DNA of 64,000 nucleotides. It comes from Patescibacteria group bacterium (GTDB taxonomy: Bacteria; Patescibacteriota; Microgenomatia; UBA10105; UBA927). Numbering within the stretch: the stretch's first letter is position 1; the number at the start of each line of letters is the position of its first letter. The notes below the pieces were generated by a model, which saw nothing but the letters and a program-made list of their open reading frames with translations, searched no databases and had not been told where the DNA came from. The position numbers and the translations under genes are program-made. Below are positions 1 through 64,000 of the stretch, piece by piece. The stretch is from assembly GCA_049322955.1 (NCBI GenBank), contig JBMOPU010000012.1, positions 681,517 to 745,516 of the forward strand, in the 5' to 3' direction.

Positions 1-283
1 TTCTTTAAAGAACTTAAATGTAGATAATATAAAAATTATATTTCAAACTTACCTTAGTGAATATATTTTTGCTAGCTTATTACAAAAAGCAGGACAAAAA
101 TTAGGAAAAATATCACATAAAGACGCCATAAGAATCGAAAAAAGAATGAAAGGATATATCTCATCTAAAGTTAATTTAGACTTATCGAATATTGACTTCT
201 CAAAGATGGATTGGAATGGTCAATCAGGAAAAGCATTTGTTCAAAGTATTTTTGAAAAAGCATATGAGTTGATGGAGACATAA
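1..283 (+). CDS. 3' end (93 codons) of an upstream gene running off the window start. Its TAA stop overlaps the ATG of the next gene (TAATG). Possibly the partner that precedes QueC-like genes in Qat-type loci.
   Basis: Frame 2 is open from position 2 to the TAA at 281-283. Its composition (A+T-rich, Lys/Ile/Asn-rich) matches the downstream island genes. Translational coupling to 283..1593. Confidence 0.4.
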   Translation, partial: SLKNLNVDNIKIIFQTYLSEYIFASLLQKAGQKLGKISHKDAIRIEKRMKGYISSKVNLDLSNIDFSKMDWNGQSGKAFVQSIFEKAYELMET

Positions 284-1593
284 TGACAGTGAATACAATA
301 CATGTAAAAACAGGTAAGGAAGATATAAAAATAGCATCTGGTTTGGGAAATCGGATTATTGATTTTACTTCTACAAACACGAACCAGACACTAGAAAAAC
401 CCTTATGGTTGAATCGAGATTTTTACAATTTAGAGTATCAACCAGTTCTTGTTGATTTGTTTCGCTTAGCAACCTCTGTTTTTATCATCGACAAAACTAT
501 TCCGAGAATTGAAGCTTACGATCGTTGGACAAGAGATATAGAACTAAACTTGCCCGTAAGTGACCCATCAATGTGGTACGAGAATACGAATTTAATTGTT
601 AGATTTCTTAGTTTTCTCACAGGAGATCATTGGAAGGTACTTTTTACCCAAGATGAATCCACACAACCACAAAAGGATAAGCAATTAACGAAAAAAGGCC
701 ATAAGCTAGACGTAAAATCAGTTTCACTTTTTTCTGGAGGTTTAGATTCCTTCATTGGTGTAATAGATCAAATAGTTGATACCGAATCAGTAGCAATGAT
801 TGCTCACTACGATCAGGGGCAGGTTTCTAAAGTACAAAAATTATTACATGCTAGCTTGGTGAGCCAATTCCCCTCTGCAAAGGTAGAATTATTACAATTT
901 TTTGTTCAGCCTTTAGCAACCAGCGAAAATACCATGAGAAGTAGATCTCTGCTTTTTCTATCTTTAGGAAGCATAGTTGCATCTAGTATAGGTGTCAAAG
1001 AATTAATAGTTCCTGAAAACGGTTTTATAAGTTTAAACGTGCCTTTAACATACAATCGGCTTGGAAGCTTAAGTACCAGAACAACTCATCCAAACACACT
1101 AAATCTCTTTAATAGACTACTCCAAAACTTAAGAATAGGTGTTTTGGTATCCGATCCTTACAAATTTAAGACTAAAGGGGAAATGTTATCAGACTCTAAG
1201 AGCCTTGAGTATTTGGTCAGTGTTGCAAATGAAACGATGTCTTGTGCACATGCGAATGTTGGTATATATCAACATTTACCACCAAATAGACATTGTGGAT
1301 ATTGCTTGCCTTGTTTAATCAGGAGAGCTGCATTTCATAGAGTTGGCCTTGATGACCCAAAGCACTATACCTTTGATGTATTAGATTTAGATTTTTTAGA
1401 ACAAGATAGTAGCAAAACTAGTGACCTTAGGGCTGTTTTACATAGCATTGAAAGTCATAAGACAAATTCAACATTAACAAATATATTGAAGACTGGACCT
1501 ATATTTCCCATAAATGACTTAGAAAATTTTTGTAAGATATACAATATGGGAATCCTGGAATTAGAAAGCTTTTTAAGTGTATATAAAGATTAG
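283..1593 (+). CDS. QueC-like PP-loop ATPase (7-cyano-7-deazaguanine synthase fold) with a roughly 140-aa N-terminal extension. QatC/Cap9/DpdC-like.
   Basis: SGGLDS PP-loop at about aa 150. RSRSLLFLSLGS and PENGFISLNVPL blocks resemble QueC core motifs. The C-terminal CGYCLPCLIRR cysteine cluster resembles the QueC zinc site. Tight coupling to the downstream TatD gene. Confidence 0.75.
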   Translation: MTVNTIHVKTGKEDIKIASGLGNRIIDFTSTNTNQTLEKPLWLNRDFYNLEYQPVLVDLFRLATSVFIIDKTIPRIEAYDRWTRDIELNLPVSDPSMWYENTNLIVRFLSFLTGDHWKVLFTQDESTQPQKDKQLTKKGHKLDVKSVSLFSGGLDSFIGVIDQIVDTESVAMIAHYDQGQVSKVQKLLHASLVSQFPSAKVELLQFFVQPLATSENTMRSRSLLFLSLGSIVASSIGVKELIVPENGFISLNVPLTYNRLGSLSTRTTHPNTLNLFNRLLQNLRIGVLVSDPYKFKTKGEMLSDSKSLEYLVSVANETMSCAHANVGIYQHLPPNRHCGYCLPCLIRRAAFHRVGLDDPKHYTFDVLDLDFLEQDSSKTSDLRAVLHSIESHKTNSTLTNILKTGPIFPINDLENFCKIYNMGILELESFLSVYKD

Positions 1594-1599
1594 TGTATT

Positions 1600-2346
1600 A
1601 TGGATTTTAGTAAACAATTTGATTATATCGACACTCACTGTCACCTAGACTTGTATAAAAACTATACAGAGGTTATTGAACAGTCTAAAATGTCAAACAC
1701 TTCGATTGTTGCGGTAACAAACCTTCCAACAGTGTTTGAGCGAGAATGCAAGCTATTCAAAAACTATTCAAATGTAATTGTCGCATTAGGTTTTCATCCG
1801 CAATTAGTGAAATCTCATGGAGATCAGGTAAGTCAGATGTTAAGCTTTATGTCTAAAACGCAATTTATCGGTGAAATAGGGCTAGATTATCAAGAAAATA
1901 ATGATGACCTAAAAACGAAACAAAAATACATATTCCAACAAATATTGGACGGTGCAGCAACATATAGGACCAAAATACTTTCTGTGCATAGTAGAAAGTC
2001 CTCCGAAGATGTAGTAGCTATGATTGGATCTAATTTCCCCGGAAACATTATTCTTCACTGGTATAGCGGGTCACAATCGACGTTAAAAAAGGCTTTGTCT
2101 AATGGATATTTATTTTCCGTTAATCCAGCTATGACATTTTCAGCTAGTGGAAGATCTATTATTAATGGTTTGCCACTTGAAAAAATTTTAACTGAAACAG
2201 ACGGTCCATTCACGGAGGTGAATAATAAACAAAGTATCCCTTCAGACATAAGTTTGGTTCTGGACTACTTGGCAAAGTTACATAATCAAACAACTCAAAA
2301 TATCAAAGAAATAATTAAAAATAACTTTTTGAATATTTTGAATTAA
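1600..2346 (+). CDS. TatD-family metal-dependent hydrolase/DNase (QatD-like)
   Basis: N-terminal DTHCHLD motif, IGEIGLDYQ, LSVHSR, ILHWYSG, TETDGPF. This is the full TatD metal-ligand set. 6-nt gap after the QueC-like gene. Confidence 0.8.
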   Translation: MDFSKQFDYIDTHCHLDLYKNYTEVIEQSKMSNTSIVAVTNLPTVFERECKLFKNYSNVIVALGFHPQLVKSHGDQVSQMLSFMSKTQFIGEIGLDYQENNDDLKTKQKYIFQQILDGAATYRTKILSVHSRKSSEDVVAMIGSNFPGNIILHWYSGSQSTLKKALSNGYLFSVNPAMTFSASGRSIINGLPLEKILTETDGPFTEVNNKQSIPSDISLVLDYLAKLHNQTTQNIKEIIKNNFLNILN

Positions 2347-2352
2347 ACAGAT

Positions 2353-3069
2353 ATGGCAACTATTTATGGTCAACCCAGCCGATATCTCAATGCGAATAAA
2401 ACCATAAGCAAATACGGTGCATTAGCCTACCTAATTTACTTTACAGTTATCATCGGAATTGTTATTTGGCGCTTATCAATAGCCTCGTTCTCATTGCCTG
2501 CTGTTTTCGCTATCTCACTTGTATTTGGCCCGATATTACTCGTTACAGACTCACTCATGAGAAAAGAGGAGTCACTAATGTATAAGTTCCGCAGTGGCAT
2601 TGTTGGAGAAAAGCTAATCGGCGATGAATTAAAGAAACTATATGCAAGTTATACGGTATTTGAAGATGTTCATGTCCCGGGCAAGAAAGAGAATATTGAT
2701 TTTGTGGTCGTTGGCGCTACAGGAATTCATGCAATCGAGGTTAAAAATCATCATGGAAAGGTGGGTTTTGATGGAGATGCCCTCACCTTAAACGACAAAC
2801 CATTCGAAAAGGACTTTCTAAGACAGGCCATGCGCGAAGCAACCTCTCTCCATGATTATCTTGTGTCGTCGGGGATTTCTAATGCGTTTGTTGTTCCTAT
2901 CATTGTCTTTTCTCATCGCTTTGCTCTAGTTAGATTTGGGATTCAGCCTATTAAAAATGTTCGTGTTATTCAGTATCGCTGGCTCAACAAAATGATAACC
3001 AGCGAACCGAGAAGTTATCCAGATCAAAAAGTGGTTGATCTAATAAAAAATACCTACATTCAGGCCTAG
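2353..3069 (+). CDS. NERD (nuclease-related domain) protein with two N-terminal transmembrane helices
   Basis: NIDFVVVGATGIHAIEVKNHHGKV matches the NERD core (ID-x-vv-x-G-x-x-x-IE-x-K). Hydrophobic helices at aa 20-65. 6-nt gap after TatD. Confidence 0.65.
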   Translation: MATIYGQPSRYLNANKTISKYGALAYLIYFTVIIGIVIWRLSIASFSLPAVFAISLVFGPILLVTDSLMRKEESLMYKFRSGIVGEKLIGDELKKLYASYTVFEDVHVPGKKENIDFVVVGATGIHAIEVKNHHGKVGFDGDALTLNDKPFEKDFLRQAMREATSLHDYLVSSGISNAFVVPIIVFSHRFALVRFGIQPIKNVRVIQYRWLNKMITSEPRSYPDQKVVDLIKNTYIQA

Positions 3070-3109
3070 TGGCCTGTGTAAGCAAGCTTTTTTGTAAAGT
3101 TGCGGTCAG

Positions 3110-3346
3110 ATGTTAGAATATAAATATATGAATAGCGATTCCATGAATTTGAAAGAGAAAAAAGAGTTTGGAGATAAAGCTCGTGTTGCTAGAGAGAAGT
3201 TATCCCTAACTCAAGCAGATGTAGCCAAAAAAGCCAATATGACCGTCAACTACTACGCCATGATAGAGCGCGGTGAAGCTAATCTGTCCTTTGAAAAAAT
3301 GAAGAGTATCGTAAAAGTTCTGAAACTCAAGATCACTATTTCCTAG
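3110..3346 (+). CDS. XRE/Cro-C1-type helix-turn-helix transcriptional regulator
   Basis: LSLTQADVAKKANMTVNYYAMIERGE is a classic HTH_3 signature. Small protein at the operon end. The true start may be an internal Met. Confidence 0.6.
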   Translation: MLEYKYMNSDSMNLKEKKEFGDKARVAREKLSLTQADVAKKANMTVNYYAMIERGEANLSFEKMKSIVKVLKLKITIS

Positions 3347-3605
3347 CATCAAGCACTAGCTTGGCTGATTCTCTCATCATTTCGACCAGTTTTTCAGCCT
3401 CTTCAAATGTCGCTCTCTTGGGATTCGTTTGTTGTAGGCTCTCCAGAGCAGATTTGAACATCTGATCGTGATTTGCAGTATCTATAGCAAATTGCAATGT
3501 CTCTCTTGGTACTGCCTCAAACTTTTCCTTGCCGATAGCGGTAATCTCATCCCACGGCAACGAAACTATACTGCTATTTTTATCCATGAACGTATTATAG
3601 TCCAA
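3336..3605 (-). CDS. Hypothetical 89-aa protein downstream of the PLD-like gene
   Basis: ORF in the low-GC island, co-directional with the PLD-like gene at a 33-nt spacing. No recognisable motif. Confidence 0.35.
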   Translation of the reverse strand: MDYNTFMDKNSSIVSLPWDEITAIGKEKFEAVPRETLQFAIDTANHDQMFKSALESLQQTNPKRATFEEAEKLVEMMRESAKLVLDARK

Positions 3606-3638
3606 GAAGCTTACTAGAGGAAATTGCCTATATTTCCA

Positions 3639-4079
3639 CTACATGTATTTTCCGTACCCAATAAAGTTAAATAAATCTACGGCGAAGCCGCCGTCCTCAA
3701 GACGGCGCATAAATTCTCTACTTTTTGCCTGAGAAAGGATATTTAGGCTTCCTTCCCAGAGTATATTGCGGTCGATAATGGCTAGTTTCCGGTGGTGATT
3801 ACCTGTACAAAGCAGTACTTGGATGCCAATATTCTCAAATTCTTGGATTTCTAGCTCAGACTGCTCATCATAGCCATCTATGTGCGCTCGTGGGTCTCGA
3901 GTGACTATGTAGATTTTGACATCGCGCGCAACCAAGCGTCGAAACACTGGCCAAAAAGTCTTCATTCTAGCTATGGTAATGAATGGACTTTCGATAATTA
4001 CCTCATTCTGACTATTCTCTAAGTCTGTCAGAAATTTGGAGAAGAAGGTTTTCTCGTCGTGCAAAGAGGTTTTAATCAT
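3639..4079 (-). CDS. Small phospholipase-D-family (Nuc-like) nuclease, HxKx4D
   Basis: HHRKLAIID followed by GSLN fits the HxK(x)4D(x)6GSxN PLD motif. GGAGG RBS 6 nt upstream of the ATG on the minus strand. Confidence 0.65.
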   Translation of the reverse strand: MIKTSLHDEKTFFSKFLTDLENSQNEVIIESPFITIARMKTFWPVFRRLVARDVKIYIVTRDPRAHIDGYDEQSELEIQEFENIGIQVLLCTGNHHRKLAIIDRNILWEGSLNILSQAKSREFMRRLEDGGFAVDLFNFIGYGKYM

Positions 4080-4189
4080 GTAAATCCTCCTCCGACTTCG
4101 ATTGATACAGTTCCATTAACCTGGTAAAATGTACTAGGTAATTGTCGGAGAGCGGTTCAAAATAAGAATCGTCCTCCGCACTAGCGAAC

Positions 4190-4657
4190 ATGGCAGAATT
4201 CCCCCACCACGAAATGAGAGGTGATGAGTCTCGCGTAGTACTTCTACAGGCCCTTCGGGCAATGCAACATCGCATCAGCATTCCGCAACTCATCGACGGA
4301 TCAAGGCTTTCTCCACTTATCAAATTGGGGCTCAATAATCTGATTATGTGTGAAGGAGGCAAGTTTAAATCCGTTCGGGCGGTTCAAGAACTTACGGCAC
4401 TGGATGTGCCGACGCTCATGTTGGAGGGTGGAATTTACCATCTCCACAGGGTCATGCGACAAAATGAAAGAAAAATTGTTCGTAATCTGATGCCGCTTGA
4501 CGATGTTGTCGTCATTGGCCCAGAAAGCATTTTTCGTTACGGTGACCCATCAATTCCCGACAGTGGCTATGGGGAAACGCTAAATAGAATTCCTAACCTC
4601 AGAATGGTGGAAGACGTGATTGACGCGGTACGGTATCTTCGGGAAAGGAACGCGTAG
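4190..4657 (+). CDS. Hypothetical protein (uncertain ORF at the island/host junction)
   Basis: 155-aa ORF with intermediate G+C. No motif recognised. The alternative minus-strand reading is shorter. Confidence 0.25.
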   Translation: MAEFPHHEMRGDESRVVLLQALRAMQHRISIPQLIDGSRLSPLIKLGLNNLIMCEGGKFKSVRAVQELTALDVPTLMLEGGIYHLHRVMRQNERKIVRNLMPLDDVVVIGPESIFRYGDPSIPDSGYGETLNRIPNLRMVEDVIDAVRYLRERNA

Positions 4658-4662
4658 GAGTG

Positions 4663-5118
4663 CTATGTCAATTTTCCTGCAAGCAAAGTAGCCCAATCTT
4701 TTACTGCTTGTTCGTTTGCGGCGAGGCTATAGTAGCGATCAATTTTAAGTGAAGGTACCACGAGGGTAACCGAGAGCTTGTTAAATATTTCCTCCATGAC
4801 ATCAATGGCGCCGCAGTAATGGGGATAGGAAGTGTCTCCGAGACCGATGAGTGCCACTTTCTTCCCCGACAGGTCTTCGTTCGTAAGACTTTCAACAAAC
4901 GCTCGTACTTCGGGGAGAGGCTGTCCGTCTTTCCCTTGATCCTCCCAACTGGGAGAACTGACGATAAGCACGTCATACTCGGCAACCTTCTCGCGGGTCA
5001 CTTCATCGGCGGAAAACATGTCAACGGTATGATTGGCGGTACGAAGTGTTGCGGCGGCAACTTCCGACGCACTCATGGTCGAACCGGACAGGGTGCCATA
5101 GACAAGGAGGCATTTCAT
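4663..5118 (-). CDS. Flavodoxin
   Basis: MKCLLVYGTLSGSTM N-terminal FMN phosphate loop. SPSWEDQG and GLGDTSYPHYCGA flavodoxin motifs. About 150 aa. Confidence 0.8.
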   Translation of the reverse strand: MKCLLVYGTLSGSTMSASEVAAATLRTANHTVDMFSADEVTREKVAEYDVLIVSSPSWEDQGKDGQPLPEVRAFVESLTNEDLSGKKVALIGLGDTSYPHYCGAIDVMEEIFNKLSVTLVVPSLKIDRYYSLAANEQAVKDWATLLAGKLT

Positions 5119-5137
5119 AACTGTGATCTATTATACA

Positions 5138-6187
5138 TTAGTGGAGCGAGTTGTGAACGATCTGTACCACAAAGTCATCAAGCGTCATCCCGTGTGCTTT
5201 GATACTCGCCGTCATGGCATCCCGGGGATCCGGATCAAAGCCTGCATTGGCGTTGGCTTCGAGAAAGTACCACATATTATTTTTCGTATTGAACCGCAGA
5301 TCAAAGCGCGCATAATCCCGAAGACCTAGCGCGTAAAAGGCTCGGATGGAATCTTTGCGAATGCCGGTATCTATCCCTGACTTCAGTTCTTTGGGAGGAG
5401 CGATAAAGTGACAGCTTTGGTATGCGGCCGTGTTTTTTGTCCATTTTTCATCAAAGCCATAGATATTCCATTTATTTTTCCCTTTTGATTTGAATGCGAT
5501 TTCCGCAATGGGAAGTGCATACGTTTTGGTGGGTGTCTCGAGCACAGTGACCTGCAGTTCTTTGCCGGGAATAAATTCCTCCGCTAAAAGCGCCTGTTTA
5601 TGATTTTTTCGCATGGTCTGCACGATTTTCTTAAACTGTTCGTAGGTGGTGGCGATTGATTTGTTGGTAATGCCGATACTGCAGTGTTCAAATGCAGGCT
5701 TGACGATAATCGGAAATTTTCCAGGAAGCATTTTTCGGCTTATGCGGTCATGCAGACGGATAATCGTATATTTCGGCGTCGGCAACGCATATTTTTCAAA
5801 CAAACGTTTTGTTTTCAATTTATTATTGGAAATTTGAATGGCTTTAAATGAGGATCCTGAATACGGAATATGCAGTCTTCCCAATATTTTGGCAATCTCG
5901 ACCTCCATTTTCTTGCTGTCCACGAGATTAAAAACAAAATCTGCTTTGAGATTTTTAAGTTCCGAAAGATCATCGGGTTTTACTTTAATAATCTGTACTT
6001 TATATCCGCGTTTGCGAAAAAGTGCGGTCATATACCGCACGATATCGTCGGTTTGGTTGTCGACGAGTGCATGTTCGGAACTGAAATACGTGTCAGTAAT
6101 ATCCTTGGGAACGTAATGATACAGAATCGCAATGGTGTGCGATTTTTTTGATTTGATATTTTTCTTTTTTGATTTCATAGAACGCAA
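5138..6187 (-). CDS. ATP-grasp enzyme of the D-alanine--D-alanine ligase family
   Basis: Blocks IVKPAFEHCSIGI, EEFIPGKELQVTVLE, ARFDLRF and MWYFLEANANAGFD match the Ddl/ATP-grasp C-terminal fold. The Lys-rich N-terminus is atypical. Confidence 0.7.
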   Translation of the reverse strand: MRSMKSKKKNIKSKKSHTIAILYHYVPKDITDTYFSSEHALVDNQTDDIVRYMTALFRKRGYKVQIIKVKPDDLSELKNLKADFVFNLVDSKKMEVEIAKILGRLHIPYSGSSFKAIQISNNKLKTKRLFEKYALPTPKYTIIRLHDRISRKMLPGKFPIIVKPAFEHCSIGITNKSIATTYEQFKKIVQTMRKNHKQALLAEEFIPGKELQVTVLETPTKTYALPIAEIAFKSKGKNKWNIYGFDEKWTKNTAAYQSCHFIAPPKELKSGIDTGIRKDSIRAFYALGLRDYARFDLRFNTKNNMWYFLEANANAGFDPDPRDAMTASIKAHGMTLDDFVVQIVHNSLH

Positions 6188-6277
6188 CTATTACAACAAC
6201 AAATTTTTTGCCGTTTGTCAAATATACCATAACCATTGTGGCGACCGTATGGTATTTGTTAAAATAGAACCCTTGGG

Positions 6278-6350
6278 GGACGATTAGCTCAACGGCTAGA
6301 GCACTTCGTTTACATCGAAGGGGTTGGGGGTTCGAATCCCTCATCGTCCA
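6278..6350 (+). tRNA. tRNA-Val (anticodon TAC)
   Basis: Hand-folded cloverleaf. Acceptor GGACGAT/ATCGTCC, D-stem GCTC/GAGC, anticodon stem CTTCG/CGAAG with loop TTTACAT, T-arm GGGGG-TTCGAAT-CCCTC. Confidence 0.85.
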
Positions 6351-6419
6351 CTGAATTTGCTCTGTGACGCAGTGTGGGTATCAGGGTATAATTCATTGCA
6401 AAGTGGTGTGATCGGTTTT

Positions 6420-6492
6420 GCTGAGGTAGCCAAGGTGGTCACGGCGCCTGTCTGAAAAACAGGTTATGCGTGTTCGACTCACGCCCTCAGCA
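6420..6492 (+). tRNA. tRNA-Phe (anticodon GAA), CCA encoded at 6493-6495
   Basis: Acceptor GCTGAGG/CCTCAGC, anticodon stem CCTGT/ACAGG with loop CTGAAAA, T-arm GCGTG-TTCGACT-CACGC. 3-bp D-stem with a 9-nt loop containing GG. Confidence 0.75.
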
Positions 6493-6540
6493 CCATAGTC
6501 GTCTATCAGGGTCGAATTAGGAAAGCACACGTGCTTTGAG

Positions 6541-6636
6541 TATAATATCGTCGCAAGGGAGTGCGTTATGTGGAGAGCCCTTGCGACACTCTGGTAGAAA
6601 GGGAGGTTGGAAGGGAAACGTCGTTTCCCGTCCATG
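6541..6636 (+). promoter_or_regulatory. tRNA-Gly leader: TATAAT box followed by a conserved two-hairpin leader (copy A of a repeated motif)
   Basis: TATAAT at 6541. Hairpin GTCGCAAGGG...CCCTTGCGAC and hairpin GGGAAAC-GTC-GTTTCCC. About 75% identical to copy B at 6737-6830, with compensatory stem changes. Confidence 0.45.
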
Positions 6637-6639
6637 AAA

Positions 6640-6711
6640 GCGGCGTTAGTTCACCGGTAGAATGTCTCCTTGCCAAGGAGAAGGTAACGGGTTCAATTCC
6701 CGTACGCCGCT
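6640..6711 (+). tRNA. tRNA-Gly (anticodon GCC)
   Basis: Acceptor GCGGCGT/ACGCCGC, anticodon stem TCTCC/GGAGA with loop TTGCCAA, T-arm ACGGG-TTCAATT-CCCGT. Confidence 0.85.
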
Positions 6712-6736
6712 CAGAGAATCACTATCCAAAATAGGT

Positions 6737-6830
6737 TATAATTATGTCGCGAAGGTGTGCTATATGTATGAGCCCTTCGCGACTCTTTGGTAAATAGGAT
6801 CGTTGGGAAGGGAACATCGTTTCCGTCCCA
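6737..6830 (+). promoter_or_regulatory. tRNA-Gln leader: TATAAT box plus conserved two-hairpin leader (copy B)
   Basis: TATAAT at 6737. Hairpin GTCGCGAAGG...CCTTCGCGAC (a compensatory A-T to G-C change relative to copy A). Second hairpin GGGAAC-ATC-GTTTCC. Confidence 0.45.
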
Positions 6831-6836
6831 GAGAGG

Positions 6837-6908
6837 TGCGGGGTCGTTCAACGGTAGGACACCTGCCTTTGGAGCAGGGTATTCTTGGTTCGAATCCAAG
6901 CCCCGCAG
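6837..6908 (+). tRNA. tRNA-Gln (anticodon TTG) with U1:A72 first pair
   Basis: Acceptor TGCGGGG/CCCCGCA, D-stem GTTC/GGAC, anticodon stem CCTGC/GCAGG with loop CTTTGGA, T-arm CTTGG-TTCGAAT-CCAAG, discriminator G. Confidence 0.85.
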
Positions 6909-6914
6909 CTTATA

Positions 6915-6945
6915 CAAAAATTGCCCATATTGGGCATTTTTTGTA
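6915..6945 (+). terminator. Rho-independent terminator after the tRNA cluster
   Basis: GCCCA-TAT-TGGGC hairpin followed by ATTTTTTGT. An A-tract upstream makes it potentially bidirectional. Confidence 0.6.
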
Positions 6946-7088
6946 TATACGGGGTTTATGGTAAGAACCGACATTGGTTCGAAAATGAGGAGTCGTTATA
7001 GCGACAACGATCGCTGTAACAGCGAATCATTCATGGAGTCTTGCTTTGCGACACGAATATCTTCCAAGCCCCGCAATCTGCATTAAAT

Positions 7089-7988
7089 TTACCTCGATTT
7101 TTCGCTTTCCAATCGATTCATTGCAATAACTGAAAAACTGATGATGGCTCCGCCCAAGACGTCTCTTGGCATGGGGGCTTCGCCGAAGAATATAAATCCC
7201 AGAAATACGGCAAACAAAGCCTCTAGAGTCAAAATATTGCCTGCAAGCACTGCTTCAAGTTTTTGAAAGCCGTAATTAGTGAGGAAAACATTGAGGGCAT
7301 TGAAAATGCCTGCACCGATAACCGCGAATAGTAATCCCCAATTCCAACCGGCAAGCGGCAGACCGTCACCTTTGAAAAGCGAGACGAGAAAGACCGCCAA
7401 AAATGCTACGAAAAAATTGGCGACGGTTAATTCCGTATTGTTGAGAAAATCCGACTGCCATCTTCGTGCCACATAACTTAATGAAAAGAATACGGTGGAT
7501 GCCTGGGTGATCATTTCACCGCGACTCCAGTTAAATATATTGGAATAGTCCTGTACCGATATGATAAAAACGCCTATAAACGCCAAAACAATATACAATG
7601 CCTTTTTAAAAGAGAATTTTTCGCCGAGAAGCAAAAACCCCAACAGTGCCGTCATCGGCAACGCGCTGATAAAAGACACGTTCGCATATTTGGTGACAAG
7701 AATCGCTTGTGTAAAAAGGATAATACCAAAAAGTGAATAGGAAACTGCTCTGAGCAGTATAATCAACCAATCTTTTGCAGATATCTTTAAAAATTTCTTG
7801 AAATCAATTTGTTTCCTGAAAAGTATTAGACATATAAGTAATGCCGCAAACATGCGCAAATAAACCTGCTGAAATAAAAGGAATCCCGTTGCCAGGTAGC
7901 GTGCAAAAAGACCCATCGACGCAAAAACCAACGCTAAAAGGATAAGAGCAATAACCCCTTTGTGTTTATCAGAATTACGCATGTTCAT
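7089..7988 (-). CDS. EamA/DMT-family transporter (10 TM)
   Basis: Two repeated hydrophobic EamA-like halves. Typical length and TM spacing. Confidence 0.75.
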   Translation of the reverse strand: MNMRNSDKHKGVIALILLALVFASMGLFARYLATGFLLFQQVYLRMFAALLICLILFRKQIDFKKFLKISAKDWLIILLRAVSYSLFGIILFTQAILVTKYANVSFISALPMTALLGFLLLGEKFSFKKALYIVLAFIGVFIISVQDYSNIFNWSRGEMITQASTVFFSLSYVARRWQSDFLNNTELTVANFFVAFLAVFLVSLFKGDGLPLAGWNWGLLFAVIGAGIFNALNVFLTNYGFQKLEAVLAGNILTLEALFAVFLGFIFFGEAPMPRDVLGGAIISFSVIAMNRLESEKSR

Positions 7989-8015
7989 CTTGGTGCAATG
8001 GAATTTTTGGTGGTA

Positions 8016-9359
8016 CTACTTCCCTCTCGTCACCGTGTACAGTTTGGGGTAATACAGGAAGATCGCGGGAGCCTCTTCCACAAGTCTACGCTGGAAATCC
8101 GTATAGATAAGTTTGCGCTTTTCCTGATCAAGTTCCACCCTTCCGTCTTCCAATAGCTTATCGATTTTTACGTTCACGTATCCTGTGATATTCGTCGGTC
8201 CCTGGGTGGAGTGCCAGAACGGATATTGATCAGGATCGGGCGGAACGTCCTGCGCGCTTAACAACACCTGGTAGTCTTGAGGCACCGTACTTTCCACCTG
8301 CACCTTGGTCGGCATGCCAAGAGCCGTCCAGGAGGCCGCTATCTTTTGTGCCGTATCCAAATAGGAAGGGAAGGTGGAAAGCGTCAGTTGTCCCGATTCG
8401 GTTGCCAGCCTGGTTTGCCCGATCATCTTCTTTGCCTCGATCGGATTATAGGTGTAGTTTTTGACGTTTTTGGCATATGCCCACGACGTTTTACTGATCG
8501 GTGATCCGGCCTTTTCGTACGGCAATTCCGGAATACCGTACGCCAATCCCTGACGGATTGTTTTGTCACTCAGCTCAGGGTTACGCATGTTAAAAAATAA
8601 CGTAACGATGCGGTCATATTTAGTTTGTTCGGTCACGGTCACGTTTCCCCAGTTTGCCAGTGCCGACACAGTACTCATTTCCACTAACTCGTCAATTTCT
8701 CCCAGCTGGAACGCAAGTTGTGCCTGTGCTTCGGTCTGATAGAAGGTAAATTGTTTCGGCGTAAGCTTTTCGCCGAGTTTCGGATATAACGAAACAGATT
8801 TGACACTCCCTCCCGCAAGCTGAATATTCCCGACGCTATATTTCCCAATCCCGGTGAGGCCGGGCAGAAAGACGGGTTTTGAAAGCAATGAGGGAAACGG
8901 GCTATACGGATATTGCAGATGCGCAATCAGCATGTTATCTCCGGTAGGAACAAAGGTGACGCCCCGTATATTGTAATTCACGTCCAGTGCGGTGACGGTT
9001 TTGCCGTTATGCCAGGTAACATCCTTTTTTAGGGTAAAAATAAATGTTTTGCCGCTATTGGTCGCTTCCCATTTCTCGCTCAATGCAGGTTTTGGAGTGC
9101 CGTCGGGTGCAAGCTCCGTTAATCCTTGGCTGATAAGCTGTTGGATTGACGCGGGTAAGTTGGACGGACTGTATTCGCCTACCATACCGACTCGGTCCAT
9201 ACGATAGGTGAGCGAACGGGCAAAAAACGGATAGGCACGCCAGAAGAGCACAGAAAGCAACAATCCCGCGACAAATCCAAGCACCAGTGAACGGGTGTAC
9301 TTACGGGCGAGTTCTATGACAACAAGGAAAAAAAGCCGTACCGATCTAGGTCGAAACAT
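8016..9359 (-). CDS. ABC transporter substrate-binding protein, family 5 (peptide/nickel type), membrane-anchored
   Basis: N-terminal TM anchor. The FTLKKDVTWHNGKTVTALDV block is typical of SBP_bac_5 (OppA/DppA-like). Confidence 0.7.
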   Translation of the reverse strand: MFRPRSVRLFFLVVIELARKYTRSLVLGFVAGLLLSVLFWRAYPFFARSLTYRMDRVGMVGEYSPSNLPASIQQLISQGLTELAPDGTPKPALSEKWEATNSGKTFIFTLKKDVTWHNGKTVTALDVNYNIRGVTFVPTGDNMLIAHLQYPYSPFPSLLSKPVFLPGLTGIGKYSVGNIQLAGGSVKSVSLYPKLGEKLTPKQFTFYQTEAQAQLAFQLGEIDELVEMSTVSALANWGNVTVTEQTKYDRIVTLFFNMRNPELSDKTIRQGLAYGIPELPYEKAGSPISKTSWAYAKNVKNYTYNPIEAKKMIGQTRLATESGQLTLSTFPSYLDTAQKIAASWTALGMPTKVQVESTVPQDYQVLLSAQDVPPDPDQYPFWHSTQGPTNITGYVNVKIDKLLEDGRVELDQEKRKLIYTDFQRRLVEEAPAIFLYYPKLYTVTRGK

Positions 9360-9375
9360 AGCGGTTCACCGGTCG

Positions 9376-9591
9376 TCAATGAATGGCGACATTGATAAGC
9401 GACGTGATTAAAAATAACACGCCCACGACGATGGTTCCGGTGAAGATGACTTTTTCTGCCCCCCGTTTGGTCCGATACAGTTCTCCGCCGCCGAGTCCCC
9501 CGCCCAAACCGCCTTTACTGCTTTGGAGGAGGATAAGCCCCATAAGGGTTACGGAAAGTATGACCTGTAAAACTAAAAATACGGTACCCAT
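9376..9591 (-). CDS. secG: Preprotein translocase subunit SecG
   Basis: 71 aa, two TM helices flanking the LLQSSKGGLGGGLGGG glycine-rich loop characteristic of SecG. Confidence 0.75.
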   Translation of the reverse strand: MGTVFLVLQVILSVTLMGLILLQSSKGGLGGGLGGGELYRTKRGAEKVIFTGTIVVGVLFLITSLINVAIH

Positions 9592-9593
9592 AG

Positions 9594-10631
9594 TTATGGT
9601 GTAATAATACCAGCTAATGCCTCCGCAAGTCTATCGCTACTGTGTCGGATGAGGCTCCGGATGAGCGCATCGGAGGACGATTTCTTATACAGCGTATTAC
9701 TCACCAGTTTCCCCGTTCGGACCTTGTAGTAGCTGTTGCGCGGAAGATTATCGATAACAGGCGCTTCATGAGCCTTGGCATACACTTCCAGTGCCTTGGG
9801 TGAAAGTGGGGCGGTGTTGACTAATACATGATCGATTGATTGACCGATGATTTTTTCAACGGCGTTGACATGATCGACGGCGGTAAAGTTGTAGGTCTGG
9901 CCGAATTTGGTCATGAGGTTTAACACATAGACGATCTCCGCCTTCGTTTCTTTGAGCGCCTTGGCAATTCCCTCGACCAAAAGATTCGGCAGTAAGCTGG
10001 TGTAGAGATCCCCCGGACCAATGACCACCATATCGGCATTTTTGATGGCGGCAATCGCTTCGGGATTGGCTTTCGCATTGGGTTTTAAGGAGACATCGGT
10101 GATCTTGAGGGTACCGTCGTGTGTCGGTTCGTCGATAAGATGCTCTTCGGTAACCGTGGTGCCGTCTTCATAGGTGGCATAGAGGTTGGTTTCGGTGAGG
10201 GTTACGGGGATAACCGCACCTTTTATGCGAAGTACTTTCCCCGTCTGCTTGATCGCCTCATCCTGACTGCCCATGATGTCGGTTAAGGCGGCCATAAAGA
10301 GGTTTCCGAACGTCATACCGGCAATTCCCTGCCCCTTCTCGAAACGGTACATAAAAAGCTTGCGTAAGATTCCTATACCCCCGTTTTCGTCGGAAAGCGC
10401 CACGAGACATTGGCGGATGTCGGAGGTGGGAAGCAGGCCGAACTCATCACGAATCCTTCGGTTACTTCCTCCCGAATCACTCATGGTGACGATGGCGGTA
10501 AGCGAAAGCGGGTATTGCTTGAGCCCCCGAAGCGCGACAAAAGTACCCGTTCCCCCGCCGATGCACACGACTTTTTTGAGGTTCTGTTGTTTTGTTGCCA
10601 TAGCCGTTCGATTAGGACTCGGAAATGTCAT
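9594..10631 (-). CDS. YvcK/CofD-like gluconeogenesis-factor family protein (UPF0052)
   Basis: N-terminal VVCIGGGTG motif, MSDSGGS block and overall length fit the CofD/YvcK family. Confidence 0.7.
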   Translation of the reverse strand: MTFPSPNRTAMATKQQNLKKVVCIGGGTGTFVALRGLKQYPLSLTAIVTMSDSGGSNRRIRDEFGLLPTSDIRQCLVALSDENGGIGILRKLFMYRFEKGQGIAGMTFGNLFMAALTDIMGSQDEAIKQTGKVLRIKGAVIPVTLTETNLYATYEDGTTVTEEHLIDEPTHDGTLKITDVSLKPNAKANPEAIAAIKNADMVVIGPGDLYTSLLPNLLVEGIAKALKETKAEIVYVLNLMTKFGQTYNFTAVDHVNAVEKIIGQSIDHVLVNTAPLSPKALEVYAKAHEAPVIDNLPRNSYYKVRTGKLVSNTLYKKSSSDALIRSLIRHSSDRLAEALAGIITP

Positions 10632-11016
10632 GCAGTAAGTTCACCAGTGCCGAGACAGCCAATGATACCAGAATGAACGATACAAATGAAGAAAAGGCAA
10701 TCTCCGGGAGCACAAATCCGGCAAATGACGCCCCGGGAAATGTCCAAGCCGTAACCTTCACCCCGCTGACGAAAAAGGTTAACAGGTACAGAACTATAAC
10801 GTTAATAAACCATGAAAGCAATCCGAACGTCAGGAGATTTATCGGAATAAAGAGTATCTTCAGAAGCGGGGCGACTAACAGCATAAGGAGGCTCAACACA
10901 AAGCCCGCAAGCAAAAGTACCGGCCATCCTCCGCTTATTTGGAGCGCGGGAAGTATTTGAGAAACGAACCAAAGGGAAAAACTGTGAAACAGAAAAACCC
11001 GCAGTAAATACTTCAT
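10612..11016 (-). CDS. Small 4-TM membrane protein (DUF360/YvlD-like)
   Basis: Four hydrophobic helices in 134 aa. Overlaps the YvcK-like gene by 20 nt. The family assignment is tentative. Confidence 0.45.
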   Translation of the reverse strand: MKYLLRVFLFHSFSLWFVSQILPALQISGGWPVLLLAGFVLSLLMLLVAPLLKILFIPINLLTFGLLSWFINVIVLYLLTFFVSGVKVTAWTFPGASFAGFVLPEIAFSSFVSFILVSLAVSALVNLLHDISES

Positions 11017-11050
11017 AATGATTTATGGTACCAAGAGCGGTGCGCTTCGG

Positions 11051-12394
11051 TCAAACGCCGGAGGCATCCAGTTGCTTTTTAAATGCTTTTGAGCGAAGCA
11101 ACCGGTGGTAGGTTATGGCAAACCGGTGCGCTTCATCGCGTATCCGTTGTACGACCTTTATCGCACGACCCGAAAGCGGCAGGCGAAGGATCGAAAAACC
11201 TTTTTCCTCGGGGATAACCAATTCTTCTTCCCGTTTCGCAAGACCCACGAGCGGTAGCGTGATGCCAAGCTCTGTTAACACGGTTTTGGCCGTTTCCACT
11301 TGCGGTTTGCCGCCGTCAACGATCAGCAAATCAGGAAACGGCCACTCCGTATGAGCAAGTCTTCTCGTGAGGACATCGCGCATCATCGCAACGTCGGAGA
11401 TGCCTTTGACCGAGGTGATCCGAAACTTCCGATACTCTCCTTTTTCCGGTCGGCCGTCGTGCAGGACGGTCATGGAACCCACCGCCTGTTTGCCCATGAG
11501 ATTAGATATATCAAAACATTCGATGCGATGCAGTGTGTGTAACTCGGGAAAGTACCTCTGCATGCGAAGCAGGAGTTCCGAAAGTTCCTCCTGATAGATG
11601 TCGGTTGCCCCCTGATCCAAAAATATCTGCGGGTCATAACGATATGCCGATATGCCGTTTAAAAATTGCAATCGATCCTTTATGACGCCGGCTTTTTCAA
11701 AAGCCAGCGCATCGGCATACGCGCGCATTTCCTTTTCGTATTCTTTCACCAACCAGGCGGTTTTCCCCTGAAACAGGGCATTTAAGCGAAACATATTTGA
11801 ACGATACCGGTGTATTGCCTGTTCACGGGCTTTTCCTTCCAGTGTGATGATGATGCCGGGACAAGGATCGCATAACCCAAGATGGGTATAAAAACATGCT
11901 TTCCCCCTGCGTTCCTTTTGCGTGCAGTACGGAACGATACTCCGTAACTGCCGGAGGAGCCCGCGTAAAGCATATCCCGATTGGAACGGACCGTAGATGG
12001 CATTTTTGGCCGAATGCTCATAAAACTGTAGCTCTCCTTTTCGCACTAAAAGGAGCCTAGGTAATTCCTCAGAAAGGGTGATGACGACATACAGATAGCT
12101 TTTGTCATCACGTGACACTACGTTGTATTTCGGCATATACTGCCGAATGAGTTTTGCTTCCAGGAGCAGTGCATCAAATTCGCTGGTCGTAGGGATTGTT
12201 TCAATGGAGTTGATTTCCGCAACAAGTCGTACGGTTTTTTCACCGACGGCATCCTCGCGCTGAAAATACTGCCTGACCCTGCGGGACAAATCGACGGCCT
12301 TGCCGACGTAGATAACTGTCTTTTCCGCATTCCGGTAGATGTACACTCCCGGTTCTTTGGGGAGTACTGCTAATGTTTCTTTGAGGTTTTCCAT
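11051..12394 (-). CDS. uvrC: Excinuclease ABC subunit C (short form, lacking the C-terminal HhH region)
   Basis: N-terminal GIY-YIG (PGVYIYRNAEKTVIYVGKAVDLSRRVRQYF). UvrB-interacting and RNase-H-like middle regions. 447 aa. Start overlaps the upstream gene by 25 nt. Confidence 0.8.
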   Translation of the reverse strand: MENLKETLAVLPKEPGVYIYRNAEKTVIYVGKAVDLSRRVRQYFQREDAVGEKTVRLVAEINSIETIPTTSEFDALLLEAKLIRQYMPKYNVVSRDDKSYLYVVITLSEELPRLLLVRKGELQFYEHSAKNAIYGPFQSGYALRGLLRQLRSIVPYCTQKERRGKACFYTHLGLCDPCPGIIITLEGKAREQAIHRYRSNMFRLNALFQGKTAWLVKEYEKEMRAYADALAFEKAGVIKDRLQFLNGISAYRYDPQIFLDQGATDIYQEELSELLLRMQRYFPELHTLHRIECFDISNLMGKQAVGSMTVLHDGRPEKGEYRKFRITSVKGISDVAMMRDVLTRRLAHTEWPFPDLLIVDGGKPQVETAKTVLTELGITLPLVGLAKREEELVIPEEKGFSILRLPLSGRAIKVVQRIRDEAHRFAITYHRLLRSKAFKKQLDASGV

Positions 12395-14184
12395 AGGAAT
12401 AGTTGTAGGAGTTTTATCCCGATACCGATTGCCGAAAGAAGCGTCAGTGCCCCGAGTACGACAAGCCAGTACAGCGGTTGGATGCGAAAGCTTTGGGTTA
12501 AGGTGACGTCATTGACCCGCGCACGAATCTGACCGGGTTTTGCGGTAACCGTCTGATCAAACGTGCCGGCAATGGGAATGCGAACCACCGCATAAGGGAG
12601 GAGCTCACCGATAACTTCCGTTACCTTTATGGCATCGGGCTCGGACACCGCACTGACGGCAATATTGTATGCTGATTCTCCTCCTTTGTTGGTGATGACA
12701 ATCGCGCCCGATGCCTTGGTGCCGGCTCCTACCTGACTCGGAAACTCGATAACGGTTGAAACATCCGCACCTTTATCCTGGGCAGATTCAGCAAACTCAA
12801 CGCTGATATCCCTTCCCGAACTGTCCGCGGTTCGATAGTAACCGGCAGGATACGGTGTTGCGCTGTCGATACCGTTAATGGCAAAGACGATATGGTTAAA
12901 GTCGAGTTTGGTAAAGTAATCAACTCCCCCGGTTGTGTTTGCCCAGGTCGGATCAACGGGTACCCATAATTTGAGCGTGCTGTCGTAGTACTCGGGCCAT
13001 GCATGCAAGACGTCGGTGATCAGTGAGAGGGGTCGGAGCTTCGGATTATTCGTATAGGCATAGCCGACCACTCTTCGTGCCGGTATGCCGGCGGCACGGG
13101 CAATCGCGATAAATAAGTCGGTAAATTCCATACACACCGCCTGCGACGGATTTTTACTTGCTTCCAGAGCTCCCAGGCGCGTTGTCGGAGCGTTTACTTT
13201 GTCATAATTGTACGAAAGCGCCGTTGAGACGTAGGAATAGATCAACTCCGGCGTGTTGTAACGTGCGGCAAGACTCTGAATGGAGGTGTCTTTCACCTGC
13301 CAATACGCCGCCTCTTTGGTATAGAGCGCGGGATCGGGAGGCGTTGTCGCAAAATCTTTCCGTGCGGAAAGAAACACCGATATCGAAAGCACCGCGGTTA
13401 CTTTAAGGGTCTGTCGCGGCGCTACACTATACCTGCCGAGCCAATTACCGTCGGGATCCGACGTCACCGTCACCGGGGAAGGCGTTAACGATTGGATGGT
13501 GACCTTTTGGAATGCGGTACTCGGCGGCAAGGCAATTTCCTGTAGCTCCGCAGTGACCCCGGGATTGCTGAGCGAATAGGTAAGCGTCAGATCAAAATTT
13601 TGAGTGGCGCCGTATGCGGCCGCGATGCCTCCCTTGATCATCTGTTCTTTGTTCCACGACTTGCCGTTGGCAGGTTGTGGGGAAAGGTAGGCCGCGGGGC
13701 CGAACGTCGGAGGTACCGCAACGGTGACATCATAAGCGCCGATGTCGGGATCATTGAGTACACCCGGTACGTACAACTCCCAAATACTTCCGTTTTTTGT
13801 CGCAATCCCCGCATGTTCATAGCGCAATGAAAACGGCAACGATTTTCCCAATCCGATGGCGCGGACATTAAACCGAAGTGAAATATGCGTCTTTCCTTCT
13901 TTTACCGAGATCGCCGGGGTAATAATGCCGCCGTCATCATAGGCGATGATATTGCTTATTTTGTCGCTGTCCAAAACCAATGAATATTCCTGCGGATAAA
14001 AATTCGGGAGCTTGTTGGTAAGGGTCACCTGTTGGGTGACGATGGTTTTCCCCGTGGGTGAAATCGCGTATTGTACGTCATAATCGGCCTGAAATTCACC
14101 GGTGGCATATGCTTTAGGAGTGATTGTGACTATTCCGAAAAGAAGGAAGAGCAGGCAAAAAAGTCGTCCGGCGAAGACACGCAT
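12370..14184 (-). CDS. Exported transglutaminase-like cysteine protease-domain protein with C-terminal TM anchor
   Basis: Signal peptide. CMEFTDLFIAIARAAGIPARRVVGYAY ... HAWPEYYD is the transglutaminase-like Cys-His-Asp core. C-terminal hydrophobic helix. Confidence 0.7.
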   Translation of the reverse strand: MRVFAGRLFCLLFLLFGIVTITPKAYATGEFQADYDVQYAISPTGKTIVTQQVTLTNKLPNFYPQEYSLVLDSDKISNIIAYDDGGIITPAISVKEGKTHISLRFNVRAIGLGKSLPFSLRYEHAGIATKNGSIWELYVPGVLNDPDIGAYDVTVAVPPTFGPAAYLSPQPANGKSWNKEQMIKGGIAAAYGATQNFDLTLTYSLSNPGVTAELQEIALPPSTAFQKVTIQSLTPSPVTVTSDPDGNWLGRYSVAPRQTLKVTAVLSISVFLSARKDFATTPPDPALYTKEAAYWQVKDTSIQSLAARYNTPELIYSYVSTALSYNYDKVNAPTTRLGALEASKNPSQAVCMEFTDLFIAIARAAGIPARRVVGYAYTNNPKLRPLSLITDVLHAWPEYYDSTLKLWVPVDPTWANTTGGVDYFTKLDFNHIVFAINGIDSATPYPAGYYRTADSSGRDISVEFAESAQDKGADVSTVIEFPSQVGAGTKASGAIVITNKGGESAYNIAVSAVSEPDAIKVTEVIGELLPYAVVRIPIAGTFDQTVTAKPGQIRARVNDVTLTQSFRIQPLYWLVVLGALTLLSAIGIGIKLLQLFLWKTSKKH

Positions 14185-14188
14185 ACGT

Positions 14189-17128
14189 CTATAGTACCCT
14201 TTTTAGAAATTGACCGGTATACGATAAACGGTTTGCGGCAATTTCTTTAGGAGTTCCTTGTGCGATGATATCGCCTCCCTTGGATCCCCCTTCAGGACCT
14301 AAATCGATAATCCAATCGGCACTGCGGATAACATCAAGATTATGCTCGATGACCACGACGGTATTACCGAGAGCAACCAGTCGGTGCAAAACCGCAAGGA
14401 GTTTTTCAAGGTCGGCAAAGTGCAGACCCGTGGTCGGCTCATCCAGGATATACAGCGTTCTTCCGGTTGACCGTCGGGAAAGCTCGCTTGAAAGCTTAAC
14501 CCGCTGAGCCTCTCCGCCTGATAGAGTTGTCGCAGGTTGCCCCAAATGCATATAGGACAGACCGACATCGGCAATGGTGGTCAGTTTAGACAGCACCTGC
14601 GGGTGCGCATGGAAAAATTCGATAGCTTCCGTAATACTCATGTTGAGCACGTCCGCTATTGATTTGCCGCGATACGTCACCTCGAGCGTTTCATTGTTAT
14701 AGCGCTTGCCGCCACATACTTCGCAGGTTACATACACGTCCGCCATAAACTGCATTTCGATCTTTCGTTGTCCTTCGCCTTCACACACCTCACACCGACC
14801 CCCCTTGACGTTAAAGGAGAATCGTCCGCTTTTATATCCGCGGAGACGCGATTCGGATAGGTTGGCATAGATATCGCGAACAAAACTGAAAATACCCGTA
14901 TACGTCGCGGGGTTGCTTCGCGGAGTTCGCCCGATCGGCGATTGGTCGATGAGTACCACTTTGTCGATTGCATCGATACCGGTTACCGATGCAAACGTTC
15001 CGGGGCGTTCTTTGGAAAACGGATTATAGTGCCGCATAAGCGCGGGATAGAACGTCTCGACGACAAGGGAAGATTTTCCGCTTCCCGATACTCCGGTGAC
15101 ACAGACGAATTTACCGAGCGGAATAGAGAGATCCACGCCTTTTAAGTTGTTATGCGTCACGTTGGTCATGGTGATAAAACGCGGGGTAAGATCGGTCTGT
15201 GGGCTTTTCGTAACCGTTATGTGCTTTCTCCCTGAGAGATAACCCCCGGTGACTGACTTTTTCGACTCTTTGATTTCGGCAAGCGTTCCCTGTGCTACCA
15301 CGGTGCCGCCGAATTTTCCCGCGCCAGGGCCGAAGTCCACTATATAATCCCCCGCTTCTATCATCTCGCGATCATGTTCGACGACGATGACGGAGTTCCC
15401 CAGATCACGAAGCGATACCAGCGTTTTGACGAGCCGATGATTATCCCGTGGGTGCAATCCGATGGACGGTTCATCCAAAACGTACAATACCCCGGTCAAG
15501 CCGGAGCCTATTTGTGACGCTAATCTGATCCGCTGTGCCTCGCCGCCCGCCAGTGTCGTTGCGCCTCGCGAAAGTGAGAGGTATTCGAGTCCGACACTGA
15601 GGAGAAACCCCAACCTCGCCAACACTTCCTTGAGAATCGGTCCCGCGATACGTGCCTCCGTTTGCGACAGGACGGCATTTTCCGTTTTGGCGATTGATTG
15701 TGTCCATGCGTACGCGTCGGTAATGCTCATATCCGTCACATCGGCAATGGAGTGCTTATCAATGGTGATGGTGAGACTTTCTTTCTTGAGCCGTTTTCCC
15801 TGACACGCACTACACACTTCCGTACGCATATATTTCTCGATTTCCGTTCGGAGAAAATCGGATTCCGATTCGGCATGTCGCTTCATGAGCTCGGGAATAA
15901 ATCCCGAAAACGTTTCATTAATGGCCGTTTCTTCACCAAAACGGTTTTTCCCTTTGACATGATGAATCTCATCTCCCGTGCCGTAAAGCAATATGTCCCG
16001 CTGTTTTTTGGTGAAGGTCTTAAGCGGCAGTCGTATGTTCATACCGTGTTTCTCGGCAACCGCTGTCACGACGCGTGAATACCAGGTATCGTGAAAAAAT
16101 GTCTTGGCAAACGGCAACACCCCGCCCTCGGTTATGGAAAGATCCAAATTGAGAACGAGCTCCGGGTCAACCGTCAGGATGGATCCGATGCCGGTACAGG
16201 TGGGACACGCGCCGTGCGGTGAATTGAACGAAAATGACCGCGGTTCGATTTCTGGTAACGAGATATTACAAACCGGACAACTGAATTTTTCGGAAAAAAT
16301 ATGATCATGAACCGAACTGGGCTTATCGGGAAGCGAAAAACTTTTGTCATGAATTTCTCCCGCTATGACCAATCCCTCTGCAAGATTTAACGACTGTTCG
16401 ACGGCTTCGGTAAGCCGTGATCGAATGGTACTGACAAAGGCGGGCTTGAGGCTTTGTTTATCGATACTGAATTTATCGATAACGACATCAATAGAATGTT
16501 TGTTGGTTTTCAAAAGCGTGATGTCGCTATCAAGCTCAATAAACTTTCCGTCCACGCGCATCATTCGGAATCCTTTTGCTTTTACGTTATCAAAAAGCCC
16601 GGTGAATTCACCCTTGCGATCTCGTACGATGGGAGCCAAAATGACCAGTCGATAACTTCGGGCGGTGCCGCTCAGGCTGTTTTGGGCCATGGCAAGGATC
16701 GCATTCACAATCTGATCACCCGACATTTTGGAAATTTCCCTGCCGCAGTTCGGGCAATGCGGATGTCCGACACGGGCAAACAGCAAACGCAGGTAATCAT
16801 AAATTTCGGTGACGGTTCCGACCGTGGAGCGGGGGTTATGGGATGTGGATTTCTGGTCGATAGAAATCGCGGGCGACAACCCTTCTATCGTGTCCACATC
16901 GGGTTTGTCCATGACGCCAAGGAATTGTCTGGCGTATGAGGAAAGTGATTCCACATATCGCCGTTGCCCTTCCGCATAGATGGTATCAAATGCCAGGCTT
17001 GACTTCCCGGAGCCGGAAAGGCCGGTAAAAACAACAAGTTTATTTTTGGGAAGCTCCAGGTGCACGTTTTTCAAATTGTGCTGTCTGGCGCCTTTAATGA
17101 TAATGTTTTCCATAAAGCAAACGACCAC
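14189..17128 (-). CDS. uvrA: Excinuclease ABC subunit A
   Basis: Two ABC ATPase modules with Walker A GLSGSGKSSL and GVSGSGKSSL, LSGGE signature motifs and zinc-finger cysteines. 979 aa. Confidence 0.95.
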   Translation of the reverse strand: MVVCFMENIIIKGARQHNLKNVHLELPKNKLVVFTGLSGSGKSSLAFDTIYAEGQRRYVESLSSYARQFLGVMDKPDVDTIEGLSPAISIDQKSTSHNPRSTVGTVTEIYDYLRLLFARVGHPHCPNCGREISKMSGDQIVNAILAMAQNSLSGTARSYRLVILAPIVRDRKGEFTGLFDNVKAKGFRMMRVDGKFIELDSDITLLKTNKHSIDVVIDKFSIDKQSLKPAFVSTIRSRLTEAVEQSLNLAEGLVIAGEIHDKSFSLPDKPSSVHDHIFSEKFSCPVCNISLPEIEPRSFSFNSPHGACPTCTGIGSILTVDPELVLNLDLSITEGGVLPFAKTFFHDTWYSRVVTAVAEKHGMNIRLPLKTFTKKQRDILLYGTGDEIHHVKGKNRFGEETAINETFSGFIPELMKRHAESESDFLRTEIEKYMRTEVCSACQGKRLKKESLTITIDKHSIADVTDMSITDAYAWTQSIAKTENAVLSQTEARIAGPILKEVLARLGFLLSVGLEYLSLSRGATTLAGGEAQRIRLASQIGSGLTGVLYVLDEPSIGLHPRDNHRLVKTLVSLRDLGNSVIVVEHDREMIEAGDYIVDFGPGAGKFGGTVVAQGTLAEIKESKKSVTGGYLSGRKHITVTKSPQTDLTPRFITMTNVTHNNLKGVDLSIPLGKFVCVTGVSGSGKSSLVVETFYPALMRHYNPFSKERPGTFASVTGIDAIDKVVLIDQSPIGRTPRSNPATYTGIFSFVRDIYANLSESRLRGYKSGRFSFNVKGGRCEVCEGEGQRKIEMQFMADVYVTCEVCGGKRYNNETLEVTYRGKSIADVLNMSITEAIEFFHAHPQVLSKLTTIADVGLSYMHLGQPATTLSGGEAQRVKLSSELSRRSTGRTLYILDEPTTGLHFADLEKLLAVLHRLVALGNTVVVIEHNLDVIRSADWIIDLGPEGGSKGGDIIAQGTPKEIAANRLSYTGQFLKRVL

Positions 17129-17162
17129 CGATATCCCGTGGCTTGGGTATTATACCAGGCTA

Positions 17163-19190
17163 CTATGCAGTTTCGGAAAGCTCTGCGATGAGATCACGAA
17201 AACGAGCCGCCGTTTCGAAATCCAGATCCCTGCTCGCTTTGCGCATGAGTTTTGTATAGGTCGCTATTTTCTTTTTCTTATCGGCGGGGGTCATGGCGTC
17301 TTTTTCCTCCCGGGAGAGCGTTGCCGATTCATTCACCATTACGGCATCTTCCTTTTGTACGAGCCGTTCGCGAATGGGCTTCGAGATTGAGAGCGGGGTG
17401 ATATTGTGCGTTGCATTGTACGCAAGTTGTATCGTGCGACGCCTCTCGACTTCGCTCATTGCCGCCGCCATGGATTTGGTGACGGTATCGGCGTACAAAA
17501 TGACTCGGCCGTGCACATGTCGGGCCGCCCGCCCCATGGTTTGGATAAGACTCGTGCGACTGCGCAAAAATCCTTCTTTATCCGCATCAAGGACTGCTAC
17601 CAATGATACCTCAGGAAGATCAAGTCCTTCCCGCAGTAAATTGATTCCCACGACCACATCATACTTGCCCGCCCGGAGGTCAGCCAGGATATCGCTCCGT
17701 TCAAGGGTTAAGACGTCCGCATGCAGATAATGCACTTTTATGCCCCGTTCCTCCAGGAATTTCGCCAAATCTTCCGCCATGCGTTTGGTGAGCGTCGTGA
17801 CGAGCACCCGCTCATGTTTTTCGATTCGTTTATTGATCTCTCCCATCAAGTCTTCAATCTGTCCCTGACTTTTCCTTACTTCAATCTCAGGATCAACCAG
17901 CCCTGTCGGTCGGATGAGTTGTTCGACGATTGCCGTTTTCCCCGTTTGCGTCGTTACCCTATGGGTTTCCCACTCATCGGGAGTTGCGGACACATAGATA
18001 GTCTGCGGCATGCGCCGTTCGAACTCATCAAATTTGAGCGGACGGTTATCGATGGCGGCGGGAAGCCGGAAACCGTAATCGATAAGCGTTTGTTTTCTGC
18101 TTCGGTCACCCTGATACATACCGCGGATCTGCGGAATGGTCATATGAGATTCGTCGATTAAAAGAAGCCAGTCATTTTCGGGAGCGTTTCTCCGGACACT
18201 CGCTTCCTTAAAGTAATCAAGCAAAGAATACGGCGCTTCACCCGGCTTTCTGCCGTCGAAGTATCGGCTATAGTTTTCGATACCGTTCACGAATCCCACT
18301 TCCTGAATCATTTCAAGGTCGTAGGTGACGCGTTCTTTGATGCGTTGTGCTTCGATAAACTTATTCGCTTTGCGGAATGCCGCCACCTGTCGGTCAAGGT
18401 CATCTTGAATTTGGGCGAAAACGGATTTGTAGCTTTTCGGATCCGTCATATAGTGTTTGGCAGGATATACGACCAGTGCCGGCAAATCTTCAATCTTTTT
18501 CCCGGTTAACGGATCGCGTCGGTCAATGCTCAGAACGCCCTTTTCTCCCATGACGATACGGATACCCGTATCCTCATATGCCGGAAACACATCGATCGTT
18601 TCGCCGCGCACCCTGAATGCGCCGCGATGAAATCCGTAATCGTTCCGTTCGTACTGCAAATCGATGAGTCGCTCCATGATGCTTTCGCGGGTGACGGCGA
18701 CTCCCGGCTGTAATTCCAGTACAAAGTGACCGTATTCCTTGGGAGAGCCGATGTTGTAAATACACGAAACGGATGCCACCACGATCGTGTCGTTTCTGGT
18801 CAATAAATTGGTAGTTGCGGCAAGACGAAGCTTGTCGATTTCCTCATTTATCTCGGTTTCCTTTTCTATATAGGTATTGGTGGACGGAATATACGCTTCC
18901 GGCTGATAGTAATCGTAGTAGGAAACAAAATAGGAAACCGCGTTGTCGGGGAAAAAATCCCGGAATTCCTGATACAGCTGGGCGGCCAACGTTTTATTGT
19001 GCGAGATGATAAGCGTCGGTTTTTGGATCTTTTCTATCACTTTCGCCATCGTGTAGGTTTTGCCGCTTCCCGTCACTCCCAGAAGTATCTGTTCGGGAAC
19101 GTCGTTTTTCAGATTATCCAGCAATGCGGCAATTGCCTTCGGTTGATCGCCGGTCGGTTGAAATGCTGAGGTAAGGGTAAATTGCTTCAT
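17163..19190 (-). CDS. uvrB: Excinuclease ABC subunit B
   Basis: GVTGSGKT Walker A, helicase motifs and a C-terminal UVR domain. 675 aa. Confidence 0.95.
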   Translation of the reverse strand: MKQFTLTSAFQPTGDQPKAIAALLDNLKNDVPEQILLGVTGSGKTYTMAKVIEKIQKPTLIISHNKTLAAQLYQEFRDFFPDNAVSYFVSYYDYYQPEAYIPSTNTYIEKETEINEEIDKLRLAATTNLLTRNDTIVVASVSCIYNIGSPKEYGHFVLELQPGVAVTRESIMERLIDLQYERNDYGFHRGAFRVRGETIDVFPAYEDTGIRIVMGEKGVLSIDRRDPLTGKKIEDLPALVVYPAKHYMTDPKSYKSVFAQIQDDLDRQVAAFRKANKFIEAQRIKERVTYDLEMIQEVGFVNGIENYSRYFDGRKPGEAPYSLLDYFKEASVRRNAPENDWLLLIDESHMTIPQIRGMYQGDRSRKQTLIDYGFRLPAAIDNRPLKFDEFERRMPQTIYVSATPDEWETHRVTTQTGKTAIVEQLIRPTGLVDPEIEVRKSQGQIEDLMGEINKRIEKHERVLVTTLTKRMAEDLAKFLEERGIKVHYLHADVLTLERSDILADLRAGKYDVVVGINLLREGLDLPEVSLVAVLDADKEGFLRSRTSLIQTMGRAARHVHGRVILYADTVTKSMAAAMSEVERRRTIQLAYNATHNITPLSISKPIRERLVQKEDAVMVNESATLSREEKDAMTPADKKKKIATYTKLMRKASRDLDFETAARFRDLIAELSETA

Positions 19191-19238
19191 GTTCGGTTAA
19201 TTTTCTGTTTTGATATAGATATATCGGGTTTGAATGGA

Positions 19239-19266
19239 TTGACAGTTCGGTTATTTTTCGTAATAC
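19239..19266 (+). promoter_or_regulatory. Putative sigma-70-type promoter of lexA (TTGACA-16 nt-TAATAC)
   Basis: Near-consensus -35 and -10 hexamers with a 16-nt spacer, about 50 nt upstream of the lexA ATG. Confidence 0.45.
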
Positions 19267-19292
19267 TACGAATTATCGTAACATAGTTTCGG

Positions 19293-19310
19293 TTCCTGTA
19301 AATACAGGAA
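19293..19310 (+). promoter_or_regulatory. Perfect 18-bp palindrome TTCCTGTA-AA-TACAGGAA (CTGT-N4-ACAG core). Candidate LexA operator.
   Basis: Perfect inverted repeat of 8-bp arms located between the lexA -10 and its RBS. It shares the CTGT/ACAG half-sites with the E. coli SOS box but has a shorter spacer. Confidence 0.45.
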
Positions 19311-19317
19311 AACTAAT

Positions 19318-19941
19318 ATGCCAGCAATACTTTATCCGAGAGAACGCCAACTCCTTGATTTTATCACGCAATTTATCGGAAGGTTCGGGTATGCCCCGAC
19401 CCTGAAGGAGATCGGTGAAGCGTTAAATATTCATTCGCCCGCTACCGTGCATGAACACGTCGATCGACTTCGTCAAAAAGGATTTATCCGTAAGCTTGAC
19501 GGAACGGCACGGGGTCTGGAGGTCGTCGCGGAAAATTATAAACCCGCGGGACAAAATGCCACCATGGATTTGCCCGTTCTAGGCTTTATCGCGGCAGGTG
19601 CTCCTCTTGAGCCGTACACCGACCCGAATTTCTATATATCGGTAGCTCCTTCCATGATCGCTTCCAGCCAGCCGCATTACGTATTGCAGGTCAAAGGACA
19701 ATCCATGATCGATGACGGCATTTTTGATGGCGATTATGTCGTGATCCAACACCAGCAGGATGCAAAAAACGGCGACATTGTGGTAGCGCTTCTCCCGAAC
19801 GGCCTTGCAACCTTAAAGCGTATCTATTTTGAAAAAGACAAAATAAAACTCATGCCGAGCAATTCCACCATGTCTCCCATATTTACCACGCATGTCAAAA
19901 TCCAAGGACGATGTGTGGGACTTATCCGAAAATTCGTGTAA
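19318..19941 (+). CDS. lexA: LexA repressor (S24 peptidase)
   Basis: N-terminal winged HTH. Ala-Gly cleavage region (FIAAGAPLE). Ser and Lys catalytic dyad context (VKGQSMIDDGI ... LKR). Confidence 0.85.
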   Translation: MPAILYPRERQLLDFITQFIGRFGYAPTLKEIGEALNIHSPATVHEHVDRLRQKGFIRKLDGTARGLEVVAENYKPAGQNATMDLPVLGFIAAGAPLEPYTDPNFYISVAPSMIASSQPHYVLQVKGQSMIDDGIFDGDYVVIQHQQDAKNGDIVVALLPNGLATLKRIYFEKDKIKLMPSNSTMSPIFTTHVKIQGRCVGLIRKFV

Positions 19942-19944
19942 CCG

Positions 19945-20670
19945 TTATTGTCGGGGGTATATCGTGAGCGGAGATTCGGATTTTACCGTCCTTCCGTTTT
20001 GCACATCCCGTGATACCACGCTTCCGGGATAAATGGTGCAATACTCACCTATTTTTGTCCCCGGCAAGACACCGCTGTGCATGCCGATGGAGGTGTGCGC
20101 GCCGATGATCGCACCGAATTTCCCGTCAACCGGTTCAAGAGTTCCCTGGAAGAGTGAAGCGATACGTCTGCCGCGCAGATTATATCCCGTTAAGACATCT
20201 CCCGCGGTTATTTCCACCCATGGTGCCACCACGGAATCACCGACAAAGCTGTGATGCGTCGTCGTATCATGTCCGATGGTGCTTCTTACGACCTCGCTCA
20301 TGGCACCGATGACACAGTGGCGACCGATTATGCTCGATCGAACGAGTGAATGATCACCTATTTCCGCCCGGTCTGCGATGCATACCGGACCGACAATATG
20401 GGCATACGGATGGATCACGACGTGATGGCCGATATGTACATTTCCGTCGATTATAGCCGTGGGATGAATACGTGCGGACCGTTCAATATGGGGTGTGACA
20501 ACTCTTGATTCAAGAATGTGTGAAAAGAAGCGAATCGTCTCCCAAGGGCGACGAAATTCAACCCGTGCGTCTTCTTTATCGCGTAATGCCGCGGGAACGA
20601 CAGAAAGCAGTGACCGACGGAGCGGCCACATATCCTTAGTCCAATGAGAAAAGCGATCCGGCAAAGCCAT
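19945..20670 (-). CDS. Left-handed beta-helix (hexapeptide-repeat) acyltransferase-family protein
   Basis: Multiple [LIV]-G-x-x-x-x hexapeptide repeats (IGHHVVIHPYAHIVGPVCIADRAEIGDHSLV...). GlmU/LpxD C-terminal-like. Confidence 0.6.
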   Translation of the reverse strand: MALPDRFSHWTKDMWPLRRSLLSVVPAALRDKEDARVEFRRPWETIRFFSHILESRVVTPHIERSARIHPTAIIDGNVHIGHHVVIHPYAHIVGPVCIADRAEIGDHSLVRSSIIGRHCVIGAMSEVVRSTIGHDTTTHHSFVGDSVVAPWVEITAGDVLTGYNLRGRRIASLFQGTLEPVDGKFGAIIGAHTSIGMHSGVLPGTKIGEYCTIYPGSVVSRDVQNGRTVKSESPLTIYPRQ

Positions 20671-20724
20671 CCGCGCATTATAGGGGAATGAGATGATGAG
20701 GGCAATCCGAAGGACGAAAAACGA

Positions 20725-21411
20725 TTACTCGTTGACGACCTTTTCAAGCTTCTTGGTGGACACGCCGGGAACATCCGGGTGCCGTTTGTTTTGGATGTAT
20801 TCGTAAATCATCGGAATAATCGAGAGTCCGATGATCGCAAATACCGCATAGTGAAAGTTTTCCTTAATAAACTCCATGTTGCCGAAGAAATATCCGAGCA
20901 ACGTAAAAATCGCGACCCACAATACGCCCCCGACGATGTTATAGGTGATAAACGTCGAGTAATGCATGGATCCCACTCCCGCCACAAAGGGGGCAAACGT
21001 ACGGACAATCGGCACAAAACGAGCCAGAATAATCGTTTTTGCCCCGTGCTTTTTATAAAACTGTTCTGTCTTGTCGATGTGCTCCTGATTGATGAGGGTA
21101 ATTTTGGGATTATCGACGATTTTCCGTCCGAAGAAGTGCCCGATCCAGTAATTAACCGTATCCCCCGCAATTGCCGCCACCATAAGGAGGGCAAGCATAA
21201 ACCAGACATTCAGCGATCCTAACGCGGCAATAGCACCCGCCGCAAACAACAGAGAATCACCGGGGAGAAACGGCGTCACCACAAAACCCGTCTCGGCAAA
21301 TACGATAAGGAAAAGAATCCCGTAGGTTAACGCCCCGTATTGATTGACGAGGTCGGTAAGATGCGTATCCAGGTGCAACATGACATCAAGAAAAGAAGTG
21401 AGTAGTTCCAT
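20725..21411 (-). CDS. DedA/SNARE-associated family membrane protein
   Basis: VTPFLPGDSLLFAAGA DedA signature. Several TM helices. Confidence 0.8.
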   Translation of the reverse strand: MELLTSFLDVMLHLDTHLTDLVNQYGALTYGILFLIVFAETGFVVTPFLPGDSLLFAAGAIAALGSLNVWFMLALLMVAAIAGDTVNYWIGHFFGRKIVDNPKITLINQEHIDKTEQFYKKHGAKTIILARFVPIVRTFAPFVAGVGSMHYSTFITYNIVGGVLWVAIFTLLGYFFGNMEFIKENFHYAVFAIIGLSIIPMIYEYIQNKRHPDVPGVSTKKLEKVVNE

Positions 21412-21442
21412 AAGAGATATATAGTATCACGAGAATGGTACA

Positions 21443-22171
21443 ATGTACCACATGGGAACCTTATCGATCGTCGCCACCCCAATAGGCAACCTGGAAGATA
21501 TTTCTCTTCGCGCACTCAAAGTACTCTTTACCGCTGATGTCATTGCGTGCGAAGACACAAGACGGGCAGGATCGCTACTGCATGAGCTCGGCGTTCGCTA
21601 TCCGGAAGTGCTTATTGCTCTGGGGATTGATGCCGCCAGAACACCCCGTTTTATACGCTATGATGATCATACCGAACAACAGGGTGCGCCGGAAATCATC
21701 GCACTCGTGGAAAACGGTAGCGATGTGGCCCTTATTTCCGATGCCGGCACGCCGCTCATCAACGATCCCGGATATGTGCTCGTCAATGCGGCAAGAAAAA
21801 GAGGTATCCCCGTCATCGGGATTCCGGGTGCGTCCGCAATTCTCACCGCACTGACCGTTTCCGGCCTTCCCGCCAATACCTTTACGTACCTCGGGTATCC
21901 TCCCGAAAAACAAGGTAATCGGGTCAGGTTATTGCACTCGCTTAAGGAAATCGCCACAAAAGAGCCGACGACGTTTGTTTTTTACGTGTCACCGCATAAA
22001 CTTTCGGGTATGCTCGCGGACATGGACGAGGTATTCGGAGAATCGCAGGGTATTACCGTGGCACGGGAACTTACGAAACGGTACGAAGAGGTATGGACGG
22101 GATCCGTGAAAGACGCACAAACACACTTTGCCGAACCCAAAGGTGAATTTGTTCTCCTGTTTCGCCGCTAA
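21443..22171 (+). CDS. rsmI: 16S rRNA (cytidine1402-2'-O)-methyltransferase
   Basis: LSIVATPIGNLEDISLRALKVL...CEDTRR is the tetrapyrrole-methylase-fold RsmI N-terminus. Confidence 0.8.
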   Translation: MYHMGTLSIVATPIGNLEDISLRALKVLFTADVIACEDTRRAGSLLHELGVRYPEVLIALGIDAARTPRFIRYDDHTEQQGAPEIIALVENGSDVALISDAGTPLINDPGYVLVNAARKRGIPVIGIPGASAILTALTVSGLPANTFTYLGYPPEKQGNRVRLLHSLKEIATKEPTTFVFYVSPHKLSGMLADMDEVFGESQGITVARELTKRYEEVWTGSVKDAQTHFAEPKGEFVLLFRR

Positions 22172-23898
22172 TAATCTTCGAGGGTTGACGTATCGCCGAT
22201 CGGAAGTCCCAATTCCTTTGCTTTGAGGATTCTGCGCATAATTTTTCCCGATCGGGTTTTGGGGAGTTTATCGATAAACTCGATTTCCCGGGGATACGCG
22301 TGCCCCGCCAAATGCTTTTTGACATAGACCGAAAGCTCCTCTTTAAGGGCGTCCTGCTGTGCTTTGGTTGAGGCCTTTTTCAGGGCCTCTTTCTCGAGGA
22401 CGACAAATGCTTTGATGATCTCGCCGCGCATGACGTCGGGTTTGCCGATGACTCCCGCTTCAACGACAGCTGGATGCGCGACAAGTGCCGATTCCACTTC
22501 AAACGGACCCACCCGTTCTCCCGAGGTTTTAATCACATCATCCGCTCTCCCGATAAACCAGAAGTAGCCGTCCTTGTCCTTCATACCCCGGTCGCCGCTT
22601 ATGTACCAGCCTTTGGTAAAATAGCTTTTGTATTTGTGCGGTCGCTTCCAGATGGTGTGCATGATCGAAGGCCACTTCGGCTTTAAGGCGATATTGCCCT
22701 CGGTATTTATCGGTAATTCATTTCCTTTGTCATCGACGATAGCGGCAGTCAGCCCCGGAATAGGCTTGCCCATGGAACCGATTTTCATGTCCATAGAGGG
22801 ATAATTGGCAATACAGATAGCACCCGTTTCCGTCTGCCACCAGGTATCATGAAAAGGCATGCCGAATGCCTTCAAACCCCAGCGTATCGCTTCGGGATTA
22901 AGCGGTTCTCCGACGGAGCAAAGATGCCGAAGGTGGGAAAGGTTATGCTTATTGACTAAGTCGGTGCCGGCGGCCATGAGCATACGAATGGCGGTGGGTG
23001 CCGTGTACCAGACTGTGACGTTGTATTTGTCCAACAGCGCGTACCAGCGATCGGGGTCAAATCGTCCGGCGTACACGAGCGCGGCTACCCCGTTGCTCCA
23101 ACTCCCCAATATTTCATACGCAATCCCCGTTACCCATCCGGGATCGGCGGTACACCAGTAGGTGTCGTCATCCCGAAGGTCCAACACCCAATGTGCCGTC
23201 ATGTGTTCCTGGATGATCGCCCGATGGGAATGTACCACTCCTTTCGGCTTGCCTGTCGTTCCGGAGGTGTACAGCATGAATGCATAATCATCGGGATCGG
23301 TTTTGGCGATACGAAGCTCATCGGATGCCGCCGCAAGGCTTTTTGCAAACGAAGGTTCGTCAACGACGATAATGTGCGCAAGTTCGGGAAGCTTTTTTTT
23401 GATTTTATCGACGCGTGGCTTGAGATCACTCGTGGTAATCAACACTTTGGCCCCGGAATTTTCCAAACGATCGCAAAGTGCCTGTTCCTGAAAGGCGCTA
23501 AACAGCGTCCCGGCGATTGCACCGATTTTTAAGATACCCAGGAAGCTGAAGTAGAGTTCCGGAACACGCGGCAGGAACAGAAAAACCCTATCTCCCCGCT
23601 CGACGCCGAAGTCTTTGAGGATATTGCCCATTTTGTTTGAAAGGAGCGAAATATCCTCAAACGTATATTTTTTCTCATTCCCTGCTTCATCTTCCCAAAA
23701 GAGCGCTACTTTGTTTTTTCGCCAGGTGGCCACATGCCTGTCTATCGCGTTATACGCCGCATTCAGGCCGCCGTCCACCCAATCGAGGGCGCGCCGAGCG
23801 TCTTTCCACGAGAAGCTCGCCGCCGTCTTGTCATAATCCTCAAGATTCGGCGGAAAAGCGCCCGTTCCTTTTGGTTTCTTATAGAGCTCTTCCTTCAT
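22168..23898 (-). CDS. AMP-forming acetyl-CoA synthetase-like acyl-CoA ligase
   Basis: YTSGTTGKPKGV AMP-binding motif and an ACS-like C-terminal domain. 576 aa. Confidence 0.8.
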   Translation of the reverse strand: MKEELYKKPKGTGAFPPNLEDYDKTAASFSWKDARRALDWVDGGLNAAYNAIDRHVATWRKNKVALFWEDEAGNEKKYTFEDISLLSNKMGNILKDFGVERGDRVFLFLPRVPELYFSFLGILKIGAIAGTLFSAFQEQALCDRLENSGAKVLITTSDLKPRVDKIKKKLPELAHIIVVDEPSFAKSLAAASDELRIAKTDPDDYAFMLYTSGTTGKPKGVVHSHRAIIQEHMTAHWVLDLRDDDTYWCTADPGWVTGIAYEILGSWSNGVAALVYAGRFDPDRWYALLDKYNVTVWYTAPTAIRMLMAAGTDLVNKHNLSHLRHLCSVGEPLNPEAIRWGLKAFGMPFHDTWWQTETGAICIANYPSMDMKIGSMGKPIPGLTAAIVDDKGNELPINTEGNIALKPKWPSIMHTIWKRPHKYKSYFTKGWYISGDRGMKDKDGYFWFIGRADDVIKTSGERVGPFEVESALVAHPAVVEAGVIGKPDVMRGEIIKAFVVLEKEALKKASTKAQQDALKEELSVYVKKHLAGHAYPREIEFIDKLPKTRSGKIMRRILKAKELGLPIGDTSTLEDY

Positions 23899-25037
23899 TT
23901 GGCAGTATCATCACGCTTGACGAATTTGGCATCCAGACGCTTCAGGTTCTCCATTACGCCCGTGTATTCCATTTCATCCTGAGGTCCCATGGCCGGATTA
24001 AAGAATCCCTGCTCACGCATGGCAAGGGTCTTTTCCGTCGCTTTCTCACGGATGACATCCCAGAACGGCTGGTCAAACAAATCAACCGCCTCCGTGAGTT
24101 TGCCTTCATGGACACAGTATCCGGCGGCGGACATGATTGTCGGTCCGTCAAAAAACGAGATGATCGAATTCTGCTTTACCGGCATGACGGCCACATGGTG
24201 TGATCCGCGATTGTCGCCCAGCGTATATTGCGCGAGTGCCCACGGAGAAAGTATCTCCCCCGTTGAAGGGAATTGTTTCTGGCTTCGCACGATCGCTACG
24301 GGGTCATCTTTTCCGACATATTTGCCCGCGATATTATGAAGCCTGCTCGTTGAGGCAACCGCGGCGGTAAGGCCCGATGCGTTTTCAACAACGGACGCGA
24401 TGATATAGCGATTGGGATCACGGAGTAAGCATGCGATATCATAGTAATCCTGTGGAACCTTCAAGGTAATCACCTTGTCATGCTCGGTGTGGTTCACATC
24501 CATGATGGTGAATGTAAATCCCGCCTGCATGTCGGGAGCAAGAAGAAGGCCGGCATTGTGATACGGGTCGGCAAATGCGGAAAAAAGTGCATGGTTAAAT
24601 ACACCCGGTCCGCATTTGTCACCGGCAAAAACGATAAACGGCTCTGCGGCGCGTTCCTCAATTTCCATTTCGGCGCTTCCCGGTCCCATACCGCGCACAT
24701 TGCCGGAAAATGCATCCTTGAGTAAATCCTGTCCCGCACCGTACAACCCCTGACTCTTGGCAATTTTGGTGGTTTCGACAAAGGTATCCCATGCGAACTT
24801 ATGAACATCACTGTTGTCCGTTCCGCGGGAATGCGTCATGGTGAGGGCGATATCATCACCCGTAAAGGTCACGTTGGCATCAAGAAGAAGCCCGCTTTTT
24901 ATGGCTTCATCAACACGTTCTCTGGCTTTTGCCAGCATTGCATCACTCGGGCGATTGTGTCCGCCTATGGAACCGGTATCCGCTTTAATAACTGAAATGG
25001 TCACTTTCATGGTGTGACCTCCTTTCTCTATAAACAA
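23895..25037 (-). CDS. fbp: Bifunctional fructose-1,6-bisphosphate aldolase/phosphatase (class V, archaeal-type FBPase)
   Basis: MKVTISVIKADTGSIGGH N-terminus. About 380 aa. High similarity by eye to the FBP aldolase/phosphatase family. Overlaps gpmI by 10 nt. Confidence 0.8.
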   Translation of the reverse strand: MFIEKGGHTMKVTISVIKADTGSIGGHNRPSDAMLAKARERVDEAIKSGLLLDANVTFTGDDIALTMTHSRGTDNSDVHKFAWDTFVETTKIAKSQGLYGAGQDLLKDAFSGNVRGMGPGSAEMEIEERAAEPFIVFAGDKCGPGVFNHALFSAFADPYHNAGLLLAPDMQAGFTFTIMDVNHTEHDKVITLKVPQDYYDIACLLRDPNRYIIASVVENASGLTAAVASTSRLHNIAGKYVGKDDPVAIVRSQKQFPSTGEILSPWALAQYTLGDNRGSHHVAVMPVKQNSIISFFDGPTIMSAAGYCVHEGKLTEAVDLFDQPFWDVIREKATEKTLAMREQGFFNPAMGPQDEMEYTGVMENLKRLDAKFVKRDDTAK

Positions 25038-26662
25038 TCCGCTAATAAATTTTTTCCCGTCATTTCATTTGGAATAGGAAGCCCCAGTGCCGCTAAAATC
25101 GTCGGGGCAATATCGGCAAGCTTTCCCGTTGGAAGCTTAAGCGGCTGATTTTCGAATCGTTTGTCAATCATGATGCAAGGCACCGGAAACATAGAATGCT
25201 CGGTATCCATTTCTCCCCCGGGTCCGAGCATTTCTTCAACGTTACCATGATCCGCCGTAATCATGCAAGAGCCCCCCATGGAGAGCGCCAGCGAGGTGAT
25301 TTTTCCGACACACTCATCGGTTACTTCGCATGCCTTAATCCCCGCGGAAATATTGCCGGTGTGTGCCACCATGTCGGGATTGGCAAAGTTTATCGCGATA
25401 AACGAATAGACGTTACTCGTCATCCGATCAATCACATGATTCGTCAGCTCCACCGCGGACATGGAAGGTTGCAAATCATACGTGGCCACCTTGGGGGAAG
25501 GCACGATCAATCGGTCTTCCTGTGGAAACGGTACCTCACGCATTCCGTTGAAGTAATAGCCGATAAACCGTTCTTTTTCCGTTTCGGATACCCGTAATTG
25601 GCGAAGCCCCGCTTCCGAAAAAACCTGCCCGAGTGTTTTGGTAATCTGATTTAAGGGATACGCAACGACGCACGGACTGGGTCGCTCATATTCCGTCATG
25701 GTGACGAAGAATAATTCCGGCAGTACGATAGTACGGACAAAAGGACGTTTTCTGCTGTCTTCTTCGATGACATGTTTATGATAATACTTCACCGCATACG
25801 GATCGAAGCTTTCCGTCGGATTGTATGTTTCAAAATTCGGGAGGGTAAAGGCACGGGTAAGCTGTCGCGGTCTGTCGATGCGATAGTTATAGAAAATCAC
25901 GGCATCATGGGCGGTGATGCGAGGGTACGCGTTGCCGTTGTGATCGGTGAGGATAACAGGCTCGATAAACTCGTCGGTAATCCCCTTCTTATAACTTGCG
26001 TCAATCGCTTCTGCGGCGGATTTTGCTTTAGAGGGGATATCCTCGGTAAGTGCCTGATACGCTCGCGCCGTCCTGTCCCATCGCCGATCCCGATCCATGG
26101 CGTAATATCGCCCCATGATGGTGGCGACATGCGTGTTGTTGCACTGCGCCAGTTTGGCTTCTACTTCCCGAATGAAGCGAATCCCCGACTTCGGGGGAGA
26201 ATCTCTGCCGTCGGTGAAAAGATGCAGATAAACTGGGCGGGTGCACTGATTCCGTTGCATCAGATCGAGGAGAGCATAGAGGTGGTCACGACTTGCATGG
26301 ACGCCGGAATCAGAAAGCAAACCCATGAGGTGAATATTCGACTGGTGTGAGGTGGCATAATGGATCGCCCCCAAAAATGCGTCGTTGGTAAAGAAACTTC
26401 CGTCCTTGATGGTCATATTTATCCGCGGAAGATCCTGGTAGACAACCCGACCCGCACCGATGTTGATGTGCCCGGTCTCCGTGTTGCCGTCTTCTCCCGG
26501 CGGCAAGCCCACCGCTTCCTGTGAGGCGTCAAGCTGTGTGTGGGGAAACGAATTCCAGAGTCTCGGGATGTGCGTCAGCTTCGCTTGTGAGATAGCGTTG
26601 CCCGGACCGGGAGGGGCAAGACCCCATCCGTCTAAAATAATGAGCACGAAAGGCTTACCCAT
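25028..26662 (-). CDS. gpmI: 2,3-bisphosphoglycerate-independent phosphoglycerate mutase
   Basis: FVLIILDGWGL N-terminus and metalloenzyme-domain motifs. 544 aa. Confidence 0.9.
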   Translation of the reverse strand: MGKPFVLIILDGWGLAPPGPGNAISQAKLTHIPRLWNSFPHTQLDASQEAVGLPPGEDGNTETGHINIGAGRVVYQDLPRINMTIKDGSFFTNDAFLGAIHYATSHQSNIHLMGLLSDSGVHASRDHLYALLDLMQRNQCTRPVYLHLFTDGRDSPPKSGIRFIREVEAKLAQCNNTHVATIMGRYYAMDRDRRWDRTARAYQALTEDIPSKAKSAAEAIDASYKKGITDEFIEPVILTDHNGNAYPRITAHDAVIFYNYRIDRPRQLTRAFTLPNFETYNPTESFDPYAVKYYHKHVIEEDSRKRPFVRTIVLPELFFVTMTEYERPSPCVVAYPLNQITKTLGQVFSEAGLRQLRVSETEKERFIGYYFNGMREVPFPQEDRLIVPSPKVATYDLQPSMSAVELTNHVIDRMTSNVYSFIAINFANPDMVAHTGNISAGIKACEVTDECVGKITSLALSMGGSCMITADHGNVEEMLGPGGEMDTEHSMFPVPCIMIDKRFENQPLKLPTGKLADIAPTILAALGLPIPNEMTGKNLLADCL

Positions 26663-27938
26663 GCGTAAATAGCTCCGATTCTATCTGGAGCAATCGATTG
26701 TATTTCGCAACCCGCTCTCCCCGTGCGGGAGCACCGAACTTCACGTAGTCTGATTGAACTCCTACGGCCAGATCGGCAATAAATGCATCGTTCGTCTCCC
26801 CGCTCCGGTGCGAGACAATGGTTTTGATGCCCGCCTGTTTGGCAATGGCGATAACGGCAAAAAATTCGGAAAGGGAACCGATCTGATTGGGTTTGGCAAG
26901 AATCGCCGAACACACCTTTTCGGTAATTGCGCGTTTCAACCGCTCGGGATTCGTCGCCAATAAATCATCGCCTACGACTAATACGTCATTCCCGATCTGG
27001 CGGGAAAGATCGTCCCAACTATCCCAATCATCTTCGCTTAACGGGTCCTCCAAAATTAATAGGCGATATTTCTTATGAAGCTCCATGAGATACTTAATAA
27101 AGTCGCTACTATTGAGGGGCGTGGGCTTATCTTTGATCTGATACCCTCCCCGATCATGCTTAAAGCTGTTCGCGGCGAGGTCCAATCCGAAAAATATGTC
27201 CACTCCGAAAATATAGGGAGAAGTTTTGATTGCTTCGGCGAGAATTTTTAGGGCGTCCAGGTTTGTGAAAAGGTTAGGGGCAAAACCCCCTTCGTATCCC
27301 ACGGCGTAGACGGCATTTCTATATTTGAGTATCTGCATCACCTGCTTATAAATAGCAACACCCATCTCTAAAGCCTGAGAAAACGATTTATTCGATGCGG
27401 GCACGACATGAAATTCCTGAAAATCCAAATTTCCCGAGCCGTGTTTGCCCCCGTTTATGACGTTAAACGTCGGGGTGGGAATTCTCGCCATGGGAGATGC
27501 GACAAACGGCGTAAAGAGTTCGTTGATATAGCGGTACAAAGGAATTCTCCGGGCATTGGCCGCCGCGGATGCCGTTGCAAGCGATACTCCCAATATGCTG
27601 TTAGCTCCCAGTACGTGTTTATCAGGTGTCCCGTCGAGGTCCAAGAGCGCTTTATCAAGCGCGGCCTGGTTTAAGGCATCCATACCTTTTACCGTGGTTG
27701 CAATGGTGCCGTTGACATGCGAAACGGCTTTTAAAACTCCCATACCGCCGTACCGCTTGGGATCTTTGTCCCGAAGCTCTACCGCTTCATATTTCCCGAG
27801 ACTAGTTCCCGCAGGAACGCTCGCTATACCACGGTAGCCGCTTTCCAGGATAACCATCACCTCAATAGTCGGATCGCCGCGAGAATCAAGAATTTCGCGG
27901 GCAATAACGGAATGAATACGGGTACTTACCTGTGTCAT
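26655..27938 (-). CDS. eno: Enolase (start assigned to the internal Met). The six-frame ORF extends a further 62 codons upstream across the ppsA stop.
   Basis: MTQVSTRIHSVIAREILDSRGDPTIEV enolase N-terminus. SIEDP and catalytic Lys regions. 427 aa from the ATG at 27938. Confidence 0.9.
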   Translation of the reverse strand: MTQVSTRIHSVIAREILDSRGDPTIEVMVILESGYRGIASVPAGTSLGKYEAVELRDKDPKRYGGMGVLKAVSHVNGTIATTVKGMDALNQAALDKALLDLDGTPDKHVLGANSILGVSLATASAAANARRIPLYRYINELFTPFVASPMARIPTPTFNVINGGKHGSGNLDFQEFHVVPASNKSFSQALEMGVAIYKQVMQILKYRNAVYAVGYEGGFAPNLFTNLDALKILAEAIKTSPYIFGVDIFFGLDLAANSFKHDRGGYQIKDKPTPLNSSDFIKYLMELHKKYRLLILEDPLSEDDWDSWDDLSRQIGNDVLVVGDDLLATNPERLKRAITEKVCSAILAKPNQIGSLSEFFAVIAIAKQAGIKTIVSHRSGETNDAFIADLAVGVQSDYVKFGAPARGERVAKYNRLLQIESELFTHG

Positions 27939-27946
27939 AACGGTGT

Positions 27947-30214
27947 TTATTTTTTCGTCACGAAGCGGTGCTCTGCGGCGGCAACCGTCGCTCTCACATG
28001 ATCGACCGCATCGGCATTGACGGATACGCTGGTTATCCCCCAAGAGACAAGCTTTTCGACCAGTTCCGGGTAGTCCGAGGGTGCCTGTCCGCACATGGAG
28101 GTGGTGACGCCTTCCTTTGCACACGCCTTTATTACCTTTTCAAATGCCCACATCACGGAAGGATCCTGCTCGGAAAAATCATGGGCAACTTCGCTATTGT
28201 CCCGATCGGTTCCCATGGTCAACATCGTTAAATCATTACTTCCTATGGACACCCCGTCGATACCGACTTTCAGAAAATCCTCAATGCGGATAACGTTCGT
28301 GGGAATCTCCACCATCATCCACAATTTGAAGGTGCTGGAACGCGAAAGTCCGCTCGCCGCCACCATCTTTTTTACTTCCATGAGTTCCTCAGGGGTTCTC
28401 ACAAACGGAATCATGATCCACAGATTTTTAAGACCCATTTTATTCCGTACCGTCTTGATTGCTTCAAGTTCAAGCTCAAATACCTGCGGATCGGCAATAT
28501 AGCGTGCCGCGCCCCGGAATCCCAACATCGGGTTCGGTTCCTCCGGCTCAAACGCTGTTCCTCCCTTAAGATTGCGATATTCGTTTGTCTTAAAATCCGT
28601 CGTTCGATACACCACCGGACGGGGAGAAAACGCCTCCGCTATGGTGGCGATTTGTCCCGCCACAACGTCGATAAACATCTGTTGTTTTTTGTCGGCAATA
28701 ATCTTTTTGGGATGGATTCCGACGCTCGCCATGATAAATTCGGCACGAAGGAGTCCCACACCGTCGGCATGGAGCTTGGCCACTTCCGCGGCTCTCCCTG
28801 CTTGCGCCAGATTCATATATACTTTGGTTGCCGTTTTTATCCGTTCGGCGGGTTTGACGATAGCAGGCGCACCGGTCGCGACCTTCACGGCACCCTTGTA
28901 TATTTCGCCGTTAGTGCCGTTCACCGTGATCACCATACCGTCCTTGACCGTCTTAAGGACACCGGTAGTTCCCACAACCGCGGGGATACCCAACTCACGC
29001 GAAACGATTGCGGCGTGAGAGGTACGGCCGCCACGCTCCGTTACGATGGCAACCGCTTTTTTCATGGCGGGCACAAAGTCGGGGTTCGTCATTTGGGCTA
29101 CCAACACATCCCCCGGGTGGACTTTCCCCAAATCTTTGGGGCTATAAAGAATCTGTACAGGACCGCTGGCAAGCCCCGGACTGGCGGCATCGCCTTTCAA
29201 AAACACTTCCTGTTTGGTAACGGGTAACTGCTGACGGTTCACCGTCGACTTAATGGTCGTCACCGGCCTGGTTTGAACAATATAAAGCTTGCCCTTTTCG
29301 ATCGCCCACTCAATATCCTGCGGGAAGAAATAATGTTTCTCCAAACGTTTGCCGAGCCGGGCAAGACCAAGAATCTGTCCGTCGGTCAGTTTTGCCTGAG
29401 AACCTTTCGCTTTCGGAATCGGGGTAATAAGGGTCTTCGTGCCGTGTTTGGTCATGATCTTTTCCTGCGTATTGACCTCTTTTTCGATAATTTTTTCGTC
29501 CGCTTTATCAACCACATAATGGTCGGGGGTAACGGCACCCTGGACGATCATTTCACCGAGGCCGTAAATGGCGTCAACCACCACTTTGGTTTTGTCGTTC
29601 GTGACGGGATCAATCGTGAACATAATGCCCGAATAATCGGACTGCACCATGCGTTGTACCGGAACGGCGATCCCGACTTTAAAGTGATCAAACTTGTGGG
29701 TGGCACGGTAGAATATCGCACGATCGGTGAAAAGCGATGCCCAGGCTTCTTTTACTTTTTCAAGTAAATTTGCTTCTCCCAACACATTAAGAAACGTTGC
29801 CTGTTGTCCCGCAAATGACGCTTCCGGCAGATCCTCGGCGGTTGCGGATGATCGTACGGCGACAAGCGCATGCTTTTTCAGTAATCCCGTATCCATGGTA
29901 AAATACGCGCGCATCACCTCATGAGCGATATCTTCGGGAAACCGGGATTTCATGATAAGCGAACGGATAGCTTTTCCCGCCTCTGCCAATTTCTTACTAT
30001 TACTGACGTCCAGGCCGTGCAGGAGATCAGCAAGATCATCACGAAGATGTGCTTCGTCGAGGAAATGGAAGTATGCCTGTGCGGTGACGATAAAACCGTT
30101 GGGCACGGGGAACCCAGCCTTCGTCATTTCGCCTAAATTGGCACCCTTGCCTCCTACAATTCCTATGTCACCCCGATCAACGTCCTTAAACCATACGACA
30201 AACGGTTTGGTCAT
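27947..30214 (-). CDS. ppsA: Phosphoenolpyruvate synthase (pyruvate, water dikinase)
   Basis: N-terminal ATP-grasp-like nucleotide-binding domain, central phospho-His domain (GGRTSHAAIVSRELGIPAVVG) and C-terminal PEP-utilising TIM barrel. 755 aa. Confidence 0.85.
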   Translation of the reverse strand: MTKPFVVWFKDVDRGDIGIVGGKGANLGEMTKAGFPVPNGFIVTAQAYFHFLDEAHLRDDLADLLHGLDVSNSKKLAEAGKAIRSLIMKSRFPEDIAHEVMRAYFTMDTGLLKKHALVAVRSSATAEDLPEASFAGQQATFLNVLGEANLLEKVKEAWASLFTDRAIFYRATHKFDHFKVGIAVPVQRMVQSDYSGIMFTIDPVTNDKTKVVVDAIYGLGEMIVQGAVTPDHYVVDKADEKIIEKEVNTQEKIMTKHGTKTLITPIPKAKGSQAKLTDGQILGLARLGKRLEKHYFFPQDIEWAIEKGKLYIVQTRPVTTIKSTVNRQQLPVTKQEVFLKGDAASPGLASGPVQILYSPKDLGKVHPGDVLVAQMTNPDFVPAMKKAVAIVTERGGRTSHAAIVSRELGIPAVVGTTGVLKTVKDGMVITVNGTNGEIYKGAVKVATGAPAIVKPAERIKTATKVYMNLAQAGRAAEVAKLHADGVGLLRAEFIMASVGIHPKKIIADKKQQMFIDVVAGQIATIAEAFSPRPVVYRTTDFKTNEYRNLKGGTAFEPEEPNPMLGFRGAARYIADPQVFELELEAIKTVRNKMGLKNLWIMIPFVRTPEELMEVKKMVAASGLSRSSTFKLWMMVEIPTNVIRIEDFLKVGIDGVSIGSNDLTMLTMGTDRDNSEVAHDFSEQDPSVMWAFEKVIKACAKEGVTTSMCGQAPSDYPELVEKLVSWGITSVSVNADAVDHVRATVAAAEHRFVTKK

Positions 30215-30257
30215 ATGACCAGTATGGGTAATTTTTGCAAAAATCGCAAGTGCTATA

Positions 30258-30926
30258 ATGCACGATATGCGAAAAGCAATACTTTTTGATATGGACGGGG
30301 TTATCGCCCACAGTGAAACGCTGTGGAATGAGCGGGAACCCGATTTGCTGAGAGAAATCCTCCCCGCATCTGCCGCTGATACGATTATCGGAAATACCCG
30401 CGGTCTTTCGGAAAGCCTTATCTACGAATGGGCAAAAAAATTAGGATATAGCGGAACCAGAGAAACCTTTTATGGTAAGTATGACCGTCTCGCACAAAAA
30501 ATATATGCGGAATGTGCTCTCACGCCGGGTATGGATGATCTATTCGGGGAATTGAAACAATCACAGGCATCAATAGGATTGGTATCTTCATCCCCTATGG
30601 ATTGGATCACCATCGTATTACACCGTCTCAAAAACCGGGATGTATTCCGTTTCATAGAATCGGTCAATGCGCACCCCGAGCTACGCCCAAAGCCCGCACC
30701 GGACGGGTATATCGCGGCCATGAAGGCGTTAAACGTACTCCCTCATGATACGCTTATTGTCGAAGACTCCCAAACGGGGATCAATGCGGCGGTGTCAGCG
30801 GGTGCCAACGTGTGTTGTTTTGCCCTTCATGTCGACAAACAGAAACTGCCTACGGGTGTTACCCAGTACGCCCATACCATTCAGGAGCTGAAAAGCGCTT
30901 GCATGGCCTTTCTTGCCCCCCGATAA
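30258..30926 (+). CDS. HAD-IA family hydrolase (beta-phosphoglucomutase-like)
   Basis: LFDMDGVI motif I and VEDSQTGI motif IV. Confidence 0.7.
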   Translation: MHDMRKAILFDMDGVIAHSETLWNEREPDLLREILPASAADTIIGNTRGLSESLIYEWAKKLGYSGTRETFYGKYDRLAQKIYAECALTPGMDDLFGELKQSQASIGLVSSSPMDWITIVLHRLKNRDVFRFIESVNAHPELRPKPAPDGYIAAMKALNVLPHDTLIVEDSQTGINAAVSAGANVCCFALHVDKQKLPTGVTQYAHTIQELKSACMAFLAPR

Positions 30927-30932
30927 ATGCTT

Positions 30933-31850
30933 TTACCGGTTCGCGGGTACAATCACCTCAAATTTCTCCGGCTTACCGTAGGCTTTCGGACCGTAATCGT
31001 TACAAAACTGCTCAATGTGTTGCATGAAATAGTCGGGCTTCACCTTTTGAATCTGCCCGCACAAGTAATACGTAAGCGCGATGACGGTACCGAAACTTGC
31101 CGTAGCGCCAAGCGGGATATCCCAGCGGTGGGCAGGGTGGCCGAAGTATTTGTTTTCACTGCCCAAGGTGATCACCAATTCATGTTCCCACGGATGGACA
31201 AATTTAGCATGTCGGGCATGACCTTGCGGAAACGCGCGAATCATAACGTGCGGTCCGAATAATTCGTCTCCTTTTATTTCGACCATAGGCCCGACGTTGA
31301 GGTACGCATCGGGGAGCACAAACGTGTACGTCTGATATTCGGAAAAACCGGGAGGAAGTGAGATACCGTTTATACATGTCTTTATATCTTCCGCTTTTTC
31401 TCCCGTTGCGGATAATACCATCCCCAGATACGTTGAGGTGTTGTACGTATACGGCTCTGCAATGCTTTTGTACGCGTACACTTTGTCGGCGATACCTGCC
31501 CCGGTTGAATTCGGCTTGCAGGTCAACAAGGTTGTTCTTAGCTTCATATCCCGCGAAAGTTCGAGTTCCCACACCGAATCTTTTTCACCCGAGGCGGAGA
31601 TGATGACCGCATCGGTGATAAGTCCCTTTTCAATGACCGGCTTGTAGGCTTCTGCAATCGCACGAAAATTACTTTCATCGGCAAATATGGCCGCTTTTCC
31701 CGAAAATAAAATTTTGCCCGTATTAATTGCATTGCCGCTCCCGACGACAAAAGGAAGCGAATAGGCACTGATATCAAGGGCGGGGGGCGGTGTTTTTGTA
31801 AAAAAATCCAACGCTTCCAAAACGATCGTATCCAATGTCGGAATGTTCAT
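30933..31850 (-). CDS. Hypothetical protein, possibly an SIS-type sugar-phosphate isomerase
   Basis: About 305 aa, Gly-rich VVGSGNAINTGK loop. Sits between the gluconeogenic operon and the ManA/PMM genes. Assignment is speculative. Confidence 0.35.
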   Translation of the reverse strand: MNIPTLDTIVLEALDFFTKTPPPALDISAYSLPFVVGSGNAINTGKILFSGKAAIFADESNFRAIAEAYKPVIEKGLITDAVIISASGEKDSVWELELSRDMKLRTTLLTCKPNSTGAGIADKVYAYKSIAEPYTYNTSTYLGMVLSATGEKAEDIKTCINGISLPPGFSEYQTYTFVLPDAYLNVGPMVEIKGDELFGPHVMIRAFPQGHARHAKFVHPWEHELVITLGSENKYFGHPAHRWDIPLGATASFGTVIALTYYLCGQIQKVKPDYFMQHIEQFCNDYGPKAYGKPEKFEVIVPANR

Positions 31851-31862
31851 AGCAACCCCTTT

Positions 31863-33050
31863 CTAATATGAAATAAGTATTTCGGTATCGGCAACCGTCG
31901 CGCTGACTTTGTACGATCCGCACCCTGCGGGAACAAACACCGAGTGACCCATAGTTACGGTAACGGGCAGTTCATTTGCCGTGACGACGACGGCTCCCGC
32001 CCTGACAAATATATGCCGGAAGGTGTCCATGGTCGAATCAAACATCGCTCCCGGTTTCGTGAAGCTCACCCGATCCATAGAATAGTACTTACTTTCCAAA
32101 ATCAGATCATGCGTATAGGCGTCCGTTTTTGCAACCGATTTTGCCTGACGCATATGGGTTTTCGGATCGTTTGCCTCAGGACTTCTGTCTGCGTAAGTAA
32201 AGTACTCGGCTATCTGTAACGGACGAAGCGTTCCGTCTTTCGACATTTTCCCCTTGTCAAAACTCCGCAGTGTCGCCACGTTATCCATGACATTGAGCTG
32301 AATCTCATACAACACGTTCCCCAAAGGAATACTCGCAAGATCTTCCTCCCAGGAGTGATGGATACCGCAGGGCGAAAGGTCGATAAGCGTTCCTTTTTCT
32401 ACCCGGACGACATTGACGTATTGCCAGGGGTTCGCGTCTTTGACGAGCTGACTGATTATCTCGGACGCCTCCTCGTACGAAAGGGACCCTTCGCGAACCC
32501 GTGCGGCGACAAGTTGCATCTCTTTGTCGAGTTTGGTGACCGCACCCTGATATGACTCCCATGAAACTCCCGTTTTGATACCGCAGGTAATAATGCCGGG
32601 CTCAAAGTAATACCAGGATTCTGGCTTGGGCTTCCAATGGTCATTTTTCACCCCGTCGGGGACATGCAGTTGAAATGAATTGCCCAATGCCTGGGTAAAT
32701 TTCAACAGTAAATGCATCGTTGAGCCGTACGTACGAACGATGCGCTTTCCCAACACCGCCACCGCATCCTGTGAGATGAGCGCCGACAGGGCTACGCTGT
32801 TGGGGACGACTGATTGCTGTTCAACCGACTTGGTATCGGCTATTTCCCCCTGAAATTGCGGATCTTGGGAACTTATTAACAGCGACAGATTGCTTTTATC
32901 GTAAAGTTCATACGATTGCCCGATTTTTTTGCCGGCGACGTTTGTTGCGTTCTGCCATTTTTTAGATTCGGCGATGTACGTTCCGCCCCAAGTCGGCTGT
33001 TCAATAAGCTTTGGAATAACAAGATACGGACGAAGTTGTTTTGTATCCAT
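31863..33050 (-). CDS. Mannose-6-phosphate isomerase class I-like cupin protein
   Basis: N-terminal PTWGGTY block resembles the type I PMI (ManA) PxWGG motif. About 395 aa. Confidence 0.45.
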   Translation of the reverse strand: MDTKQLRPYLVIPKLIEQPTWGGTYIAESKKWQNATNVAGKKIGQSYELYDKSNLSLLISSQDPQFQGEIADTKSVEQQSVVPNSVALSALISQDAVAVLGKRIVRTYGSTMHLLLKFTQALGNSFQLHVPDGVKNDHWKPKPESWYYFEPGIITCGIKTGVSWESYQGAVTKLDKEMQLVAARVREGSLSYEEASEIISQLVKDANPWQYVNVVRVEKGTLIDLSPCGIHHSWEEDLASIPLGNVLYEIQLNVMDNVATLRSFDKGKMSKDGTLRPLQIAEYFTYADRSPEANDPKTHMRQAKSVAKTDAYTHDLILESKYYSMDRVSFTKPGAMFDSTMDTFRHIFVRAGAVVVTANELPVTVTMGHSVFVPAGCGSYKVSATVADTEILISY

Positions 33051-33057
33051 AGGATGG

Positions 33058-34473
33058 TTACTCTAACGCTTTTGTGTTGACACCGGAACCGAAATCGATT
33101 TCGGAAAACTTATGCAGTATTTCGCCGACCTGACGCTTCAGTGTGTCGTACGCTGTCTGGGTCTTCCCTTCAAATTTCACCGTAAGATACGGCCCGTTTT
33201 GACTTGCCCGCACGATAAGCATCTCGCTATCAGTGTCCATACGCACCCCGTCAATCTCGGTATAGGTAGCCGCCGGATACAATTTCTTCACCTCTCCGCC
33301 GATCTTTTCACTGACGAGTGAAAATTTGATCGCATCCGGACATCCTACTTTTATTTCAGGGCTTGAAACATACTGCGGCAACTCGTCGATAACCGCGGCA
33401 AGACTCTTCTTTACTTTGGTTAAGTAGGCAAGGAGACGCAAGCTGGCAATAGCTCCGTCATCATGACCGTAAAAATTGTCCATGAAGAAGAAATGTCCCG
33501 AAAGCTCCCCGCCGAACGGTGAACGCGCCTCGCGAACTTTGGCTTTAATAAATGAATGCCCCGTCTTCCAAAGGATCGGCGTGCCGCCTTTTTGGCGTAT
33601 TACTTCATCCACCTGCTTGGAGCAAAGCGCATTATAGACGATGTTTGCTCCGGGAAGAGACCCCAACACGTCGACGGAGAATATAGATACGAGGACGTCG
33701 TTCCAAATGAGCCTTCCGGTGTGATCGACAATGCCGACACGATCCCCGTCACAATCATAGGAAAATCCGATATCGGCTTTTTCCTTGAGCACCCGTTCGG
33801 CAAGACGTGCCTGCACTTCGTGCTCGGTCGGGTCTGGCGTACCTACCGGGAAATTACCGTCGGGCGTGGTGTTTTGCTCGATGACTTCGCACCCTACCGA
33901 GCGCAAGATGTCGGGTAAATAAATGCCCGTGGTAGCACCGCAGGAATCCACGACAATCTTGAATGTACCGATGGGATCAATCCGTCGCTTCAGATCATCC
34001 ATATATTCCTGTTTGATATCTTTTTTGACCACCGTGCCTTTCGGCGAGCGGGTCACGAATTTCCCTGATTTGACCAAATCGCGAAGTTCAATAATCTCTT
34101 CGGAAAGCATGGTTTCCGAAAATCCCATACCGAACTTAAACCCGTTGTATTCTTTGGGGTTATGCGATGCGGTGATCATGACTAATCCTTTGGTACGGAA
34201 GTAGTACCCGGCAAAGTACGCAATTTGAGATAACGTCATGCCGATGTCATAGACCGTTATTCCCGACTCGGTGAGTCCTTTGACCATGGCGTCGCGAAAT
34301 TCGGGACTTGAGAGCCGACAATCATAGCCCACCACGCAATCATAGATCCTGCGTTGGAGTAACCATGTCGCATACCCTTTTGCCAACAATTCCACATTTT
34401 CCGCATCGAGTTCACTGCCTACCAAACCGCGCAAGTCATATCCGCGAAACACATGATCAGGAATAGAGTTCAT
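33058..34473 (-). CDS. Phosphomannomutase/phosphoglucomutase (alpha-D-phosphohexomutase)
   Basis: TASHNPKEYNGFK active-site serine loop and four-domain organisation. 471 aa. Confidence 0.85.
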   Translation of the reverse strand: MNSIPDHVFRGYDLRGLVGSELDAENVELLAKGYATWLLQRRIYDCVVGYDCRLSSPEFRDAMVKGLTESGITVYDIGMTLSQIAYFAGYYFRTKGLVMITASHNPKEYNGFKFGMGFSETMLSEEIIELRDLVKSGKFVTRSPKGTVVKKDIKQEYMDDLKRRIDPIGTFKIVVDSCGATTGIYLPDILRSVGCEVIEQNTTPDGNFPVGTPDPTEHEVQARLAERVLKEKADIGFSYDCDGDRVGIVDHTGRLIWNDVLVSIFSVDVLGSLPGANIVYNALCSKQVDEVIRQKGGTPILWKTGHSFIKAKVREARSPFGGELSGHFFFMDNFYGHDDGAIASLRLLAYLTKVKKSLAAVIDELPQYVSSPEIKVGCPDAIKFSLVSEKIGGEVKKLYPAATYTEIDGVRMDTDSEMLIVRASQNGPYLTVKFEGKTQTAYDTLKRQVGEILHKFSEIDFGSGVNTKALE

Positions 34474-34482
34474 AAAACCTCC

Positions 34483-35172
34483 TTATAAAGAAATCAATAA
34501 TTGTTCGATACGTTGGGTTAAAACAAACGGTGAGGATCCCGTTTTGATGGCAGTGTCGATATCCAACAAGGATGTATGCATAACGACGAGTTGTTCAATC
34601 GTAAAATGTTGCGCCTGTGAAGTCAAGCGACCTACCTGCCACGATTGCATACCCGCAGGCGTTACTCCGTCTTTGAGCATGATGAGCTGTCGCACGCGCC
34701 GTACAAGCAGGGCAAACACCACTTCGGGAACTTCCTGCGATATCACCTGGGAAAATAAGGTTAACGACGTTTTTGCATTGCCGGGAGCTATGCTATCAAG
34801 AAATTGGAAGATAACGCTCGGCAGTTTAAAGAGAAACGGTCGCAGGGCACTGCCGAGTTTTGAGAGCGTTCCTTTTTCAATTTCCTTGTCTTCATAGAGG
34901 ATGATGTCCGTGTCTTTTGCAGAGGCAATAATCTGGGCAAGCAGATTCGAAAACGCTTTTTCCCTTTTTTTAGCATTACCGATAAACCCTTCGATAATAA
35001 CGAGTATTTCCCCGCCGAACAGGGAAGATGACGTCAGCGCCTGTACAAGCGCGTTCGAATCCAACTTCTTACCTGAAATTTCCCGGATCTCCTTATCTTT
35101 TGCGTCGGATTTGAGCTCCATGAGTTTGGCGCGTGAAGCGGTCAGATGGTCCCCATGAATAAGCGTAAGCAT
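34483..35172 (-). CDS. holA: DNA polymerase III delta-subunit-like protein (start at internal Met)
   Basis: MLTLIHGD...LFGGEILVII N-terminal clamp-loader delta-like fold features. Assignment is tentative. Confidence 0.4.
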   Translation of the reverse strand: MLTLIHGDHLTASRAKLMELKSDAKDKEIREISGKKLDSNALVQALTSSSLFGGEILVIIEGFIGNAKKREKAFSNLLAQIIASAKDTDIILYEDKEIEKGTLSKLGSALRPFLFKLPSVIFQFLDSIAPGNAKTSLTLFSQVISQEVPEVVFALLVRRVRQLIMLKDGVTPAGMQSWQVGRLTSQAQHFTIEQLVVMHTSLLDIDTAIKTGSSPFVLTQRIEQLLISL

Positions 35173-35176
35173 AGCG

Positions 35177-35602
35177 TTAGGTTGACGGTTGCAGTTTCTT
35201 GAGCGCTTCGGTAAGGAGCGGCACATTGGTTTTCGGGTACCCTAATTGCGTCATGGCGGTCGAAACGGGCATCCATGTCGCCTCACTGATTCCTTCTTCC
35301 GTTTGAACCACCGGTTTTTGCAATGAGGCGGACCGGAACACATAATAATACACCGTCTTCCGAATCGGAAGGGCACGGAAGTACCAATAGGAGGTAGGAG
35401 CGAGTGAAGCGACGAGGGTGAGATTATGTATCCCCACTTCTTCGGCGATTTCGCGTAGAGCGGTGGTTTCAAGATCCTCGCCCTTTTCAATCTTTCCTTT
35501 GGGGAACGTCCACAAACCCTTTCGATCTTTCATCACCAACACGAGCATGACCTGTTTGCTCCGGTAAAAAATAAGCCCTCCTGCCGATACTTCGCTCATC
35601 AT
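35177..35602 (-). CDS. NUDIX hydrolase
   Basis: Nudix box GKIEKGEDLETTALREIAEEVGI. Confidence 0.75.
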   Translation of the reverse strand: MMSEVSAGGLIFYRSKQVMLVLVMKDRKGLWTFPKGKIEKGEDLETTALREIAEEVGIHNLTLVASLAPTSYWYFRALPIRKTVYYYVFRSASLQKPVVQTEEGISEATWMPVSTAMTQLGYPKTNVPLLTEALKKLQPST

Positions 35603-35603
35603 A

Positions 35604-36776
35604 TTATTTGAGATATTTTTTCCCTTTTATCTTATCGGGAAGCAGACTTTCATTTGTATATGCCTGATAGCCCTTGCCGTAGCCTAAGTTTTTCATGAGC
35701 TTGGTCGGCGCATTGCGGATGACCAGCGGAATCGGGAGGTTCCCGTATTTTTTGACATCATCAAGCGCCGCAAAGTACGCATCATATGCGCTCCGGTCTT
35801 TTTTGGCCAGGGAAAGATACACAACCCCGTGCGCAAGATTTTCCTGACATTCGGGATAGCCTATTTTGTTACAGGCATCAAATACGGCATTTGCCACAAC
35901 AAGTGCCGTGGGTTGGGCTACCCCGATATCTTCCGACGCAAAAACGACCATGCGCCGTGCGATAAACAACGGATCCTCGCCGGCTTCGACCATCCGCGCC
36001 AGATAATAGAGCGCGGCATCGGGATCGCTGGCGCGCATCGATTTTATAAACGCGCTTATCGTGTTGTAATGTTCCTCGGCACCTTTATCATAGTGGAGTG
36101 TCTTCCGTTGTGCCGCTTCCTCAATATTTTTGAGCGTCAGCTGTTTGCCTTTGGTAATTTCCGACGCAATTTCAAGCGTCGTCAGGAGTGCCCGACCGTC
36201 ACCGTTTGCCACTTCCCAAAGAAACTTTTCCGCATCCGTTGTTATGGTTTTTTTCAGATACGATAATCCCCGTTGCGTAATGGTATGAAGCGCGGCTTCC
36301 GTAAGAGGATTGAGGACAAGAACACGAAGTCGTGACAAAAGCGGACTAATGACCTCAAATGACGGGTTTTCGGTAGTAGCACCGATAAAAATAACCGTAC
36401 CCTTTTCCACATGCGGCAGTAAGGCGTCCTGTTGCGCTTTGTTAAACCGATGAATTTCATCGATAAAGAGTACGGTGCGCCTCCCTGTTTTGAGCCGTTC
36501 GGCCGCTTCGGCGATAATACCCCGTACGGTAGCAAGCGATGTGGTGACTGCCGATTCCGCAACAAAGTGTGCATCGGTTAAGGTTGCCAAGAGCTGGGCA
36601 AGCGAGGTTTTGCCGCTCCCCGGGGGCCCCCAAAATACCATGGAGGGAAGAAAGCCCTTCACGAGAAATTTTCGGATAATCCCTTCTTTGCCGACAAGGT
36701 GATCCTGACCGATAATTTCGTCCAGGGTGCGAGGTCGTAACGCGTCAGCAAGAGGCCGAGACATTTCCATCGGCAA
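35604..36776 (-). CDS. rarA: Replication-associated recombination protein A (AAA+ ATPase)
   Basis: Walker A GPPGSGKTSLA, Walker B LFIDEIHRFN and MgsA C-terminal domain. 390 aa. Confidence 0.85.
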   Translation of the reverse strand: MPMEMSRPLADALRPRTLDEIIGQDHLVGKEGIIRKFLVKGFLPSMVFWGPPGSGKTSLAQLLATLTDAHFVAESAVTTSLATVRGIIAEAAERLKTGRRTVLFIDEIHRFNKAQQDALLPHVEKGTVIFIGATTENPSFEVISPLLSRLRVLVLNPLTEAALHTITQRGLSYLKKTITTDAEKFLWEVANGDGRALLTTLEIASEITKGKQLTLKNIEEAAQRKTLHYDKGAEEHYNTISAFIKSMRASDPDAALYYLARMVEAGEDPLFIARRMVVFASEDIGVAQPTALVVANAVFDACNKIGYPECQENLAHGVVYLSLAKKDRSAYDAYFAALDDVKKYGNLPIPLVIRNAPTKLMKNLGYGKGYQAYTNESLLPDKIKGKKYLK

Positions 36777-36784
36777 TCATTCTA

Positions 36785-37102
36785 TCATGTTTCGTAAGTG
36801 TTTCGGGAAAAATCGACATGCGCTACGGGAACCTTATATTTTTTCAACATGCGAACGATGCGAACGTCAATAGGGTGCATATCATCAAATCGCCATACGA
36901 TAATCTCATGAGTCGGTTTTGCGGCGTCATGTTCCTTTGCTAATAGGGAGATCTCATCAGTAGCTCCCTGCCCAAACGGAATTCTCGGGAGAATTGTCCG
37001 CACAAACTGCGTTCTTTTCGACTGCTCAAGCGAGGCAAAACACGCGGGACAGAAACATCCCGCATATTTTGCCGTTTCTTTGCCGAAGGTGCGTATCGTC
37101 AT
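36785..37102 (-). CDS. Hypothetical protein with a CxxC pair
   Basis: 105-aa ORF tightly following rarA. No recognisable domain. Confidence 0.4.
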   Translation of the reverse strand: MTIRTFGKETAKYAGCFCPACFASLEQSKRTQFVRTILPRIPFGQGATDEISLLAKEHDAAKPTHEIIVWRFDDMHPIDVRIVRMLKKYKVPVAHVDFSRNTYET

Positions 37103-37121
37103 ACTCTCCCGAAGGAGACGG

Positions 37122-38237
37122 TTATTTTACTACTTCCTCCCACGGGAAACCAGCACGCCCGAAGTGTCCGTAGCGTGCCGTTTTAGCATAGATTGGACGG
37201 CGTAGTTTAAGCCCCGAAAGTATTCCAGGTACCGACATGTCAAGGAGCTTCCACGCAAACGCTTCGATGTCGGCAAGCGATTTCTTCTCGGTGCCGAAGG
37301 TTTCAATCGCTTTCCCCAACGGCTCACGTTGACCGATGACATACGCCACCCGTACTTCCACCCGATCGGCAAGACCGTGGGCAACGATGTTTTTCGCGAT
37401 AAAGCGTGCGGCATAGGCACCGCTTCGATCCACTTTCGTCGGATCCTTGCCGGAAAACGCGCCGCCGCCATGCCGGGAAAATCCGCCGTAGGTGTCGACG
37501 ATGATCTTTCTTCCCGTCACCCCGGTGTCGGAAGCGGGGCCGCCTATTTCCCACTTTCCCTTGCTCCCGTTCACGATGACATCGTCAAGGGAAGGCGGAC
37601 TCAGCTTGTATTTTTTCACGACGGGCTTTACCACTTTCTCGTACAATTTCTTTTTGAGTTCCGCATTGGTGATTTTCGGGTCATGGGGAACGGCCAGCAC
37701 GATCCGTTCAACCGCCACCGGCTTGTTGTTTTCATACCGCACCTTTACCTCGCTTTTGCCGTCGGGACGAAGGAACGGAAGTATTTTTTCCTCGCGTGCT
37801 TCATCCATCTTTTCAACGAGCCGATGTGACAACACCAGCGGAAGCGGCATGTATTCGGGCGTTTCATTGGTCGCGTAGCCGAACATCATCCCCTGATCGC
37901 CCGCTCCTCCTTCATCCACGCCGCCCGCGATATCGGGCGATTGCTCATGGATATAGACAGATATCGGCGACTTATACCAAAAACCGAACGCTTTGTTGGT
38001 GTATCCCAGGCTCTTTATTGTTTTTCGGGCTATTTTTTCGTAATCGAGTTTTTTCGTACAGGTTACCTCGCCCGCCAGCACGATTCGGTCGGTCGTGACT
38101 AACGTTTCCACCGCCACCCGTGCTTTGGGATCAACGGCGAGTGCGGCATCCACAATCGCATCCGATACCTGATCACAGATTTTGTCGGGATGACCGGACG
38201 CAACGGATTCCGAGGTAAAGTGGGTCGTTGTTTTCAT
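37122..38237 (-). CDS. metK: S-adenosylmethionine synthetase (start at internal Met, 371 aa)
   Basis: ESVASGHPDKICDQVSDAI N-terminus, GGGAFSGKDPTKVDRS P-loop region. GGAAAGG RBS upstream of the ATG at 38237. Confidence 0.9.
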   Translation of the reverse strand: MKTTTHFTSESVASGHPDKICDQVSDAIVDAALAVDPKARVAVETLVTTDRIVLAGEVTCTKKLDYEKIARKTIKSLGYTNKAFGFWYKSPISVYIHEQSPDIAGGVDEGGAGDQGMMFGYATNETPEYMPLPLVLSHRLVEKMDEAREEKILPFLRPDGKSEVKVRYENNKPVAVERIVLAVPHDPKITNAELKKKLYEKVVKPVVKKYKLSPPSLDDVIVNGSKGKWEIGGPASDTGVTGRKIIVDTYGGFSRHGGGAFSGKDPTKVDRSGAYAARFIAKNIVAHGLADRVEVRVAYVIGQREPLGKAIETFGTEKKSLADIEAFAWKLLDMSVPGILSGLKLRRPIYAKTARYGHFGRAGFPWEEVVK

Positions 38238-38264
38238 AACTCGCCTTTCCTGCCAAATGAAGTG

Positions 38265-38420
38265 AAACAAAATACCCCGCCAAGCGGGGTGAAGTTTTTC
38301 CCTACTGTTTGGCAAATCATTCCTCGCGAAGCGAGGACTCGTTGGGGCACCGCAGGTACATTTCCTCGGTTGCCGGATGGTTCACAGAGCGAGATCTCTC
38401 CCCACCACTCTTGATTTATT
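38265..38420 (-). ncRNA. SAM-I (S-box) riboswitch with intrinsic terminator in the metK 5' leader
   Basis: The leader reads AUCAAGAGUGGUGGGGAGAGA...CCGGCAACC...GGUGCcccAAcgagUCC...GAAUGAUUU. This matches the SAM-I P1/P2/P3/P4 conserved blocks. It is followed by the CCCCGC-UUGG-GCGGGG hairpin plus UAUUUUGUUU. Confidence 0.75.
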
Positions 38421-38499
38421 TACTTACTGACCAAGGTACTCTTTCTTCCGTTTATATGTCAAGAGATAATCAATGTTTGTTTACATATAACAATAAAAT

Positions 38500-38814
38500 T
38501 CATTTATGTGATTTAAGCCATGCTATTTCTTCATTATCGTTTCCCGCCATTACAATCATTACTACTTTTTTTGCCTCATAAATATCAAATAATATCCTGT
38601 CGCCCCCAGTAATTTCGTAACAAAATACTGAACCCTTTTTCTCAATTTTGCATAGTTCTGACCCATGAGTTGAACTAGGATAAGGATAATTTTCGAGAGT
38701 GGTTTTAAATCTATGCTTGACTGTCGGAGATAACCTCTTTAATAACTTTTTACATTTTTTTTGAACTTTTGCGGAAGCAAATCTAATCTCATACATGGAA
38801 GTAGTTAATCCCAA
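38500..38814 (-). CDS. RelE/ParE-superfamily toxin-like protein (third gene of the mini-island operon)
   Basis: 104 aa, basic. The C-terminal GGDRILFDIYEAKKVVMIVMAGNDNEE resembles the RelE/ParE beta-sheet core. A+T-rich. Confidence 0.4.
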   Translation of the reverse strand: MGLTTSMYEIRFASAKVQKKCKKLLKRLSPTVKHRFKTTLENYPYPSSTHGSELCKIEKKGSVFCYEITGGDRILFDIYEAKKVVMIVMAGNDNEEIAWLKSHK

Positions 38815-39038
38815 AACTTATCATCAGCCTTAGGATATGCCTCAGGATTTTTTTCAAAATCCTCTCTAATTCTTAAAATTTCAAGAACAAAGGCAGATGA
38901 TGTGTATAGACTATCAGAATCTTCCACAGATTGAGTTGTTCTACATTCAAAAAAGTAGTCTGGAACAAGAGATGTATAAGCACTTTCTGTGCTTTCAAAT
39001 ATTTTTTTCGCTAATCTGTAATCGATCTGAGTAGGCAT
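38805..39038 (-). CDS. Hypothetical 77-aa acidic protein (candidate antitoxin or partner)
   Basis: Overlaps the downstream gene by 10 nt and abuts the upstream gene. No motif recognised. Confidence 0.35.
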   Translation of the reverse strand: MPTQIDYRLAKKIFESTESAYTSLVPDYFFECRTTQSVEDSDSLYTSSAFVLEILRIREDFEKNPEAYPKADDKFWD

Positions 39039-39039
39039 A

Positions 39040-39306
39040 TTAATTACTACCTTTCTTCTTTAGTTCATGTTGTTTCATAGTTTCCAATATTACTTTTGCT
39101 AAATTTTCACCAGATGACAAAGGCAAAGTAATTCGTGATACTACCTGCCCCTTAGTCTTTTCTCTTGGATTTATATATACAAATTCGATTGTTATATCTA
39201 CATCCGTAACCGTAACACTTGCTATCTGAGCATATACACTACCTATAACTGTCGCACCATTGACATCTATATTGATAGCTTCCATTTTCTTTGATTCTTT
39301 AATCAT
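39040..39306 (-). CDS. Hypothetical 88-aa protein (DUF3467-like by eye)
   Basis: First gene of the A+T-rich three-gene operon. The VYAQIASVTVTDVDITIEFVYINP pattern is reminiscent of DUF3467. Uncertain. Confidence 0.35.
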   Translation of the reverse strand: MIKESKKMEAINIDVNGATVIGSVYAQIASVTVTDVDITIEFVYINPREKTKGQVVSRITLPLSSGENLAKVILETMKQHELKKKGSN

Positions 39307-39399
39307 AATCTATATATTTATATAACTATAATCAGCGTATATAGTATAACAGAAAAAGTCAACTGCTTATCACTAAATGGATTGATGTGGCAATCCAAA

Positions 39400-40692
39400 C
39401 TAATCTATAACCTGATATTTTATTTGTTCAGAAAATTCCACCTCCGGTAACCCCTGTACTCCCCCAAACGAAATTCTATCCAGCACCCGTTGCTCCATAT
39501 TTGCCATACGGGCGGGATAAATGGCAAAGTCCCCGAACCTATCCTGAATGGCATCTACGGCACGGGTAACGAGCAGTTTTTTGTTTTCTTCCGGAAAGAG
39601 CGATACCTGGGTACTGTCGTTTCGGTGTAACGCATAACAATACACGGCAAGCATCTTGACGTCCTTTTCGGGTGCGTGGGTAAGCATCCGGCGCATTTCG
39701 GTATAGAACTCAAGATCGGCACTCATGGCATATGACTTCTTCTCCTGGGTATGCCAATGGGTGTGATCGAAAAACATGGTGGAAATGCCGACCCCGTAGG
39801 CGCAAAACCCGTCTTTTCGGAGTCTCCTGGCCATTTTCATAGTGAGTTGGGCAAGTATCTGCCAAAGCCGCGCGTCGCGGGTACCTCGCGCGGTTCCCAA
39901 TACATAGGATTGCCCGAAACTTTTTTGGTCTTCTTCTTCGCTACTGCCAAATGCCTTGTACCTGCCGCCGTCTTCGTATCCGTGAAGCCTCAACCACCAG
40001 TGCAGTCCCGTCACCGAACGGAATGCCCGTCTTAAGCTAATGGCACTCGCCCGATACAACTCGAGCGGGGTGGTAATTCCTGCCGCGATAAGCCGGGAAC
40101 TATTTCCCTGTTTGATCCCGCAAAAGTCGGTAAGCGTCATCCGCGAAAAGGTCTCGACGATGTTTTCTTTCGTAATTGTTACTAACCCGTCGGGTTTTTG
40201 TAAGCCTGAAGCCACTTTTGCAAGATACCGATTGGGGGCAATGCCGCACGAAACGGTAATCCACTCCCCGATTTCATTTTTTATCCGCGCTTTAATCTCG
40301 CGTGCCACCTCTTCCATGGTATGCGTGGTAAGGATCGGCGCACCGTATAGGCTCATGACCATTTCATCAATCGATTCGACGCTGATATCGGCAGTGTAGG
40401 ATCGTAACAATCCGAGAAGTTTTCGGTTCACGATACGGTATTTCGGCGGATCGGGGGGTAACACCATCACCCGGGGATATATCTTTTTGGCTTCCCCCAC
40501 ATACATCCCGGTTTTGATCCCCAATACTTTTGCTTCGCGGGAGGCGGCCAAAATACAACCGTAGTCTTTGACATAAGCCGCCACCACCGTGGGCTTATGG
40601 CGAAGGAGCGGATTGGCCTGCTGTTCCACCGTGGCAAAGCACGAATTGATATCAACATGCATCATGCAAGGAGGAATCGGATTAAAGTCCAT
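39400..40692 (-). CDS. dinB: DNA polymerase IV (Y-family translesion polymerase)
   Basis: MHVDINSCFATVE catalytic N-terminus (DxD...SIDE), little-finger domain. 430 aa. Confidence 0.85.
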   Translation of the reverse strand: MDFNPIPPCMMHVDINSCFATVEQQANPLLRHKPTVVAAYVKDYGCILAASREAKVLGIKTGMYVGEAKKIYPRVMVLPPDPPKYRIVNRKLLGLLRSYTADISVESIDEMVMSLYGAPILTTHTMEEVAREIKARIKNEIGEWITVSCGIAPNRYLAKVASGLQKPDGLVTITKENIVETFSRMTLTDFCGIKQGNSSRLIAAGITTPLELYRASAISLRRAFRSVTGLHWWLRLHGYEDGGRYKAFGSSEEEDQKSFGQSYVLGTARGTRDARLWQILAQLTMKMARRLRKDGFCAYGVGISTMFFDHTHWHTQEKKSYAMSADLEFYTEMRRMLTHAPEKDVKMLAVYCYALHRNDSTQVSLFPEENKKLLVTRAVDAIQDRFGDFAIYPARMANMEQRVLDRISFGGVQGLPEVEFSEQIKYQVID

Positions 40693-40697
40693 ATGGA

Positions 40698-40955
40698 TTA
40701 ATGAATGCTTGTTTCCACTTCAACCAGTGTCCATGCCAGACTTTGACTGTCCATAACGAGTTTAAAGAAGGTCGTACCGTCGCTTACCGAAAAGATGTGA
40801 AACAACCGTCTTCCTTCCCACACGGTATGGTGTAATCCTATGGTGGTAATGTGGTACTGTCGGCCTTTCCAGTAGATGCTGTAGGGGAGCACTTTTCGGG
40901 TTTTATGATTGCTCCACAGTGTCACGGATACGGGTTCATTGATGGTTTCAGGCAT
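40698..40955 (-). CDS. Hypothetical 85-aa protein co-transcribed immediately upstream of dinB
   Basis: 5-nt gap to dinB. Resembles small accessory ORFs found with Y-family polymerases, but no motif was confirmed. Confidence 0.45.
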   Translation of the reverse strand: MPETINEPVSVTLWSNHKTRKVLPYSIYWKGRQYHITTIGLHHTVWEGRRLFHIFSVSDGTTFFKLVMDSQSLAWTLVEVETSIH

Positions 40956-41045
40956 AGCAAAACCATAATAAACCCGAAAATAGGTAAGGTCAACTGGATA
41001 GAACTATAGCAAATTATACGAAATATACCCGAAAATGTACCGCCA

Positions 41046-41891
41046 TTAAAAATGCACCTCGGTATTCGGAAGCAGGGTCCGAATCCGATCAATCTCTCCC
41101 GCTTCCAACGGATTGTCCTCAAGATAGAGATCGGTAAGATTGGTGAGACTGCGTATGCTGTCGGGAAGGCGGGTGATACGGTTTTCTGAAAGCTGAAGAA
41201 TGGTAAGCGAGGACAATTGCCCTATTTCAGGAGGAATTGAGCTGATACGGTTGCCGTAGAGGAACAGATGTTCCAAATTGGAAAGGGCACCGATACCCGC
41301 GGGCACTTCGGTAATCATATTCCTGCTCATATCAAGTGCTATGAGATTTTGTAACGCCAAAATATCGGGAGGAATAACGCGAAAATTATTGGTGGAAAGC
41401 GAAACATGCGTGAGGCTTTGGAGAAGGTGCAGGGTCGAAGGCACGCTGACCAGGTCGTTCCTGTTGGCCTGCAAAACCTTAAGATTTTTAATGGTTGCAA
41501 TATCCGAGGGCAATGCGCCGATGGCGCTTCCCACCCGCGGGGCATCCATGACCACTTCTCCCTGTGTTTCATCCGCCCATCCTTCTGACCGGGGGGAAAG
41601 ATACAACGCGCAGGTTCTGGAAACATCCGATGCCGCTTCCTGAAACGTATAGGCAATATCGGCTTCGGGACAAAGCGGTGCAGACGTGGGCTTCGGAGTC
41701 GGCATCAGTTGGGTATTTGCGACGGGCGCCTGAGTGGAGGGCGTATTGCGTCGGGAGAGCACGATACCGAAAACGACCGCCATGCAAATCGCGTACACGG
41801 CAAGGAGCGATAGGATGACCATTGCCCGCTTGTCACTCTGCTGATTCTGCTGAGGCGACATGTCTGCGGTATAGGGCGGTATTGTTTCCAT
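41046..41891 (-). CDS. Leucine-rich-repeat protein with N-terminal membrane anchor
   Basis: Nine or more LxxLxLxxNxL repeats (LQNLIALDMSRNMITEVP, LSNLEHLFLYGNRISSIP ...). Single TM near the N-terminus. Confidence 0.7.
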   Translation of the reverse strand: METIPPYTADMSPQQNQQSDKRAMVILSLLAVYAICMAVVFGIVLSRRNTPSTQAPVANTQLMPTPKPTSAPLCPEADIAYTFQEAASDVSRTCALYLSPRSEGWADETQGEVVMDAPRVGSAIGALPSDIATIKNLKVLQANRNDLVSVPSTLHLLQSLTHVSLSTNNFRVIPPDILALQNLIALDMSRNMITEVPAGIGALSNLEHLFLYGNRISSIPPEIGQLSSLTILQLSENRITRLPDSIRSLTNLTDLYLEDNPLEAGEIDRIRTLLPNTEVHF

Positions 41892-41900
41892 ATCTCTAGC

Positions 41901-43529
41901 TTACAGCGCTTTCACAGGATTTAACATATAGTCCCACCAGTCATTTTGTTTTCCGTCGGGTCCGATACCCGCAAATTGCGGGAAGTGCGAAAACCAATAG
42001 CCGAAAAAGCCGATATCCGTGCAATTCCAGGTGCGGCAATCAATGCTCTCTGCCTGAATGTTTGCAACGGGTGCCAATTCGGGGTAATTCAAAAAGTCGT
42101 CGCACATGGTGAGTTTCATGGCCATATTCGAGTAGTCGTAATCGACCGGAGCATTCGGCGGAAAGTGCGTGGTGCCGCACCCGCTGAACGCGTAACTGGT
42201 CGCTTTTGCCTGCACCAGGGCAAATCGGTCAAAGTTGGTATAGATACGGCTTCTCGCCCACGATGTATAGACTTTGAGCATGGTGTATTCGGCACGATGA
42301 CCGAAGTCGTGAATCATCTCGGGGAGTCCACGTTCGAAGTTATACCCCATAATCGGCATGGGGCGAGTACACGTACTCCCTGTCACAATCGGAGAGTTAT
42401 ACCAAAACGCATTGGTCCCCGCGAGTCGGGATTCGTAAAACCCGAACCATGAGCCGCCGAACATCCATAACTCATCTATCTCGCCGGCATTAAATGCCTC
42501 GCACGCCGCGGTTTCCGTGAGAATCGTGTTGTAATTCGCCCATACGGGTTCATGCACGGGGGTATCACCGGTAATCATGGAATGATACGTCGTATCGGTG
42601 TAGGCAAAACCGTCCGTGAGCGTCGGGTACTTATTGAGCACCGTTTGTTTGGTCAGCACATAATTGACTCGTCCGTTGGTAAGTGACTTAAACCACGCGA
42701 TAGCTTGGTTGGTAAGCGCATACGGATCATTGGAACCGTAAAAGCTGATGTGATTTTGATTCGGACCGAATGCCGCGGATAACTGCGGGTTATAGATCAC
42801 AAGATAAATCTTTTTCGTAATGGGTGCTCCGACGGGCATGGGCGTAGCCGTCGGCGTGGGAGCAATAGTCGGCGTCGGAGACACGGTGGGGGTAGGTGGT
42901 GTCGTGGGAACTGCTGTAGGAGGAACGGGTACCGGGGTTGCGGTGGGAGTAAGCGGTACCGTAACGTTCTCCGTACCAGAACCGCCCCCGTCGCCGACGG
43001 AAACCGGGGCGTCGGCAATGACGGTGGTCGCATTGTTGGTCATACAGTGGTAACACCCCTCAGGAGGACAGGTTGCCGCACTGTTGCCATAGCGGTCATA
43101 TGCGGTTGCGACATCATTTTTCATAATTTTTGACTCCGGGATAAAACAGAGCCGCAAGACGGATCCGTCGGTCGATGCGGTAAGGGTTATTTTGGCAAGA
43201 TCATTACGGGAAACTTTAGTAAATGCCTGCGATAACTCCCCCGCGGCAATGAGTGCGGCAATCGCCTGTTCACCCTCGGTACTTGCCAATGTCACGCCGT
43301 TTAGATCGCTTTTCCAAGGATAATTGCCGCTTTTAATCGAGAGGTTGGTGACGGCACTATACATGTCGGCGGCCACCGTACGACGAACCGTATCCGTACC
43401 TTTTTTGACTTGTTCAAAGGGATTTACCGCGACAATAAGCAATAGGGTAATAACGCCGAAGATGGCAAAAGCGACCAGTAGCTCGAGAAGACTAAACCCC
43501 TTAGATAATTTCGCGGCAGAAAACGGCAT
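41901..43529 (-). CDS. Large type-IV-pilin-like (prepilin N-terminal methylation motif) protein with a Pro/Thr-rich linker
   Basis: KGFSLLELLVAFAIFGV class III signal/pilin N-terminus. TPTATPVPVPPTAVPTTPPTPT linker. About 300-aa C-terminal globular domain. Confidence 0.65.
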   Translation of the reverse strand: MPFSAAKLSKGFSLLELLVAFAIFGVITLLLIVAVNPFEQVKKGTDTVRRTVAADMYSAVTNLSIKSGNYPWKSDLNGVTLASTEGEQAIAALIAAGELSQAFTKVSRNDLAKITLTASTDGSVLRLCFIPESKIMKNDVATAYDRYGNSAATCPPEGCYHCMTNNATTVIADAPVSVGDGGGSGTENVTVPLTPTATPVPVPPTAVPTTPPTPTVSPTPTIAPTPTATPMPVGAPITKKIYLVIYNPQLSAAFGPNQNHISFYGSNDPYALTNQAIAWFKSLTNGRVNYVLTKQTVLNKYPTLTDGFAYTDTTYHSMITGDTPVHEPVWANYNTILTETAACEAFNAGEIDELWMFGGSWFGFYESRLAGTNAFWYNSPIVTGSTCTRPMPIMGYNFERGLPEMIHDFGHRAEYTMLKVYTSWARSRIYTNFDRFALVQAKATSYAFSGCGTTHFPPNAPVDYDYSNMAMKLTMCDDFLNYPELAPVANIQAESIDCRTWNCTDIGFFGYWFSHFPQFAGIGPDGKQNDWWDYMLNPVKAL

Positions 43530-43642
43530 ACACTTCTCGTAGTGTAGTTAATACACAAAGAAAAATACAGTGCACCGTTACTGGCTCTGTTGAAATACAA
43601 TTATTTTCTGCGGGGATGTTCCGTAGGCGCGAAAATCGGCGG

Positions 43643-43960
43643 TTACTGAAGTTTGTCAGGCGCTTTCTTCCAACGGGATGGAAGGAGTGCAATGGGAAAA
43701 TCGGAAAGGATGTGGACGCCTTTTCGTCTGGCGCGACCGGATGATTCTATGCCGGCTTTTTGCATGAGTTCTTCCGCGGTAACCGCGGCTCCAGGGCGAA
43801 CAATCGGCACAACTACTCCGTCTCGCGTTCCTATTGCGATAACATCGTCGGATTCATCCACATGGACGGCCATATCACCCGTTTGGTTGTGTTTTAAATA
43901 GTACTCTATCGCTTCTTTTATGCTAAATCCCATATGCGCAATTTTATCAAATTGTGTCAA
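43643..43960 (-). CDS. Hypothetical protein
   Basis: 105-aa ORF. No motif. Confidence 0.3.
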   Translation of the reverse strand: MTQFDKIAHMGFSIKEAIEYYLKHNQTGDMAVHVDESDDVIAIGTRDGVVVPIVRPGAAVTAEELMQKAGIESSGRARRKGVHILSDFPIALLPSRWKKAPDKLQ

Positions 43961-44152
43961 AAATTTGTAAATTGTCAGCCTTTTTGCTATACTAACGTTT
44001 GCAGTTTGTATTGAAACAATACATCTGCTTATTAGGTTAACAGTTTGAGAAGTTGAGAGAAAAAACGCCCCGATCTATATTGTTATATCCTGCGTCTTTT
44101 CCCCTTTTCAGGTTTTTTTCATGACATAAGCAGTTATTTTGTTTCAATACGG

Positions 44153-45391
44153 TTGTTTCCCTATATGTATAAGAAAAATATCCGATCGTTTCGTCCTTCA
44201 GGTAATTTTCGCGGCGGTCGCAGTCGCGGACCCGGCGGGAGTGGTGACAACCGCGGCGGAAGGCATATGCGCACGGTTCCCAAAAACGTGATTCTTTCCG
44301 TTATCGAGCGAAGCCAGACTCGTGCGGAGTCCGTGATCTTTGAACCCGAGGCTATTACCCACACGTTCGCTGATTTTGCGCTTGATCCCCGACTTGCGGA
44401 TGCCATCACGGAAAAAGGCTTTCTCACCCCGACTCCTATCCAAGATAAGGCGATCCCTGCAATTTTAGCCGGCAAAGATCTTATCGGAACGGCAAATACG
44501 GGTACGGGCAAAACCGCCGCATTCTTGATACCGCTTATTCACAAAATGTCCCAAAACCGCAATGAACGAGCGCTGGTTATCGCGCCCACCCGGGAGCTTG
44601 CGGTGCAGATTAATCAGGAATTTCGGGATTTGGCGCGCAGAGTAGGGTTACGAAGCACCATGCTTATCGGCGGGGCGAATGAATGGCGTCAACGTCAGGA
44701 TCTGCGCAACACCCCCAATCTGGTGGTCGCTACCCCCGGACGACTCAAGGATTTTATCGGCGCGGGATTCATCAGACTTTCTGATTTTGCCAATGTGGTA
44801 TTGGATGAAGCGGACCGTATGGTGGACATAGGGTTTATCAGCGAAATCAAATACTTTATCTCCCTGCTTCCCGAAAAACGGCAGTCGTTGTTTTTCTCCG
44901 CGACCATATCCGGCAAAGTCGGGGAAATTCTCAGAGACTTCGTAAAGAACCCCGTGCATGTCTCGGTAAAGAAAGAAGATACCGCAACGACCATACGACA
45001 GGAAGCGGTACGTATCACCCGTGATGTGCCGAAAATCGAAGTCTTGCATGATCTTCTCAACAAAAAGGAATTTGACAAGGTATTAATCTTCGGGCGTACC
45101 AAATGGGGCGTCCAGAAGCTTTCCGATGAGCTGGAGCGGCGCGGTTTCCGGGCCAGTGCCATACACGGGAATAAGCGGCAGAACCAACGCCAGTTCGTAC
45201 TGGAACAGTTTAAGCGAAGTCAGATTCAGGTGCTTCTTGCTACCGACGTGGCAAGCCGGGGATTGGATATCCCGGATGTGTCGCATGTCATCAACTATGA
45301 CCTTCCCGAAACGCTGGAAGACTACATCCATCGCATCGGTCGGACCGGGCGGGCAAACAAACGGGGCATTGCGTTAACCTTCATCGAATAA
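44153..45391 (+). CDS. DEAD-box ATP-dependent RNA helicase with N-terminal RGG-rich tail
   Basis: Q-motif (FADFAL...TPIQ), Walker A ANTGTGKT, DEAD (VLDEADRM), SAT, HRIGRTGR. Confidence 0.85.
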   Translation: MFPYMYKKNIRSFRPSGNFRGGRSRGPGGSGDNRGGRHMRTVPKNVILSVIERSQTRAESVIFEPEAITHTFADFALDPRLADAITEKGFLTPTPIQDKAIPAILAGKDLIGTANTGTGKTAAFLIPLIHKMSQNRNERALVIAPTRELAVQINQEFRDLARRVGLRSTMLIGGANEWRQRQDLRNTPNLVVATPGRLKDFIGAGFIRLSDFANVVLDEADRMVDIGFISEIKYFISLLPEKRQSLFFSATISGKVGEILRDFVKNPVHVSVKKEDTATTIRQEAVRITRDVPKIEVLHDLLNKKEFDKVLIFGRTKWGVQKLSDELERRGFRASAIHGNKRQNQRQFVLEQFKRSQIQVLLATDVASRGLDIPDVSHVINYDLPETLEDYIHRIGRTGRANKRGIALTFIE

Positions 45392-45715
45392 TTCCGCCGT
45401 TTGCTTTTGTGCGATATACTACTTCCTAGGTAACGGTTTGCCTCCATACGATGCCGGAACAAACGTCAGAACTAGCCGCGTTTCGTTGGTACCACCCGCT
45501 TTGGTACCGAAGCGGCATTCGCGCAAGATCATTGCTTTCCCGCCTTCGCGAATACGGAGTCCATGATCCCGTCCACGGGATGCTTCCCGACCGTCGCCCG
45601 CTTCCCTCGGCATGGACGCTCGGCGTAACGCTTATTTGCAACAAAGCGGAGCGCGGTATTACCTGGTTTGTTGAGGATTATCTCACTGGCATGCTGACGG
45701 GAAAACAATAATACC

Positions 45716-45750
45716 CACAAAAAGCCCCGCTTTCGCGGGACTTTTTCCCT
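45716..45750. terminator. Bidirectional intrinsic terminator between the convergent helicase and csp genes
   Basis: CCCCGC-TTTC-GCGGG hairpin flanked by an A-tract on one side and a T-tract on the other. Confidence 0.55.
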
Positions 45751-45770
45751 CGCGGAGCGAGGTAGTTGCG

Positions 45771-45968
45771 TTATACGCGTTTTACATTCTTGGCGGAAGG
45801 TCCTTTGGGGCCGTCCACGACTTCGAATGTCACTTGATCACCCACTTGGATTTCATCAAACGTGACGCCGACTAAATCCTTGGAATGAAAAAACAGGTCT
45901 TTCGCTTCCCCTTCTCGGGCGATGAAGCCAAATCCTCTGTCTGTTTTTGTTTTGACAGTGCCGTTCAT
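45771..45968 (-). CDS. cspA: Cold-shock protein (CspA family)
   Basis: GTVKTKTDRGFGFI RNP1 and VTFEV regions. 65 aa. Confidence 0.85.
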   Translation of the reverse strand: MNGTVKTKTDRGFGFIAREGEAKDLFFHSKDLVGVTFDEIQVGDQVTFEVVDGPKGPSAKNVKRV

Positions 45969-46012
45969 GGTGTTCTCCTTTCTAGGGAGAGTATAACAGA
46001 TACGGCATACAA

Positions 46013-46990
46013 TCAGGAAGTTGTAGGCGTGGCCAGTCTGGCGCGAAGGAATTTTTTAAGATCACGAAGACTTTCCGGCGTATGCACCGATCCTGCAAAA
46101 ACGGCGGGGGCGAGCCCCGCAAAACGAGTCTCCAATTCCCTCCGGCGTTTTTCGTCGACAAGGTCAGTCTTATTGAGGAATATAATTTCGGGCTTTGTCA
46201 GAAGCTCCGGGTTATAGGCACGGAACTCTTCGCGAACCGTTTCATAATCGGAAAATGGATCGTCCGCACTTATATCAACGCAATGGATAAGTATCATCGT
46301 TTTCTCGATATGTTTGAGGAATTTCAGACCCAGCCCCACACCCTTCGACGCGCCTTCAATGAGTCCGGGTATGTCCGCAATAGGGTGCCGACCGAACATC
46401 CCGATACTCGGTTCCAACGTGGTGAAGGGATACGCTCCTATCGCGGGCGTGGCATTCGTGAGCGCGGCGAGCAGACTGCTTTTGCCGGCATTGGGAAGGC
46501 CGATCAGGCCGACTTGAGCAATCAGCCGCAGTTCCAACAGCAGATTTTTCCGTTCCCCCGGTTCTCCCAATTCACGCTTGGTCGGAGCCTGGTAAGTGGA
46601 TGATTTATATTTGACGTTGCCGAATCCGCCTCTGCCGCCTTTGGCGATGCATATCGGAGCAGAGACCGTTTCTAAGGTTATGACATTGCCCGTATCTTCA
46701 TCCGTTATTTTGGTACCGAGCGGCACAAGCGTGAGGATCGGCGACCCGTTCTTTCCGAAGCCGTTATGTTTGGTGCCGTGTCCGCCGTTTTCTCCTACGA
46801 TCTTTTTTTTGTAGCGAAACTCCCGAAGATCGTTAATATTGGGAGATGCCTGGAAGAAGATATCGCCGCCGCGCCCGCCATTACCTCCGTCGGGGCCTCC
46901 CCTGGCCTTCCCCGGCGCACTGGCAAACGTAGCGGCTCCGTTACCTCCGTCACCGGCTTTCACGACTAATCGTACCGTATCCACAAGCAT
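46013..46990 (-). CDS. obg: GTPase Obg
   Basis: N-terminal Gly-rich Obg fold (KAGDGGNGAATFAS...GGNGGRGGDI). G-domain GLPNAGKSSL, DIPG, NKTD. Confidence 0.9.
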   Translation of the reverse strand: MLVDTVRLVVKAGDGGNGAATFASAPGKARGGPDGGNGGRGGDIFFQASPNINDLREFRYKKKIVGENGGHGTKHNGFGKNGSPILTLVPLGTKITDEDTGNVITLETVSAPICIAKGGRGGFGNVKYKSSTYQAPTKRELGEPGERKNLLLELRLIAQVGLIGLPNAGKSSLLAALTNATPAIGAYPFTTLEPSIGMFGRHPIADIPGLIEGASKGVGLGLKFLKHIEKTMILIHCVDISADDPFSDYETVREEFRAYNPELLTKPEIIFLNKTDLVDEKRRRELETRFAGLAPAVFAGSVHTPESLRDLKKFLRARLATPTTS

Positions 46991-47046
46991 ACCCGTATTG
47001 TACCATTTACGGCGTGCATGCGGAGGAATCGGACGGGAGGAACTGA

Positions 47047-48324
47047 TTATATGGTGGGATCGTAGAACGGAAGTTTCTTACCCTTGAGCAAGACACCCCA
47101 GTCATGGATTTCGCCGTCGCTTCCCGGAGGCGGATTGACGCGGGAAGCCTGTAACACACAGACGACGGCGTCGGGTTCTTTGTTCTTCTCACGGATTTTA
47201 TCTTCCCAAAGCTCCAGCATGGCGAGTCCGCCGCCCAAGTAAATGCGCGTTTCGTTTTTGCCTGCGCCGTAAATGCGCACGTGCGGATTGATACGGCCTT
47301 CGCGGCCGGTCGAAAGTTTGTCGCCCATATCACCGACGGTAAATCTGCCTAATGCCGCCATTTCCGGCTGGATGTTCATAAGGTAATTTGTCCCGATGGC
47401 CTTACTGCCTAATCCGTACGCAAGCGCCCCCACGCGGATAAGTGTCGGAACCTGACGATCAAGCGCCCGTTTGATCGCCATCGTGATCCCCTGGGTTGAG
47501 GCGACGGCGACGCGGATTTCTTCAAGCGTTTGTTTGCGCGTTCGTCCCATCAGATCATCGACTTCCTGATCGCCGAAAATCGTCGCTCCTGACGCCAAAC
47601 AATCGTCGAATCGGGTCAAGCGCTTGTATTCATACAAGCCCAGTCGTTTGCGCACGGCGGTTGCCCCTTTGGCAAAAAAACCTCCGAGACAGTCACTTAC
47701 CGCTTTCCGATATCGCGCTTTTTTATCGGCATCCATGACGGGGTCGTTGCCGATCGTGGTGAGCTCCCGCATCACGGGAGACATCGAGCCGTTACGGATT
47801 TCAATGATTATTTTGCCCTGAGCGTCATTTTTGATTGCCCGCATGACGGGAATTTCTTCCTCGCCCGACAGCGTCAGGCAGGACGCATCAGACGAAATTG
47901 CGGCAACGGCTTGGGCATCCGTGAGTTCCTTGCCGTACCCATCCTCACAAGTGAAATTGAGGGCTTTGAGCCCTTCGACAAACCGGTCGGCGGGAAGCTT
48001 GGTTCCCTCAATCGATTCAACGAGAAGCGGTCCGAAGAGCACTTCGGCATCGCCTTTGTTCGGCCTGCCGTATTTTTTTGCCCCGTGCCAGGCATCGGGG
48101 ATATCAATACTGTCACCGTCCCCTGCGATATTCACCCTCACCGTTTCCGCATTCCAGTGGGTATCAAAGCGGTCAAAAATTTCCTGCATGGTGATATCCC
48201 GTAACACCAGCGGCGGTTCAAGGATTTCCTGACTTTTTACGGAGTGAAAACGTTCCCCGGTTGAGGCATGGGGGTCGTGTTCGTACGGCGGTGATTGCGT
48301 AGGCCTACGAGACTCAATACTCAT
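47047..48324 (-). CDS. Hypothetical protein (possibly ASKHA/actin-like ATPase fold)
   Basis: 425-aa ORF immediately upstream of obg. Gly-rich GGGLAMLE segment. No confident family. Confidence 0.45.
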   Translation of the reverse strand: MSIESRRPTQSPPYEHDPHASTGERFHSVKSQEILEPPLVLRDITMQEIFDRFDTHWNAETVRVNIAGDGDSIDIPDAWHGAKKYGRPNKGDAEVLFGPLLVESIEGTKLPADRFVEGLKALNFTCEDGYGKELTDAQAVAAISSDASCLTLSGEEEIPVMRAIKNDAQGKIIIEIRNGSMSPVMRELTTIGNDPVMDADKKARYRKAVSDCLGGFFAKGATAVRKRLGLYEYKRLTRFDDCLASGATIFGDQEVDDLMGRTRKQTLEEIRVAVASTQGITMAIKRALDRQVPTLIRVGALAYGLGSKAIGTNYLMNIQPEMAALGRFTVGDMGDKLSTGREGRINPHVRIYGAGKNETRIYLGGGLAMLELWEDKIREKNKEPDAVVCVLQASRVNPPPGSDGEIHDWGVLLKGKKLPFYDPTI

Positions 48325-48378
48325 ATCGCAGACCGATAGTAATATTTTTGACGAAAAAATACAACCCGGAGCCTGATA

Positions 48379-48870
48379 TCAACCAAAATAGGCCGTATCC
48401 GGGTTCTGATCGATCAAATGATGCGCCTGTTTCATTTCCTCCGGCGTATTGAGATGGATAATGACGAATTTCCCCGACGTCATTTTGTTTTGGTAATCAT
48501 GCGTTACTTCGAGGATGTGAACGAGTCCCCAGTAAATCCATTTCCCGTTTACATTTTCCACAAGAAAATTTCGCACCGGCGGAGCATGATAGAGACGAAT
48601 ATTGGCTTTTTTCTGAAACGTAAATAGTTTTCCTGCAACGTCATTGAGCGTAAATGGTTGCTTCACATGCGTTGCGATATCCAGCATGTCGGGAAAACCC
48701 TGGGCTTTGGAAATTTGGAGCGTGTCATTTAATTCGACAATACTTCCCATAGGTCGATTATACAAATCCCGCTTACTGCCGCAAGCACTTTCTTTCATAC
48801 ATGCCCTATAGTACAATCCTTGAATGTCAGAACGCACCATTGTGCACCGAAAGCTATATACCGTAACCAC
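48379..48870 (-). CDS. Hypothetical protein
   Basis: 163-aa ORF with no recognisable motif. Confidence 0.4.
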   Translation of the reverse strand: MVTVYSFRCTMVRSDIQGLYYRACMKESACGSKRDLYNRPMGSIVELNDTLQISKAQGFPDMLDIATHVKQPFTLNDVAGKLFTFQKKANIRLYHAPPVRNFLVENVNGKWIYWGLVHILEVTHDYQNKMTSGKFVIIHLNTPEEMKQAHHLIDQNPDTAYFG

Positions 48871-49107
48871 GCAATCTCTTGAAGAGGTGTTACCCGGCGC
48901 CCGCCTCGTGTTCCGCGCGCTGGCTCCCTGCCCGCTGTTTGGACCACCCGACGAACGTCAGGGAATGGAGGTACGGCTTGACCGAACGGCTATTATCTTC
49001 TCTGCCTGGCATCTTTCGCTCCCCCAAAAAAGAGTATTTGTGCCCCGCTCCGTACTGGAGGAATAACCCATTGTGATGATGCCCCATAGGGCTCCTTAAT
49101 CCATCGT

Positions 49108-49467
49108 TCACTCGAGCGGAGTTCCTTCGTAGGCAGGAGGAGCATTCAGACTTCCCATGCATTGGGACTGACATGTTTCCTTGAGTGCCGAGTTCTCGCA
49201 CTGTTTGACGCACTCTGCCTTTTTGACCTGTTCTCCTACGTTAAGAGTAGCACCGATCCCGAAAAGCACCCCGAAAAGGATGATAAGGATTACGGGAAGG
49301 GTGACCAGGATTTTTACCCACTTTGCCCATGACGTCCACAACCACATGACGACAACCCCGATAGGGTACACGAAAAAGAGCAATAAGAGGGTGAGAATGC
49401 TATTGGTATTGTCTGCCGCGGTGGCTGTCGGTTTTTCTTTCATATGATCGTACGATGGCACAGTCAA
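49108..49467 (-). CDS. Small membrane protein with Cys-rich extracytoplasmic tail
   Basis: Two TM helices, C-terminal CVKQCENS...CQSQC. Confidence 0.4.
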   Translation of the reverse strand: MTVPSYDHMKEKPTATAADNTNSILTLLLLFFVYPIGVVVMWLWTSWAKWVKILVTLPVILIILFGVLFGIGATLNVGEQVKKAECVKQCENSALKETCQSQCMGSLNAPPAYEGTPLE

Positions 49468-49517
49468 CTACCGCGGTCAAGCATGAGTATCATATTGTTC
49501 GATACATCACATAAATT

Positions 49518-50597
49518 GTGGTAGAATTGCCCCTTCCCCCGACCCTGTCGGGCATCTCTATGCATCACGAATATTCTCAACTTTGTGCCATTCCGTCCGT
49601 TGCCGACGTCATGCACGGCAAAGGTGACACGAAGTGGCTGACTCCCCCGTTGCGTTCACTCGCGGCACATATGCTCTGGATGCCTTCAATTCATCGGGAT
49701 GCATTATCTGCACCGGAAACCGATCTTGAGACTTCGGCACTCATTTTGGCACAAGCGAAAGACCGAACCGTCGGCAAGCTGAGACATATGCGACTGACGT
49801 TGCCGCACTATTTCCGTGCCTACGATGCGTTCGGATCGGGAAACATCGATGAACTGCAAAGGATTGATGCCGAATCGCATCGCCGCATTGAGCCTGCGGA
49901 CGAACAACCGGACACAAAGACCCTCATGACCGATCCCACGGGTCGATATACCCCGGAGCGACGTCAGTTGCATTGGGAGTACGTGCATGCCAGCCAGCAG
50001 GGCATCCGGTCAAGCCATTTTCCGGTTTTGCGAATAGTCATGGGACCGTTCGGTGCGGGGAAATCCGAAAAACTTCGCGCACTCTACAAAAACACCGAGC
50101 CGATCTATGTGAGTGATCCCGATGCGGTGCGTCCGTATCTTATGGATGACTTTGATGCATCCAACCATACGCATGTCATGCGAACCAGTCGTGAAGTCGC
50201 CGATCTTTCCGATCTTGCTTTCAATGTCGCGCTGGGGAAGCGGTTATCCATACTTTGCGAAACATCTCTTCGCCACCTCGACTGGTGGAAAAAAATGGTG
50301 CATCGTGTCAATCGCATTGGGTATCGGGTCGAGCTTCATATGGCCGCCCGTCCCATTCAGGATTGTTTTCGGCGCGTTATCGCAAGCCGCGACCGGCCGG
50401 CGCGCATACGAGATTACCTGAACCTGACGGAACGATACAAAAATTTTATGGCGCTTGTTGATCACCCGGGAGTGAGTACCGTCACGCTCACCGGCATGGC
50501 GAGTCCTGAAGGGATGCGTCCGGAGGATTGCCCGCTTACGGGAGACTATATCCGCGCGATGCAACAGCATCCGAATGTGATCGCCCTTACGATGTAA
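49518..50597 (+). CDS. P-loop kinase-like protein (zeta-toxin/AAA_33-like C-terminal domain) with about 170-aa N-terminal extension
   Basis: Walker A MGPFGAGKSEKL at about aa 185, followed by an Asp-containing segment (VSDPDAV). Family call is tentative. Confidence 0.45.
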   Translation: MVELPLPPTLSGISMHHEYSQLCAIPSVADVMHGKGDTKWLTPPLRSLAAHMLWMPSIHRDALSAPETDLETSALILAQAKDRTVGKLRHMRLTLPHYFRAYDAFGSGNIDELQRIDAESHRRIEPADEQPDTKTLMTDPTGRYTPERRQLHWEYVHASQQGIRSSHFPVLRIVMGPFGAGKSEKLRALYKNTEPIYVSDPDAVRPYLMDDFDASNHTHVMRTSREVADLSDLAFNVALGKRLSILCETSLRHLDWWKKMVHRVNRIGYRVELHMAARPIQDCFRRVIASRDRPARIRDYLNLTERYKNFMALVDHPGVSTVTLTGMASPEGMRPEDCPLTGDYIRAMQQHPNVIALTM

Positions 50598-51612
50598 CGA
50601 TGGGCTTATTTAGCAACTCCCCCCAGCGAAGCTCTTTTGCGGCGTGGTAAATCTCTTTATGACGTTTCAGCACACGGGCACGGACAATACCCTCTGCCGT
50701 GAGCACGGGGACAATAAGATAGCCCTTGTACTTTTCGACTTTTCCGATCGTCACTCCCCATGGCGAAACGGTCGTCGGCAAGCTCCCGCGCGCAACATAG
50801 GCATACGTGGCTTCTTCCCAATCCGAAGCCATAAGCGAAGAATCACGCATGCTTTGACGGATAAGTCGCATGAAGTCCGGCCGCTGAAATCGCTGGGAGA
50901 AGTGAATCCACGTTTTCTCATCGCTCACGAATGTTTGATCGATATAAGGAGCCAAAAGCGGAAGCTTTATCGCATCCGTTTTGGCAAACCGTTCAATAAG
51001 CGTCACGCCGTCTTTCGTTCCCGGTTCAATAATGACCAGTATGCCGCTACATTTTTTCGCAATATGCGTGAGCACTTGCTCTTTTAATATGCCGGGAAGT
51101 TCGTTTATGACACTGGCGACAACGACAAGATCATACTGGTTTGTATCCTGGTCATCATTGACCCAATTGAGAAACGAGGCTTTGACCCAGGTTGGCGCCA
51201 GGGTTTCGCGATAGACGGTGGCAAACTCATCGGCAACGGAAAGAAAATGCTGTACTTGGTCGACACCGACTGCAGTACCTATAGACGGCCAAAGTTCTTT
51301 GGCCGCCCAAATGGCCGTTCCCGGGCCGCAACCGACATCGAGCATACGCGCGGGCTTCCAATCGGGGTTACGTTCCTTAATCTGAGCAAGCGCGCCGTAT
51401 ATCTGAGCATAGGTCGCGGGAAAGCGAAGACACAGGTACGCCAGGACATCATCGGGACTCTTTACGAATGCCTGACGATCACCCGCTTCACGTTGCATAT
51501 ATCGCGCATGCAACTGTTCCGCATGCTGTCGCAAGGCGCGCATATTGCTCCGCGAGATAATGCGTCGTGTTATTTCCTGAATTGGAGATGGAAGGTTAAC
51601 GAATGTTTGCAA
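50587..51612 (-). CDS. Class I SAM-dependent methyltransferase (Rsm22-like)
   Basis: MLDVGCGPGTAIWAA motif I and acidic motif II (VVASVINE). Confidence 0.65.
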   Translation of the reverse strand: MQTFVNLPSPIQEITRRIISRSNMRALRQHAEQLHARYMQREAGDRQAFVKSPDDVLAYLCLRFPATYAQIYGALAQIKERNPDWKPARMLDVGCGPGTAIWAAKELWPSIGTAVGVDQVQHFLSVADEFATVYRETLAPTWVKASFLNWVNDDQDTNQYDLVVVASVINELPGILKEQVLTHIAKKCSGILVIIEPGTKDGVTLIERFAKTDAIKLPLLAPYIDQTFVSDEKTWIHFSQRFQRPDFMRLIRQSMRDSSLMASDWEEATYAYVARGSLPTTVSPWGVTIGKVEKYKGYLIVPVLTAEGIVRARVLKRHKEIYHAAKELRWGELLNKPIVTS

Positions 51613-51738
51613 AGTACCGTGATTATAGCAAAACGGCAGACTTGGCGGCGCGTTTGCGAATACGTCTCACCATTTGTTTCGATTCGGAAATCGGCAGAGG
51701 CATACGCGGCTTGCATCATGTAAGGAGTACACGGTTGC

Positions 51739-52461
51739 CTAACGTCCTTCGACGGACAATTTGGCCTTTCTCCCTTCTTTGCGCCATCCCGCAAAGATAC
51801 GATCAAAATTTACCTTTTTTCGATGCCATATATACGGGTACGGCAGACGGAGTGAGTTGTAAAAAATGGAAGGATAAAACGGATGACCCTCGGCAAGCAA
51901 CCGTCGCGGTGAAAGGATAAATAACTCGATTTTTGTACCGCTTAACGTCCCTATTTCTGCTTCAAAACGCGTTGCCTCGGTTGCATCGTTATCGATGACG
52001 GCAATATCGATGTCATAAAAAAATCTATTTGCCGGCCTATTGGCGAGTTTTTCATGCTTTACTGTCGGAAGTTCAAGCGGCAACCTGCCGTCCACATGTC
52101 CTGCAACAAGCGGCCATTCCCTTCGGATACCCCGTATCGTTGCAAGCGACATAGCATCGCGATATTTCATCCTAAGCCGACGCTCGGAGTGGATAACTAC
52201 CCCCGCTTTTCTGCAACCCGCAAGCCCTGCATACGACCGGTTTGGCGCAAAGGCATCGAGGAGCTCCAACATATCTTTCGCTTCGGCTTCATTGCGCAAG
52301 TGATAGCCGACAGCAAGAAACGGAAGTGTGGGTTGTTTCGCAATGAGGTCACGCACCCGCGTGCGTTCCACACGGGAAAGTCGGGACAATGTTTCGGTCA
52401 TTACCATCCCCGAATTATAGTAAATGAAGCTAAAGTTATCAACTATAGGATATATTTGCAT
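51739..52461 (-). CDS. Hypothetical protein
   Basis: 240-aa ORF, preferred over the overlapping + strand ORF. No confident motif. Confidence 0.45.
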   Translation of the reverse strand: MQIYPIVDNFSFIYYNSGMVMTETLSRLSRVERTRVRDLIAKQPTLPFLAVGYHLRNEAEAKDMLELLDAFAPNRSYAGLAGCRKAGVVIHSERRLRMKYRDAMSLATIRGIRREWPLVAGHVDGRLPLELPTVKHEKLANRPANRFFYDIDIAVIDNDATEATRFEAEIGTLSGTKIELFILSPRRLLAEGHPFYPSIFYNSLRLPYPYIWHRKKVNFDRIFAGWRKEGRKAKLSVEGR

Positions 52462-52476
52462 GATTCATGGTATAAT

Positions 52477-52716
52477 ATGGCCATGTTAGAAAGAGCAAAG
52501 TTATTGTTAAGACGACCGCCAGATCACCCGAGGCTTGCGCCCTCCATCGCCCCGATGCCCGCCGATCATGTGGCAAATGTACTGGACTGGGCGGCTCCGG
52601 AATTTGTATTGGAAGGCAAAGCGATGGGATTAAAAGGGAAAAAACTGGATGCATTTGTAAAACGACGAACGGACGAAGCACGAAAAGCGGCAACAGAAAT
52701 GTTTGCGGGGTCTTGA
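52477..52716 (+). CDS. Small hypothetical protein (79 aa) with a TATAAT box abutting the ATG and its own terminator
   Basis: GGTATAATATGG places the -10 directly at the start codon. Terminator hairpin at 52725-52759. Confidence 0.3.
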   Translation: MAMLERAKLLLRRPPDHPRLAPSIAPMPADHVANVLDWAAPEFVLEGKAMGLKGKKLDAFVKRRTDEARKAATEMFAGS

Positions 52717-52724
52717 TGATAAGG

Positions 52725-52759
52725 AAGTATCCGTTGAGGATACCTTCTTTTTTTTCTAC
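52725..52759 (+). terminator. Rho-independent terminator
   Basis: AAGGAAGTATCC-GTTGA-GGATACCTTCTT stem-loop followed by TTTTTTTT. Confidence 0.55.
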
Positions 52760-53186
52760 GAACCTATCCCCCTTTGGTCTTCGGACAAAAAAAGCTAACT
52801 GTACAATTTTCCGAAAACCGATTATACTAAGAAGTATTAAATCTACACCTCACCAGTCTATCGACCCTACGAACTCCCGAGAGATTATCCAGGATATTGC
52901 AGGCAATCTTATCCAGATCGGCAATTGGACACTGAAAGGCTTCAGTCAGCAACAATCAAACATCACGCTATTTCTGAAACTTACCCGAAAAAATATCGAT
53001 GCGTTGTCCGAACGGAACCTTCGCGAAAAATTTCGTCCGACGTTTGATCAATTTTGCACGCAATACGCCGAGTTGGAGAAAGAATATCAGCATGGTATCG
53101 CCGATCATCAAAAATGGGCGAAACTGCTTCATGCCTTGGCAAACACGTTGCACCGACAGTCACTCCTCGCGTAATAGCATCCCGTC

Positions 53187-53516
53187 TCACTCCGTTTCAC
53201 TAACGGTATAGGCATAAAGCGTGCTACCGGAATACGATCCGGTGATCGTCACTTTCTTTCCGGAATATGCCGAGAGATCGATCTTTTGTGAAGCGATGCC
53301 GACGGTTTTTCCCTGATCAGTGCGCAATATATAACTGTAATCATCCCCTTTTCCGGGCATAAGGAGCCCGCTCACCGTATCCGTTTGGGAACCCGTGCTT
53401 TCCTCCGTCGCCTGCGTCGGAAACGCGGGCTTGGCAAGGTACTGATACCCGTAATACCCCGCTCCGCAAAGTACCCCCAACACAATGAGAATGATCAGAA
53501 AATTTTTCATATACAA
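53187..53516 (-). CDS. Small membrane-anchored protein
   Basis: N-terminal signal-anchor helix, Ser/Thr/Gly-rich ectodomain. 109 aa. Confidence 0.45.
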   Translation of the reverse strand: MYMKNFLIILIVLGVLCGAGYYGYQYLAKPAFPTQATEESTGSQTDTVSGLLMPGKGDDYSYILRTDQGKTVGIASQKIDLSAYSGKKVTITGSYSGSTLYAYTVSETE

Positions 53517-53589
53517 CCATACTAGCGCATCCCCGGAGAAAATTCATAGATGTGGTAAGCTCGATTAAGACCTATAGTTGTGATATACT

Positions 53590-53991
53590 ATGCCCTTCAT
53601 GAAAGAATCTGCCCAACCAAGAATTCCGCTCTATCTCGGAAAGGAAATTCGCTGTTACCGCGTGAACGGACGAGGCGGAAAACGACTGCTTATTGAAGCG
53701 GGTGATTTTGCGTACACCCTCGAAGAGCTCAAAGTTTTGCTTCTTGCGTGTGACGGCAAAACCCTTGCCCAAACGGATAGCCTACGAGGGACGGATGGAT
53801 CACGAAACATGCGCTACCGGCTCCGCAAACGAAACAACGGTACACATCTCACCCGCCTGTATGAAAATGCCCGGCACCATGAGCTCGTGTATCCGTTCGT
53901 CATTGAAGGGCTGGAAACGCTTCTTAAGCACGATAGGACACGGTATCCGCGAAAACCGGCGGCATCCCGCCTTTTAGCAGAAATGAGATAA
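53590..53991 (+). CDS. Hypothetical protein
   Basis: 133-aa basic ORF. No motif. Confidence 0.35.
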   Translation: MPFMKESAQPRIPLYLGKEIRCYRVNGRGGKRLLIEAGDFAYTLEELKVLLLACDGKTLAQTDSLRGTDGSRNMRYRLRKRNNGTHLTRLYENARHHELVYPFVIEGLETLLKHDRTRYPRKPAASRLLAEMR

Positions 53992-54076
53992 TCGGATACC
54001 GATAGCCGTTTTCGATACGCTTACACCTATATGGCATCACTGTTAGAGATTCTTTCAGGAATACGAAGCGAAAGAA

Positions 54077-54301
54077 TTGAATATTGAAATACATAACATA
54101 TCTATGACTACCCGTCCGAGAAAAATATCAGAGCAATCAGCTCGCGAAATTCGTGAACACATACGTCATTGGCTTTCAAAATTCGGAAGATTGGATAAAG
54201 CTATTGTAGAAATGCATCGGAGAAGAATTTATATTGAACGGCAAGCCGAAGAGCTGAAAGAAAAATATCCCCAATCGGCAAGCGCCAAAGAACGAAGTTA
54301 A
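54077..54301 (+). CDS. Hypothetical small coiled-coil protein
   Basis: 74-aa ORF. Confidence 0.3.
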   Translation: MNIEIHNISMTTRPRKISEQSAREIREHIRHWLSKFGRLDKAIVEMHRRRIYIERQAEELKEKYPQSASAKERS

Positions 54302-54447
54302 GCAATTCGTGCACGACATTTTTTCGCGTGCCATATTCGGGTAACTTACTCCCCGCTTCCGTCTCTCACACACCTCAGAGGTGCGCTTCTCTTCACACAT
54401 AGGGATAGTCCATACTTTCACGCATCGCAAGGCAAGTCGCCTAAAAC

Positions 54448-55092
54448 ATGAAAAATTCACCGCAAGAGCGTATAATCGCCAAGAAGCGAAATACTATGAC
54501 ACGATTTGAAGGCAAGATTATCGGAATCATCGGTCCCGAAGGTTCGGGAAAATCCACCATCACCAAACGGTTGGCGGCAGAAACCGGATTGCCGCGTGTG
54601 TATCCCGGCGACCTCTTACGTGAGTATGCAAAAAATGACACCACGGAAATCGGCGAGGCGGCAAGGAAAATGTTTGCGGAAAATGCGTATTTTCCGCCAT
54701 ACATGTTGCTTGACGTCATGAGGCGGCGGTTTGCTCAGGGGGACTTAACGCGCGGCTTTATATTGGACGGACCATTTAGAACCGTAGAAGAAACCCGGGG
54801 CTATCCCCAATTGCTACAAGATACACACTTAGACATGCCGGTGACCGTCGTATCGCTCAGAATCCCCGGATGGTTAAGCCTCGATAGGTTAGTGTCGGGC
54901 GAAAATGCGAGAGCGAGGGAGGACGATACGCCCCAGGGTGTTATACGTCGGCTGGGGCATTTTTATGACATGCTGGGGTTTCGTATGAAAGCCATACGGG
55001 AAAACGGATGGCACTCCTTGCACGTGCGTGCGATTGGTCAGCCGGAAGAGGTGTACCAGGGCGTCGTAACGGCGTTGCGTGCTGAGGGTTAG
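54448..55092 (+). CDS. Adenylate-kinase-like P-loop nucleoside monophosphate kinase
   Basis: Walker A GIIGPEGSGKST, NMP-binding-like region (PGDLLRE), LID-like basic segment. Confidence 0.55.
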   Translation: MKNSPQERIIAKKRNTMTRFEGKIIGIIGPEGSGKSTITKRLAAETGLPRVYPGDLLREYAKNDTTEIGEAARKMFAENAYFPPYMLLDVMRRRFAQGDLTRGFILDGPFRTVEETRGYPQLLQDTHLDMPVTVVSLRIPGWLSLDRLVSGENARAREDDTPQGVIRRLGHFYDMLGFRMKAIRENGWHSLHVRAIGQPEEVYQGVVTALRAEG

Positions 55093-55325
55093 CACGATAG
55101 GTATTTCATACCCCGTTCAAATCGAAAGACGGCAAATTCCAGGATTTTTTGTATGTACCCCCTGCCGGATTTGGTGTGACTACACACCAATCACCAGCAG
55201 TACGACTCGCGTCGAAGACGACGCTTGTTAACTGCTGGACTGCGAACCGGTGAACCGATTCACATATTCGGTACGAGATATATATGTACAAAAAATCCCG
55301 CCTATTGGCGGGAATTTTGTACATG

Positions 55326-55399
55326 TACCCCCTGCCGGATTCGAACCGGCGATTCACGGGCTGAAAACCCGTTGTCCTAGGCCGCTAGACGAAGGGGGC
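55326..55399 (-). tRNA. tRNA-Glu (anticodon TTC), G1:U72 wobble
   Basis: Minus-strand sense GCCCCCUUCGUCUAGCGGCCUAGGACAACGGGUUUUCAGCCCGUGAAUCGCCGGUUCGAAUCCGGCAGGGGGUA. Closely resembles canonical bacterial tRNA-Glu. Confidence 0.8.
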
Positions 55400-55462
55400 G
55401 CAAGGAACCTCATAATTGTAACAAAAAACACCCCAAATTGGTATAATCTCCTTTCATTTCTT

Positions 55463-55678
55463 ATGAGTGCCGATACTGAAACAAAAAAGAAAACATTTGA
55501 TTGGGGTGACGGTCATGAAGTGGAAATTCCTCGACCGAATCTCAACGAAATTCCCGGCGACTCCATGATCTGCCCCATGCCGTGCTTTCCCGTGGGCGAA
55601 GATGAAAAAGAGTGGAAAAAACACGAAAGGCGATCAATTCGACCGAAACGCAAAAGAAAAGAAGAAGAAAAGCCTTAG
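55463..55678 (+). CDS. Small Lys/Glu-rich hypothetical protein
   Basis: 71-aa ORF starting after the tRNA. The longer ORF starting inside the tRNA is discounted. Confidence 0.25.
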   Translation: MSADTETKKKTFDWGDGHEVEIPRPNLNEIPGDSMICPMPCFPVGEDEKEWKKHERRSIRPKRKRKEEEKP

Positions 55679-55923
55679 GCTTTCCTCACAAAGCAGGTTA
55701 TTCGAGTGGTGATGTTAACTAGCTTATGATGCACCGCGTTGGTTGAGGCGGTAAATGCCCCGGCGAGGTCCTTGCCGTTCAGTTGACTCTGCCCATTGCC
55801 ACAGCGTCCCGTGACCAAGTAAAACCTTCCGTCAGGGAACTGTTGCATCCCACGCTTGCCTGCCGCGACAAACGCTTTGCAGTCTTTGCAGAGGGGCTCA
55901 TCTTCTTTTATATATCGGGGCAT
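55675..55923 (-). CDS. Hypothetical protein with N-terminal CxxC
   Basis: 82-aa ORF. Confidence 0.35.
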   Translation of the reverse strand: MPRYIKEDEPLCKDCKAFVAAGKRGMQQFPDGRFYLVTGRCGNGQSQLNGKDLAGAFTASTNAVHHKLVNITTRITCFVRKA

Positions 55924-55970
55924 ATGTTGATTCTATTGCACTCAGGCCGAAATACCAACAATCCTGCAAT

Positions 55971-56360
55971 TTATTCTTCCACGTACTCAAGCATTTTGAA
56001 AATGACGTTCCGCGATCCGCCCGGCATATGTTGCGACCCGAGGAGTACCGCCGGTGCACTTTTTCGCCGTAACACGGTCGAGACCTGCAAAAATTCACCA
56101 GGAATACCCAGCTGAGCGATCACCGCGTCTTCCCTGGTCGGTTGAATCTCCAATAATCCCGTGCCGTCTGATCGCACCGTCAGCTTCCAATTATGCGAGA
56201 CATTATTCCACCGGAGATCGTTGAGTGTGTACACGCCGGGCTTTCGATACCAATGGACAAGCGGCGTGCCCGTATGACTTCTGATTGCGCGATCAACACC
56301 GGCGAGCGTCGTTTGCTCGGGAAATATTGCAGGCTGAAATATGGTCTCCCTAATGGTCAT
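55971..56360 (-). CDS. Hypothetical protein
   Basis: 129-aa ORF. Confidence 0.4.
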   Translation of the reverse strand: MTIRETIFQPAIFPEQTTLAGVDRAIRSHTGTPLVHWYRKPGVYTLNDLRWNNVSHNWKLTVRSDGTGLLEIQPTREDAVIAQLGIPGEFLQVSTVLRRKSAPAVLLGSQHMPGGSRNVIFKMLEYVEE

Positions 56361-56439
56361 CTACATATTATAGGCTATTTTAAGCTTTTCATCAACCGTT
56401 TCCCCTCTTGCGTGAAGGAGTACTTTTGCTTTTAAATAG

Positions 56440-56913
56440 TTGGATATGAATGATCAACTTTCTCCCGATTCCGTACAGGATGCCGATGTTATTGCTCCCG
56501 AAGTTTCTTCTGATAGCCCGAGTGCCGATACGGTGCTTGAGCTTGAAAATATGATCAAAAATACGGTCACCGTCATCGACCGTAACAAAAACGAGCTTAA
56601 AAAGTACAAGGAGATGCTCGAAAGCGCGCTTCTAAACGACAGCACGTACAAAGAGGCCGCCGACAAAGCCAAAGAAGCCAACAAGGAAAAGGGCAAAGCA
56701 AAGGCCGCCGTCATGCAAAACCCCGCCACCAAGCAAATCGCGGAAAAAGTAAAAGACATGACGCAGGAAAACAAAGACTTGGCTACCGCCCAGTCGGAGT
56801 ATCTGCGCGAATACGCCAAACTGTCGGGCACAAACGAGATTGAAGGCGATGACGGTGAGGTTCGCGAAATCGTCTATATCGCCAAACTGGTAAAGAAGTC
56901 CAAGCGCGGATAA
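56440..56913 (+). CDS. Hypothetical coiled-coil protein
   Basis: 157 aa, Lys/Glu/Ala-rich heptads. Confidence 0.45.
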   Translation: MDMNDQLSPDSVQDADVIAPEVSSDSPSADTVLELENMIKNTVTVIDRNKNELKKYKEMLESALLNDSTYKEAADKAKEANKEKGKAKAAVMQNPATKQIAEKVKDMTQENKDLATAQSEYLREYAKLSGTNEIEGDDGEVREIVYIAKLVKKSKRG

Positions 56914-56914
56914 A

Positions 56915-57595
56915 CTAACGCGCGATTGCCACATCCCGACGTTTGGTCACAAAAAACCATTCTTCCTTGGGGACAGTCATCCAGCGGGTCACCACGCGAT
57001 CCACATCTTTTTGCTGTGAAGTATGGCAATGTGCGGCGGCGACTTTTTGAGTAAATACGCCCGAGATATCCACGACCATATCGACTTCTTCCCGTAGAAA
57101 TCCGGGAGGGAAAAAGACAAAGTAATCCTGCATGCTGTCACTCACGTCGCGGCTGGCGCAGTTATACCAAATCGCATCGATATCGGCATTTTTGCTATAC
57201 ACATAGCTTGTTACCATCGCAACGGCGACGTGATCCAGGTGCCCCGAAACACCCCGAAGCTCCGTGGTGATAAGAAGGGAGGGCTTGTGTGCGTCGACAA
57301 GCTTTTGCAGGGCATCGGCTATTGCATGATACGTATTGTTGTTGAGTGTGCCGTCCGCAAAACCTAACATATGGACCTTGGCAACTCCCAGCGCATTGGC
57401 CGATGCGGCAAGCTCATCTTTGCGCATATCGGCAAGCGTTTTGCCGCCGACCGGGTGAAACCGCGGATCGGAAGCGCCGTCCGTCACGCAAATAACGTGC
57501 ACCTCATACGTCTTGGCAAGAATCGCAATCGTCCCCGAGGGACCGAACGCTTCATCGTCGGGGTGCGCTATCACACAAAATACGGTCTTTTTCAT
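56915..57595 (-). CDS. PIG-L/LmbE-family N-acetylglucosaminyl deacetylase
   Basis: N-terminal VIAHPDDEAFG motif and HxxH downstream. Confidence 0.75.
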   Translation of the reverse strand: MKKTVFCVIAHPDDEAFGPSGTIAILAKTYEVHVICVTDGASDPRFHPVGGKTLADMRKDELAASANALGVAKVHMLGFADGTLNNNTYHAIADALQKLVDAHKPSLLITTELRGVSGHLDHVAVAMVTSYVYSKNADIDAIWYNCASRDVSDSMQDYFVFFPPGFLREEVDMVVDISGVFTQKVAAAHCHTSQQKDVDRVVTRWMTVPKEEWFFVTKRRDVAIAR

Positions 57596-57617
57596 GTCTG
57601 TGGATTATAATACACAT

Positions 57618-58544
57618 ATGGAGATTTTTACGCAATTTACGCCGACCATTTCTTCGTTGTGGGAAAAAGCGCTTGCACGGGAAAAAAATCCGTATCCGTT
57701 TTCTCCCATGTCCTGGCATGCGCACTGGTTTTCCCACTTTGGAGCGAATGAAACGCTTTCGCTCGTTGCCGACTCTGCAGGATCGGTTATCCTTCCGCTC
57801 GCCGTAAAAGACGGCGTCGCTCACTTCACGGGTGGTGAAGAAATCGCCGATTATCTCGACGCCATAGGCGACGACGATACTAAACTATCGCTCTGGCAAA
57901 AAGCCCTTCCTGCACTCAAGGAACAAAAAGCAACGTCCCTCACGCTTCGGAATATCCCCGAAGGCTCCCCAACGCTTGCGTATTTTCGTACCGTGCCGGG
58001 CGCCGATATTGCACAAGAAGACACGACACCGATCCTTACGCTTCCCGATTCTTTTGAAGGGTATCTTGCCGCGCTCGATCGCAAAGATCGCCATGAATTG
58101 CGCCGTAAAATGAAGAAGTTCGAAGCGACACATACCGATCTCATCTTTTCCGTAAGGGAACACGATGCGATACGTATCGACGATCTCGTCCTCCTCATGA
58201 AGCAGGATACGGATAAAGCGATATTTTTGACCCCGGAGATGACCGAATTTTTTTCGGGACTCCCCTCGGTAGCACCGGATTCGCTTCGCCAGTTTGTGTT
58301 AATGGCAGGCGAAAAAATCATTGCCGTTACCCTGGCATTTCAAACTCGTGACGCGCTGCTCCTCTATAACTCAGGGTTCGATCCGCAGTATCCGGGGGCA
58401 GGTTGGTATATAAAGGTAAAAACGATCGCCTGGGCGATCGAGCAAAAACTCACACAATACAACTTTCTCCAGGGAAGCGAACGGTATAAGTATGATTTGG
58501 GAGGGAAAGATTTTCCGGTGTATAAAATAACCCTTTCCTTGTAA
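57618..58544 (+). CDS. GNAT-fold FemAB/CelD-like acyltransferase-family protein
   Basis: About 310 aa. The C-terminal KYKYDLGG resembles the FemAB-family KxxFGG ending. Tentative. Confidence 0.45.
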   Translation: MEIFTQFTPTISSLWEKALAREKNPYPFSPMSWHAHWFSHFGANETLSLVADSAGSVILPLAVKDGVAHFTGGEEIADYLDAIGDDDTKLSLWQKALPALKEQKATSLTLRNIPEGSPTLAYFRTVPGADIAQEDTTPILTLPDSFEGYLAALDRKDRHELRRKMKKFEATHTDLIFSVREHDAIRIDDLVLLMKQDTDKAIFLTPEMTEFFSGLPSVAPDSLRQFVLMAGEKIIAVTLAFQTRDALLLYNSGFDPQYPGAGWYIKVKTIAWAIEQKLTQYNFLQGSERYKYDLGGKDFPVYKITLSL

Positions 58545-58575
58545 CGACTACCTTTGCTATACTATCTTTCATCTC

Positions 58576-61125
58576 GTGATACGTACGCCACATCTTTCGA
58601 GTACCAAAGCCGCCGAGCTACTCACGAAATTCGGCCCAAACGCGCTAAGCGAGGCGTCGGCTCACTCTCCGCTCTCTATCTTCATTGACCAGTTCAAAAA
58701 CATCCTCGTCCTCATGCTGATGGGTGCGGCGGGTCTCTCGTTTATTCTGGGTGATGAACTCGACGGCATCCTCATTCTCACCATCCTTATTCTGAATGCC
58801 ATCTTGGGCTTTGCCCAGGAGTTTAAAGCGGAAAAGGCACTTGCGGCGCTAAAACGCATGACGGTGGGCGTGGTGAAAGTCCTTCGTGACAATCAGGTCA
58901 AAGAACTTCCCAGCACCGACATTGTCCCCGGAGACATCATCTTCCTCGAAGAAGGAGACAAAGTCCCCGCAGATGCGATACTTATTGAAGCGCTCCATGT
59001 GGAGTTTAATGAGGCGGCGTTGACCGGTGAATCGCTCCCCGTCGAAAAAAACACGACGACAGATAATGAAATCTACATGGGAACGATCGTCACGCGCGGC
59101 AGAGCCACCGCAAAAGTTACCCAAACGGGCATGCGCACCAAATTCGGCTCCATCGCGACCAAACTCGGTGAAATCACCGATGAGGAAACGCCGCTCGAGA
59201 AGAAAATGGCGGTATTGGGCAAACAGTTGGGGGTTGTCGCGCTCACGTGTGCCGGTATCATTTTCGGTTTGGGTTTCTTGCGAAAGGATCCGCTGTTTGA
59301 ATCGATCCTGACCGCCATCAGTCTTGCCGTTGCTGCAGTTCCCGAGGGACTGCCTGCCGTGGTCACGATCACGCTTGCCGTCGGTACCCAACGTATGGCC
59401 AGACAACGGGCAATACTCCGGAAACTATCCGCCATCGAGTCGTTGGGCAGTGTCACGGTAATAGCCACCGACAAAACGGGGACGCTTACTCAAAATGACA
59501 TGCGCGTAACCGACGTATGGGCCTCGGGCGTTTCGCACAAGCTTGCCGAACTGCAAAAGAAGCAACCCGCGCACCTGTCGGAACTTCTGGAGGTCGGCGT
59601 TCTGTGTAACAATGCCAGCCTTTCCGTCGTCTACAAAGGCGAGCCGCCGACCGTCATCGGCGACAAAACCGAAGGATCGCTGTTGTTATTTTCCCATGAT
59701 ATGGGCAAACAACCCGAAGAATTCCGCATTGACGGCAAGCTCGTCGAAGAGTTTGCGTTCAATTCCCTGGTGAAAATGATGACCGTCGTATGGAAGCAAG
59801 GGAAAACTACAACAGCCTTTACCAAAGGAGCACCCGAGTCGGTACTTATGCAATGTAATCGCTACAAAACGAACGGAAAGGTCATGGAGCTTTCCGATAC
59901 CGAACGCAAAAAGATCGAAAAAGCCTTCCGTTCCTTTGCCGCCAAGGGACTTCGCATGATCGCGCTTGCCAAAAAGGATATTACCTGGAACAACCAACCG
60001 AGAGAAAAAGTGGAACATGATCTGATTTTTTTGGGATTTGTGGGTATTGCCGATCCTCCCCGACCGCAAATTGCGGGTGCGGTAAAACTTGCTCAACGGG
60101 CGGGCATCACGACCGTCATGATCACGGGAGATAACGAACTCACCGCACAGGCAATCGGTGCAGAGGTGGGGCTTCTGCAAAAAGGCGATCAGGTACTCAC
60201 GGGTGCCCAATTTGAGAAACTTTCCGACGCAGAAGCGATGAAAGCGTTGGAAAAGACCCGCATCTTTGCCCGTACCACACCCGAACAGAAGTATCGCATC
60301 GTCAGCTTACTCCAAAAAATGGGACATGTGGTGGCGGTCACGGGAGACGGCGTCAACGACGCCCTGGCATTAAAACAAGCGGATGTCGGCGTCGCCATGG
60401 GAATAACCGGCACCGATGTCGCCAAAGAAGCGTCCGACATGATTATCACGGATGATAATTACGCATCGCTTGTCGTTGCCATCGAAGAAGGCCGAACGAT
60501 TTTTGACAATATCAAATCGACGACCAAGTACCTTATCGGCTGTAACCTCGGTGAAATCGGGGCTATCACCGGCGGCGTCCTTTTGGGATGGCCGTTTATC
60601 TTAAGCCCGCTGCATATCCTCTACGTCAACCTGGTCACCGACGGACTTCCTGCCATCGGGCTGTCACTTACCCCCAAGCAGGGAGATATTATGAGTCAAA
60701 AACCTCGTACGGAAAAGGCGATTTTCAATAAACATGACGTGATCTGGTTTATCGAAGTGGGACTCATTACCACGGTTGCGACCCTGGTTTCGTTCGTGAT
60801 AGGCTCCAAGGTCGATATCACGCTGGGGCGTACGCTTGCGTTTTTGGCCATTATTTTGGCACAGCAATATATCTTCTACGACATCGCAAGCCGCAACAAG
60901 ACGATTCTCAAACTCTCGCCCAGGAAGTTCCCGTGGATTTTGCTACCCGTTGTCATCATCATTATGCAGGTTATGCTTTTGGAAGTGCCGGCATTTGAGA
61001 AAGTGTTTGAAACCACGGCACCGCCGATTATCTTCTCGGTGGCAAGCGTGGCGATCACGAGCTTACTCCTTATCGCTTCCGAGCTCCGCAAGAAATACGG
61101 ACGCCATTTGTATTACCATCATTAA
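58576..61125 (+). CDS. Cation-transporting P-type ATPase (P2/P3-like)
   Basis: TGES actuator motif, DKTGTLT phosphorylation site, TGDN, GDGVNDALAL. 10 TM. Confidence 0.9.
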   Translation: MIRTPHLSSTKAAELLTKFGPNALSEASAHSPLSIFIDQFKNILVLMLMGAAGLSFILGDELDGILILTILILNAILGFAQEFKAEKALAALKRMTVGVVKVLRDNQVKELPSTDIVPGDIIFLEEGDKVPADAILIEALHVEFNEAALTGESLPVEKNTTTDNEIYMGTIVTRGRATAKVTQTGMRTKFGSIATKLGEITDEETPLEKKMAVLGKQLGVVALTCAGIIFGLGFLRKDPLFESILTAISLAVAAVPEGLPAVVTITLAVGTQRMARQRAILRKLSAIESLGSVTVIATDKTGTLTQNDMRVTDVWASGVSHKLAELQKKQPAHLSELLEVGVLCNNASLSVVYKGEPPTVIGDKTEGSLLLFSHDMGKQPEEFRIDGKLVEEFAFNSLVKMMTVVWKQGKTTTAFTKGAPESVLMQCNRYKTNGKVMELSDTERKKIEKAFRSFAAKGLRMIALAKKDITWNNQPREKVEHDLIFLGFVGIADPPRPQIAGAVKLAQRAGITTVMITGDNELTAQAIGAEVGLLQKGDQVLTGAQFEKLSDAEAMKALEKTRIFARTTPEQKYRIVSLLQKMGHVVAVTGDGVNDALALKQADVGVAMGITGTDVAKEASDMIITDDNYASLVVAIEEGRTIFDNIKSTTKYLIGCNLGEIGAITGGVLLGWPFILSPLHILYVNLVTDGLPAIGLSLTPKQGDIMSQKPRTEKAIFNKHDVIWFIEVGLITTVATLVSFVIGSKVDITLGRTLAFLAIILAQQYIFYDIASRNKTILKLSPRKFPWILLPVVIIIMQVMLLEVPAFEKVFETTAPPIIFSVASVAITSLLLIASELRKKYGRHLYYHH

Positions 61126-61134
61126 TAGGTAGGT

Positions 61135-61971
61135 ATGAAACAAAAGAAACCTGCTCCCAAAATCGGCCTTGCTCTCGGCAGCGGCGGCCCCCGGGGACTT
61201 GCCCATATCGGCGTCATCAAAGCCCTTGTTGAATATCATGTCCCTATCCATATCATTACCGGCGCAAGCGCCGGGTCACTTATCGGGGGTATGTATTTGG
61301 CGCTGGGCTCGATTACCAAGGTGGAACATATCGCCAAGTCTCTAACGTACAAAGACATCATCGCCGCCTTTGCCGATTTCGGTTCGCGGTCGGGAATCAT
61401 CAAGGGCATCAAAATGGAACGACATTTGACCAAATTATTGGGCAGGAAGAACATCGAACACCTTTCCCTGCCCTTTGCCGCGGTGGCGACCGATATGAAA
61501 ACGGGTGAAGCGGTCACTATAACACGCGGCAACCTCATCAAAGCCATCCGCGCCAGCAGTTCAATCCCCGCACTTGTTGATGCCGCCTATATCGGTAAAA
61601 CCTATCTTATCGACGGCGGGGGCTCCAATCCCGTGCCCGTATCGGTGGCAAGAAATTTGGGCGCAACGCATGTCATCGCTGTTAATTTGGATACGTATCG
61701 CTTCATCAGGGAAGATGCGCTGAGGGTTAAACTTCCGACGGTAGCGGATATGGGACTGGCGGCGCTTCATATGCTCCGGTATAACCTGGCAAAAAAGCTG
61801 TGCGAAGACGCCGATGTGACGATCACGCCTGATGTTGCCGAAATATCTTCCATAAACCTCGCGGAATTTCTGCACGGAGAAGCGATTATCCAAAAAGGGT
61901 ACGACGCGACGATACAAGCCCTCCCCCGTATCCGTCAGGTCTTGAGTGTTGCCGCAATCGGCGTAAAGTAG
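61135..61971 (+). CDS. Patatin-like phospholipase
   Basis: GGGPRG oxyanion loop, GASAGS nucleophile elbow (GxSxG), DGG catalytic Asp motif. Confidence 0.8.
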   Translation: MKQKKPAPKIGLALGSGGPRGLAHIGVIKALVEYHVPIHIITGASAGSLIGGMYLALGSITKVEHIAKSLTYKDIIAAFADFGSRSGIIKGIKMERHLTKLLGRKNIEHLSLPFAAVATDMKTGEAVTITRGNLIKAIRASSSIPALVDAAYIGKTYLIDGGGSNPVPVSVARNLGATHVIAVNLDTYRFIREDALRVKLPTVADMGLAALHMLRYNLAKKLCEDADVTITPDVAEISSINLAEFLHGEAIIQKGYDATIQALPRIRQVLSVAAIGVK

Positions 61972-61992
61972 GTATAATACGCGATATCTTCT

Positions 61993-62592
61993 ATGACGAA
62001 TAAACAACTTATTCTTATCGCCGTCGCCGTGCTCGGCGTATTTCTTTTAATCGGCGGCATTTTCTTTGCCGTTGGTATGAAGAGCGCAGGCACCGCTCCC
62101 ACTCCGACGCCGACACCGAGCCCGGAAATTACGAGTGCACCGACGCCGTATAGCACTGATGCGCCGACGGCAACACCCACGAGAAGTGTCACTCCCACCA
62201 GAGCCGCGTCGCCCACACCGACGAAAACACCGGCGCCGACCGCGACCATCACGCCTACCCCATCGCCCACTCCTACTCCCGGAGTAGTGAATATCGAAGC
62301 GAGTGTGACACCGACAACCAGTAACACCTGCACCCAAAAATACGTCTTTTCGGCAAAGATTTATACCAACGGCGCGGCGACGGTAAAGTACAAGTGGTTG
62401 AGAAGCGATAACGCCATCTCCCCCGAACAATCGATTACCTTCACTGAAGCGGGCATGCAGACGGTGACAACGGAGTGGACTCGGGGACCGATCGCATCGG
62501 GAACCAACGAAGCAGGCTGGCAACGGATAGAGATATTAAGCCCCGGATCGGGACTCGGCAACAAAGCCGAATTTACGCTCTCGTGTCCGTAA
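61993..62592 (+). CDS. Membrane-anchored Pro/Thr-rich protein with a C-terminal globular domain
   Basis: N-terminal TM helix, TPTPTPSPEITSAPTP... linker. Confidence 0.5.
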   Translation: MTNKQLILIAVAVLGVFLLIGGIFFAVGMKSAGTAPTPTPTPSPEITSAPTPYSTDAPTATPTRSVTPTRAASPTPTKTPAPTATITPTPSPTPTPGVVNIEASVTPTTSNTCTQKYVFSAKIYTNGAATVKYKWLRSDNAISPEQSITFTEAGMQTVTTEWTRGPIASGTNEAGWQRIEILSPGSGLGNKAEFTLSCP

Positions 62593-62971
62593 CACTTCGC
62601 TACCTCCGCGCACGGGACCAGAATGATCCGCGTTTTTTTTCGGATTCAGCCACGATCCCGCGGCATAGTTCCTGTTCCTTCGGCTCCGCCAACACCCACC
62701 CGCCGTCGCTCCAGATGTAGGAAAACGCACCTTGAAAGTCCTCTTTCGCCTGTCCCCCGTCTTTCCAAAGAATGATATGCCGATGCGCTTCCGATCTGCC
62801 TTCCGGAGGTAGATGAATAACCTTTCGTACGTGAGTAATCGGCCTTTCTGCAGACACTCATTCCAGCGTACACCTTTCGACATGCATCGGAAAGATCGGA
62901 ATATACTCACGCACGGCTTTTTTGCTATAATAGCGAGTGTGTTCTGACCTAAAAGGTCAGGATTATCTCTA

Positions 62972-63043
62972 GGGCCTGTAGCTCAACGGTAGAGCAGTAG
63001 CCTTTTAAGCTATTGGTTCTGGGTTCGAATCCCAGCGGGCTCA
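62972..63043 (+). tRNA. tRNA-Lys (anticodon TTT)
   Basis: Acceptor GGGCCTG/CGGGCTC (two G-U pairs), D-stem GCTC/GAGC, anticodon stem GTAGC/GCTAT with loop CTTTTAA, T-arm CTGGG-TTCGAAT-CCCAG. Confidence 0.85.
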
Positions 63044-63056
63044 CTGATACAAAAAT

Positions 63057-63081
63057 GCCTCCCGTACGGGAGGTTTTTTGT
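63057..63081 (+). terminator. Rho-independent terminator after tRNA-Lys
   Basis: CCTCCCG-TA-CGGGAGG hairpin followed by TTTTTTGTG. Confidence 0.6.
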
Positions 63082-63086
63082 GATTT

Positions 63087-63869
63087 TCATTTTGTCGGCA
63101 CCCACGTCGACACCGTCACGGGAATTTGTTCCTGTCCGTTTTCGAGTTTCGGCTTTCCCTTCATCACATACTGGTCTCTAAACCCATTCGCCAACATTTC
63201 AAGGAAATATGTTACGTTATGAAAGCGGGTGCGCAATCGTGGGAACAGAAAACTTTCATTTTCCTCATATCCGTTTTCGGGCGGGCGGGTTTGCCGAAAA
63301 TCCGATTTGGTTAGCCCTAACTGCCGGTTTAGTTCGGCATATAGCGCAACTTCAGAATCTTCACTCCCCTCAACGAGAAGTTTCCCCGAAGTGGAACTGT
63401 CCCGTTTCAGGATGAACCCCGGGGGCAACTTCAGCGGATCAATAACGGGAAGAGTATCCGCTTCCCCTATCGGCACCGTGCCCGCACACTGCACCATCGA
63501 AAGTTCCCCGCGCTGAGGTGACTGATAGCGGATTTTACCGCGAAACGTCCGCATCCCCGACTCAATCACTGTCCTCCGCTGACTTTCATAACGGGTACGG
63601 TAAAACACGCGGAGTCCCTTTCTCGCCTCATCGACGAGCCGATCAAGGAGCGTATCGGGATAGAGCAGTGTTTTTTTTCCCGTTCCATATTCGCGTTTGG
63701 TGAGCATGCCCGCTTTCCCAAGTTCTTCGCGAAGCTCTCCTACCGATTGAGGAATGAATTTTTCATCAAGGATCTTGCGTCGCGGCATTTCATGCCGTAC
63801 CGATAGCTCTGCCATAGCCGTAGTGTAGTAAAGGAAATCCGGTTTGTCGAGGAAGTACGACAATAACAT
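63087..63869 (-). CDS. Hypothetical protein
   Basis: 260-aa ORF at the window end. No motif recognised. Confidence 0.45.
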   Translation of the reverse strand: MLLSYFLDKPDFLYYTTAMAELSVRHEMPRRKILDEKFIPQSVGELREELGKAGMLTKREYGTGKKTLLYPDTLLDRLVDEARKGLRVFYRTRYESQRRTVIESGMRTFRGKIRYQSPQRGELSMVQCAGTVPIGEADTLPVIDPLKLPPGFILKRDSSTSGKLLVEGSEDSEVALYAELNRQLGLTKSDFRQTRPPENGYEENESFLFPRLRTRFHNVTYFLEMLANGFRDQYVMKGKPKLENGQEQIPVTVSTWVPTK

Positions 63870-64000
63870 CTATTCGAGCTTCGGAGCGACGAATACAATC
63901 CGTGTCCGATGCAGACCATCGAGACTCCTGGGATTGATAAGTACCGCCAAATCCTCATCTTCCGTAGGCTTTATCGTGAAATCCACAAGAGGACTTTCAT

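Follow-up and report, generated by a model that had tools for sequence, protein, structure and literature searches.

Reportedly, QatABCD was described as an anti-phage system by Gao and colleagues in 2020. Structures and biochemical data are available for Qat (PMC13279940, PMC13376578, PMC13639016, PMC13434339), and QatC is recognized as a QueC-like member of the PP-loop proteins that is extended at both termini, contains an SGGxDS motif and a Zn site of four Cys, and has a Thr-x-Thr pair where QueC has Tyr/Asp (PMC13279940). The plain four-gene operon accounts for 98.1% of the Qat clusters in one survey (PMC13434339), and the phyla given in a published QatD survey are Pseudomonadota (91.7%) and Bacillota (6.8%), with Patescibacteria not listed. 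A type IV secretion system (T4SS) gene cluster of Patescibacteria has also been described, where it is treated as a chromosomal feature and where defence cargo, NERD and PLD are not mentioned (PMC12102498). For defence hotspots, PMC12259885 cites Rousset et al. 2022.

The window analyzed here, 64,000 nucleotides from a Patescibacteria group bacterium (GCA_049322955.1, JBMOPU010000012.1:681517-745516), opens with an island (window 1-4181) that has a GC content of 0.365, about 8 sd under the mean for windows of the same size in the remainder (mean 0.499, sd 0.017, minimum 0.454). Within the island, GC is 0.332 in the Qat part and 0.406 from NERD to PLD, and the encoded proteins contain 7.4, 7.9 and 5.7% Lys, Ile and Asn vs 6.2, 6.6 and 3.4% in housekeeping proteins. 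An earlier note, made from the sequence alone, had described this stretch as A+T-rich, Lys/Ile/Asn-rich and of foreign origin, with a right edge at 4190. The composition bears this out, the low GC marking the DNA as compositionally foreign; the ORFs lie where that note placed them and Pfam supports their domain calls (QueC, weakly and for the C-terminal part only, TatD_DNase, NERD, HTH_3 and PLDc_2). The proposed edge was nearly exact, given that identity to a public contig (L001) and homology to all relatives reaching the block end cease at 4179-4184. The plus-strand genes are closely packed, with a 1-nt overlap between the stop of the partial ORF and the next start, followed by gaps of 6, 6 and 40 nt (Table 1).

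Table 1. Features of the A+T-rich island, with positions counted from the first nucleotide of the window
Feature	Position	Strand	Evidence
3' end of qatB (partial ORF), C-terminal 93 codons, cut by the window edge	2..283	+	NCBIfam, PADLOC
qatC, 436 aa, QueC-like PP-loop ATPase, signature enzyme of Qat	283..1593	+	NCBIfam, PADLOC, PDB, motifs
qatD, 248 aa, TatD-family nuclease	1600..2346	+	NCBIfam, PADLOC, Pfam, PDB, HxH
NERD-domain protein, 238 aa, probably membrane-anchored	2353..3069	+	Pfam NERD
XRE-family HTH regulator, 78 aa, first gene of the right anchor	3110..3346	+	Pfam HTH_3
orf89, small ORF, 89 aa, 3' of PLD	3336..3605	-	conservation; without family match
Single-HKD PLD-family protein, 146 aa, right anchor of the hotspot	3639..4079	-	Pfam PLDc_2, motifs
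Last 102 bp of the block, nearly invariant; PLD ribosome-binding site and upstream region	4080..4181	.	alignment

The earlier note had proposed a Qat-like QatC/QatD pair whose other components lie upstream of position 1, and contig L001, which matches window 1-4181 with 0 mismatches, supplies them in the form of QatA, a KAP NTPase, and a full-length QatB. The operon occupies 5892-10647 of L001 on one strand in the order A-B-C-D, the first two genes being 2 nt apart, the next two overlapping by 1 nt and the last two being separated by 6 nt. The QatB fragment in the window matches NCBIfam NF041924 (E 7.5e-12) and the PADLOC QatB model (4.5e-07), both alignments reaching the model end, and the complete 285-aa protein (L001 7727-8584) reaches 109.2 bits with NF041924 (cut-off 100) and 1.6e-41 in PADLOC. 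In the L001 protein, the N-terminus reads MGTSKSYSGPSGKNPLIPDW, where MGTSKSY...PDW fits the published essential MGTS motif, and the tail of about 95 residues is of low complexity, as expected of QatB, whose N-terminal tail is disordered and opens with MGTS. For QatC, the equivalog NF041925 gives 398.8 bits (cut-off 280) and PADLOC 2.3e-106; the PDB matches are to QatC structures 9vlk (1.5e-59, residues 53-432 aligned) and 9zee (1.2e-56), and the motifs comprise SGGLDS at 151, TRTT at 265, which is the QatC-specific Thr pair, and Cys321, 338, 341 and 344 of the Zn site. An identical protein from a Patescibacteria MAG, MFZ5535241.1, has already been named QatC by NCBI. QatD likewise passes its equivalog model NF041926 (253.7 bits, cut-off 230), with matches to PADLOC QatD (2.2e-71), Pfam TatD_DNase (2.7e-51) and the PDB entries 3gg7 (6.7e-43) and 9xsn (2.4e-38), and with an HxH motif, DTHCH, at residue 11. 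The L001 protein encoded first in the operon contains a Walker A motif (GDWGNGKS) and is matched along its full length by NF041923 (E 1.4e-148) and by PADLOC (1.2e-126); its 496 bits fall under the strict equivalog cut-off of 600, and we regard it as very probably QatA, though divergent. Since QatB, QatC and QatD exceed their equivalog cut-offs and all published functional motifs are intact, the system is assigned to Qat.

The locus agrees with described QatABCD systems in its four genes (the first of them very probably qatA), in their order and in their shared strand, and it has the MGTS N-terminus of QatB, the SGGxDS, Thr-x-Thr and Cys4 features of QatC and the HxH motif of QatD. The differences are that identity to the plasmid-borne Qat proteins of other phyla is no more than 22-36% (35-36% for QatC), that QatA falls short of its equivalog threshold and that the host is a Patescibacteria genome of approximately 1 Mb. 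The mechanism known from the literature, extended to this locus by way of the intact motifs, would have QatC bind QatB and, using ATP, modify its free N-terminal glycine (MGTS), a step likened to Cap9 deazaguanylation in type IV CBASS. QatD would serve as a TatD 3'-5' exonuclease and AP endonuclease, for which inhibition by NTPs is reported, and QatA as an oligomeric, DNA-binding KAP NTPase, these two proteins widening the range of phages restricted. If the ~1 Mb genome lacks 7-deazaguanine synthesis, a working Qat would speak for a QatC substrate other than CDG, or for scavenging of the substrate from the host.

We consider it highly probable, from gene content and conservation, that window 1-2351 holds the 3' portion of a QatABCD operon that is both complete and canonical. 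The operon would form a single exchangeable cassette within a hotspot of defence genes, and the NERD gene a second, independent cassette of the same slot. The surroundings were compared by tblastn and blastn of the island genes in 65 fetched loci; the related ones are mostly short metagenome contigs found through NERD, VirB4 or PLD, so that the frequencies given here are not population estimates. The constant frame consists of a Patescibacteria T4SS gene block, whose last gene, at its 3' end, encodes an M23 peptidase, and of XRE, a small ORF and PLD on the far side of the cargo (window 3089-4181); among relatives, flank identity is 84-97% for VirB4, 71-94% for M23 and 47-96% for PLD, and the cassette borders are sharp at window 2352, 3088/3089 and 4181. 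From M23 to NERD or to the XRE-PLD module, at least 13 kinds of contents occupy the space, and for 9 of them PADLOC has a matching model of a known or candidate defence system. They include QatABCD (the window and L001, L016, L020, and L012 in part); Gabija, i.e., GajA and GajB (L003; 1.6e-215 and 3e-112); PDC-S06 (L013, L014, L045); PDC-M68A and B (L023); type I R-M, named from Pfam domains, with PDC-S46 (L035, L036); an SNF2-HKD helicase with type IIG R-M (L037-39); type II R-M (L045); IetA with IetS (L046, L057-60); and cyclase, HORMA, TRIP13 and NucC, i.e., type III CBASS (L047-55). The other contents are a giant DUF4365/TPR protein of 1245 aa (L004), an uncharacterised 1185-aa protein (L015), HerA (L017, on a contig without the M23 gene) and IS200 only (L018). 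On the gene content of these copies, the interval is a defence hotspot, the same two flanks enclosing predicted defence systems that vary from copy to copy.

On its right side, the hotspot is anchored by a module that starts with the XRE gene (HTH_3, 4.8e-13), the product of which is 96-100% identical in L012, L016, L018, L031 and L046, 95% in L020 and 76% in L017; in 21 loci that lack NERD, the conserved DNA block begins at 3088 or 3089. The adjacent orf89 overlaps the XRE stop convergently and, while its product has no match in Pfam, NCBIfam or PADLOC, it retains a size of 83-89 aa across relatives and is 90-98% conserved in the close subgroup; in the other PLD clade, an unrelated ORF of 76-77 aa takes its place. 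The PLD protein (PLDc_2, 9.5e-10), for which more than 5000 homologues were found, contains HRKLAIID at 96 and GSLN at 110, so that the HxK(x)4D(x)6GSxN motif occurs once, as in PLD/HKD nucleases of about 150 aa, and in the PDB search it yielded only weak matches to MitoPLD/Zucchini (E 0.16); it is likely to be a Nuc/Zucchini-type nuclease. In every relative whose sequence extends that far, PLD stands at the end of the block. Its ATG is preceded at 6 nt by the ribosome-binding site GGAGGAGG, and in an alignment of five sequences hardly any column of the last 102 bp varies before the end of ...CGTCCTCCGCA, after which all five diverge. The same end, at 4179-4184, is seen in 26 loci with differing outside flanks, indicating a sharp junction with host DNA.

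The protein encoded next to qatD contains a NERD domain (PF08378, 3.8e-15), in which D116 and E129-x-K131 are invariant in 36 homologues, and a long hydrophobic stretch at residues ~20-65, read directly from the sequence, with two likely membrane segments; it is probably anchored in the membrane, which it would span twice. A NERD domain with the conserved D...ExK signature is also found, as the N-terminal domain, in PglW (BREX), MkoA (Mokosh) and MAD6, from which the present protein differs in that it stands alone, at 238 aa, with a hydrophobic N-terminus and without a kinase or helicase partner domain. Its PADLOC and NCBIfam matches, the best in PADLOC being PglW and MkoA, are confined to NERD domain regions, and no whole-protein model of a described defence system in either collection matches it. 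In relatives without Qat, homology begins at window 2352, i.e., at NERD, and the gene adjoins at least 7 other cargo types, including Gabija, PDC-S06, PDC-M68 and, in L018, an IS200 transposase alone. It is absent in 22 loci (L045, L046 and 20 of the 20 places reached through the PLD gene), and L031 has a truncated copy; in L029 and L030, where an IS3-type transposase lies next to the gene, the first ~97 codons are missing. In loci without NERD, the XRE-orf89-PLD trio is found beside Iet and type III CBASS. Judged by this distribution, the NERD gene is a cassette of its own, which the locus can do without, rather than a part of Qat.

There is next to no probability that 283..1593 is a housekeeping QueC of queuosine or preQ0 synthesis followed by an ordinary DNase of the TatD family: Pfam QueC does match (8.1e-08), but over just the last 60 model positions, TIGR00364 reaches 25.7 bits against its cut-off of 150.3 and against 398.8 for the QatC equivalog, the Tyr/Asp substrate-recognition (CDG-binding) pair has given way to the Thr pair typical of QatC, and the genes upstream encode QatA and QatB. 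The earlier note had itself reckoned with a genuine QueC among que genes; that gene was rejected as such by its low TIGR00364 score, and neither L001 nor window 1-7000 showed a queD, queE or queF. We also find it quite improbable that Qat is extended here to five to seven genes, with NERD, and perhaps XRE and PLD, recruited as an additional effector or regulator. The NERD start lies 6 nt past the QatD stop on the same strand and no terminator was found between them, and NERD is therefore almost certainly co-transcribed with Qat here; the two may interact functionally at this locus; the arrangement Qat, NERD, XRE, orf89, PLD is moreover seen again in L012, L016 and L020. However, these three loci are copies of one element lineage with 90-98% amino-acid identity and hence are not independent evidence, whereas both NERD and the XRE-PLD trio are found in loci lacking Qat, each next to at least 10 other cargo types, NERD in L018 has nothing but the IS200 transposase upstream, and no NERD follows qatD in 3 of 3 distant Qat loci from other phyla (Vibrio, Hymenobacter and Moraxella), in keeping with the predominance of four-gene operons noted above. 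The suggestions that NERD is fused into the Qat operon and that NERD and PLD make up a novel, non-canonical defence architecture are accordingly not upheld, the co-occurrence of Qat with NERD and PLD in related genomes being limited to those close copies.

A further possibility, which we consider unlikely, is that NERD and PLD are accessory parts of a secretion or conjugation machinery, e.g., DNA-processing nucleases, rather than defence genes, the cargo slot merely lying between them and the T4SS genes. The PLD-family Nuc of IncN plasmids (pKM101) offers a comparison as a nuclease processing transferred or host DNA. The constant position of PLD at the end of a T4SS-linked block, with 102 nearly invariant bp upstream of it, would fit such a role, as would the T4CP-like gene, Replic_Relax gene and large serine recombinase that accompany the block in some copies. 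Against it stand the dispensability of NERD, the start of PLD without an obvious signal peptide (read from the sequence), the best PADLOC matches, which are to domains of defence proteins (MkoC, MkoB and DrmC for PLD; PglW and MkoA for NERD), and the fact that neither protein is among the T4SS components in PMC12102498.

Returning to the reading of Qat and NERD as separate cassettes, we regard the hotspot itself as the more interesting result than the Qat cassette. It resembles P2/P4 hotspots, ICE and Tn7 cargo slots and Pseudomonas core hotspots (PMC10250203) in having two conserved flanks and a changing interval with mostly known or candidate defence genes and sometimes IS elements or almost nothing; it differs in the identity of the flanks, namely the M23 peptidase as the last gene of the T4SS block and the XRE-PLD module. 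No description of this slot was found in the literature searched. With confidence evenly balanced, we put forward that the M23-to-XRE-PLD interval may be a widespread docking site, not described until now, where defence cassettes (Qat, Gabija, CBASS III, Iet, R-M and candidates) are housed along with uncharacterised occupants (the stand-alone NERD, 1185-aa and 1245-aa DUF4365/TPR proteins); all these occupants would probably be co-transcribed with the host-contact machinery of the epibionts. Turnover of the cassettes would most likely proceed by recombination between flanks that are conserved among related elements. This copy shows no recombinase, and a comparison of the two block ends found no repeat of 8 nt or more in common.

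The T4SS genes of L001 (638-5804) encode, in order, two pilins, a PrgI-like protein, a TraC-like protein, VirB4 and the M23 peptidase. The VirB4 belongs to the CD1110 family of NCBIfam (370 bits, cut-off 325). Of the genes expected in an integrative conjugative element, the block has those for VirB4, pilins and a cell-wall hydrolase; no coupling protein, relaxase or integrase is visible in this copy. The block shares with the described Patescibacteria cluster (PMC12102498) a monoderm MPF-FATA VirB4, tandem VirB2/TrbC-like pilins, PrgI-like and TraC-like genes and, in this copy, the lack of an adjacent relaxase. It differs in having a lower GC than the host (0.40-0.43 vs 0.50), sharply defined ends, flanks that vary between genomes and, beside some related copies, the T4CP-like, Replic_Relax and serine recombinase genes. 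On L001, a VOC-family gene, read from the sequence, lies 250 bp to the left of the block.

The ORFs of the first 4.2 kb lie where the earlier note had placed them (see the table), those on the + strand following one another with a 1-nt overlap and then gaps of 6, 6 and 40 nt. The A+T-richness of the island is borne out by a GC content of 0.365 for positions 1-4181, compared with 0.499 +/- 0.017 (minimum 0.454) in windows of the same size across the remaining 60 kb, and so is the enrichment of Lys, Ile and Asn in the island proteins. TatD_DNase, NERD, HTH_3 and PLDc_2 domains were recovered in the Pfam search as expected from that first reading, and the QueC match is weak and C-terminal. A housekeeping QueC can be rejected for this protein, which scores 25.7 bits with TIGR00364 (cut-off 150.3); it matches QatC (PADLOC, 2.3e-106; NCBIfam equivalog NF041925, 398.8 bits, cut-off 280), and the product of the following gene matches QatD (PADLOC, 2.2e-71; NF041926, 253.7 bits, cut-off 230). 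The partial ORF at the window edge corresponds to the C-terminal end of QatB in both PADLOC and NCBIfam. An exact-sequence look-up of QatC identified L001, a public contig of 12.5 kb whose last 4181 bases are identical to window positions 1-4181 and whose upstream part encodes a 610-aa KAP NTPase and the full-length, 285-aa QatB (109.2 bits, cut-off 100). The NTPase, the upstream ATPase that the earlier note had proposed to look for, matches QatA over its full length (PADLOC, 1.2e-126), with an NCBIfam QatA score (1.4e-148, 496 bits) below the strict 600-bit cut-off. With QatC and QatD above the NCBIfam cut-offs and QatA and QatB upstream, the identification of a Qat locus holds.

In QatB there is an MGTS start and, at 18-20, a Pro/Trp patch; QatC carries SGGLDS, four clustered cysteines and TRTT, the Thr pair specific to QatC; QatD carries an HxH motif and QatA a Walker A motif. 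Recent structural papers found these motifs to be essential (PMC13279940; PMC13434339), and at the level of sequence all such features are present in this system. Identity to plasmid-borne Qat proteins is 22-36% (35-36% for QatC), and the operon is predicted to be a canonical QatABCD system, divergent in sequence. Identical proteins occur in NCBI on a 990,597-bp contig of a MAG named "Patescibacteria group bacterium", where QatC is called "Qat anti-phage system QueC-like protein QatC". The system has already been annotated automatically by the NCBI pipeline, in a phylum in which Qat was not highlighted.

[quoted passage not shown] QatD has 3'-5' exonuclease and AP endonuclease activity, which NTPs are reported to inhibit (PMC13434339). 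QatA, which binds DNA and assembles into heptamers or octamers, broadens the range of restricted phages together with QatD (PMC13279940). Given the intact motifs, the locus in the window would be expected to act in the same manner, and a Qat system in a host of minimal metabolism may be of use in narrowing down the QatC reaction.

The earlier note had further proposed a novel or variant architecture, with an extra NERD gene fused into the operon and a PLD nuclease gene next to it. To examine this, we inspected relatives of each gene and compared all island proteins with the fetched loci using tblastn. NERD homologues with 74-95% identity are found on many metagenome and MAG contigs, within a shared frame that consists of two TrbC/VirB2-like pilins, a PrgI-like ORF, a TraC-like ORF, VirB4 and an M23 peptidase, followed by a variable interval, NERD and a PLD gene on the opposite strand. 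Among these NERD-found loci, the variable interval contains QatABCD only in L012, L016 and L020, which are 90-98% identical to the window; for the non-Qat relatives, DNA homology to the window begins at 2352, just 1 nt ahead of the NERD start codon. The presence of NERD in every locus of this set results from ascertainment, NERD having been the query, and we therefore sampled loci through VirB4 and PLD as well. In one of these, L046, XRE, orf89 and PLD are 100, 95.5 and 93% identical to those of the window, homology spans 3089 to 4181, and NERD is absent, as it is from all 20 PLD-ascertained places (L047-L066). L031 has a truncated NERD, and the NERD copies of L029 and L030 lie beside an IS3-type transposase and are missing their first ~97 codons. 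No NERD gene follows qatD in Qat loci of Vibrio, Hymenobacter and Moraxella plasmids, which have the same A-B-C-D order, and in a survey the plain four-gene operon accounted for 98.1% of Qat clusters (PMC13434339). The proposed architecture is thus not supported: Qat accompanied by NERD, XRE and PLD is limited to the 90-98% identical copies, and both NERD and PLD sit with other cargo.

NERD is best interpreted as an independent, dispensable cassette outside Qat. The cargo slot appears to be closed on its right by a conserved anchor made up of XRE, orf89 and PLD, and neither these nor NERD are predicted to belong to Qat. The view that NERD is a constant anchor in the backbone of the slot was considered and rejected, given its absence from the VirB4- or PLD-found loci L045, L046 and L047-L066. 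The NERD protein carries the D...ExK signature typical of this nuclease-related family and is probably membrane-anchored; the distribution of its gene, patchy and decaying, is of the kind expected for accessory defence or toxin genes and not for parts of a machine. In L017, L018, L019 and L023, a TATAAT-like box lies 6-8 nt upstream of the NERD ATG (3630-3643, 815-828, 1315-1328 and 6380-6393, respectively) and no Shine-Dalgarno sequence precedes it, so that NERD may have its own leaderless transcript there, whereas in the window the QatD stop codon lies 6 nt upstream of NERD in place of the box. A PDB sequence search with the PLD protein yielded only marginal MitoPLD matches (E 0.16), and orf89 has no family match in Pfam, PADLOC or NCBIfam.

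Features of the island and contents of the slot in related loci (positions are those of the window unless a related public contig or locus, L001 to L066, is named)
Feature	Location	Strand	Remarks
Partial ORF	ends at 283	+	C-terminal end of qatB by model match
QatC, 436 aa	283..1593	+	
QatD, 248 aa	1600..2346	+	
NERD-domain protein, 238 aa	2353..3069	+	
XRE regulator, 78 aa	3110..3346	+	HTH_3
orf89, 89 aa	3336..3605	-	
PLD-family protein, 146 aa	3639..4079	-	PLDc_2
Qat cassette	about L001 5833 to window 2351		
NERD cassette	2352 to about 3088		
Right anchor	3089-4181		
Gabija	L003 658-3280		GajA 1.6e-215, GajB 3e-112
PDC-S06	L013 7750-9993; also L014		
PDC-M68A and B	L023 3488-6352		
1245-aa DUF4365/TPR protein and 185-aa protein	L004 4753-9054; also L025		
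1185-aa protein	L015 6402-9959		sub-threshold HEAT-repeat match only
HerA, small ORF, DUF2779	L017		small ORF KTSC-like by eye; M23 gene off contig
IS200 transposase alone	L018		
Type I R-M with PDC-S46	L035 12477-20695; L036		VirB4-ascertained
SNF2-HKD helicase, type IIG R-M, PDDEXK protein, PDC-S06	L037-39 (L037 12480-21800)		VirB4-ascertained
Type II R-M with PDC-S06	L045 12481-17122		VirB4-ascertained
IetA and IetS	L046 12415-15712		VirB4-ascertained
Type III CBASS, S24 peptidase ahead	L047 11085-14842		S24 peptidase region 14213-14842
102-aa and 545-aa protein pair	L002 1822-4054		between NERD and PLD

The same slot after the M23 gene thus holds differing defence cargo, the sampled loci showing at least 13 different contents, and is therefore considered a defence hotspot. 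The 20 PLD-ascertained loci all have either type III CBASS (cyclase 3.6e-125, HORMA 4e-60, TRIP13 3.5e-121, NucC 2.8e-81) or IetA and IetS between M23 and XRE. A scan of genome contigs yielded 4 loci only. No family match was obtained for the 1185-aa protein of L015, the 185-aa protein of L004 or the two L002 proteins (545 and 102 aa), and neither the S24 peptidase before the CBASS genes nor the 1245-aa DUF4365/TPR protein matches a defence model; all these occupants are candidate defence genes by position alone. The cargo genes point the same way as those of the T4SS operon and are probably transcribed with them, and cassettes would be exchanged through recombination between the conserved flanks.

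What this analysis adds is a defence hotspot with sharp borders that is linked to a Patescibacteria T4SS block, and in the limited selection of literature searched we found no previous description of the slot. The Qat finding itself changes little: QatABCD is standard and was already named by NCBI, in a phylum without prior emphasis on Qat. The context of the slot is worth more. With borders at single-nucleotide resolution, the slot can be mined for new defence genes in thousands of Patescibacteria assemblies, its unannotated occupants being the immediate candidates. Immune cargo, moreover, is carried along or gathered by the T4SS block, which has counted as a chromosomal hallmark of these epibionts.

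Insertion sequences of the IS200 type (Y1 transposase) and IS3 type (rve) were observed within or beside the slot (L018 365-760; L031 2924-3343; L022 81-1206; also L029 and L030). The IS3-type element of L022 lies directly upstream of a PDC-S06 remnant (the last 275 codons), and in L029 and L030 such an element takes the place of the first NERD codons.

The T4SS of Patescibacteria has been described as chromosomal, with a monoderm MPF-FATA-type VirB4 and pilin arrays and usually without a relaxase (PMC12102498), and the block found here is of this kind; defence genes, NERD and PLD are not mentioned in that work. VirB4 is 90-97% identical across assemblies labelled Collierbacteria, Nomurabacteria, Microgenomates, Gottesmanbacteria and Shapirobacteria, different genomes have different sequences on either side of the block, and some copies adjoin a T4CP-like gene, a Replic_Relax gene and a large serine recombinase, which together point to horizontal spread and an origin from a conjugative element. 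We had considered that the whole block is an integrative conjugative element, a view that has to be softened. The T4SS described in PMC12102498 are chromosomal and mostly relaxase-free, no terminal repeats of 8 nt or longer were found at the block ends, and the left edge of homology is merely the -35 box of the pilin operon promoter. As the T4CP-like, Replic_Relax and serine recombinase genes were not seen in L001 or the window either, this copy is not called such an element. A large serine recombinase is encoded directly outside the PLD end in L058 (762-2351) and left of the T4CP-like and Replic_Relax genes in L042-44 (L042 1-1562), a layout that would be compatible with an ancestor of ~20 kb that was circular or excisable and joined both ends. 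L012 and L014, which carry the T4SS block and NERD, come from MAGs labelled Gammaproteobacteria, and one VirB4 homologue is labelled Elusimicrobia; these are either mis-binned contigs or signs of a wider host range. No phage-like genes were seen in any Pfam table.

The T4SS block starts at L001 507-512, exactly at that -35 box (TTGACT), and ends near L001 5770 with the end of the M23 gene. On the right, relatives hardly differ at all over the last 102 bp (4080-4181), and similarity stops abruptly at ...CGTCCTCCGCA. The same end point is found in 26 loci with differing outer flanks, which include tRNA-Pro, tRNA-Leu, tRNA-Lys and tRNA-Gln genes, trigger factor and a large serine recombinase. GC content falls in steps from 0.50 in the host to 0.40-0.43 in the T4SS block and right anchor and 0.33-0.39 in Qat, which fits Qat being the most recently imported layer.

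The block end is followed, at a distance of 14-200 bp, by a tRNA gene (Pro, Leu-CAG, Lys or Gln) in 6 relatives (L016 6435; L018 2708-2795; L031 4700-4787; L014 11890; L015 11883; L021 6026). In the window, where Rfam detected tRNAs only, the nearest ones (Val, Phe, Gly and Gln; 6278-6909) are 2.1 kb from the block end, with orf155, a flavodoxin and an ATP-grasp gene in between. Scans of positions 1-4700 for promoters (15 sites, 13.5 expected) and terminators (1, 3.3 expected) remained at chance level. A good sigma-70-like site at 4102-4130 (+), a consensus match only (TTGATA, 17 nt, TAAAAT, with an upstream TG), lies within the near-invariant 102 bp and points outward to orf155 (4190-4657, +), which has no match in Pfam, PADLOC or NCBIfam; in several relatives it faces tRNA genes. 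The junction is spanned by two overlapping putative ORFs, orf155 and a 96-aa ORF (4072-4362, -) that would run from host DNA into the conserved end and overlaps the PLD start. Outside the island, a D-Ala-D-Ala-ligase-like ATP-grasp gene (5138-6187, -) forms a second low-GC patch (0.37-0.40) and directly adjoins the tRNA cluster.

What the first reader, a model, noticed from the sequence alone, without database searches (positions are those of the whole stretch)
283..1593. QueC-like enzyme with a roughly 140-aa N-terminal extension and retained zinc cysteine cluster
In housekeeping QueC the SGGxDS PP-loop sits within the first 15 residues. Here it begins near residue 150, after an extra N-terminal domain with no obvious motif. 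The C-terminal CGYCLPCLIRR cluster is retained, as are the QueC core blocks (RSRSLLFLSLGS, PENGFISLNVPL). No queD/queE/queF genes are adjacent. This pattern matches the non-queuosine QueC-like proteins of defence systems (QatC, Cap9, DpdC), which are thought to adenylate or modify a protein or nucleic-acid substrate rather than make preQ0. The TAATG overlap with the upstream ORF implies stoichiometric co-expression with an unseen partner.
Basis: partly seen in the sequence, partly recalled or inferred. Interest (0 to 1): 0.6.

Follow-up and report, generated by a model that had tools for sequence, protein, structure and literature searches.

The report
Ordinary QatC of QatABCD phage defence
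This gene is a textbook, already-annotated QatC, the QueC-like enzyme of the four-gene QatABCD anti-phage system, sitting on a low-GC mobile island in a Patescibacteria genome, and its "extra" N-terminal domain is a published hallmark of that family rather than something new.

Summary
It is QatC. It scores 398.8 bits against the NCBIfam equivalog NF041925 (cut-off 280). It aligns over residues 53-432 to two solved QatC structures. The AlphaFold model (pLDDT 90.6) superposes on crystal QatC along its whole length (TM 0.83/0.85), whereas QueC and Cap9 cover only the core.

The exact sequence is already in NCBI as MFZ5535241.1, [quoted passage not shown]. The "unseen partner" is QatB. An identical contig supplies the missing upstream part: QatA (KAP NTPase), then a 285-aa QatB that begins MGTS, the N-terminal motif shown to be essential. 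QatD (TatD nuclease) follows QatC.

All experimentally validated QatC residues and all nine published family motifs are present, including two inside the N-terminal extension. The three canonical QueC motifs are absent. That extension matches nothing but QatC in the PDB, Pfam or viral structures, and it was not found outside the QatC architecture.

Verdict: already known, low interest. The only mild novelty is the host lineage.

The parts
2..283 (+). C-terminal 93 residues of QatB, cut by the window start. The full gene is 285 aa in the identical contig L001 (7727-8584) and begins MGTSKSY.
   Evidence: NCBIfam NF041924 QatB, profile positions 91-179 of 179, E 7.5e-12. Full-length QatB in L001 scores 109.2 bits against a cut-off of 100 and PADLOC QatB 1.6e-41. 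L001 equals window 1-4181 with 0 mismatches.
283..1593 (+). qatC, the QueC-like PP-loop enzyme (436 aa). This is the finding itself.
   Evidence: NF041925 QatC equivalog 398.8 bits against a cut-off of 280. PADLOC QatC 2.3e-106. PDB QatC 9vlk_A 1.5e-59 and 9zee_B 1.2e-56. Exact sequence is NCBI MFZ5535241.1, annotated QatC.
283..717 (+). QatC N-terminal extension (residues 1 to about 145), called 'Var1' or 'N-terminal extension' in the papers. It is a four-stranded parallel sheet flanked by helices. Conserved motifs are D70-x4-R75-x6-W82-x-R84 (nt 490-534) and D115-x-W117-xxx-F121 (nt 625-645).
   Evidence: Model strands E4-9, E24-27, E85-92 and E116-123. Alone it matches only QatC in the PDB (E 1e-7, TMq 0.67-0.70). 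Invariant residues, motifs.
733..750 (+). PP-loop S151-G-G-L-D155-S156, the ATP pyrophosphate-binding site.
   Evidence: Aligns to S156/D160/S161 of crystal QatC. The S156A/S161A mutant abolishes defence (PMC13279940).
1036..1092 (+). Long Var3 loop N252-H269-P270, including T265-R-T267. This is the QatC-specific Thr pair that replaces the Tyr/Asp deazaguanine-binding pair of QueC and Cap9.
   Evidence: Residue mapping, TRTTHP motif. T278/T280 are essential in P. aeruginosa QatC.
1243..1314 (+). Zinc site C321, C338, C341 and C344 (C-x16-CGxCxxC-xx-RR).
   Evidence: Maps to C334/C354/C357/C360 of 9zee_B and to C332/C352/C355/C358 of 9vlk_A.
1363..1590 (+). QatC C-terminal helical extension (residues 361-436). 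In homologs this is the main QatB-docking surface.
   Evidence: Model helices H377-394, H397-402 and H410-430. Whole-length TM 0.83/0.85 to 9y01_B. The sequence is poorly conserved: 24-25% identity to the PDB QatCs.
1600..2346 (+). qatD, a TatD-family nuclease (248 aa) with the HxH motif at H13-C-H15.
   Evidence: NF041926 QatD equivalog 253.7 bits against a cut-off of 230. Pfam TatD_DNase 2.7e-51. HCH found.

Best explanation
The gene is qatC, the third gene of a complete, canonical qatABCD anti-phage operon. qatA and most of qatB lie just off the left edge of the window. The operon sits on a low-GC horizontally acquired island in a Patescibacteria genome.

Mechanism, by homology to the E. 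coli and P. aeruginosa systems:
1. QatC binds QatB 1:1.
2. QatB loses Met1, and its disordered N-terminal tail threads Gly2 into the QatC active site.
3. QatC uses ATP at its PP-loop to adenylate a carboxylate first substrate.
4. QatC then ligates that substrate to the alpha-amine of QatB Gly2.

[quoted passage not shown] Modified QatB is thought to control the defence output together with the QatD nuclease, which binds the QatB tail, and the QatA KAP NTPase.

The N-terminal extension is an integral, family-specific domain required for defence. Its own role is still undefined.

Shown here: family membership, operon composition, conservation of every validated residue, and the fold. Shown in homologs by others: the complex, ATP binding, essentiality of the residues and of both extensions, and an NDG-modified QatB peptide. 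Inferred: that this copy is active, the identity of the first substrate, and all steps downstream of QatB modification.
For: Family: QatC and QatD both score above NCBIfam equivalog cut-offs, and PADLOC finds QatA, QatB, QatC and QatD. The exact protein is annotated QatC in NCBI.

Operon: L001 is identical to window 1-4181 and shows KAP_NTPase, QatB, QatC and TatD in tight succession. The same order holds in relatives at 98, 54 and 50% identity.

Residues: S151/D155/S156, H175, R221, F225, P244, K298, T265/T267 and C321/C338/C341/C344 all match the residues defined in the crystal structures. All nine published QatC motifs are present and the three QueC-specific motifs are absent.

Fold: the model has pLDDT 90.6 and TM 0.83/0.85 to QatC in the QatB-QatC complex.

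QatB begins MGTSKSY. Compare the conserved MGTS motif and the NDG-modified GTSKAY peptide in E. coli.

Literature on mechanism: PMC13279940, PMC13376578, PMC13639016, PMC13329287 and PMC13434339.
Against: No group has reconstituted QatC catalysis in vitro. CDG was never seen in the crystals and did not stimulate ATP pyrophosphatase activity.

The Thr-x-Thr substitution, conserved here, argues that the substrate may differ from CDG. The NDG peptide was detected only at low level, by one group.

At this locus QatA scores below its equivalog cut-off (496 against 600 bits), although it aligns full-length.

The P. aeruginosa QatC basic patch R407/R410/R414 aligns to S391/T394/S396 here, in a poorly conserved region.

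Activity of this copy is untested. Whether this roughly 1-Mb genome can make CDG is unknown.
Confidence: 0.93

Rival explanations
1. It is QatC, but its first substrate is not 7-carboxy-7-deazaguanine. It ligates a different carboxylate, possibly phage-derived or infection-dependent, to QatB Gly2, so substrate availability acts as the infection signal.
For: The invariant T265/T267 replace the Tyr/Asp pair that reads the deazaguanine in QueC and Cap9. No CDG-dependent activity or CDG density was seen in three studies. The Bae group explicitly proposes an uncharacterised, possibly phage-linked substrate. The host is a reduced Patescibacteria genome whose CDG supply is unverified.
Against: LC-MS/MS identified an NDG-modified GTSKAY N-terminal peptide of E. 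coli QatB. QatB here has a nearly identical N-terminus, GTSKSY.
Confidence: 0.3
2. It is a housekeeping QueC (preQ0 synthase) that merely carries an N-terminal fusion domain.
For: The Pfam QueC model matches residues 285-354 (32.5 bits). The PP-loop and Cys4 zinc site are retained.
Against: The TIGR00364 QueC equivalog scores 25.7 bits against a cut-off of 150.3. The QueC motifs YxQxHxxE, VPxRN and YPDC are absent. QueC structures cover only a third of the model (TMq 0.33-0.34). No queD or queE lies nearby. E. coli QatC does not complement a queC deletion (PMC13329287).
Confidence: 0.01
3. It is a Cap9-type enzyme of a type IV CBASS system that deazaguanylates a CD-NTase.
For: It shares the QueC-like fold and the logic of modifying a protein N-terminus.
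Against: No CD-NTase or Cap10/TGT gene is in the neighbourhood. Cap9 is about 185 aa without extensions and keeps the QueC catalytic motifs that are absent here. Cap9 9nto_B gives TMq 0.30 and E 3.6e-3, against 1e-28 for QatC.
Confidence: 0.01
4. It is a decaying, non-functional remnant carried on a mobile island.
For: The syn:nonsyn codon changes against the 98% copy are 9:10 for qatC and 4:8 for qatD. That is a rough dN/dS of about 0.35 and 0.6 by my own estimate from very few changes. The sister copy in L002 carries G247S at an otherwise invariant glycine.
Against: All four genes are intact and tightly spaced. The window copy keeps all 49 invariant columns of the family alignment and every validated residue. 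Counts this small at 1.5% divergence are not informative.
Confidence: 0.04

Closest known systems
QatC of E. coli NCTC9009 and P. aeruginosa qatABCD (PDB 9vlk/9vll, 9zee/9zef, 9y01/9y02; PMC13279940, PMC13376578, PMC13639016)
   Same: It has the same three-part architecture: N-extension, QueC-like PP-loop core with the long Var3 loop, and a C-terminal helical extension. It has the same PP-loop, adenine-stacking Phe, Lys, Thr-x-Thr pair and Cys4 zinc site. It sits in the same operon position between an MGTS-QatB and a TatD-type QatD. Whole-length TM is 0.83/0.85.
   Different: Identity is only 33-37% in the N-extension, 41-44% in the core and 24-25% in the C-extension. The protein is about 30 aa shorter. 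The spacer in D-x4-R-x(6)-W-x-R is one residue shorter, and the first and second zinc cysteines are 16 rather than 19 residues apart. The P. aeruginosa basic-patch residues that contact QatB are not conserved. The host is Patescibacteria rather than Pseudomonadota.
Cap9 of type IV CBASS (PDB 9nto)
   Same: It has the QueC-like PP-loop core and a proposed ATP-dependent ligation onto the N-terminal glycine of a partner protein that threads a disordered tail into the active site.
   Different: Cap9 is a minimal protein of about 185 aa with no N- or C-extension. It keeps the QueC Tyr/Asp substrate pair and pairs with a CD-NTase and Cap10. None of this applies here.
Canonical QueC, 7-cyano-7-deazaguanine synthase (PDB 3bl5, 2pg3; TIGR00364)
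   Same: It shares the Rossmann-like PP-loop fold, the SGGxDS motif and a Cys4 zinc site.
   Different: In QueC the PP-loop is at the N-terminus. QueC has the YxQxHxxE, VPxRN and YPDC motifs and is linked to queD/queE. Here the PP-loop starts at residue 151, those motifs are absent, and the equivalog score is far below cut-off.

Membership tests
QatC (Qat anti-phage system QueC-like protein) | Full-length match to the curated equivalog profile above its cut-off | tested here: met
   NF041925 scores 398.8 bits against a cut-off of 280, profile positions 6-398 of 398 on residues 50-431. PADLOC QatC 2.3e-106.
QatC (Qat anti-phage system QueC-like protein) | Intact SGGxDS PP-loop and ATP-binding residues (His, Arg, Phe, Pro, Lys) | tested here: met
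   S151, G152, G153, D155, S156, H175, R221, F225, P244 and K298 align to the crystal-defined residues.
QatC (Qat anti-phage system QueC-like protein) | Invariant Thr-x-Thr replacing the Tyr/Asp nucleobase-binding pair of QueC and Cap9, on a long Var3 loop | tested here: met
   T265-R-T267-T-H269-P270 lies within the loop N252-H269. The residues are invariant in 37 homologs.
QatC (Qat anti-phage system QueC-like protein) | Cys4 zinc site of the form C(x)nCGxCxxC..RR | tested here: met
   C321, C338, C341, C344, R347 and R348 are present. The spacer is 16 residues against 19 in E. coli.
QatC (Qat anti-phage system QueC-like protein) | N-terminal extension of about 145-150 aa with the motifs D(x)4R(x)7WxR and DxW/YxxxF and the conserved D63 equivalent | tested here: met
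   D58 is present. DKTIPRIEAYDRWTR starts at residue 70, with a spacer of 6 rather than 7. DHWKVLF starts at residue 115. The domain model matches only QatC in the PDB.
QatC (Qat anti-phage system QueC-like protein) | C-terminal helical extension that docks QatB | tested here: inconclusive
   The helices are present and the whole-chain TM is 0.83/0.85. However, the P. aeruginosa basic patch R407/R410/R414 aligns to S, T and S, and the region is variable family-wide. No complex prediction could be run.
QatABCD system | Operon of KAP NTPase QatA, QatB, QatC and TatD nuclease QatD | tested here: met
   L001 is identical to the window over 4181 bp. QatA scores 496 bits, below the 600 cut-off but full-length, and PADLOC gives 1.2e-126. 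QatB scores 109 bits against 100. QatD scores 253.7 bits against 230.
QatABCD system | QatB with a long disordered N-terminal tail starting MGTS | tested here: met
   QatB begins MGTSKSYSGPSGKNPLIPDW. The profile-matched helical domain starts at residue 98. The motif and its essentiality are described. Disorder of the tail is inferred from its composition and was not predicted here.
QatABCD system | Confers phage resistance, with the QatB N-terminus modified in a QatC-dependent way | not testable with these tools
   This needs plaque assays and LC-MS/MS of the QatB N-terminal peptide.
Canonical QueC (preQ0 synthase) | TIGR00364 equivalog score, the YxQxHxxE, VPxRN and YPDC motifs, and queD/queE linkage | tested here: not met
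   The score is 25.7 bits against a cut-off of 150.3. The motifs are absent. No que genes appear among the neighbours or the 36 scanned window ORFs.
Cap9 (type IV CBASS) | Minimal QueC core of about 185 aa that retains the QueC catalytic motifs, next to a CD-NTase and Cap10 | tested here: not met
   The protein is 436 aa with extensions, the motifs are absent, and there is no CD-NTase or TGT neighbour. TMq to 9nto_B is 0.30.

The most novel reading that the evidence does not exclude
The host is a Patescibacteria MAG with a 990,597-bp contig. From my own knowledge, not tested here, this group generally lacks most de novo cofactor and nucleotide biosynthesis. If this genome, and the clade of QatC relatives at 45-65% identity, lack folE/queD/queE, then a fully intact QatABCD would be operating without a host supply of 7-carboxy-7-deazaguanine. 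That would imply the first substrate of QatC is something else, or is delivered by the phage or the host bacterium. It would turn an open biochemical question into a comparative-genomics test.
Probability: 0.1. Interest if true: 0.55.

Novelty: already known. Interest (0 to 1): 0.1.

Why it matters
It matters little as a discovery. The gene family, its N-terminal extension, its partner and its likely chemistry were described in 2020-2026, and this exact protein is already named QatC in NCBI. It has modest value in three ways. It documents a complete QatABCD on a mobile, low-GC island in Patescibacteria, a phylum that the one published QatD survey read here does not name. It shows that the N-extension motifs are as strictly conserved in this distant lineage as the catalytic core. 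And it offers a minimal-genome host in which the unresolved question of QatC's first substrate could be approached by checking for CDG biosynthesis genes.

Tried and rejected

2. Does the N-extension occur in other architectures? A profile search of 1.84 billion representatives gave 3,124 hits. Of the 139 newly retrieved top hits, all 73 of at least 400 aa carry the PP-loop. The 66 shorter ones look like truncated QatC fragments, with the PP-loop near residue 150 when they are long enough and ends that fall inside QatC blocks. Weaker hits were not inspected.

3. Are NERD, HTH and PLD part of the system? No. They accompany only the 98% copies and not the 54% or 50% relatives, and NERD has a different divergence.

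4. The GTDB genome scan returned only relatives at 34-38% identity, so the organism was identified instead by an exact-sequence look-up.

5. No paper in the library mentions QatABCD together with Patescibacteria.

6. The housekeeping QueC, Cap9 and pseudogene readings were rejected, as set out under rival explanations.

Full report
**Observation.** The ORF at 283..1593 (+, ATG, 436 aa) exists as described.
- SGGLDS occupies residues 151-156.
- Four cysteines (C321, C338, C341, C344) lie in CAHANVGIYQHLPPNRHCGYCLPCLIRR.
- RSRSLLF and PENG are at residues 219 and 244.
- The upstream ORF's TAA (281-283) shares one base with the ATG.

The only inaccurate element is "no obvious motif" in the N-terminal part (see the N-terminal extension below).

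**Identity.**
- NCBIfam's curated equivalog NF041925 (QatC) scores 398.8 bits against a cut-off of 280 and covers profile positions 6-398 on residues 50-431. The N-terminal extension is therefore part of the family model.
- PADLOC QatC gives 2.3e-106.
- Pfam QueC matches only residues 285-354.
- The QueC equivalog TIGR00364 scores 25.7 bits against a cut-off of 150.3.
- Two distinct solved QatC sequences match from residue 53-55 to 432. They are 9vlk_A at 1.5e-59 and 9zee_B at 1.2e-56.
- An exact-sequence look-up shows the protein is NCBI MFZ5535241.1, [quoted passage not shown], on a 990,597-bp contig. The window's UvrB is MFZ5535258.1 of the same MAG.

**Operon.**
- The downstream ORF 1600..2346 is QatD. 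NF041926 scores 253.7 bits against 230, Pfam TatD_DNase gives 2.7e-51, and the HxH motif is at residues 13-15.
- The truncated upstream ORF 2..283 is the C-terminus of QatB.
- A Logan contig, L001, carries the identical QatC and matches window 1-4181 with no mismatch.
- L001 adds QatA, a 610-aa KAP NTPase. PADLOC QatA gives 1.2e-126. NF041923 scores 496 bits, below the 600 cut-off but aligned full-length.
- L001 also adds a 285-aa QatB, at 109.2 bits against 100, beginning MGTSKSYSGPSGKNPLIPDW.
- The genes are tightly packed: a 2-nt gap between A and B, a 1-nt overlap between B and C, and a 6-nt gap between C and D.
- The A-B-C-D order recurs in relatives at 98%, 54% and 50% identity, each set among other defence genes.

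**Residue-level test against experiment.** I mapped the printed alignments onto the residues named in the structural papers.
- PP-loop: S151, D155, S156.
- Adenine readers: H175, R221, F225.
- P244 and K298.
- The QatC-specific pair T265/T267 on the long loop N252-H269.
- The zinc ligands C321, C338, C341, C344.

All are conserved.

All nine motifs that PMC13329287 lists for the QatC cluster are present, and the QueC motifs YxQxHxxE, VPxRN and YPDC are absent. Small differences are a 6-residue rather than 7-residue spacer in D-x4-R-x(n)-W-x-R and a 16-residue rather than 19-residue spacer before the CGxC.

The P. aeruginosa basic patch that contacts QatB (R407, R410, R414) aligns to S, T and S. 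That region is variable across the family.

**Structure.** An AlphaFold2 model built from 37 homologs has pLDDT 90.6 and pTM 0.92.
- Foldseek against the PDB ranks QatC in the QatB-QatC complex first. 9y01_B and 9y02_B give E of about 1e-28 and TM 0.83/0.85 over the whole chain.
- QueC (2pg3, 3bl5; TMq 0.33-0.34) and Cap9 (9nto_B; TMq 0.30) cover only the core.

**The N-terminal extension.** The papers describe it as a four-stranded parallel sheet with flanking helices that is strictly required for defence and has no assigned function.
- The model here has the same elements.
- In a 37-sequence alignment, D70, R75, D80, W82, R84, V92, G114, D115 and W117 are invariant. Sixteen of 95 columns in residues 50-144 are at least 90% conserved, against 61 of 216 in the core.
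- Modelled alone (pLDDT 87.4), it matches only QatC in the PDB. It matches nothing in Pfam and nothing in the viral structure library.
- A profile of the extension finds 3,124 representatives. Every full-length hit inspected has the PP-loop, and the short hits look like fragments.

**Mechanism (from homologs).**
- QatB and QatC form a 1:1 complex that is sufficient for defence against some phages.
- ATP binds the PP-loop, and the S156A/S161A and T278/T280 mutants lose defence.
- QatB loses Met1 and its Gly2 enters the active site. G2D and tail deletions abolish defence.
- One group detected an NDG-modified GTSKAY peptide by LC-MS/MS.
- No group reconstituted catalysis, and CDG neither bound nor stimulated ATP hydrolysis.
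- QatD is a 3'-5' exonuclease and AP endonuclease that is inhibited by NTPs, and it binds the QatB tail.
- QatA binds DNA.
- E. coli QatC does not complement a queC deletion.

For this locus all of this is inference by homology. The chemistry of the first substrate is the main open step.

**Context.**
- The Qat genes have 33-39% GC against about 50% for the rest of the window.
- T4SS-like genes lie upstream in L001 and L002.
- A cluster of four tRNA genes lies at 6278-6909.
- The remaining ORFs examined are housekeeping genes. They include uvrABC, glycolysis and gluconeogenesis genes, metK by its sequence, and transporters. None is a queuosine-pathway gene.
- A published survey of 631 QatD sequences lists Pseudomonadota (91.7%), Bacillota (6.8%) and a few other phyla, and does not name Patescibacteria.

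**Verdict.** This is an ordinary, already annotated member of a well-described family. Interest is low.

Noticed in passing
window 2353..3069 (+), 3110..3346 (+), 3336..3605 (-), 3639..4079 (-): Directly after qatD (6-nt gap) comes a NERD-domain protein, whose N-terminal third looks hydrophobic. It is followed by an HTH_3 regulator, a small unknown ORF and a PLDc_2 nuclease-like protein similar to MkoC/DrmC. These accompany only the 98%-identical Qat copies and not the 54% or 50% relatives. They could be a separate small defence module.
   Followed up: partly
window 2353..3069 versus L002 12071..12787: The NERD gene is only 89.0% identical at the nucleotide level between the two island copies (61 synonymous and 11 nonsynonymous codon changes). 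qatA to qatD are 96.6-98.6% identical. This suggests a recombination breakpoint right after qatD.
   Followed up: partly
window 1..4200; L001 1..12482: The island is compositionally foreign. The Qat genes have 33-39% GC and the upstream T4SS-like cluster 40-43%, against about 50% for the genome. The T4SS-like cluster comprises TrbC/T4SS pilin x2, a PrgI-like gene, a TraC-like gene, a VirB4-like ATPase and an M23 peptidase. The Logan contig ends at window position 4181, at the GC transition. No integrase or att repeats were looked for.
   Followed up: no
L002 10001..11311 (QatC residue 247): The sister copy (P0001, 98% identical) has Ser at G247 of the PENG motif. This glycine is invariant in the 37-sequence alignment. 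It may be a weakened allele or a sequencing error.
   Followed up: no
L001 5892..7724: QatA of this lineage aligns full-length to NF041923 but scores 496 bits, below the 600-bit equivalog cut-off. This is a divergent QatA that automated annotation may leave unnamed.
   Followed up: no
window 6278..6909 (+); also 55326..55399 (-) and 62972..63043 (+): There is a cluster of four tRNA genes (Val-TAC, Phe-GAA, Gly-GCC, Gln-TTG) about 2 kb beyond the island edge, plus two further tRNAs elsewhere. It could be an integration hotspot. This was not examined.
   Followed up: no
window 38000..40000: A second GC dip (41.5%) holds three small minus-strand ORFs at 38500..38814, 38805..39038 and 39040..39306. 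The last is DUF3467 and the other two have no Pfam match. They lie between a SAM-synthetase-like gene and a DinB/ImpB-family polymerase. It may be a small acquired cassette.
   Followed up: partly
window 41046..43529 (-): A leucine-rich-repeat protein (281 aa) sits next to a 542-aa protein with an N-terminal prepilin-type methylation motif. This could be a pilus-associated surface pair.
   Followed up: no
window 11051..19190 (-): uvrC, a transglutaminase-core protein, uvrA and uvrB are arranged in one co-directional block. The transglutaminase gene inserted between uvrC and uvrA is unusual but was not pursued.
   Followed up: no

Follow-up and report, generated by a model that had tools for sequence, protein, structure and literature searches.

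A predicted membrane-anchored NERD nuclease gene behind a QatABCD operon: probable resident border of a defence-cassette hotspot in Patescibacteria

Related systems and how this locus compares

Hotspots in which alternative defence cassettes occupy the same place between conserved genes are a known phenomenon; hotspot 5 of the SXT ICEs, the hotspots of P2/P4 prophages and the core hotspots of Pseudomonas are examples. The reduced genomes of Patescibacteria are usually described as defence-poor. The T4SS of the Patescibacteria is chromosomal, widely conserved and relaxase-less (PMC12102498). One of the cargos relevant to the present locus is the Qat system; a published survey lists 98.1% of 631 qat clusters as plain qatABCD (PMC13434339).

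Among proteins with a NERD domain, ZwsA (Zowangsin) has been described as an RNA endonuclease that acts against RNA phages; mutations of its residues E535, D567, E580 and K582 impaired the antiphage activity, and the K582A variant served as an inactive control (bioRxiv 10.64898/2026.04.06.716636). The spacing of these four residues matches that of E86, D116, E129 and K131 in the NERD protein studied here. However, ZwsA is soluble, large and composed of several domains (VHS, DUF647, S4), whereas our protein consists only of a predicted membrane hairpin and the NERD domain, and the likeness of the active sites does not imply a shared substrate. PADLOC also matched the protein weakly to the NERD-like N-termini of PglW (BREX type 2; 5.9e-06) and MkoA (Mokosh; 6.1e-03), but PglW and MkoA comprise about 1400-1600 amino acids with further regions outside the matched part, as compared with 238 amino acids here, and the locus contains no further genes of BREX or Mokosh systems. 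Structurally, there is no difference from the two-helix, single-domain proteins of the Pfam NERD family (PF08378), with which the protein shares its length of about 240 amino acids, the layout and the E...D...ExK residues.

The four genes upstream of the NERD gene constitute a canonical Qat operon; the NERD gene itself, which is missing from the 70 Qat loci surveyed and from the closest foreign Qat cassettes, is not a component of it and occurs without Qat in relatives. Like the known defence hotspots, the region described below has conserved flanks, alternative systems, sometimes only an IS element as its content, and a cargo whose composition is unlike that of the flanks. Unlike them, it adjoins the chromosomal, relaxase-less T4SS of Patescibacteria, and the gene on its right flank encodes a predicted nuclease and has had its upstream TATAAT box overwritten by some of the cassettes. 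The phenomenon as such is known, and the present case adds an example from a phylum that has been little studied; our literature search retrieved neither a published description of this M23/VirB4...NERD hotspot nor a paper that treats NERD together with Qat.

The NERD gene and its genetic surroundings

The window, i.e., the whole stretch of 64,000 nucleotides that was analysed (contig JBMOPU010000012.1 of the Patescibacteria assembly GCA_049322955.1, positions 681,517 to 745,516), begins within the Qat operon. The following features were assigned at its left end:

2..283, plus strand: 3' end of qatB (frame-2 translation; the left window edge cuts the gene)
283..1593, plus strand: qatC, QueC-like (PADLOC QatC, 2.3e-106; Pfam QueC, 8.1e-08)
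1600..2346, plus strand: qatD, TatD-family nuclease (PADLOC QatD, 2.2e-71; TatD_DNase, 2.7e-51), last gene of the inserted Qat cassette
2347..2352, plus strand: spacer, right-hand junction of the Qat cassette (upstream comparison of 18 loci)
2353..3069, plus strand: gene for a predicted membrane-anchored NERD (PD-(D/E)xK-type) nuclease of 238 amino acids (open reading frame, Pfam, alignment)
2413..2547, plus strand: codons for two hydrophobic helices, amino acids 21-39 and 46-65 (hydropathy, charge count, AF2 helices)
2596..2913, plus strand: NERD domain, amino acids 82-187 (Pfam match)
2608-2610, 2698-2700, 2737-2739 and 2743-2745, plus strand: catalytic codons for E86, D116, E129 and K131 (alignment, coordinates checked)
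2824-2826, plus strand: codon for the invariant residue Q158 (alignment)
3061..3093, plus strand: hairpin CAGGCC-TAGT-GGCCTG over the NERD stop codon (RNA fold, -21.8 kcal/mol, z = -2.9)
3092-3119, plus strand: promoter-like site TTGTAA-16-TAGAAT (consensus scan), followed by the gene of a small HTH_3 regulator that extends to 3346
3336..3605, minus strand: 89-codon open reading frame without family match, paired with the PLDc_2 gene
3639..4079, minus strand: gene for a PLDc_2 protein of 146 amino acids (Pfam PLDc_2, 9.5e-10)

The open reading frame of the NERD protein starts with an ATG, and six nucleotides separate it from the end of the qatD stop codon at 2346, exactly as the initial annotation had reported. 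The qatB stop codon overlaps the qatC start codon (ATGA). The contig of locus L001 is identical to window positions 1-4181 and extends beyond the left end of the window, where it carries QatA (KAP_NTPase) and QatB (PF28083) upstream of qatC; window and L001 together thus contain a complete QatABCD operon for the KAP NTPase QatA, QatB, the QueC-like QatC and the TatD-type QatD. On L001, the operon is preceded by a T4SS block that encodes a TrbC-like pilin, a T4SS_pilin protein, a TraC-like protein, a VirB4-type ATPase and an M23 peptidase. For the exact proteins, NCBI gives the names QatD (MFZ5535242.1) and, for the NERD protein, 'nuclease-related domain-containing protein'.

When the NERD gene is compared with its orthologues, third codon positions account for 124-140 of the 164-222 nucleotide differences (e.g., 130 of 169 in the comparison with L003), a concentration which argues for a real gene under purifying selection.

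The NERD protein and its family

The initial annotation described the product of the gene as a membrane-anchored NERD protein, and the domain assignment, the active site and the predicted topology all agree with this description. Pfam NERD (PF08378) matches amino acids 82-187 with an E-value of 3.8e-15 and 56.8 bits (gathering cut-off 22.1), and the match covers positions 2-111 of the 111 profile positions. In an alignment of 13 sequences with identities down to 34%, the residues E86, D116, E129-x-K131 and Q158 are invariant, so that all four catalytic residues are in place. Foldseek searches against the PDB returned PD-(D/E)xK nucleases as nearly all of the top matches, but these matches are weak (best E = 2.9e-3). 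A PDB search with the family profile revealed no solved homologue by sequence, and gave only marginal matches of the hydrophobic N-terminus to membrane proteins.

Two hydrophobic stretches, in which the Kyte-Doolittle mean over 19 residues reaches 2.29, are located at about amino acids 21-39 and 46-65; hydropathy values exceed 1.6 across amino acids 18-69, with two maxima in this region. The N-terminal tail has a charge of +3 (three positive residues, no negative one). In the AlphaFold model (AF2; pLDDT 80.4 overall and 83-93 over most of the NERD domain), two long helices (H10-43 and H48-94) precede an alpha/beta core. Hydropathy, charge and modelled helices fit two predicted transmembrane helices; we infer that these form a membrane hairpin with both ends in the cytoplasm. 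Most likely, the NERD domain is thus held at the cytoplasmic face of the membrane by the two-helix hairpin.

A wider comparison showed that this architecture is common. An HMMER scan of 1.84 billion cluster representatives (clusters at 50% identity) found 1998 relatives at E<=1e-3, and the best 149 of these were inspected. Full-length proteins (at least 225 amino acids) account for 128 of the best 149; N-terminal hydrophobic segments are present in each of these 128, with a span sufficient for two helices in 117, and the D...ExK motif is found in 115. Since the architecture recurs across about 2000 clusters, it represents a common stand-alone family and no unusual fusion, and the protein encoded at 2353..3069 is an ordinary member of this known, widespread and already annotated family. 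'Truncated' homologues of 171 amino acids, which also appeared in the searches, are mostly artefacts of gene calling; at least the one in L107 is full length when read from an upstream start. Distant relatives (34-38% identical) are situated near RadC, RhuM, Mrr and NYN genes, and no T4SS genes lie within 10 kb of them.

Variable cassettes between the T4SS block and the NERD gene

The surroundings of the NERD gene were compared in 25 loci from metagenomes that contain NERD orthologues (74-95% amino acid identity). In these loci, the position of the NERD gene is constant: it follows the T4SS block (VirB4, M23 peptidase) and precedes the pair of a small open reading frame and a PLDc_2 gene on the other strand. 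Identities across the loci amount to 74-95% for NERD, 85-90% for VirB4 and 73-94% for the M23 peptidase; the divergence of NERD thus tracks that of the backbone. The slot between the M23/VirB4 genes and NERD, on the other hand, holds at least 11 different contents:

window/L001, L009, L013: QatABCD
L002/L003: Gabija (GajA 1.6e-215, GajB 3e-112)
L105: CBASS-like set (Peptidase_S24, SAVED, AAA, Cap8, HORMA, SMODS)
L016: PDC-M68A/B, ABC-3C type (1.5e-66 and 4.6e-183)
L018: DUF4365-TPR-PIN protein of 1245 amino acids
L010: HerA, plus DUF2779 on the other strand
L014, L015, L017, L019: AAA_13 / PDC-S06-like ATPase
L107: AAA and Peptidase_S8
L108: AAA_15/21 protein
L109: SMC-like protein of 1002 amino acids
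L011: IS200-type transposase as the sole content

Six of the at least 11 contents match models of named or candidate defence systems or Pfam defence domains (Qat, Gabija, PDC-M68, HerA, AAA_13/PDC-S06 and the CBASS-like set); Qat, Gabija, PDC-M68 and HerA were called by PADLOC models, and the CBASS-like set by its Pfam domains. At least 20 of the orthologous loci possess NERD without Qat. The only DNA that the window and the Gabija locus have in common is the NERD gene (76% nucleotide identity) and a piece of the PLD gene. On L001, the hotspot spans 5152-10000, and equivalents exist in L003, L010, L011, L014-L019, L105 and L107-L109.

IS elements are active in this island. The IS200-type transposase of L011 is encoded at 365-760, and in L024 an IS200-type Y1 transposase (2924-3534) lies beside a NERD gene of which only the last 44 codons are left. 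In L015, the AAA_13 cassette is broken up by an rve transposase (289-1206), and an IS66-like fragment is present on L014 (4059-5003). The NERD gene of L019 is frameshifted. A search for att-like direct repeats and meaningful inverted repeats flanking the Qat cassette on L001 gave only short AT-rich chance matches, and there is therefore no sign of site-specific integration. Homologous recombination via the conserved flanks would be the simplest mechanism for the exchange of the cassettes.

Qat loci of other microorganisms

The initial annotation considered the NERD gene to be an unusual addition to a Qat-like core and suggested a survey of NERD genes behind QatD in other genomes. An alignment of 20 QatC proteins was prepared, and 80 Qat loci, each of a different species, were collected across many phyla. 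The HMM of the NERD family found no match among all open reading frames of these 80 loci, even at E<=10. A downstream set was assembled from 70 loci of other species and consists of 107 open reading frames of 90-950 amino acids that start within 1.3 kb after QatD; a Pfam scan detected NERD in none of the 107, the sole match being the window protein that had been included as a control. The genes found downstream of QatD in these 70 loci are a mix that includes integrases, YhcG nucleases and methylases. Likewise, NERD is absent beside the closest foreign Qat cassettes (QatC 61-65% identical), behind which lies either a 185-aa open reading frame other than NERD, together with an M23 gene in inverted orientation, or an open reading frame resembling DUF2779. 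The Qat cassette of L110 (1-6276; QatC 65% identical) belongs to the first type: a 185-aa open reading frame of no family takes the place of NERD, and the M23 neighbour (60% identical) has the opposite orientation.

The survey thus revealed no recurrence of NERD after QatD, and together with the constancy of the NERD position behind at least 11 slot contents this speaks against an addition to the Qat core.

The Qat/NERD junction and transcription

Among the 18 loci whose upstream regions were compared, similarity begins at the NERD ATG. In L010, L011, L012 and L020, whose NERD proteins are 91-93% identical and in which no co-oriented cassette lies directly upstream of NERD, a TATAAT box occupies positions -14 to -9 relative to the gene; in L016 and L105 such a box is found 6 nt before the ATG. 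The box is gone in the three Qat loci, where the qatD coding sequence reaches to 6 nt before the NERD start codon. The spacing of the TATAAT boxes suggests that transcription would start at, or very close to, the NERD start codon. TATAAT-like boxes only 6-8 nt before start codons are seen not only in the NERD orthologues but also in front of the HTH gene of the window (TAGAAT, 3114-3119), whose open reading frame is listed from 3110 but probably begins only with the ATG at 3128, at a distance of 8 nt from the -10 box. These arrangements suggest that leaderless or near-leaderless transcripts may be made in this lineage.

On the plus strand, consensus scans detected no promoter-like site from 1691 to 3092, nor did they call a terminator-like site in the interval that separates qatD from NERD; candidate promoters of the Qat operon, identified by their motifs, lie upstream of qatA on L001. 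An independent promoter and terminator separating the NERD gene from qatD would have contradicted the proposal of the initial annotation that the gene is co-expressed with the QueC-like and TatD genes; as neither is recognisable, co-transcription remains plausible, although a shared function does not follow from it. Because the Qat insertion has replaced the TATAAT box, read-through from the Qat operon can readily be envisioned, and the NERD mRNA in this genome probably originates from it, as judged from sequence motifs. With no recognisable promoter of its own and only 6 nt from qatD, the gene would be expressed together with Qat if it is expressed at all. The hairpin over the NERD stop codon is followed, after 11 nt, by a run of six T residues; the two elements might act as a weak terminator, although the consensus terminator scan did not call this site.

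The junction is visible in the base composition as well. The qatA-D genes have GC3 values of 26-30% (qatD 30.5%); NERD, at 37.7%, lies between these and the values of the T4SS genes (42-45%) and the PLD gene (46%). Within the window, whose overall GC content is 49%, a sharp GC3 step separates positions 1-2346 from positions 2353-4079.

Interpretation of the locus

We consider it very probable that the NERD gene is a resident, vertically inherited chromosomal gene which borders a defence hotspot, and that its coupling to Qat is a by-product of insertion. According to this model, the gene would form the right-hand border of a defence-cassette hotspot that lies beside the conserved chromosomal T4SS block. 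A canonical QatABCD operon of foreign composition would have been inserted into the slot as one of many interchangeable cargos, and its insertion would have ended 6 nt before the NERD ATG, thereby displacing the TATAAT box. Since then, NERD would have been transcribed by read-through from the Qat operon; the coupling appears incidental and does not speak for a shared function.

The initial annotation went further and envisioned an effector module of two nucleases with a membrane-associated step. Read in this way, NERD would be a fifth functional Qat component and a second, membrane-associated nuclease effector that works with QatD. The 6-nt gap, the lack of promoter- or terminator-like sites between the two genes and the intact catalytic residues are all compatible with such a role, and the order Qat-NERD is kept in the three contigs L001, L009 and L013. 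These three contigs, however, represent a single lineage (Qat proteins 90-98% identical), and NERD orthologues that are 85-92% identical follow Gabija, CBASS or HerA genes or only an IS200 element. Furthermore, none of the 107 open reading frames after QatD contains NERD, the nearest foreign Qat cassettes have other neighbours, the GC3 value changes sharply at the junction where Qat meets NERD and the backbone, and Qat is described as a four-gene system (PMC13434339). A function of NERD as a Qat component is hence extremely improbable in our view, and appears to have been largely refuted already by the comparative data. Could NERD instead serve whichever cassette happens to be present, as a shared, co-transcribed partner acting as a common membrane-tethered nuclease or executioner, a safety device or a cassette-capture factor? 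About 10 of 12 slot contents are co-oriented with NERD and end 6-50 nt before its ATG, a strict common orientation and tight spacing for which a shared partner would account, and the gene is under purifying selection across all states of the slot. The orientation is also explained by that of the adjacent T4SS operon, however, and NERD retains its TATAAT box where the slot holds only IS200 or a gene on the opposite strand. In L024 all but 44 codons of the gene have been lost, in L019 it carries a frameshift, and distant members of the family are not found beside such cassettes. Gabija, CBASS and Qat are, moreover, self-sufficient in foreign hosts, which also counts against a shared partner. We regard this possibility as very unlikely.

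An unlikely, but still somewhat more credible, role would be that of a functional part of the T4SS locus which processes transported DNA or RNA or contributes to nucleic-acid salvage, and thus does not act in defence. In this lineage, NERD is always located on the same side of the T4SS block and in the same orientation, a PLD-type nuclease gene is conserved nearby, and L024 contains a coupling-protein gene. On the other side of the balance, NERD is set apart from the T4SS genes by up to 5 kb of unrelated cassette DNA. No nuclease component is named in the published survey of this T4SS (PMC12102498), and within 10 kb of the distant family members (34-38% identical) T4SS genes are absent; for these two reasons, NERD as a T4SS component was rejected as the main reading.

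As to the function of the resident NERD protein, we can offer a guess in which our confidence is less than even: it might act on its own as a metal-dependent endonuclease which, tethered to the inner face of the membrane, cleaves foreign nucleic acid on its way in and thereby contributes to defence or exclusion. This suggestion is derived from the intact active site, the location in a defence island and the occurrence of distant relatives near RadC, RhuM, Mrr and NYN genes.

A gap of 6 nt and the look of an operon are not enough to assign an adjacent nuclease to a defence system, and it would be wrong to annotate the present arrangement as a 'five-gene Qat variant'. The position of NERD behind Qat looks incidental and ordinary; the hotspot itself is mildly interesting. 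It is well defined, has at least 11 contents and lies beside the conserved chromosomal T4SS of groundwater Patescibacteria. Because genomes of this group are usually described as defence-poor, the hotspot flanks could anchor the mining for new systems. Judging from the promoter motifs, the hotspot would also be an example of a resident gene whose expression is altered when the cassette beside it is exchanged.

Genes to the right of NERD

The PLDc_2 gene and the 89-codon open reading frame form a pair that every long orthologous locus has on the right side of NERD, with PLD proteins that are 47-95% identical; we take the 146-aa PLDc_2 protein of the window to be a small, Nuc-like protein of the PLD type. 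In most orthologous loci, an open reading frame of 98-108 amino acids without family match overlaps the NERD stop codon by 4 nt, and its product may thus be a translationally coupled partner. The lineage of the window lacks this open reading frame and has the HTH_3 gene after NERD instead. It was located at the following positions:

L003: 4019-4327
L017: 1549-1875
L105: 10735-11043
L107: 10513-10809
L108: 10717-11043
L109: 4021-4317

A second variable stretch is present between NERD and the PLD pair (L003 4389-6251; L105 11105-14370). It contains a small HTH gene and a gene for a protein of 545 amino acids that neither Pfam nor PADLOC matched; a Shedu-type SduA_C gene is additionally present in the L105 stretch. 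As variable DNA is thus found on the right side of NERD too, the gene may be a resident of the island rather than a plain core flank.

Further to the right of the PLD gene, relatives such as L011 and L024 lack counterparts of the window genes at 4190-6187 in the corresponding place. A cluster of four tRNA genes (Val-TAC, Phe-GAA, Gly-GCC and Gln-TTG) follows at window positions 6278-6909, some 2 kb beyond the PLD gene.

Follow-up and report, generated by a model that had tools for sequence, protein, structure and literature searches.

The 64-kb window (the whole 64,000-nt stretch of DNA that was analysed) contains four tandem tRNA genes on the + strand in the order Val-Phe-Gly-Gln, which form a cluster of ~630 nt (Table 1). 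The flanking genes are Patescibacteria/candidate phyla radiation (CPR)-like and encode a Ddl-like ATP-grasp protein, EamA, CofD, a short UvrC, and others. The host, like the carriers described below, belongs to the uncultured groundwater Candidatus Gottesmanbacteria (Patescibacteria/CPR). Both tRNA-Gly and tRNA-Gln are preceded by a leader, hereafter referred to as copies A and B, in which the order of parts is the same: TATAAT, 3 nt, hairpin 1, a linker, hairpin 2, 5-6 unpaired nucleotides, and the tRNA, with TATAAT lying 93-94 nt 5' of the mature tRNA on the + strand. The arms of hairpin 1 read GTCGCAAGGG/CCCTTGCGAC in copy A and GTCGCGAAGG/CCTTCGCGAC in copy B, each pair being 100% complementary, and both linkers are 20 nt long and pass from a pyrimidine-rich start to a purine-rich stretch. 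In hairpin 2, a 1x1 A·G internal loop separates an outer helix (4-5 bp) from an inner one (7 bp in A, 6 bp in B); copy A has 11 bp in all and a 3-nt loop. The original prediction, made from the letters of this DNA, had recognized hairpin 2 as conserved, and this holds; the element is longer than described there, because the A·G loop and the outer helix belong to it. The RNase P site was placed from the mature tRNA 5' end. As a separate matter, the leader motif is the cause of contig breaks in public assemblies of these genomes.

Table 1. Features of the Val-Phe-Gly-Gln tRNA cluster and its leaders (positions in the window; the last row describes a related locus)
Feature	Position	Strand	Basis
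tRNA-Val	6278-6351	+	ARAGORN, Rfam
tRNA-Phe	6420-6495	+	ARAGORN, Rfam
Probable decayed older tRNA-Gly promoter, ATCAGGGTCGAAT (relatives L004, L011, and L013: CAGGGTATAAT)	6504-6518	+	inference
Leader copy A, 5' of tRNA-Gly	6541-6639	+	sequence
TATAAT, predicted -10 element of copy A	6541-6546	+	sequence; interspecies conservation starts exactly here
Hairpin 1, copy A (10-bp stem 6550-6559/6578-6587, 18-nt loop)	6550-6587	+	inverted repeat, MFE fold
Linker, copy A (ACUCU, then purine-rich GGUAGAAAGGGAGGU with Shine-Dalgarno-like GGGAGG)	6588-6607	+	sequence
Hairpin 2, copy A (UGGA-A-GGGAAAC / GUUUCCC-G-UCCA)	6608-6634	+	inverted repeat, fold
Unpaired A-rich tail UGAAA, adjoining the expected RNase P site	6635-6639	+	sequence, fold
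tRNA-Gly (GCC), without encoded CCA	6640-6712	+	ARAGORN, Rfam; 65.1 bits
Leader copy B, 5' of tRNA-Gln	6737-6836	+	sequence
TATAAT, predicted -10 element of copy B	6737-6742	+	sequence; promoter enrichment count
Hairpin 1, copy B (10-bp stem 6746-6755/6774-6783, 18-nt loop)	6746-6783	+	inverted repeat, fold
Linker, copy B (UCUUUGGUAAAUAGGAUCGU)	6784-6803	+	sequence
Hairpin 2, copy B (UGGGA-A-GGGAAC / GUUUCC-G-UCCCA; one G·U on the + strand)	6804-6830	+	fold, covariance model
Unpaired tail GAGAGG, 5' of tRNA-Gln	6831-6836	+	sequence
tRNA-Gln (UUG)	6837-6909	+	ARAGORN, Rfam
Bidirectional intrinsic terminator at the end of the Val-Phe-Gly-Gln cluster	6911-6947	.	inverted repeat, terminator call
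Variant leader before tRNA-Phe in L004 (TATAGA, 3 nt, GTTGCGAAC...GTTCGCAAC, linker, TGGAGAAAAACC...GGTTTGTCTCCA)			sequence

We compared the two copies by global alignment and obtained 74.0% identity (shuffled sequences, 49.1 ± 2.5%, maximum 55.7), which agrees with the earlier description of two ~95-nt leaders that are ~75% identical and each carry TATAAT and two hairpins. The same alignment method gives 63% identity for the bodies of tRNA-Gly and tRNA-Gln. The folds of both leaders are more stable than those of shuffled counterparts (z = -3.7 and -4.5), and a degenerate pattern for hairpin 1 gave 2 matches in 64 kb versus 0.02 expected. A covariance model run with filters off revealed no further copy in the window, with nothing of the kind before tRNA-Glu or, in line with the original prediction, before tRNA-Val, Phe, or Lys.

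Related loci were reached by exact-pattern scans and then via homologues of the adjacent Ddl-like protein, all of them Gottesmanbacteria-like, and of the EamA neighbour. Three loci outside the window carry the motif, with copies scoring 63-101 bits against the covariance model. L002, a Candidatus Gottesmanbacteria MAG, has the same Val-Phe-Gly-Gln cluster with leaders before both tRNA-Gly and tRNA-Gln, as well as an isolated hairpin 2; L003, a metagenome contig, represents a near-identical strain of the window organism; and L004 (Ddl-like protein 89% identical) has an A leader before tRNA-Gly and a diverged variant before tRNA-Phe, in which the architecture is the same and the stem sequences are different. 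The A and B orthologues in L002, together with the A copy and the Phe variant in L004, bear out the proposal that the leader rather than the tRNA is the repeated unit, and the orthologues in L002 imply that the copying of A to B predates the split of the window and L002 lineages. In contrast, the covariance model found no motif at the loci of at least eight other related species (L006, L007, L009, L011, L013, L014, L016, L019-L021, and L022), despite their retained tRNA genes. Leaders at these loci are either short (TATAAT 9-29 nt from the tRNA) or long and unrelated. The closer of the motif-free relatives have Ddl-like proteins 87-94% identical to that of the window, and L002 and L011 are equally near to it (93.7%), with the motif present in L002 only. 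Exact-pattern scans yielded one match among 185,579 species-representative genomes (L002), one in a metagenome collection (L003), and none in a viral collection; these patterns needed at least 20 fixed bases, so that diverged copies would escape all three scans. Rfam 15, applied to the window, the region, and ten related loci at gathering thresholds and at permissive E-values, returned nothing but tRNAs, the best overlap with the leader being CRISPR-DR36 (14 bits, E = 4.3), and our literature searches found no description of such a tRNA leader. Within this sample, then, only three species carry the motif, one of them in two strains, and close relatives differ in whether they have it.

We further examined base pairing in an alignment of eight covariance-model hits, corresponding to 7 distinct sequences from 3 species and one strain variant. 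Standard pairs occupied 94.1% of the pair cells, compared with 39-52% when the partners were slid by 1-3 columns; 13 of the 22 pairs showed compensatory changes on both sides, and none of 500 shuffles reached the observed covariation score. With so few sequences, aligned by fitting them to the model, these statistics are supportive rather than conclusive. In hairpin 1, compensatory changes affect 4 of 10 pairs and 97% of cells are paired (for example, AAGGG/CCCTT to GAAGG/CCTTC and GTCGC/GCGAC to GTTGC/GCAAC), while in hairpin 2 they affect 9 of 12 pairs (in the inner helix, for example, GGGAAAC/GTTTCCC to AAAACC/GGTTTT), and the A·G internal loop is present in all copies though both flanking helices vary. 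Covariation in hairpin 1 had already been noted between the two window copies; the pairing is indeed kept, although through two compensatory pairs (A-T in copy A against G-C in copy B at stem position 6, and the reverse at position 8) rather than the one reported. The further compensatory changes in both hairpins of the L002 and L004 copies extend that observation, and a recent duplication without covarying homologues, named in the original prediction as the finding that would speak against it, is not what we found, since the orthologues in both loci covary. Moreover, the G·U pairs are compatible with the + (tRNA) strand alone, and the SNPs in hairpin 2 of copy B in L003 convert G·U to G-C and U-A to U·G, which points to an RNA on the tRNA strand rather than a DNA palindrome. 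Comparison of the copies has thus shown two hairpins that behave as RNA-level structures under apparent selection. Three other pairings were considered and rejected: a third short helix in the linker (CUCU/GGAG in copy A) is predicted in every copy, with differing register and partner columns, and is opportunistic; a leader-trailer helix around tRNA-Gly (CUCUG/CAGAG) is predicted in the window, weaker in L002, and not kept in L004; and a switch in which the linker takes up the 3' arm of hairpin 1 reaches 8/10 bp in the A type only.

The extent of conservation differs sharply along the spacer. Leader A is 89-91% identical among the window, L002, and L004, close to the value for codon positions 1 and 2 in the adjacent Ddl-like gene, whereas third codon positions of that gene are 45-50% identical among the same three loci, a random level, and the spacer immediately 5' of TATAAT is 49-51% identical (shuffled control, 49.6 ± 2.4). 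Conservation sets in so abruptly at TATAAT that leader A cannot owe it to recombination transferring the entire Phe-Gly spacer. These comparisons indicate selection rather than recent duplication. Among the A orthologues all stem nucleotides are identical, with changes in the hairpin-1 loop, at three linker positions, and in the tail, so that the linker is almost invariant; leader B is 69.5% identical between the window and L002. The constraint on copy A thus exceeds what structure by itself would require, and this suggests recognition by a factor, probably a protein.

Exact TATAAT occurs within 120 nt upstream and on the right strand in 32 of the 60 tRNAs at 12 non-redundant related loci (4% expected). 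In several tRNAs of the clade TATAAT stands just 9-10 nt before the mature 5' end, a gap that fits a -10 box with a start ~7 nt downstream. TATAAT is thus, as far as the comparison of loci can tell, a genuine tRNA promoter signal in this clade, and its enrichment before tRNAs implies that the module would carry its own promoter. The original prediction of a promoter-proximal module is upheld in this respect, but the distribution is much narrower than a module 'shared by tRNA transcription units' would suggest. Apart from the tRNA-Gln anticodon arm, no terminator-like site was found downstream of tRNA-Val other than the bidirectional one at the end of the cluster, which is the only real one, and neither hairpin of the leaders resembles a terminator, with hairpin 2 lacking a U tract in both tails. 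With no terminator between the four tRNAs, upstream transcripts can read through the leaders. This bears on hairpin 1, which starts 3-4 nt after the -10 box in all copies, so near that a canonical start ~7 nt downstream would omit its outer 3-4 bp; formation of the full hairpin 1 would be certain only in read-through RNA.

Taken together, we consider it somewhat more likely than not that the element belongs to tRNA precursors as a structured 5' leader (5' external transcribed spacer), restricted to one lineage, fused to its promoter, and removed by RNase P. A sigma-70-type -10 box, hairpin 1, the purine-rich linker, hairpin 2, 4-6 unpaired and mostly A-rich nucleotides, and the tRNA would constitute one module, transcribed on the tRNA strand from its own promoter as well as within read-through RNA of the upstream tRNA promoters. 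The leader folds independently, and RNase P would remove it where the mature tRNA begins, as its position and the lack of a terminator before 6911 suggest. In line with what is known of pre-tRNA processing, we propose that the hairpins may prevent mispairing between leader and tRNA, leave a short A-rich single strand as an entry site for RNase P, and guard the ends of precursor or spacer against exonucleases. Local copying has spread the module among tRNA genes, with the move from Gly to Gln and Phe preceding the separation of the lineages that led to the window and to L002. Given that at least eight related species keep their tRNAs without the motif, the function of the leader may be dispensable or replaceable. 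Hairpins acting as simple stabilizers would not, however, account for why the three A-type orthologues share the same bases throughout both stems and at most linker positions. For the tRNA-Gly leader we also entertain, as an unlikely though specific extension, a factor- or ligand-responsive RNA that gates RNase P, or a stable RNA released by RNase P that titrates the 16S anti-Shine-Dalgarno (anti-SD) tail or an RNA-binding regulator via its SD-like, GGA-rich linker.

Several alternatives were weighed against the RNase P-processed leader. The excised ~90-nt leader might itself be the product, with a role in trans: it could serve as an sRNA, sequester a protein as a sponge, or pair with the 16S anti-SD as a mimic. 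We regard this idea as possible and, on balance, doubtful. It would account for stems and linker remaining invariant in three A-type orthologues while neutral sites are saturated. Stable sRNAs usually have a hairpin at each end and a single-stranded middle, a layout that the excised leader would share, with an exposed, purine-rich, SD-like and GGA-rich linker, and copy A contains three AAGGGA and four to five GGA motifs. With a typical 16S 3' tail the A linker AGAAAGGGAGGU could form a duplex interrupted by one bulge. The linker is, however, poorly conserved in the B and Phe copies, most GGA motifs lie within stems rather than in loops, where a CsrA-type sponge would present them, and the 64-kb window contains 5 linker-complementary sites versus 2.0 expected, which is at chance level and includes the element itself. 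A protein-coding role for the hairpin-1 loop seems close to negligible. In such a leader-peptide attenuator, the 9-codon ORF in the loop, with AAGGGAG upstream, would be translated and control the fold. The ORFs MWRALATLW and MYEPFATLW do exist; in each of the three A copies, as in copy B of the window, the ATG follows an SD-like GGGAG or AAGGUG at a distance of 6 nt, and all four ATG-bearing ORFs stop within the linker. Yet ATG is replaced by ACG in L002 B and in the L004 Phe variant, the L002 B frame is shifted by a 1-nt insertion, and the substitutions in the A-copy ORF are all non-synonymous (W/S/C, A/P, LW/PR), so that the coincidental origin assumed from the start fits them; furthermore, the mini-ORF has no Gly or Gln codons with which to sense the downstream tRNA, and no terminator follows. 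An antisense ORF of 80 aa (6393-6635) was also discarded, being frameshifted in L002 and not conserved.

The promoter-proximal position of hairpin 1 invites comparison with rRNA operons. E. coli rrn leaders place a boxB stem-loop 5' of boxA UGCUCUUUA (PMC2724277), and an antitermination or chaperone leader of this kind, with hairpin 1 as boxB followed by CUCUUUGG as the boxA for NusB-NusE, strikes us as improbable here. The B-type hairpin 1 is directly followed by GACUCUUUGGUAA, which has CUCUUU in common with the E. coli rrn boxA, and the B linker GACUCUUUGG resembles it. The better-conserved A type has ACUCUGGUAG or ACCUCGGUAG instead and the Phe variant ACCAUAUAGG, none of them with CUCUUU; scored against the boxA core, the B type matches at 6/9 (GACUCUUUG), the corresponding A-type stretch is ACACUCUGG or ACACCUCGG, and no counterpart exists in the Phe variant. 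In addition, the boxA-like stretch lies partly inside the hairpin-1 stem, and a ~630-nt tRNA cluster would have little need of processive antitermination. A DNA-level element, either an operator or cruciform over the transcription start or a mobile repeat (MITE, REP, or IS200-type ends) near promoters, is very improbable in our judgement. The overlap of hairpin 1, 3-4 nt past the -10 box, with the expected start site, the patchy presence (L002 yes, L011 no at equal Ddl-like similarity), and the decayed promoter copy upstream in the window would be compatible with it. The strand-specific G·U pairs and the interconversions of G·U and G-C point instead to RNA, and a DNA-binding reading would need three protein specificities for three stem sequences. 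Nor do the copies look like a dispersed repeat with many copies in varied contexts: in the 64 kb and the related loci they occur as tRNA leaders only, with one or two full copies per locus plus the isolated hairpin 2 in L002, all in one tRNA cluster, and we saw neither terminal inverted repeats nor target duplications. Finally, a functionless, neutral relic of a recent local duplication or recombination tract would agree with the window holding just two copies, adjacent to each other, in a rearrangement-prone tRNA cluster. We give this very little credence: the L002 orthologues of A and B make the duplication older than speciation, leader A is 89-91% identical while the DNA just 5' of TATAAT, between the same tRNA genes, is at random level, and compensatory changes preserve both stems.

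Bacterial tRNA leaders are usually regarded as short, throwaway sequence, whereas the ~95-nt module described here appears to be under selection. The RNase P-removed leader would represent a new class of cis-regulatory or non-coding RNA if it alters the stability of the precursor, alters how RNase P reaches it, or gives rise to a functional fragment. If the regulatory-RNA reading of the tRNA-Gly leader is true, transcription of a tRNA in a CPR bacterium would also feed a second regulatory output. To our knowledge, CPR bacteria have no cultured representatives for genetics. The impact is limited for now by the narrow distribution, three species and a strain variant of one. The RNase P RNAs of CPR bacteria are divergent (PMC8172020).

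The leader can be compared with several known systems. Like the external and internal transcribed spacers (ETS/ITS) of bacterial tRNA operons, it lies between promoter and mature tRNA 5' end on the tRNA strand, and its removal by RNase P is expected. The E. coli 3'ETS-leuZ is a regulatory fragment derived from a tRNA-operon spacer, and the leader could likewise persist as a fragment. Most tRNA leaders of this clade (9-29 nt after TATAAT) are, like typical ones elsewhere, short and without conservation; the present one differs in being a discrete ~90-nt module with two covarying hairpins that is conserved across species and copied before different tRNAs. The E. coli ompA 5' UTR hairpin is a 5'-terminal stabilizer stem-loop, and the leader shares with this type a stable hairpin at or very near the transcript 5' end; unlike it, the stem sits near the -10 box and may be partly untranscribed from its own promoter, and in copy A the sequence is conserved as well. 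With the rrn boxB-boxA-boxC leader it has in common a promoter-proximal stem-loop followed by a pyrimidine-rich single-stranded tract in a stable-RNA unit (PMC2724277, PMC3177189), but the A type is without the boxA core and the element precedes tRNAs rather than 16S rRNA. An engineered, ligand-dependent RNase P riboswitch in a tRNA 5' leader uses structure to set the exposure of a single-stranded tract (PMC7897497); a leader structure beside the RNase P site is predicted here too, whereas our leader is natural and has no conserved alternative fold across copies. T-box RNAs are, like it, structured leaders tied to tRNA biology, yet they precede aminoacyl-tRNA synthetase or amino-acid genes, measure ~200 nt or longer, and contain a specifier loop, the T-box sequence, and a terminator or sequestrator, features that the window leaders do not have, nor do they match Rfam. 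Overall, what is new relative to these systems, and belongs to no curated family, is a discrete, conserved, and covarying module that includes the -10 box and is common to different tRNAs.

The leader module (TATAAT, hairpin 1, linker and hairpin 2) precedes tRNA-Gly (copy A) and tRNA-Gln (copy B) in the window. We found that hairpin 2 can exist as a separate module, because in another Candidatus Gottesmanbacteria genome carrying the leader motif (L002) the Val-Phe spacer lacks a promoter and is made up only of a hairpin-2-like stem (TGGGGAAAAC...GGTTTTGCCCCA), which is nearly identical to hairpin 2 in the leader of that genome's tRNA-Gln. Judging from these sequences, hairpin 2 also seems to be homogenised within one genome. 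Upstream of copy A, ATCAGGGTCGAAT looks like a decayed older promoter left stranded 5' of the leader module; it resembles CAGGGTATAAT, a promoter that precedes tRNA-Gly in L004, L011 and L013 and tRNA-Phe in the window.

We further found other kinds of spacers and leaders around the tRNA genes of relatives (table below). Relatives without the leader motif (L009, L011, L020 and L022) carry tandem GTTCATGG/GTTCATAG repeats in the Gly-Gln spacer, and these arrays finish with a hairpin and a T-run immediately 5' of tRNA-Gln. At L014, a terminator-like hairpin (ACAGCTGATGC-TATAAT-GAGCATGAGCTGT, followed by TTTTT) holds the TATAAT of tRNA-Gln in its loop, and the promoter is therefore nested within a terminator. 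At L007, the interval between tRNA-Phe and tRNA-Gly has acquired an insertion, a small ORF of the GIY-YIG type (MYYVYVLYSKKDGKLYIGSTPDLQKRF...). In L002, L003 and L004, tRNA-Leu genes have other long, GC-rich structured leaders 3' of TATAAT, unrelated in sequence to the leader motif; in that of L003, a strain variant of the window organism, the 5' end of tRNA-Leu recurs (GCCGAGGTG).

Locations of features in the window and at related loci
Feature	Location	Strand	Remark
Structured element, ~125 nt	window 6949-7078	+	directly 3' of the cluster terminator; conserved
Same element	L002 ~5218-5345
ATCAGGGTCGAAT	window 6504-6518		resembles CAGGGTATAAT promoter
CAGGGTATAAT promoter	window 6379-6393		before tRNA-Phe
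Lone hairpin-2-like stem	L002 4656-4689
Gly-Gln spacer repeats	L009 2045-2119; L011 4095-4174; L020 421-652 (rc); L022 55-139
Promoter within terminator-like hairpin	L014 4367-4408 (rc)
Interval with inserted ORF	L007 ~1850-2090 (rc)
Structured tRNA-Leu leaders	L002 840-~940 (rc); L003 ~4380-4463; L004 5041-~5110 (rc)

The tRNA cluster is also a site of breaks in public short-read assemblies: one contig (L001) ends inside hairpin 2 of copy A (window ~6609), and another (L018) starts with a break at tRNA-Val. These breaks are probably caused by the repeated leader. At the window start, positions 1-4000 (QueC-like, TatD and NERD-domain genes) have a GC content of 36%, compared with ~50% in the remaining window, and may be foreign DNA.

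The structured element beyond the cluster terminator has a wider conservation range than the leader motif, being found just 3' of tRNA-Gln in L002, L003, L009, L011, L020 and L022. In its predicted fold, three internal hairpins are enclosed by a stem (GGGGUUU/AAGCCCC), with compensatory changes in 10 of the 32 predicted pairs and, on the + strand, many G·U pairs (fold z = -3.2 on the + strand versus -1.6 on the - strand). An Rfam search gave no match and ARAGORN made no call. The neighbouring tRNA-Gln has its acceptor and T-stem sequences copied at the two ends of the element (5' CGGGGU, 3' ATCCAAGCCCCGCA). The element could be a tRNA-like RNA derived from tRNA-Gln or the remnant of an integration site.
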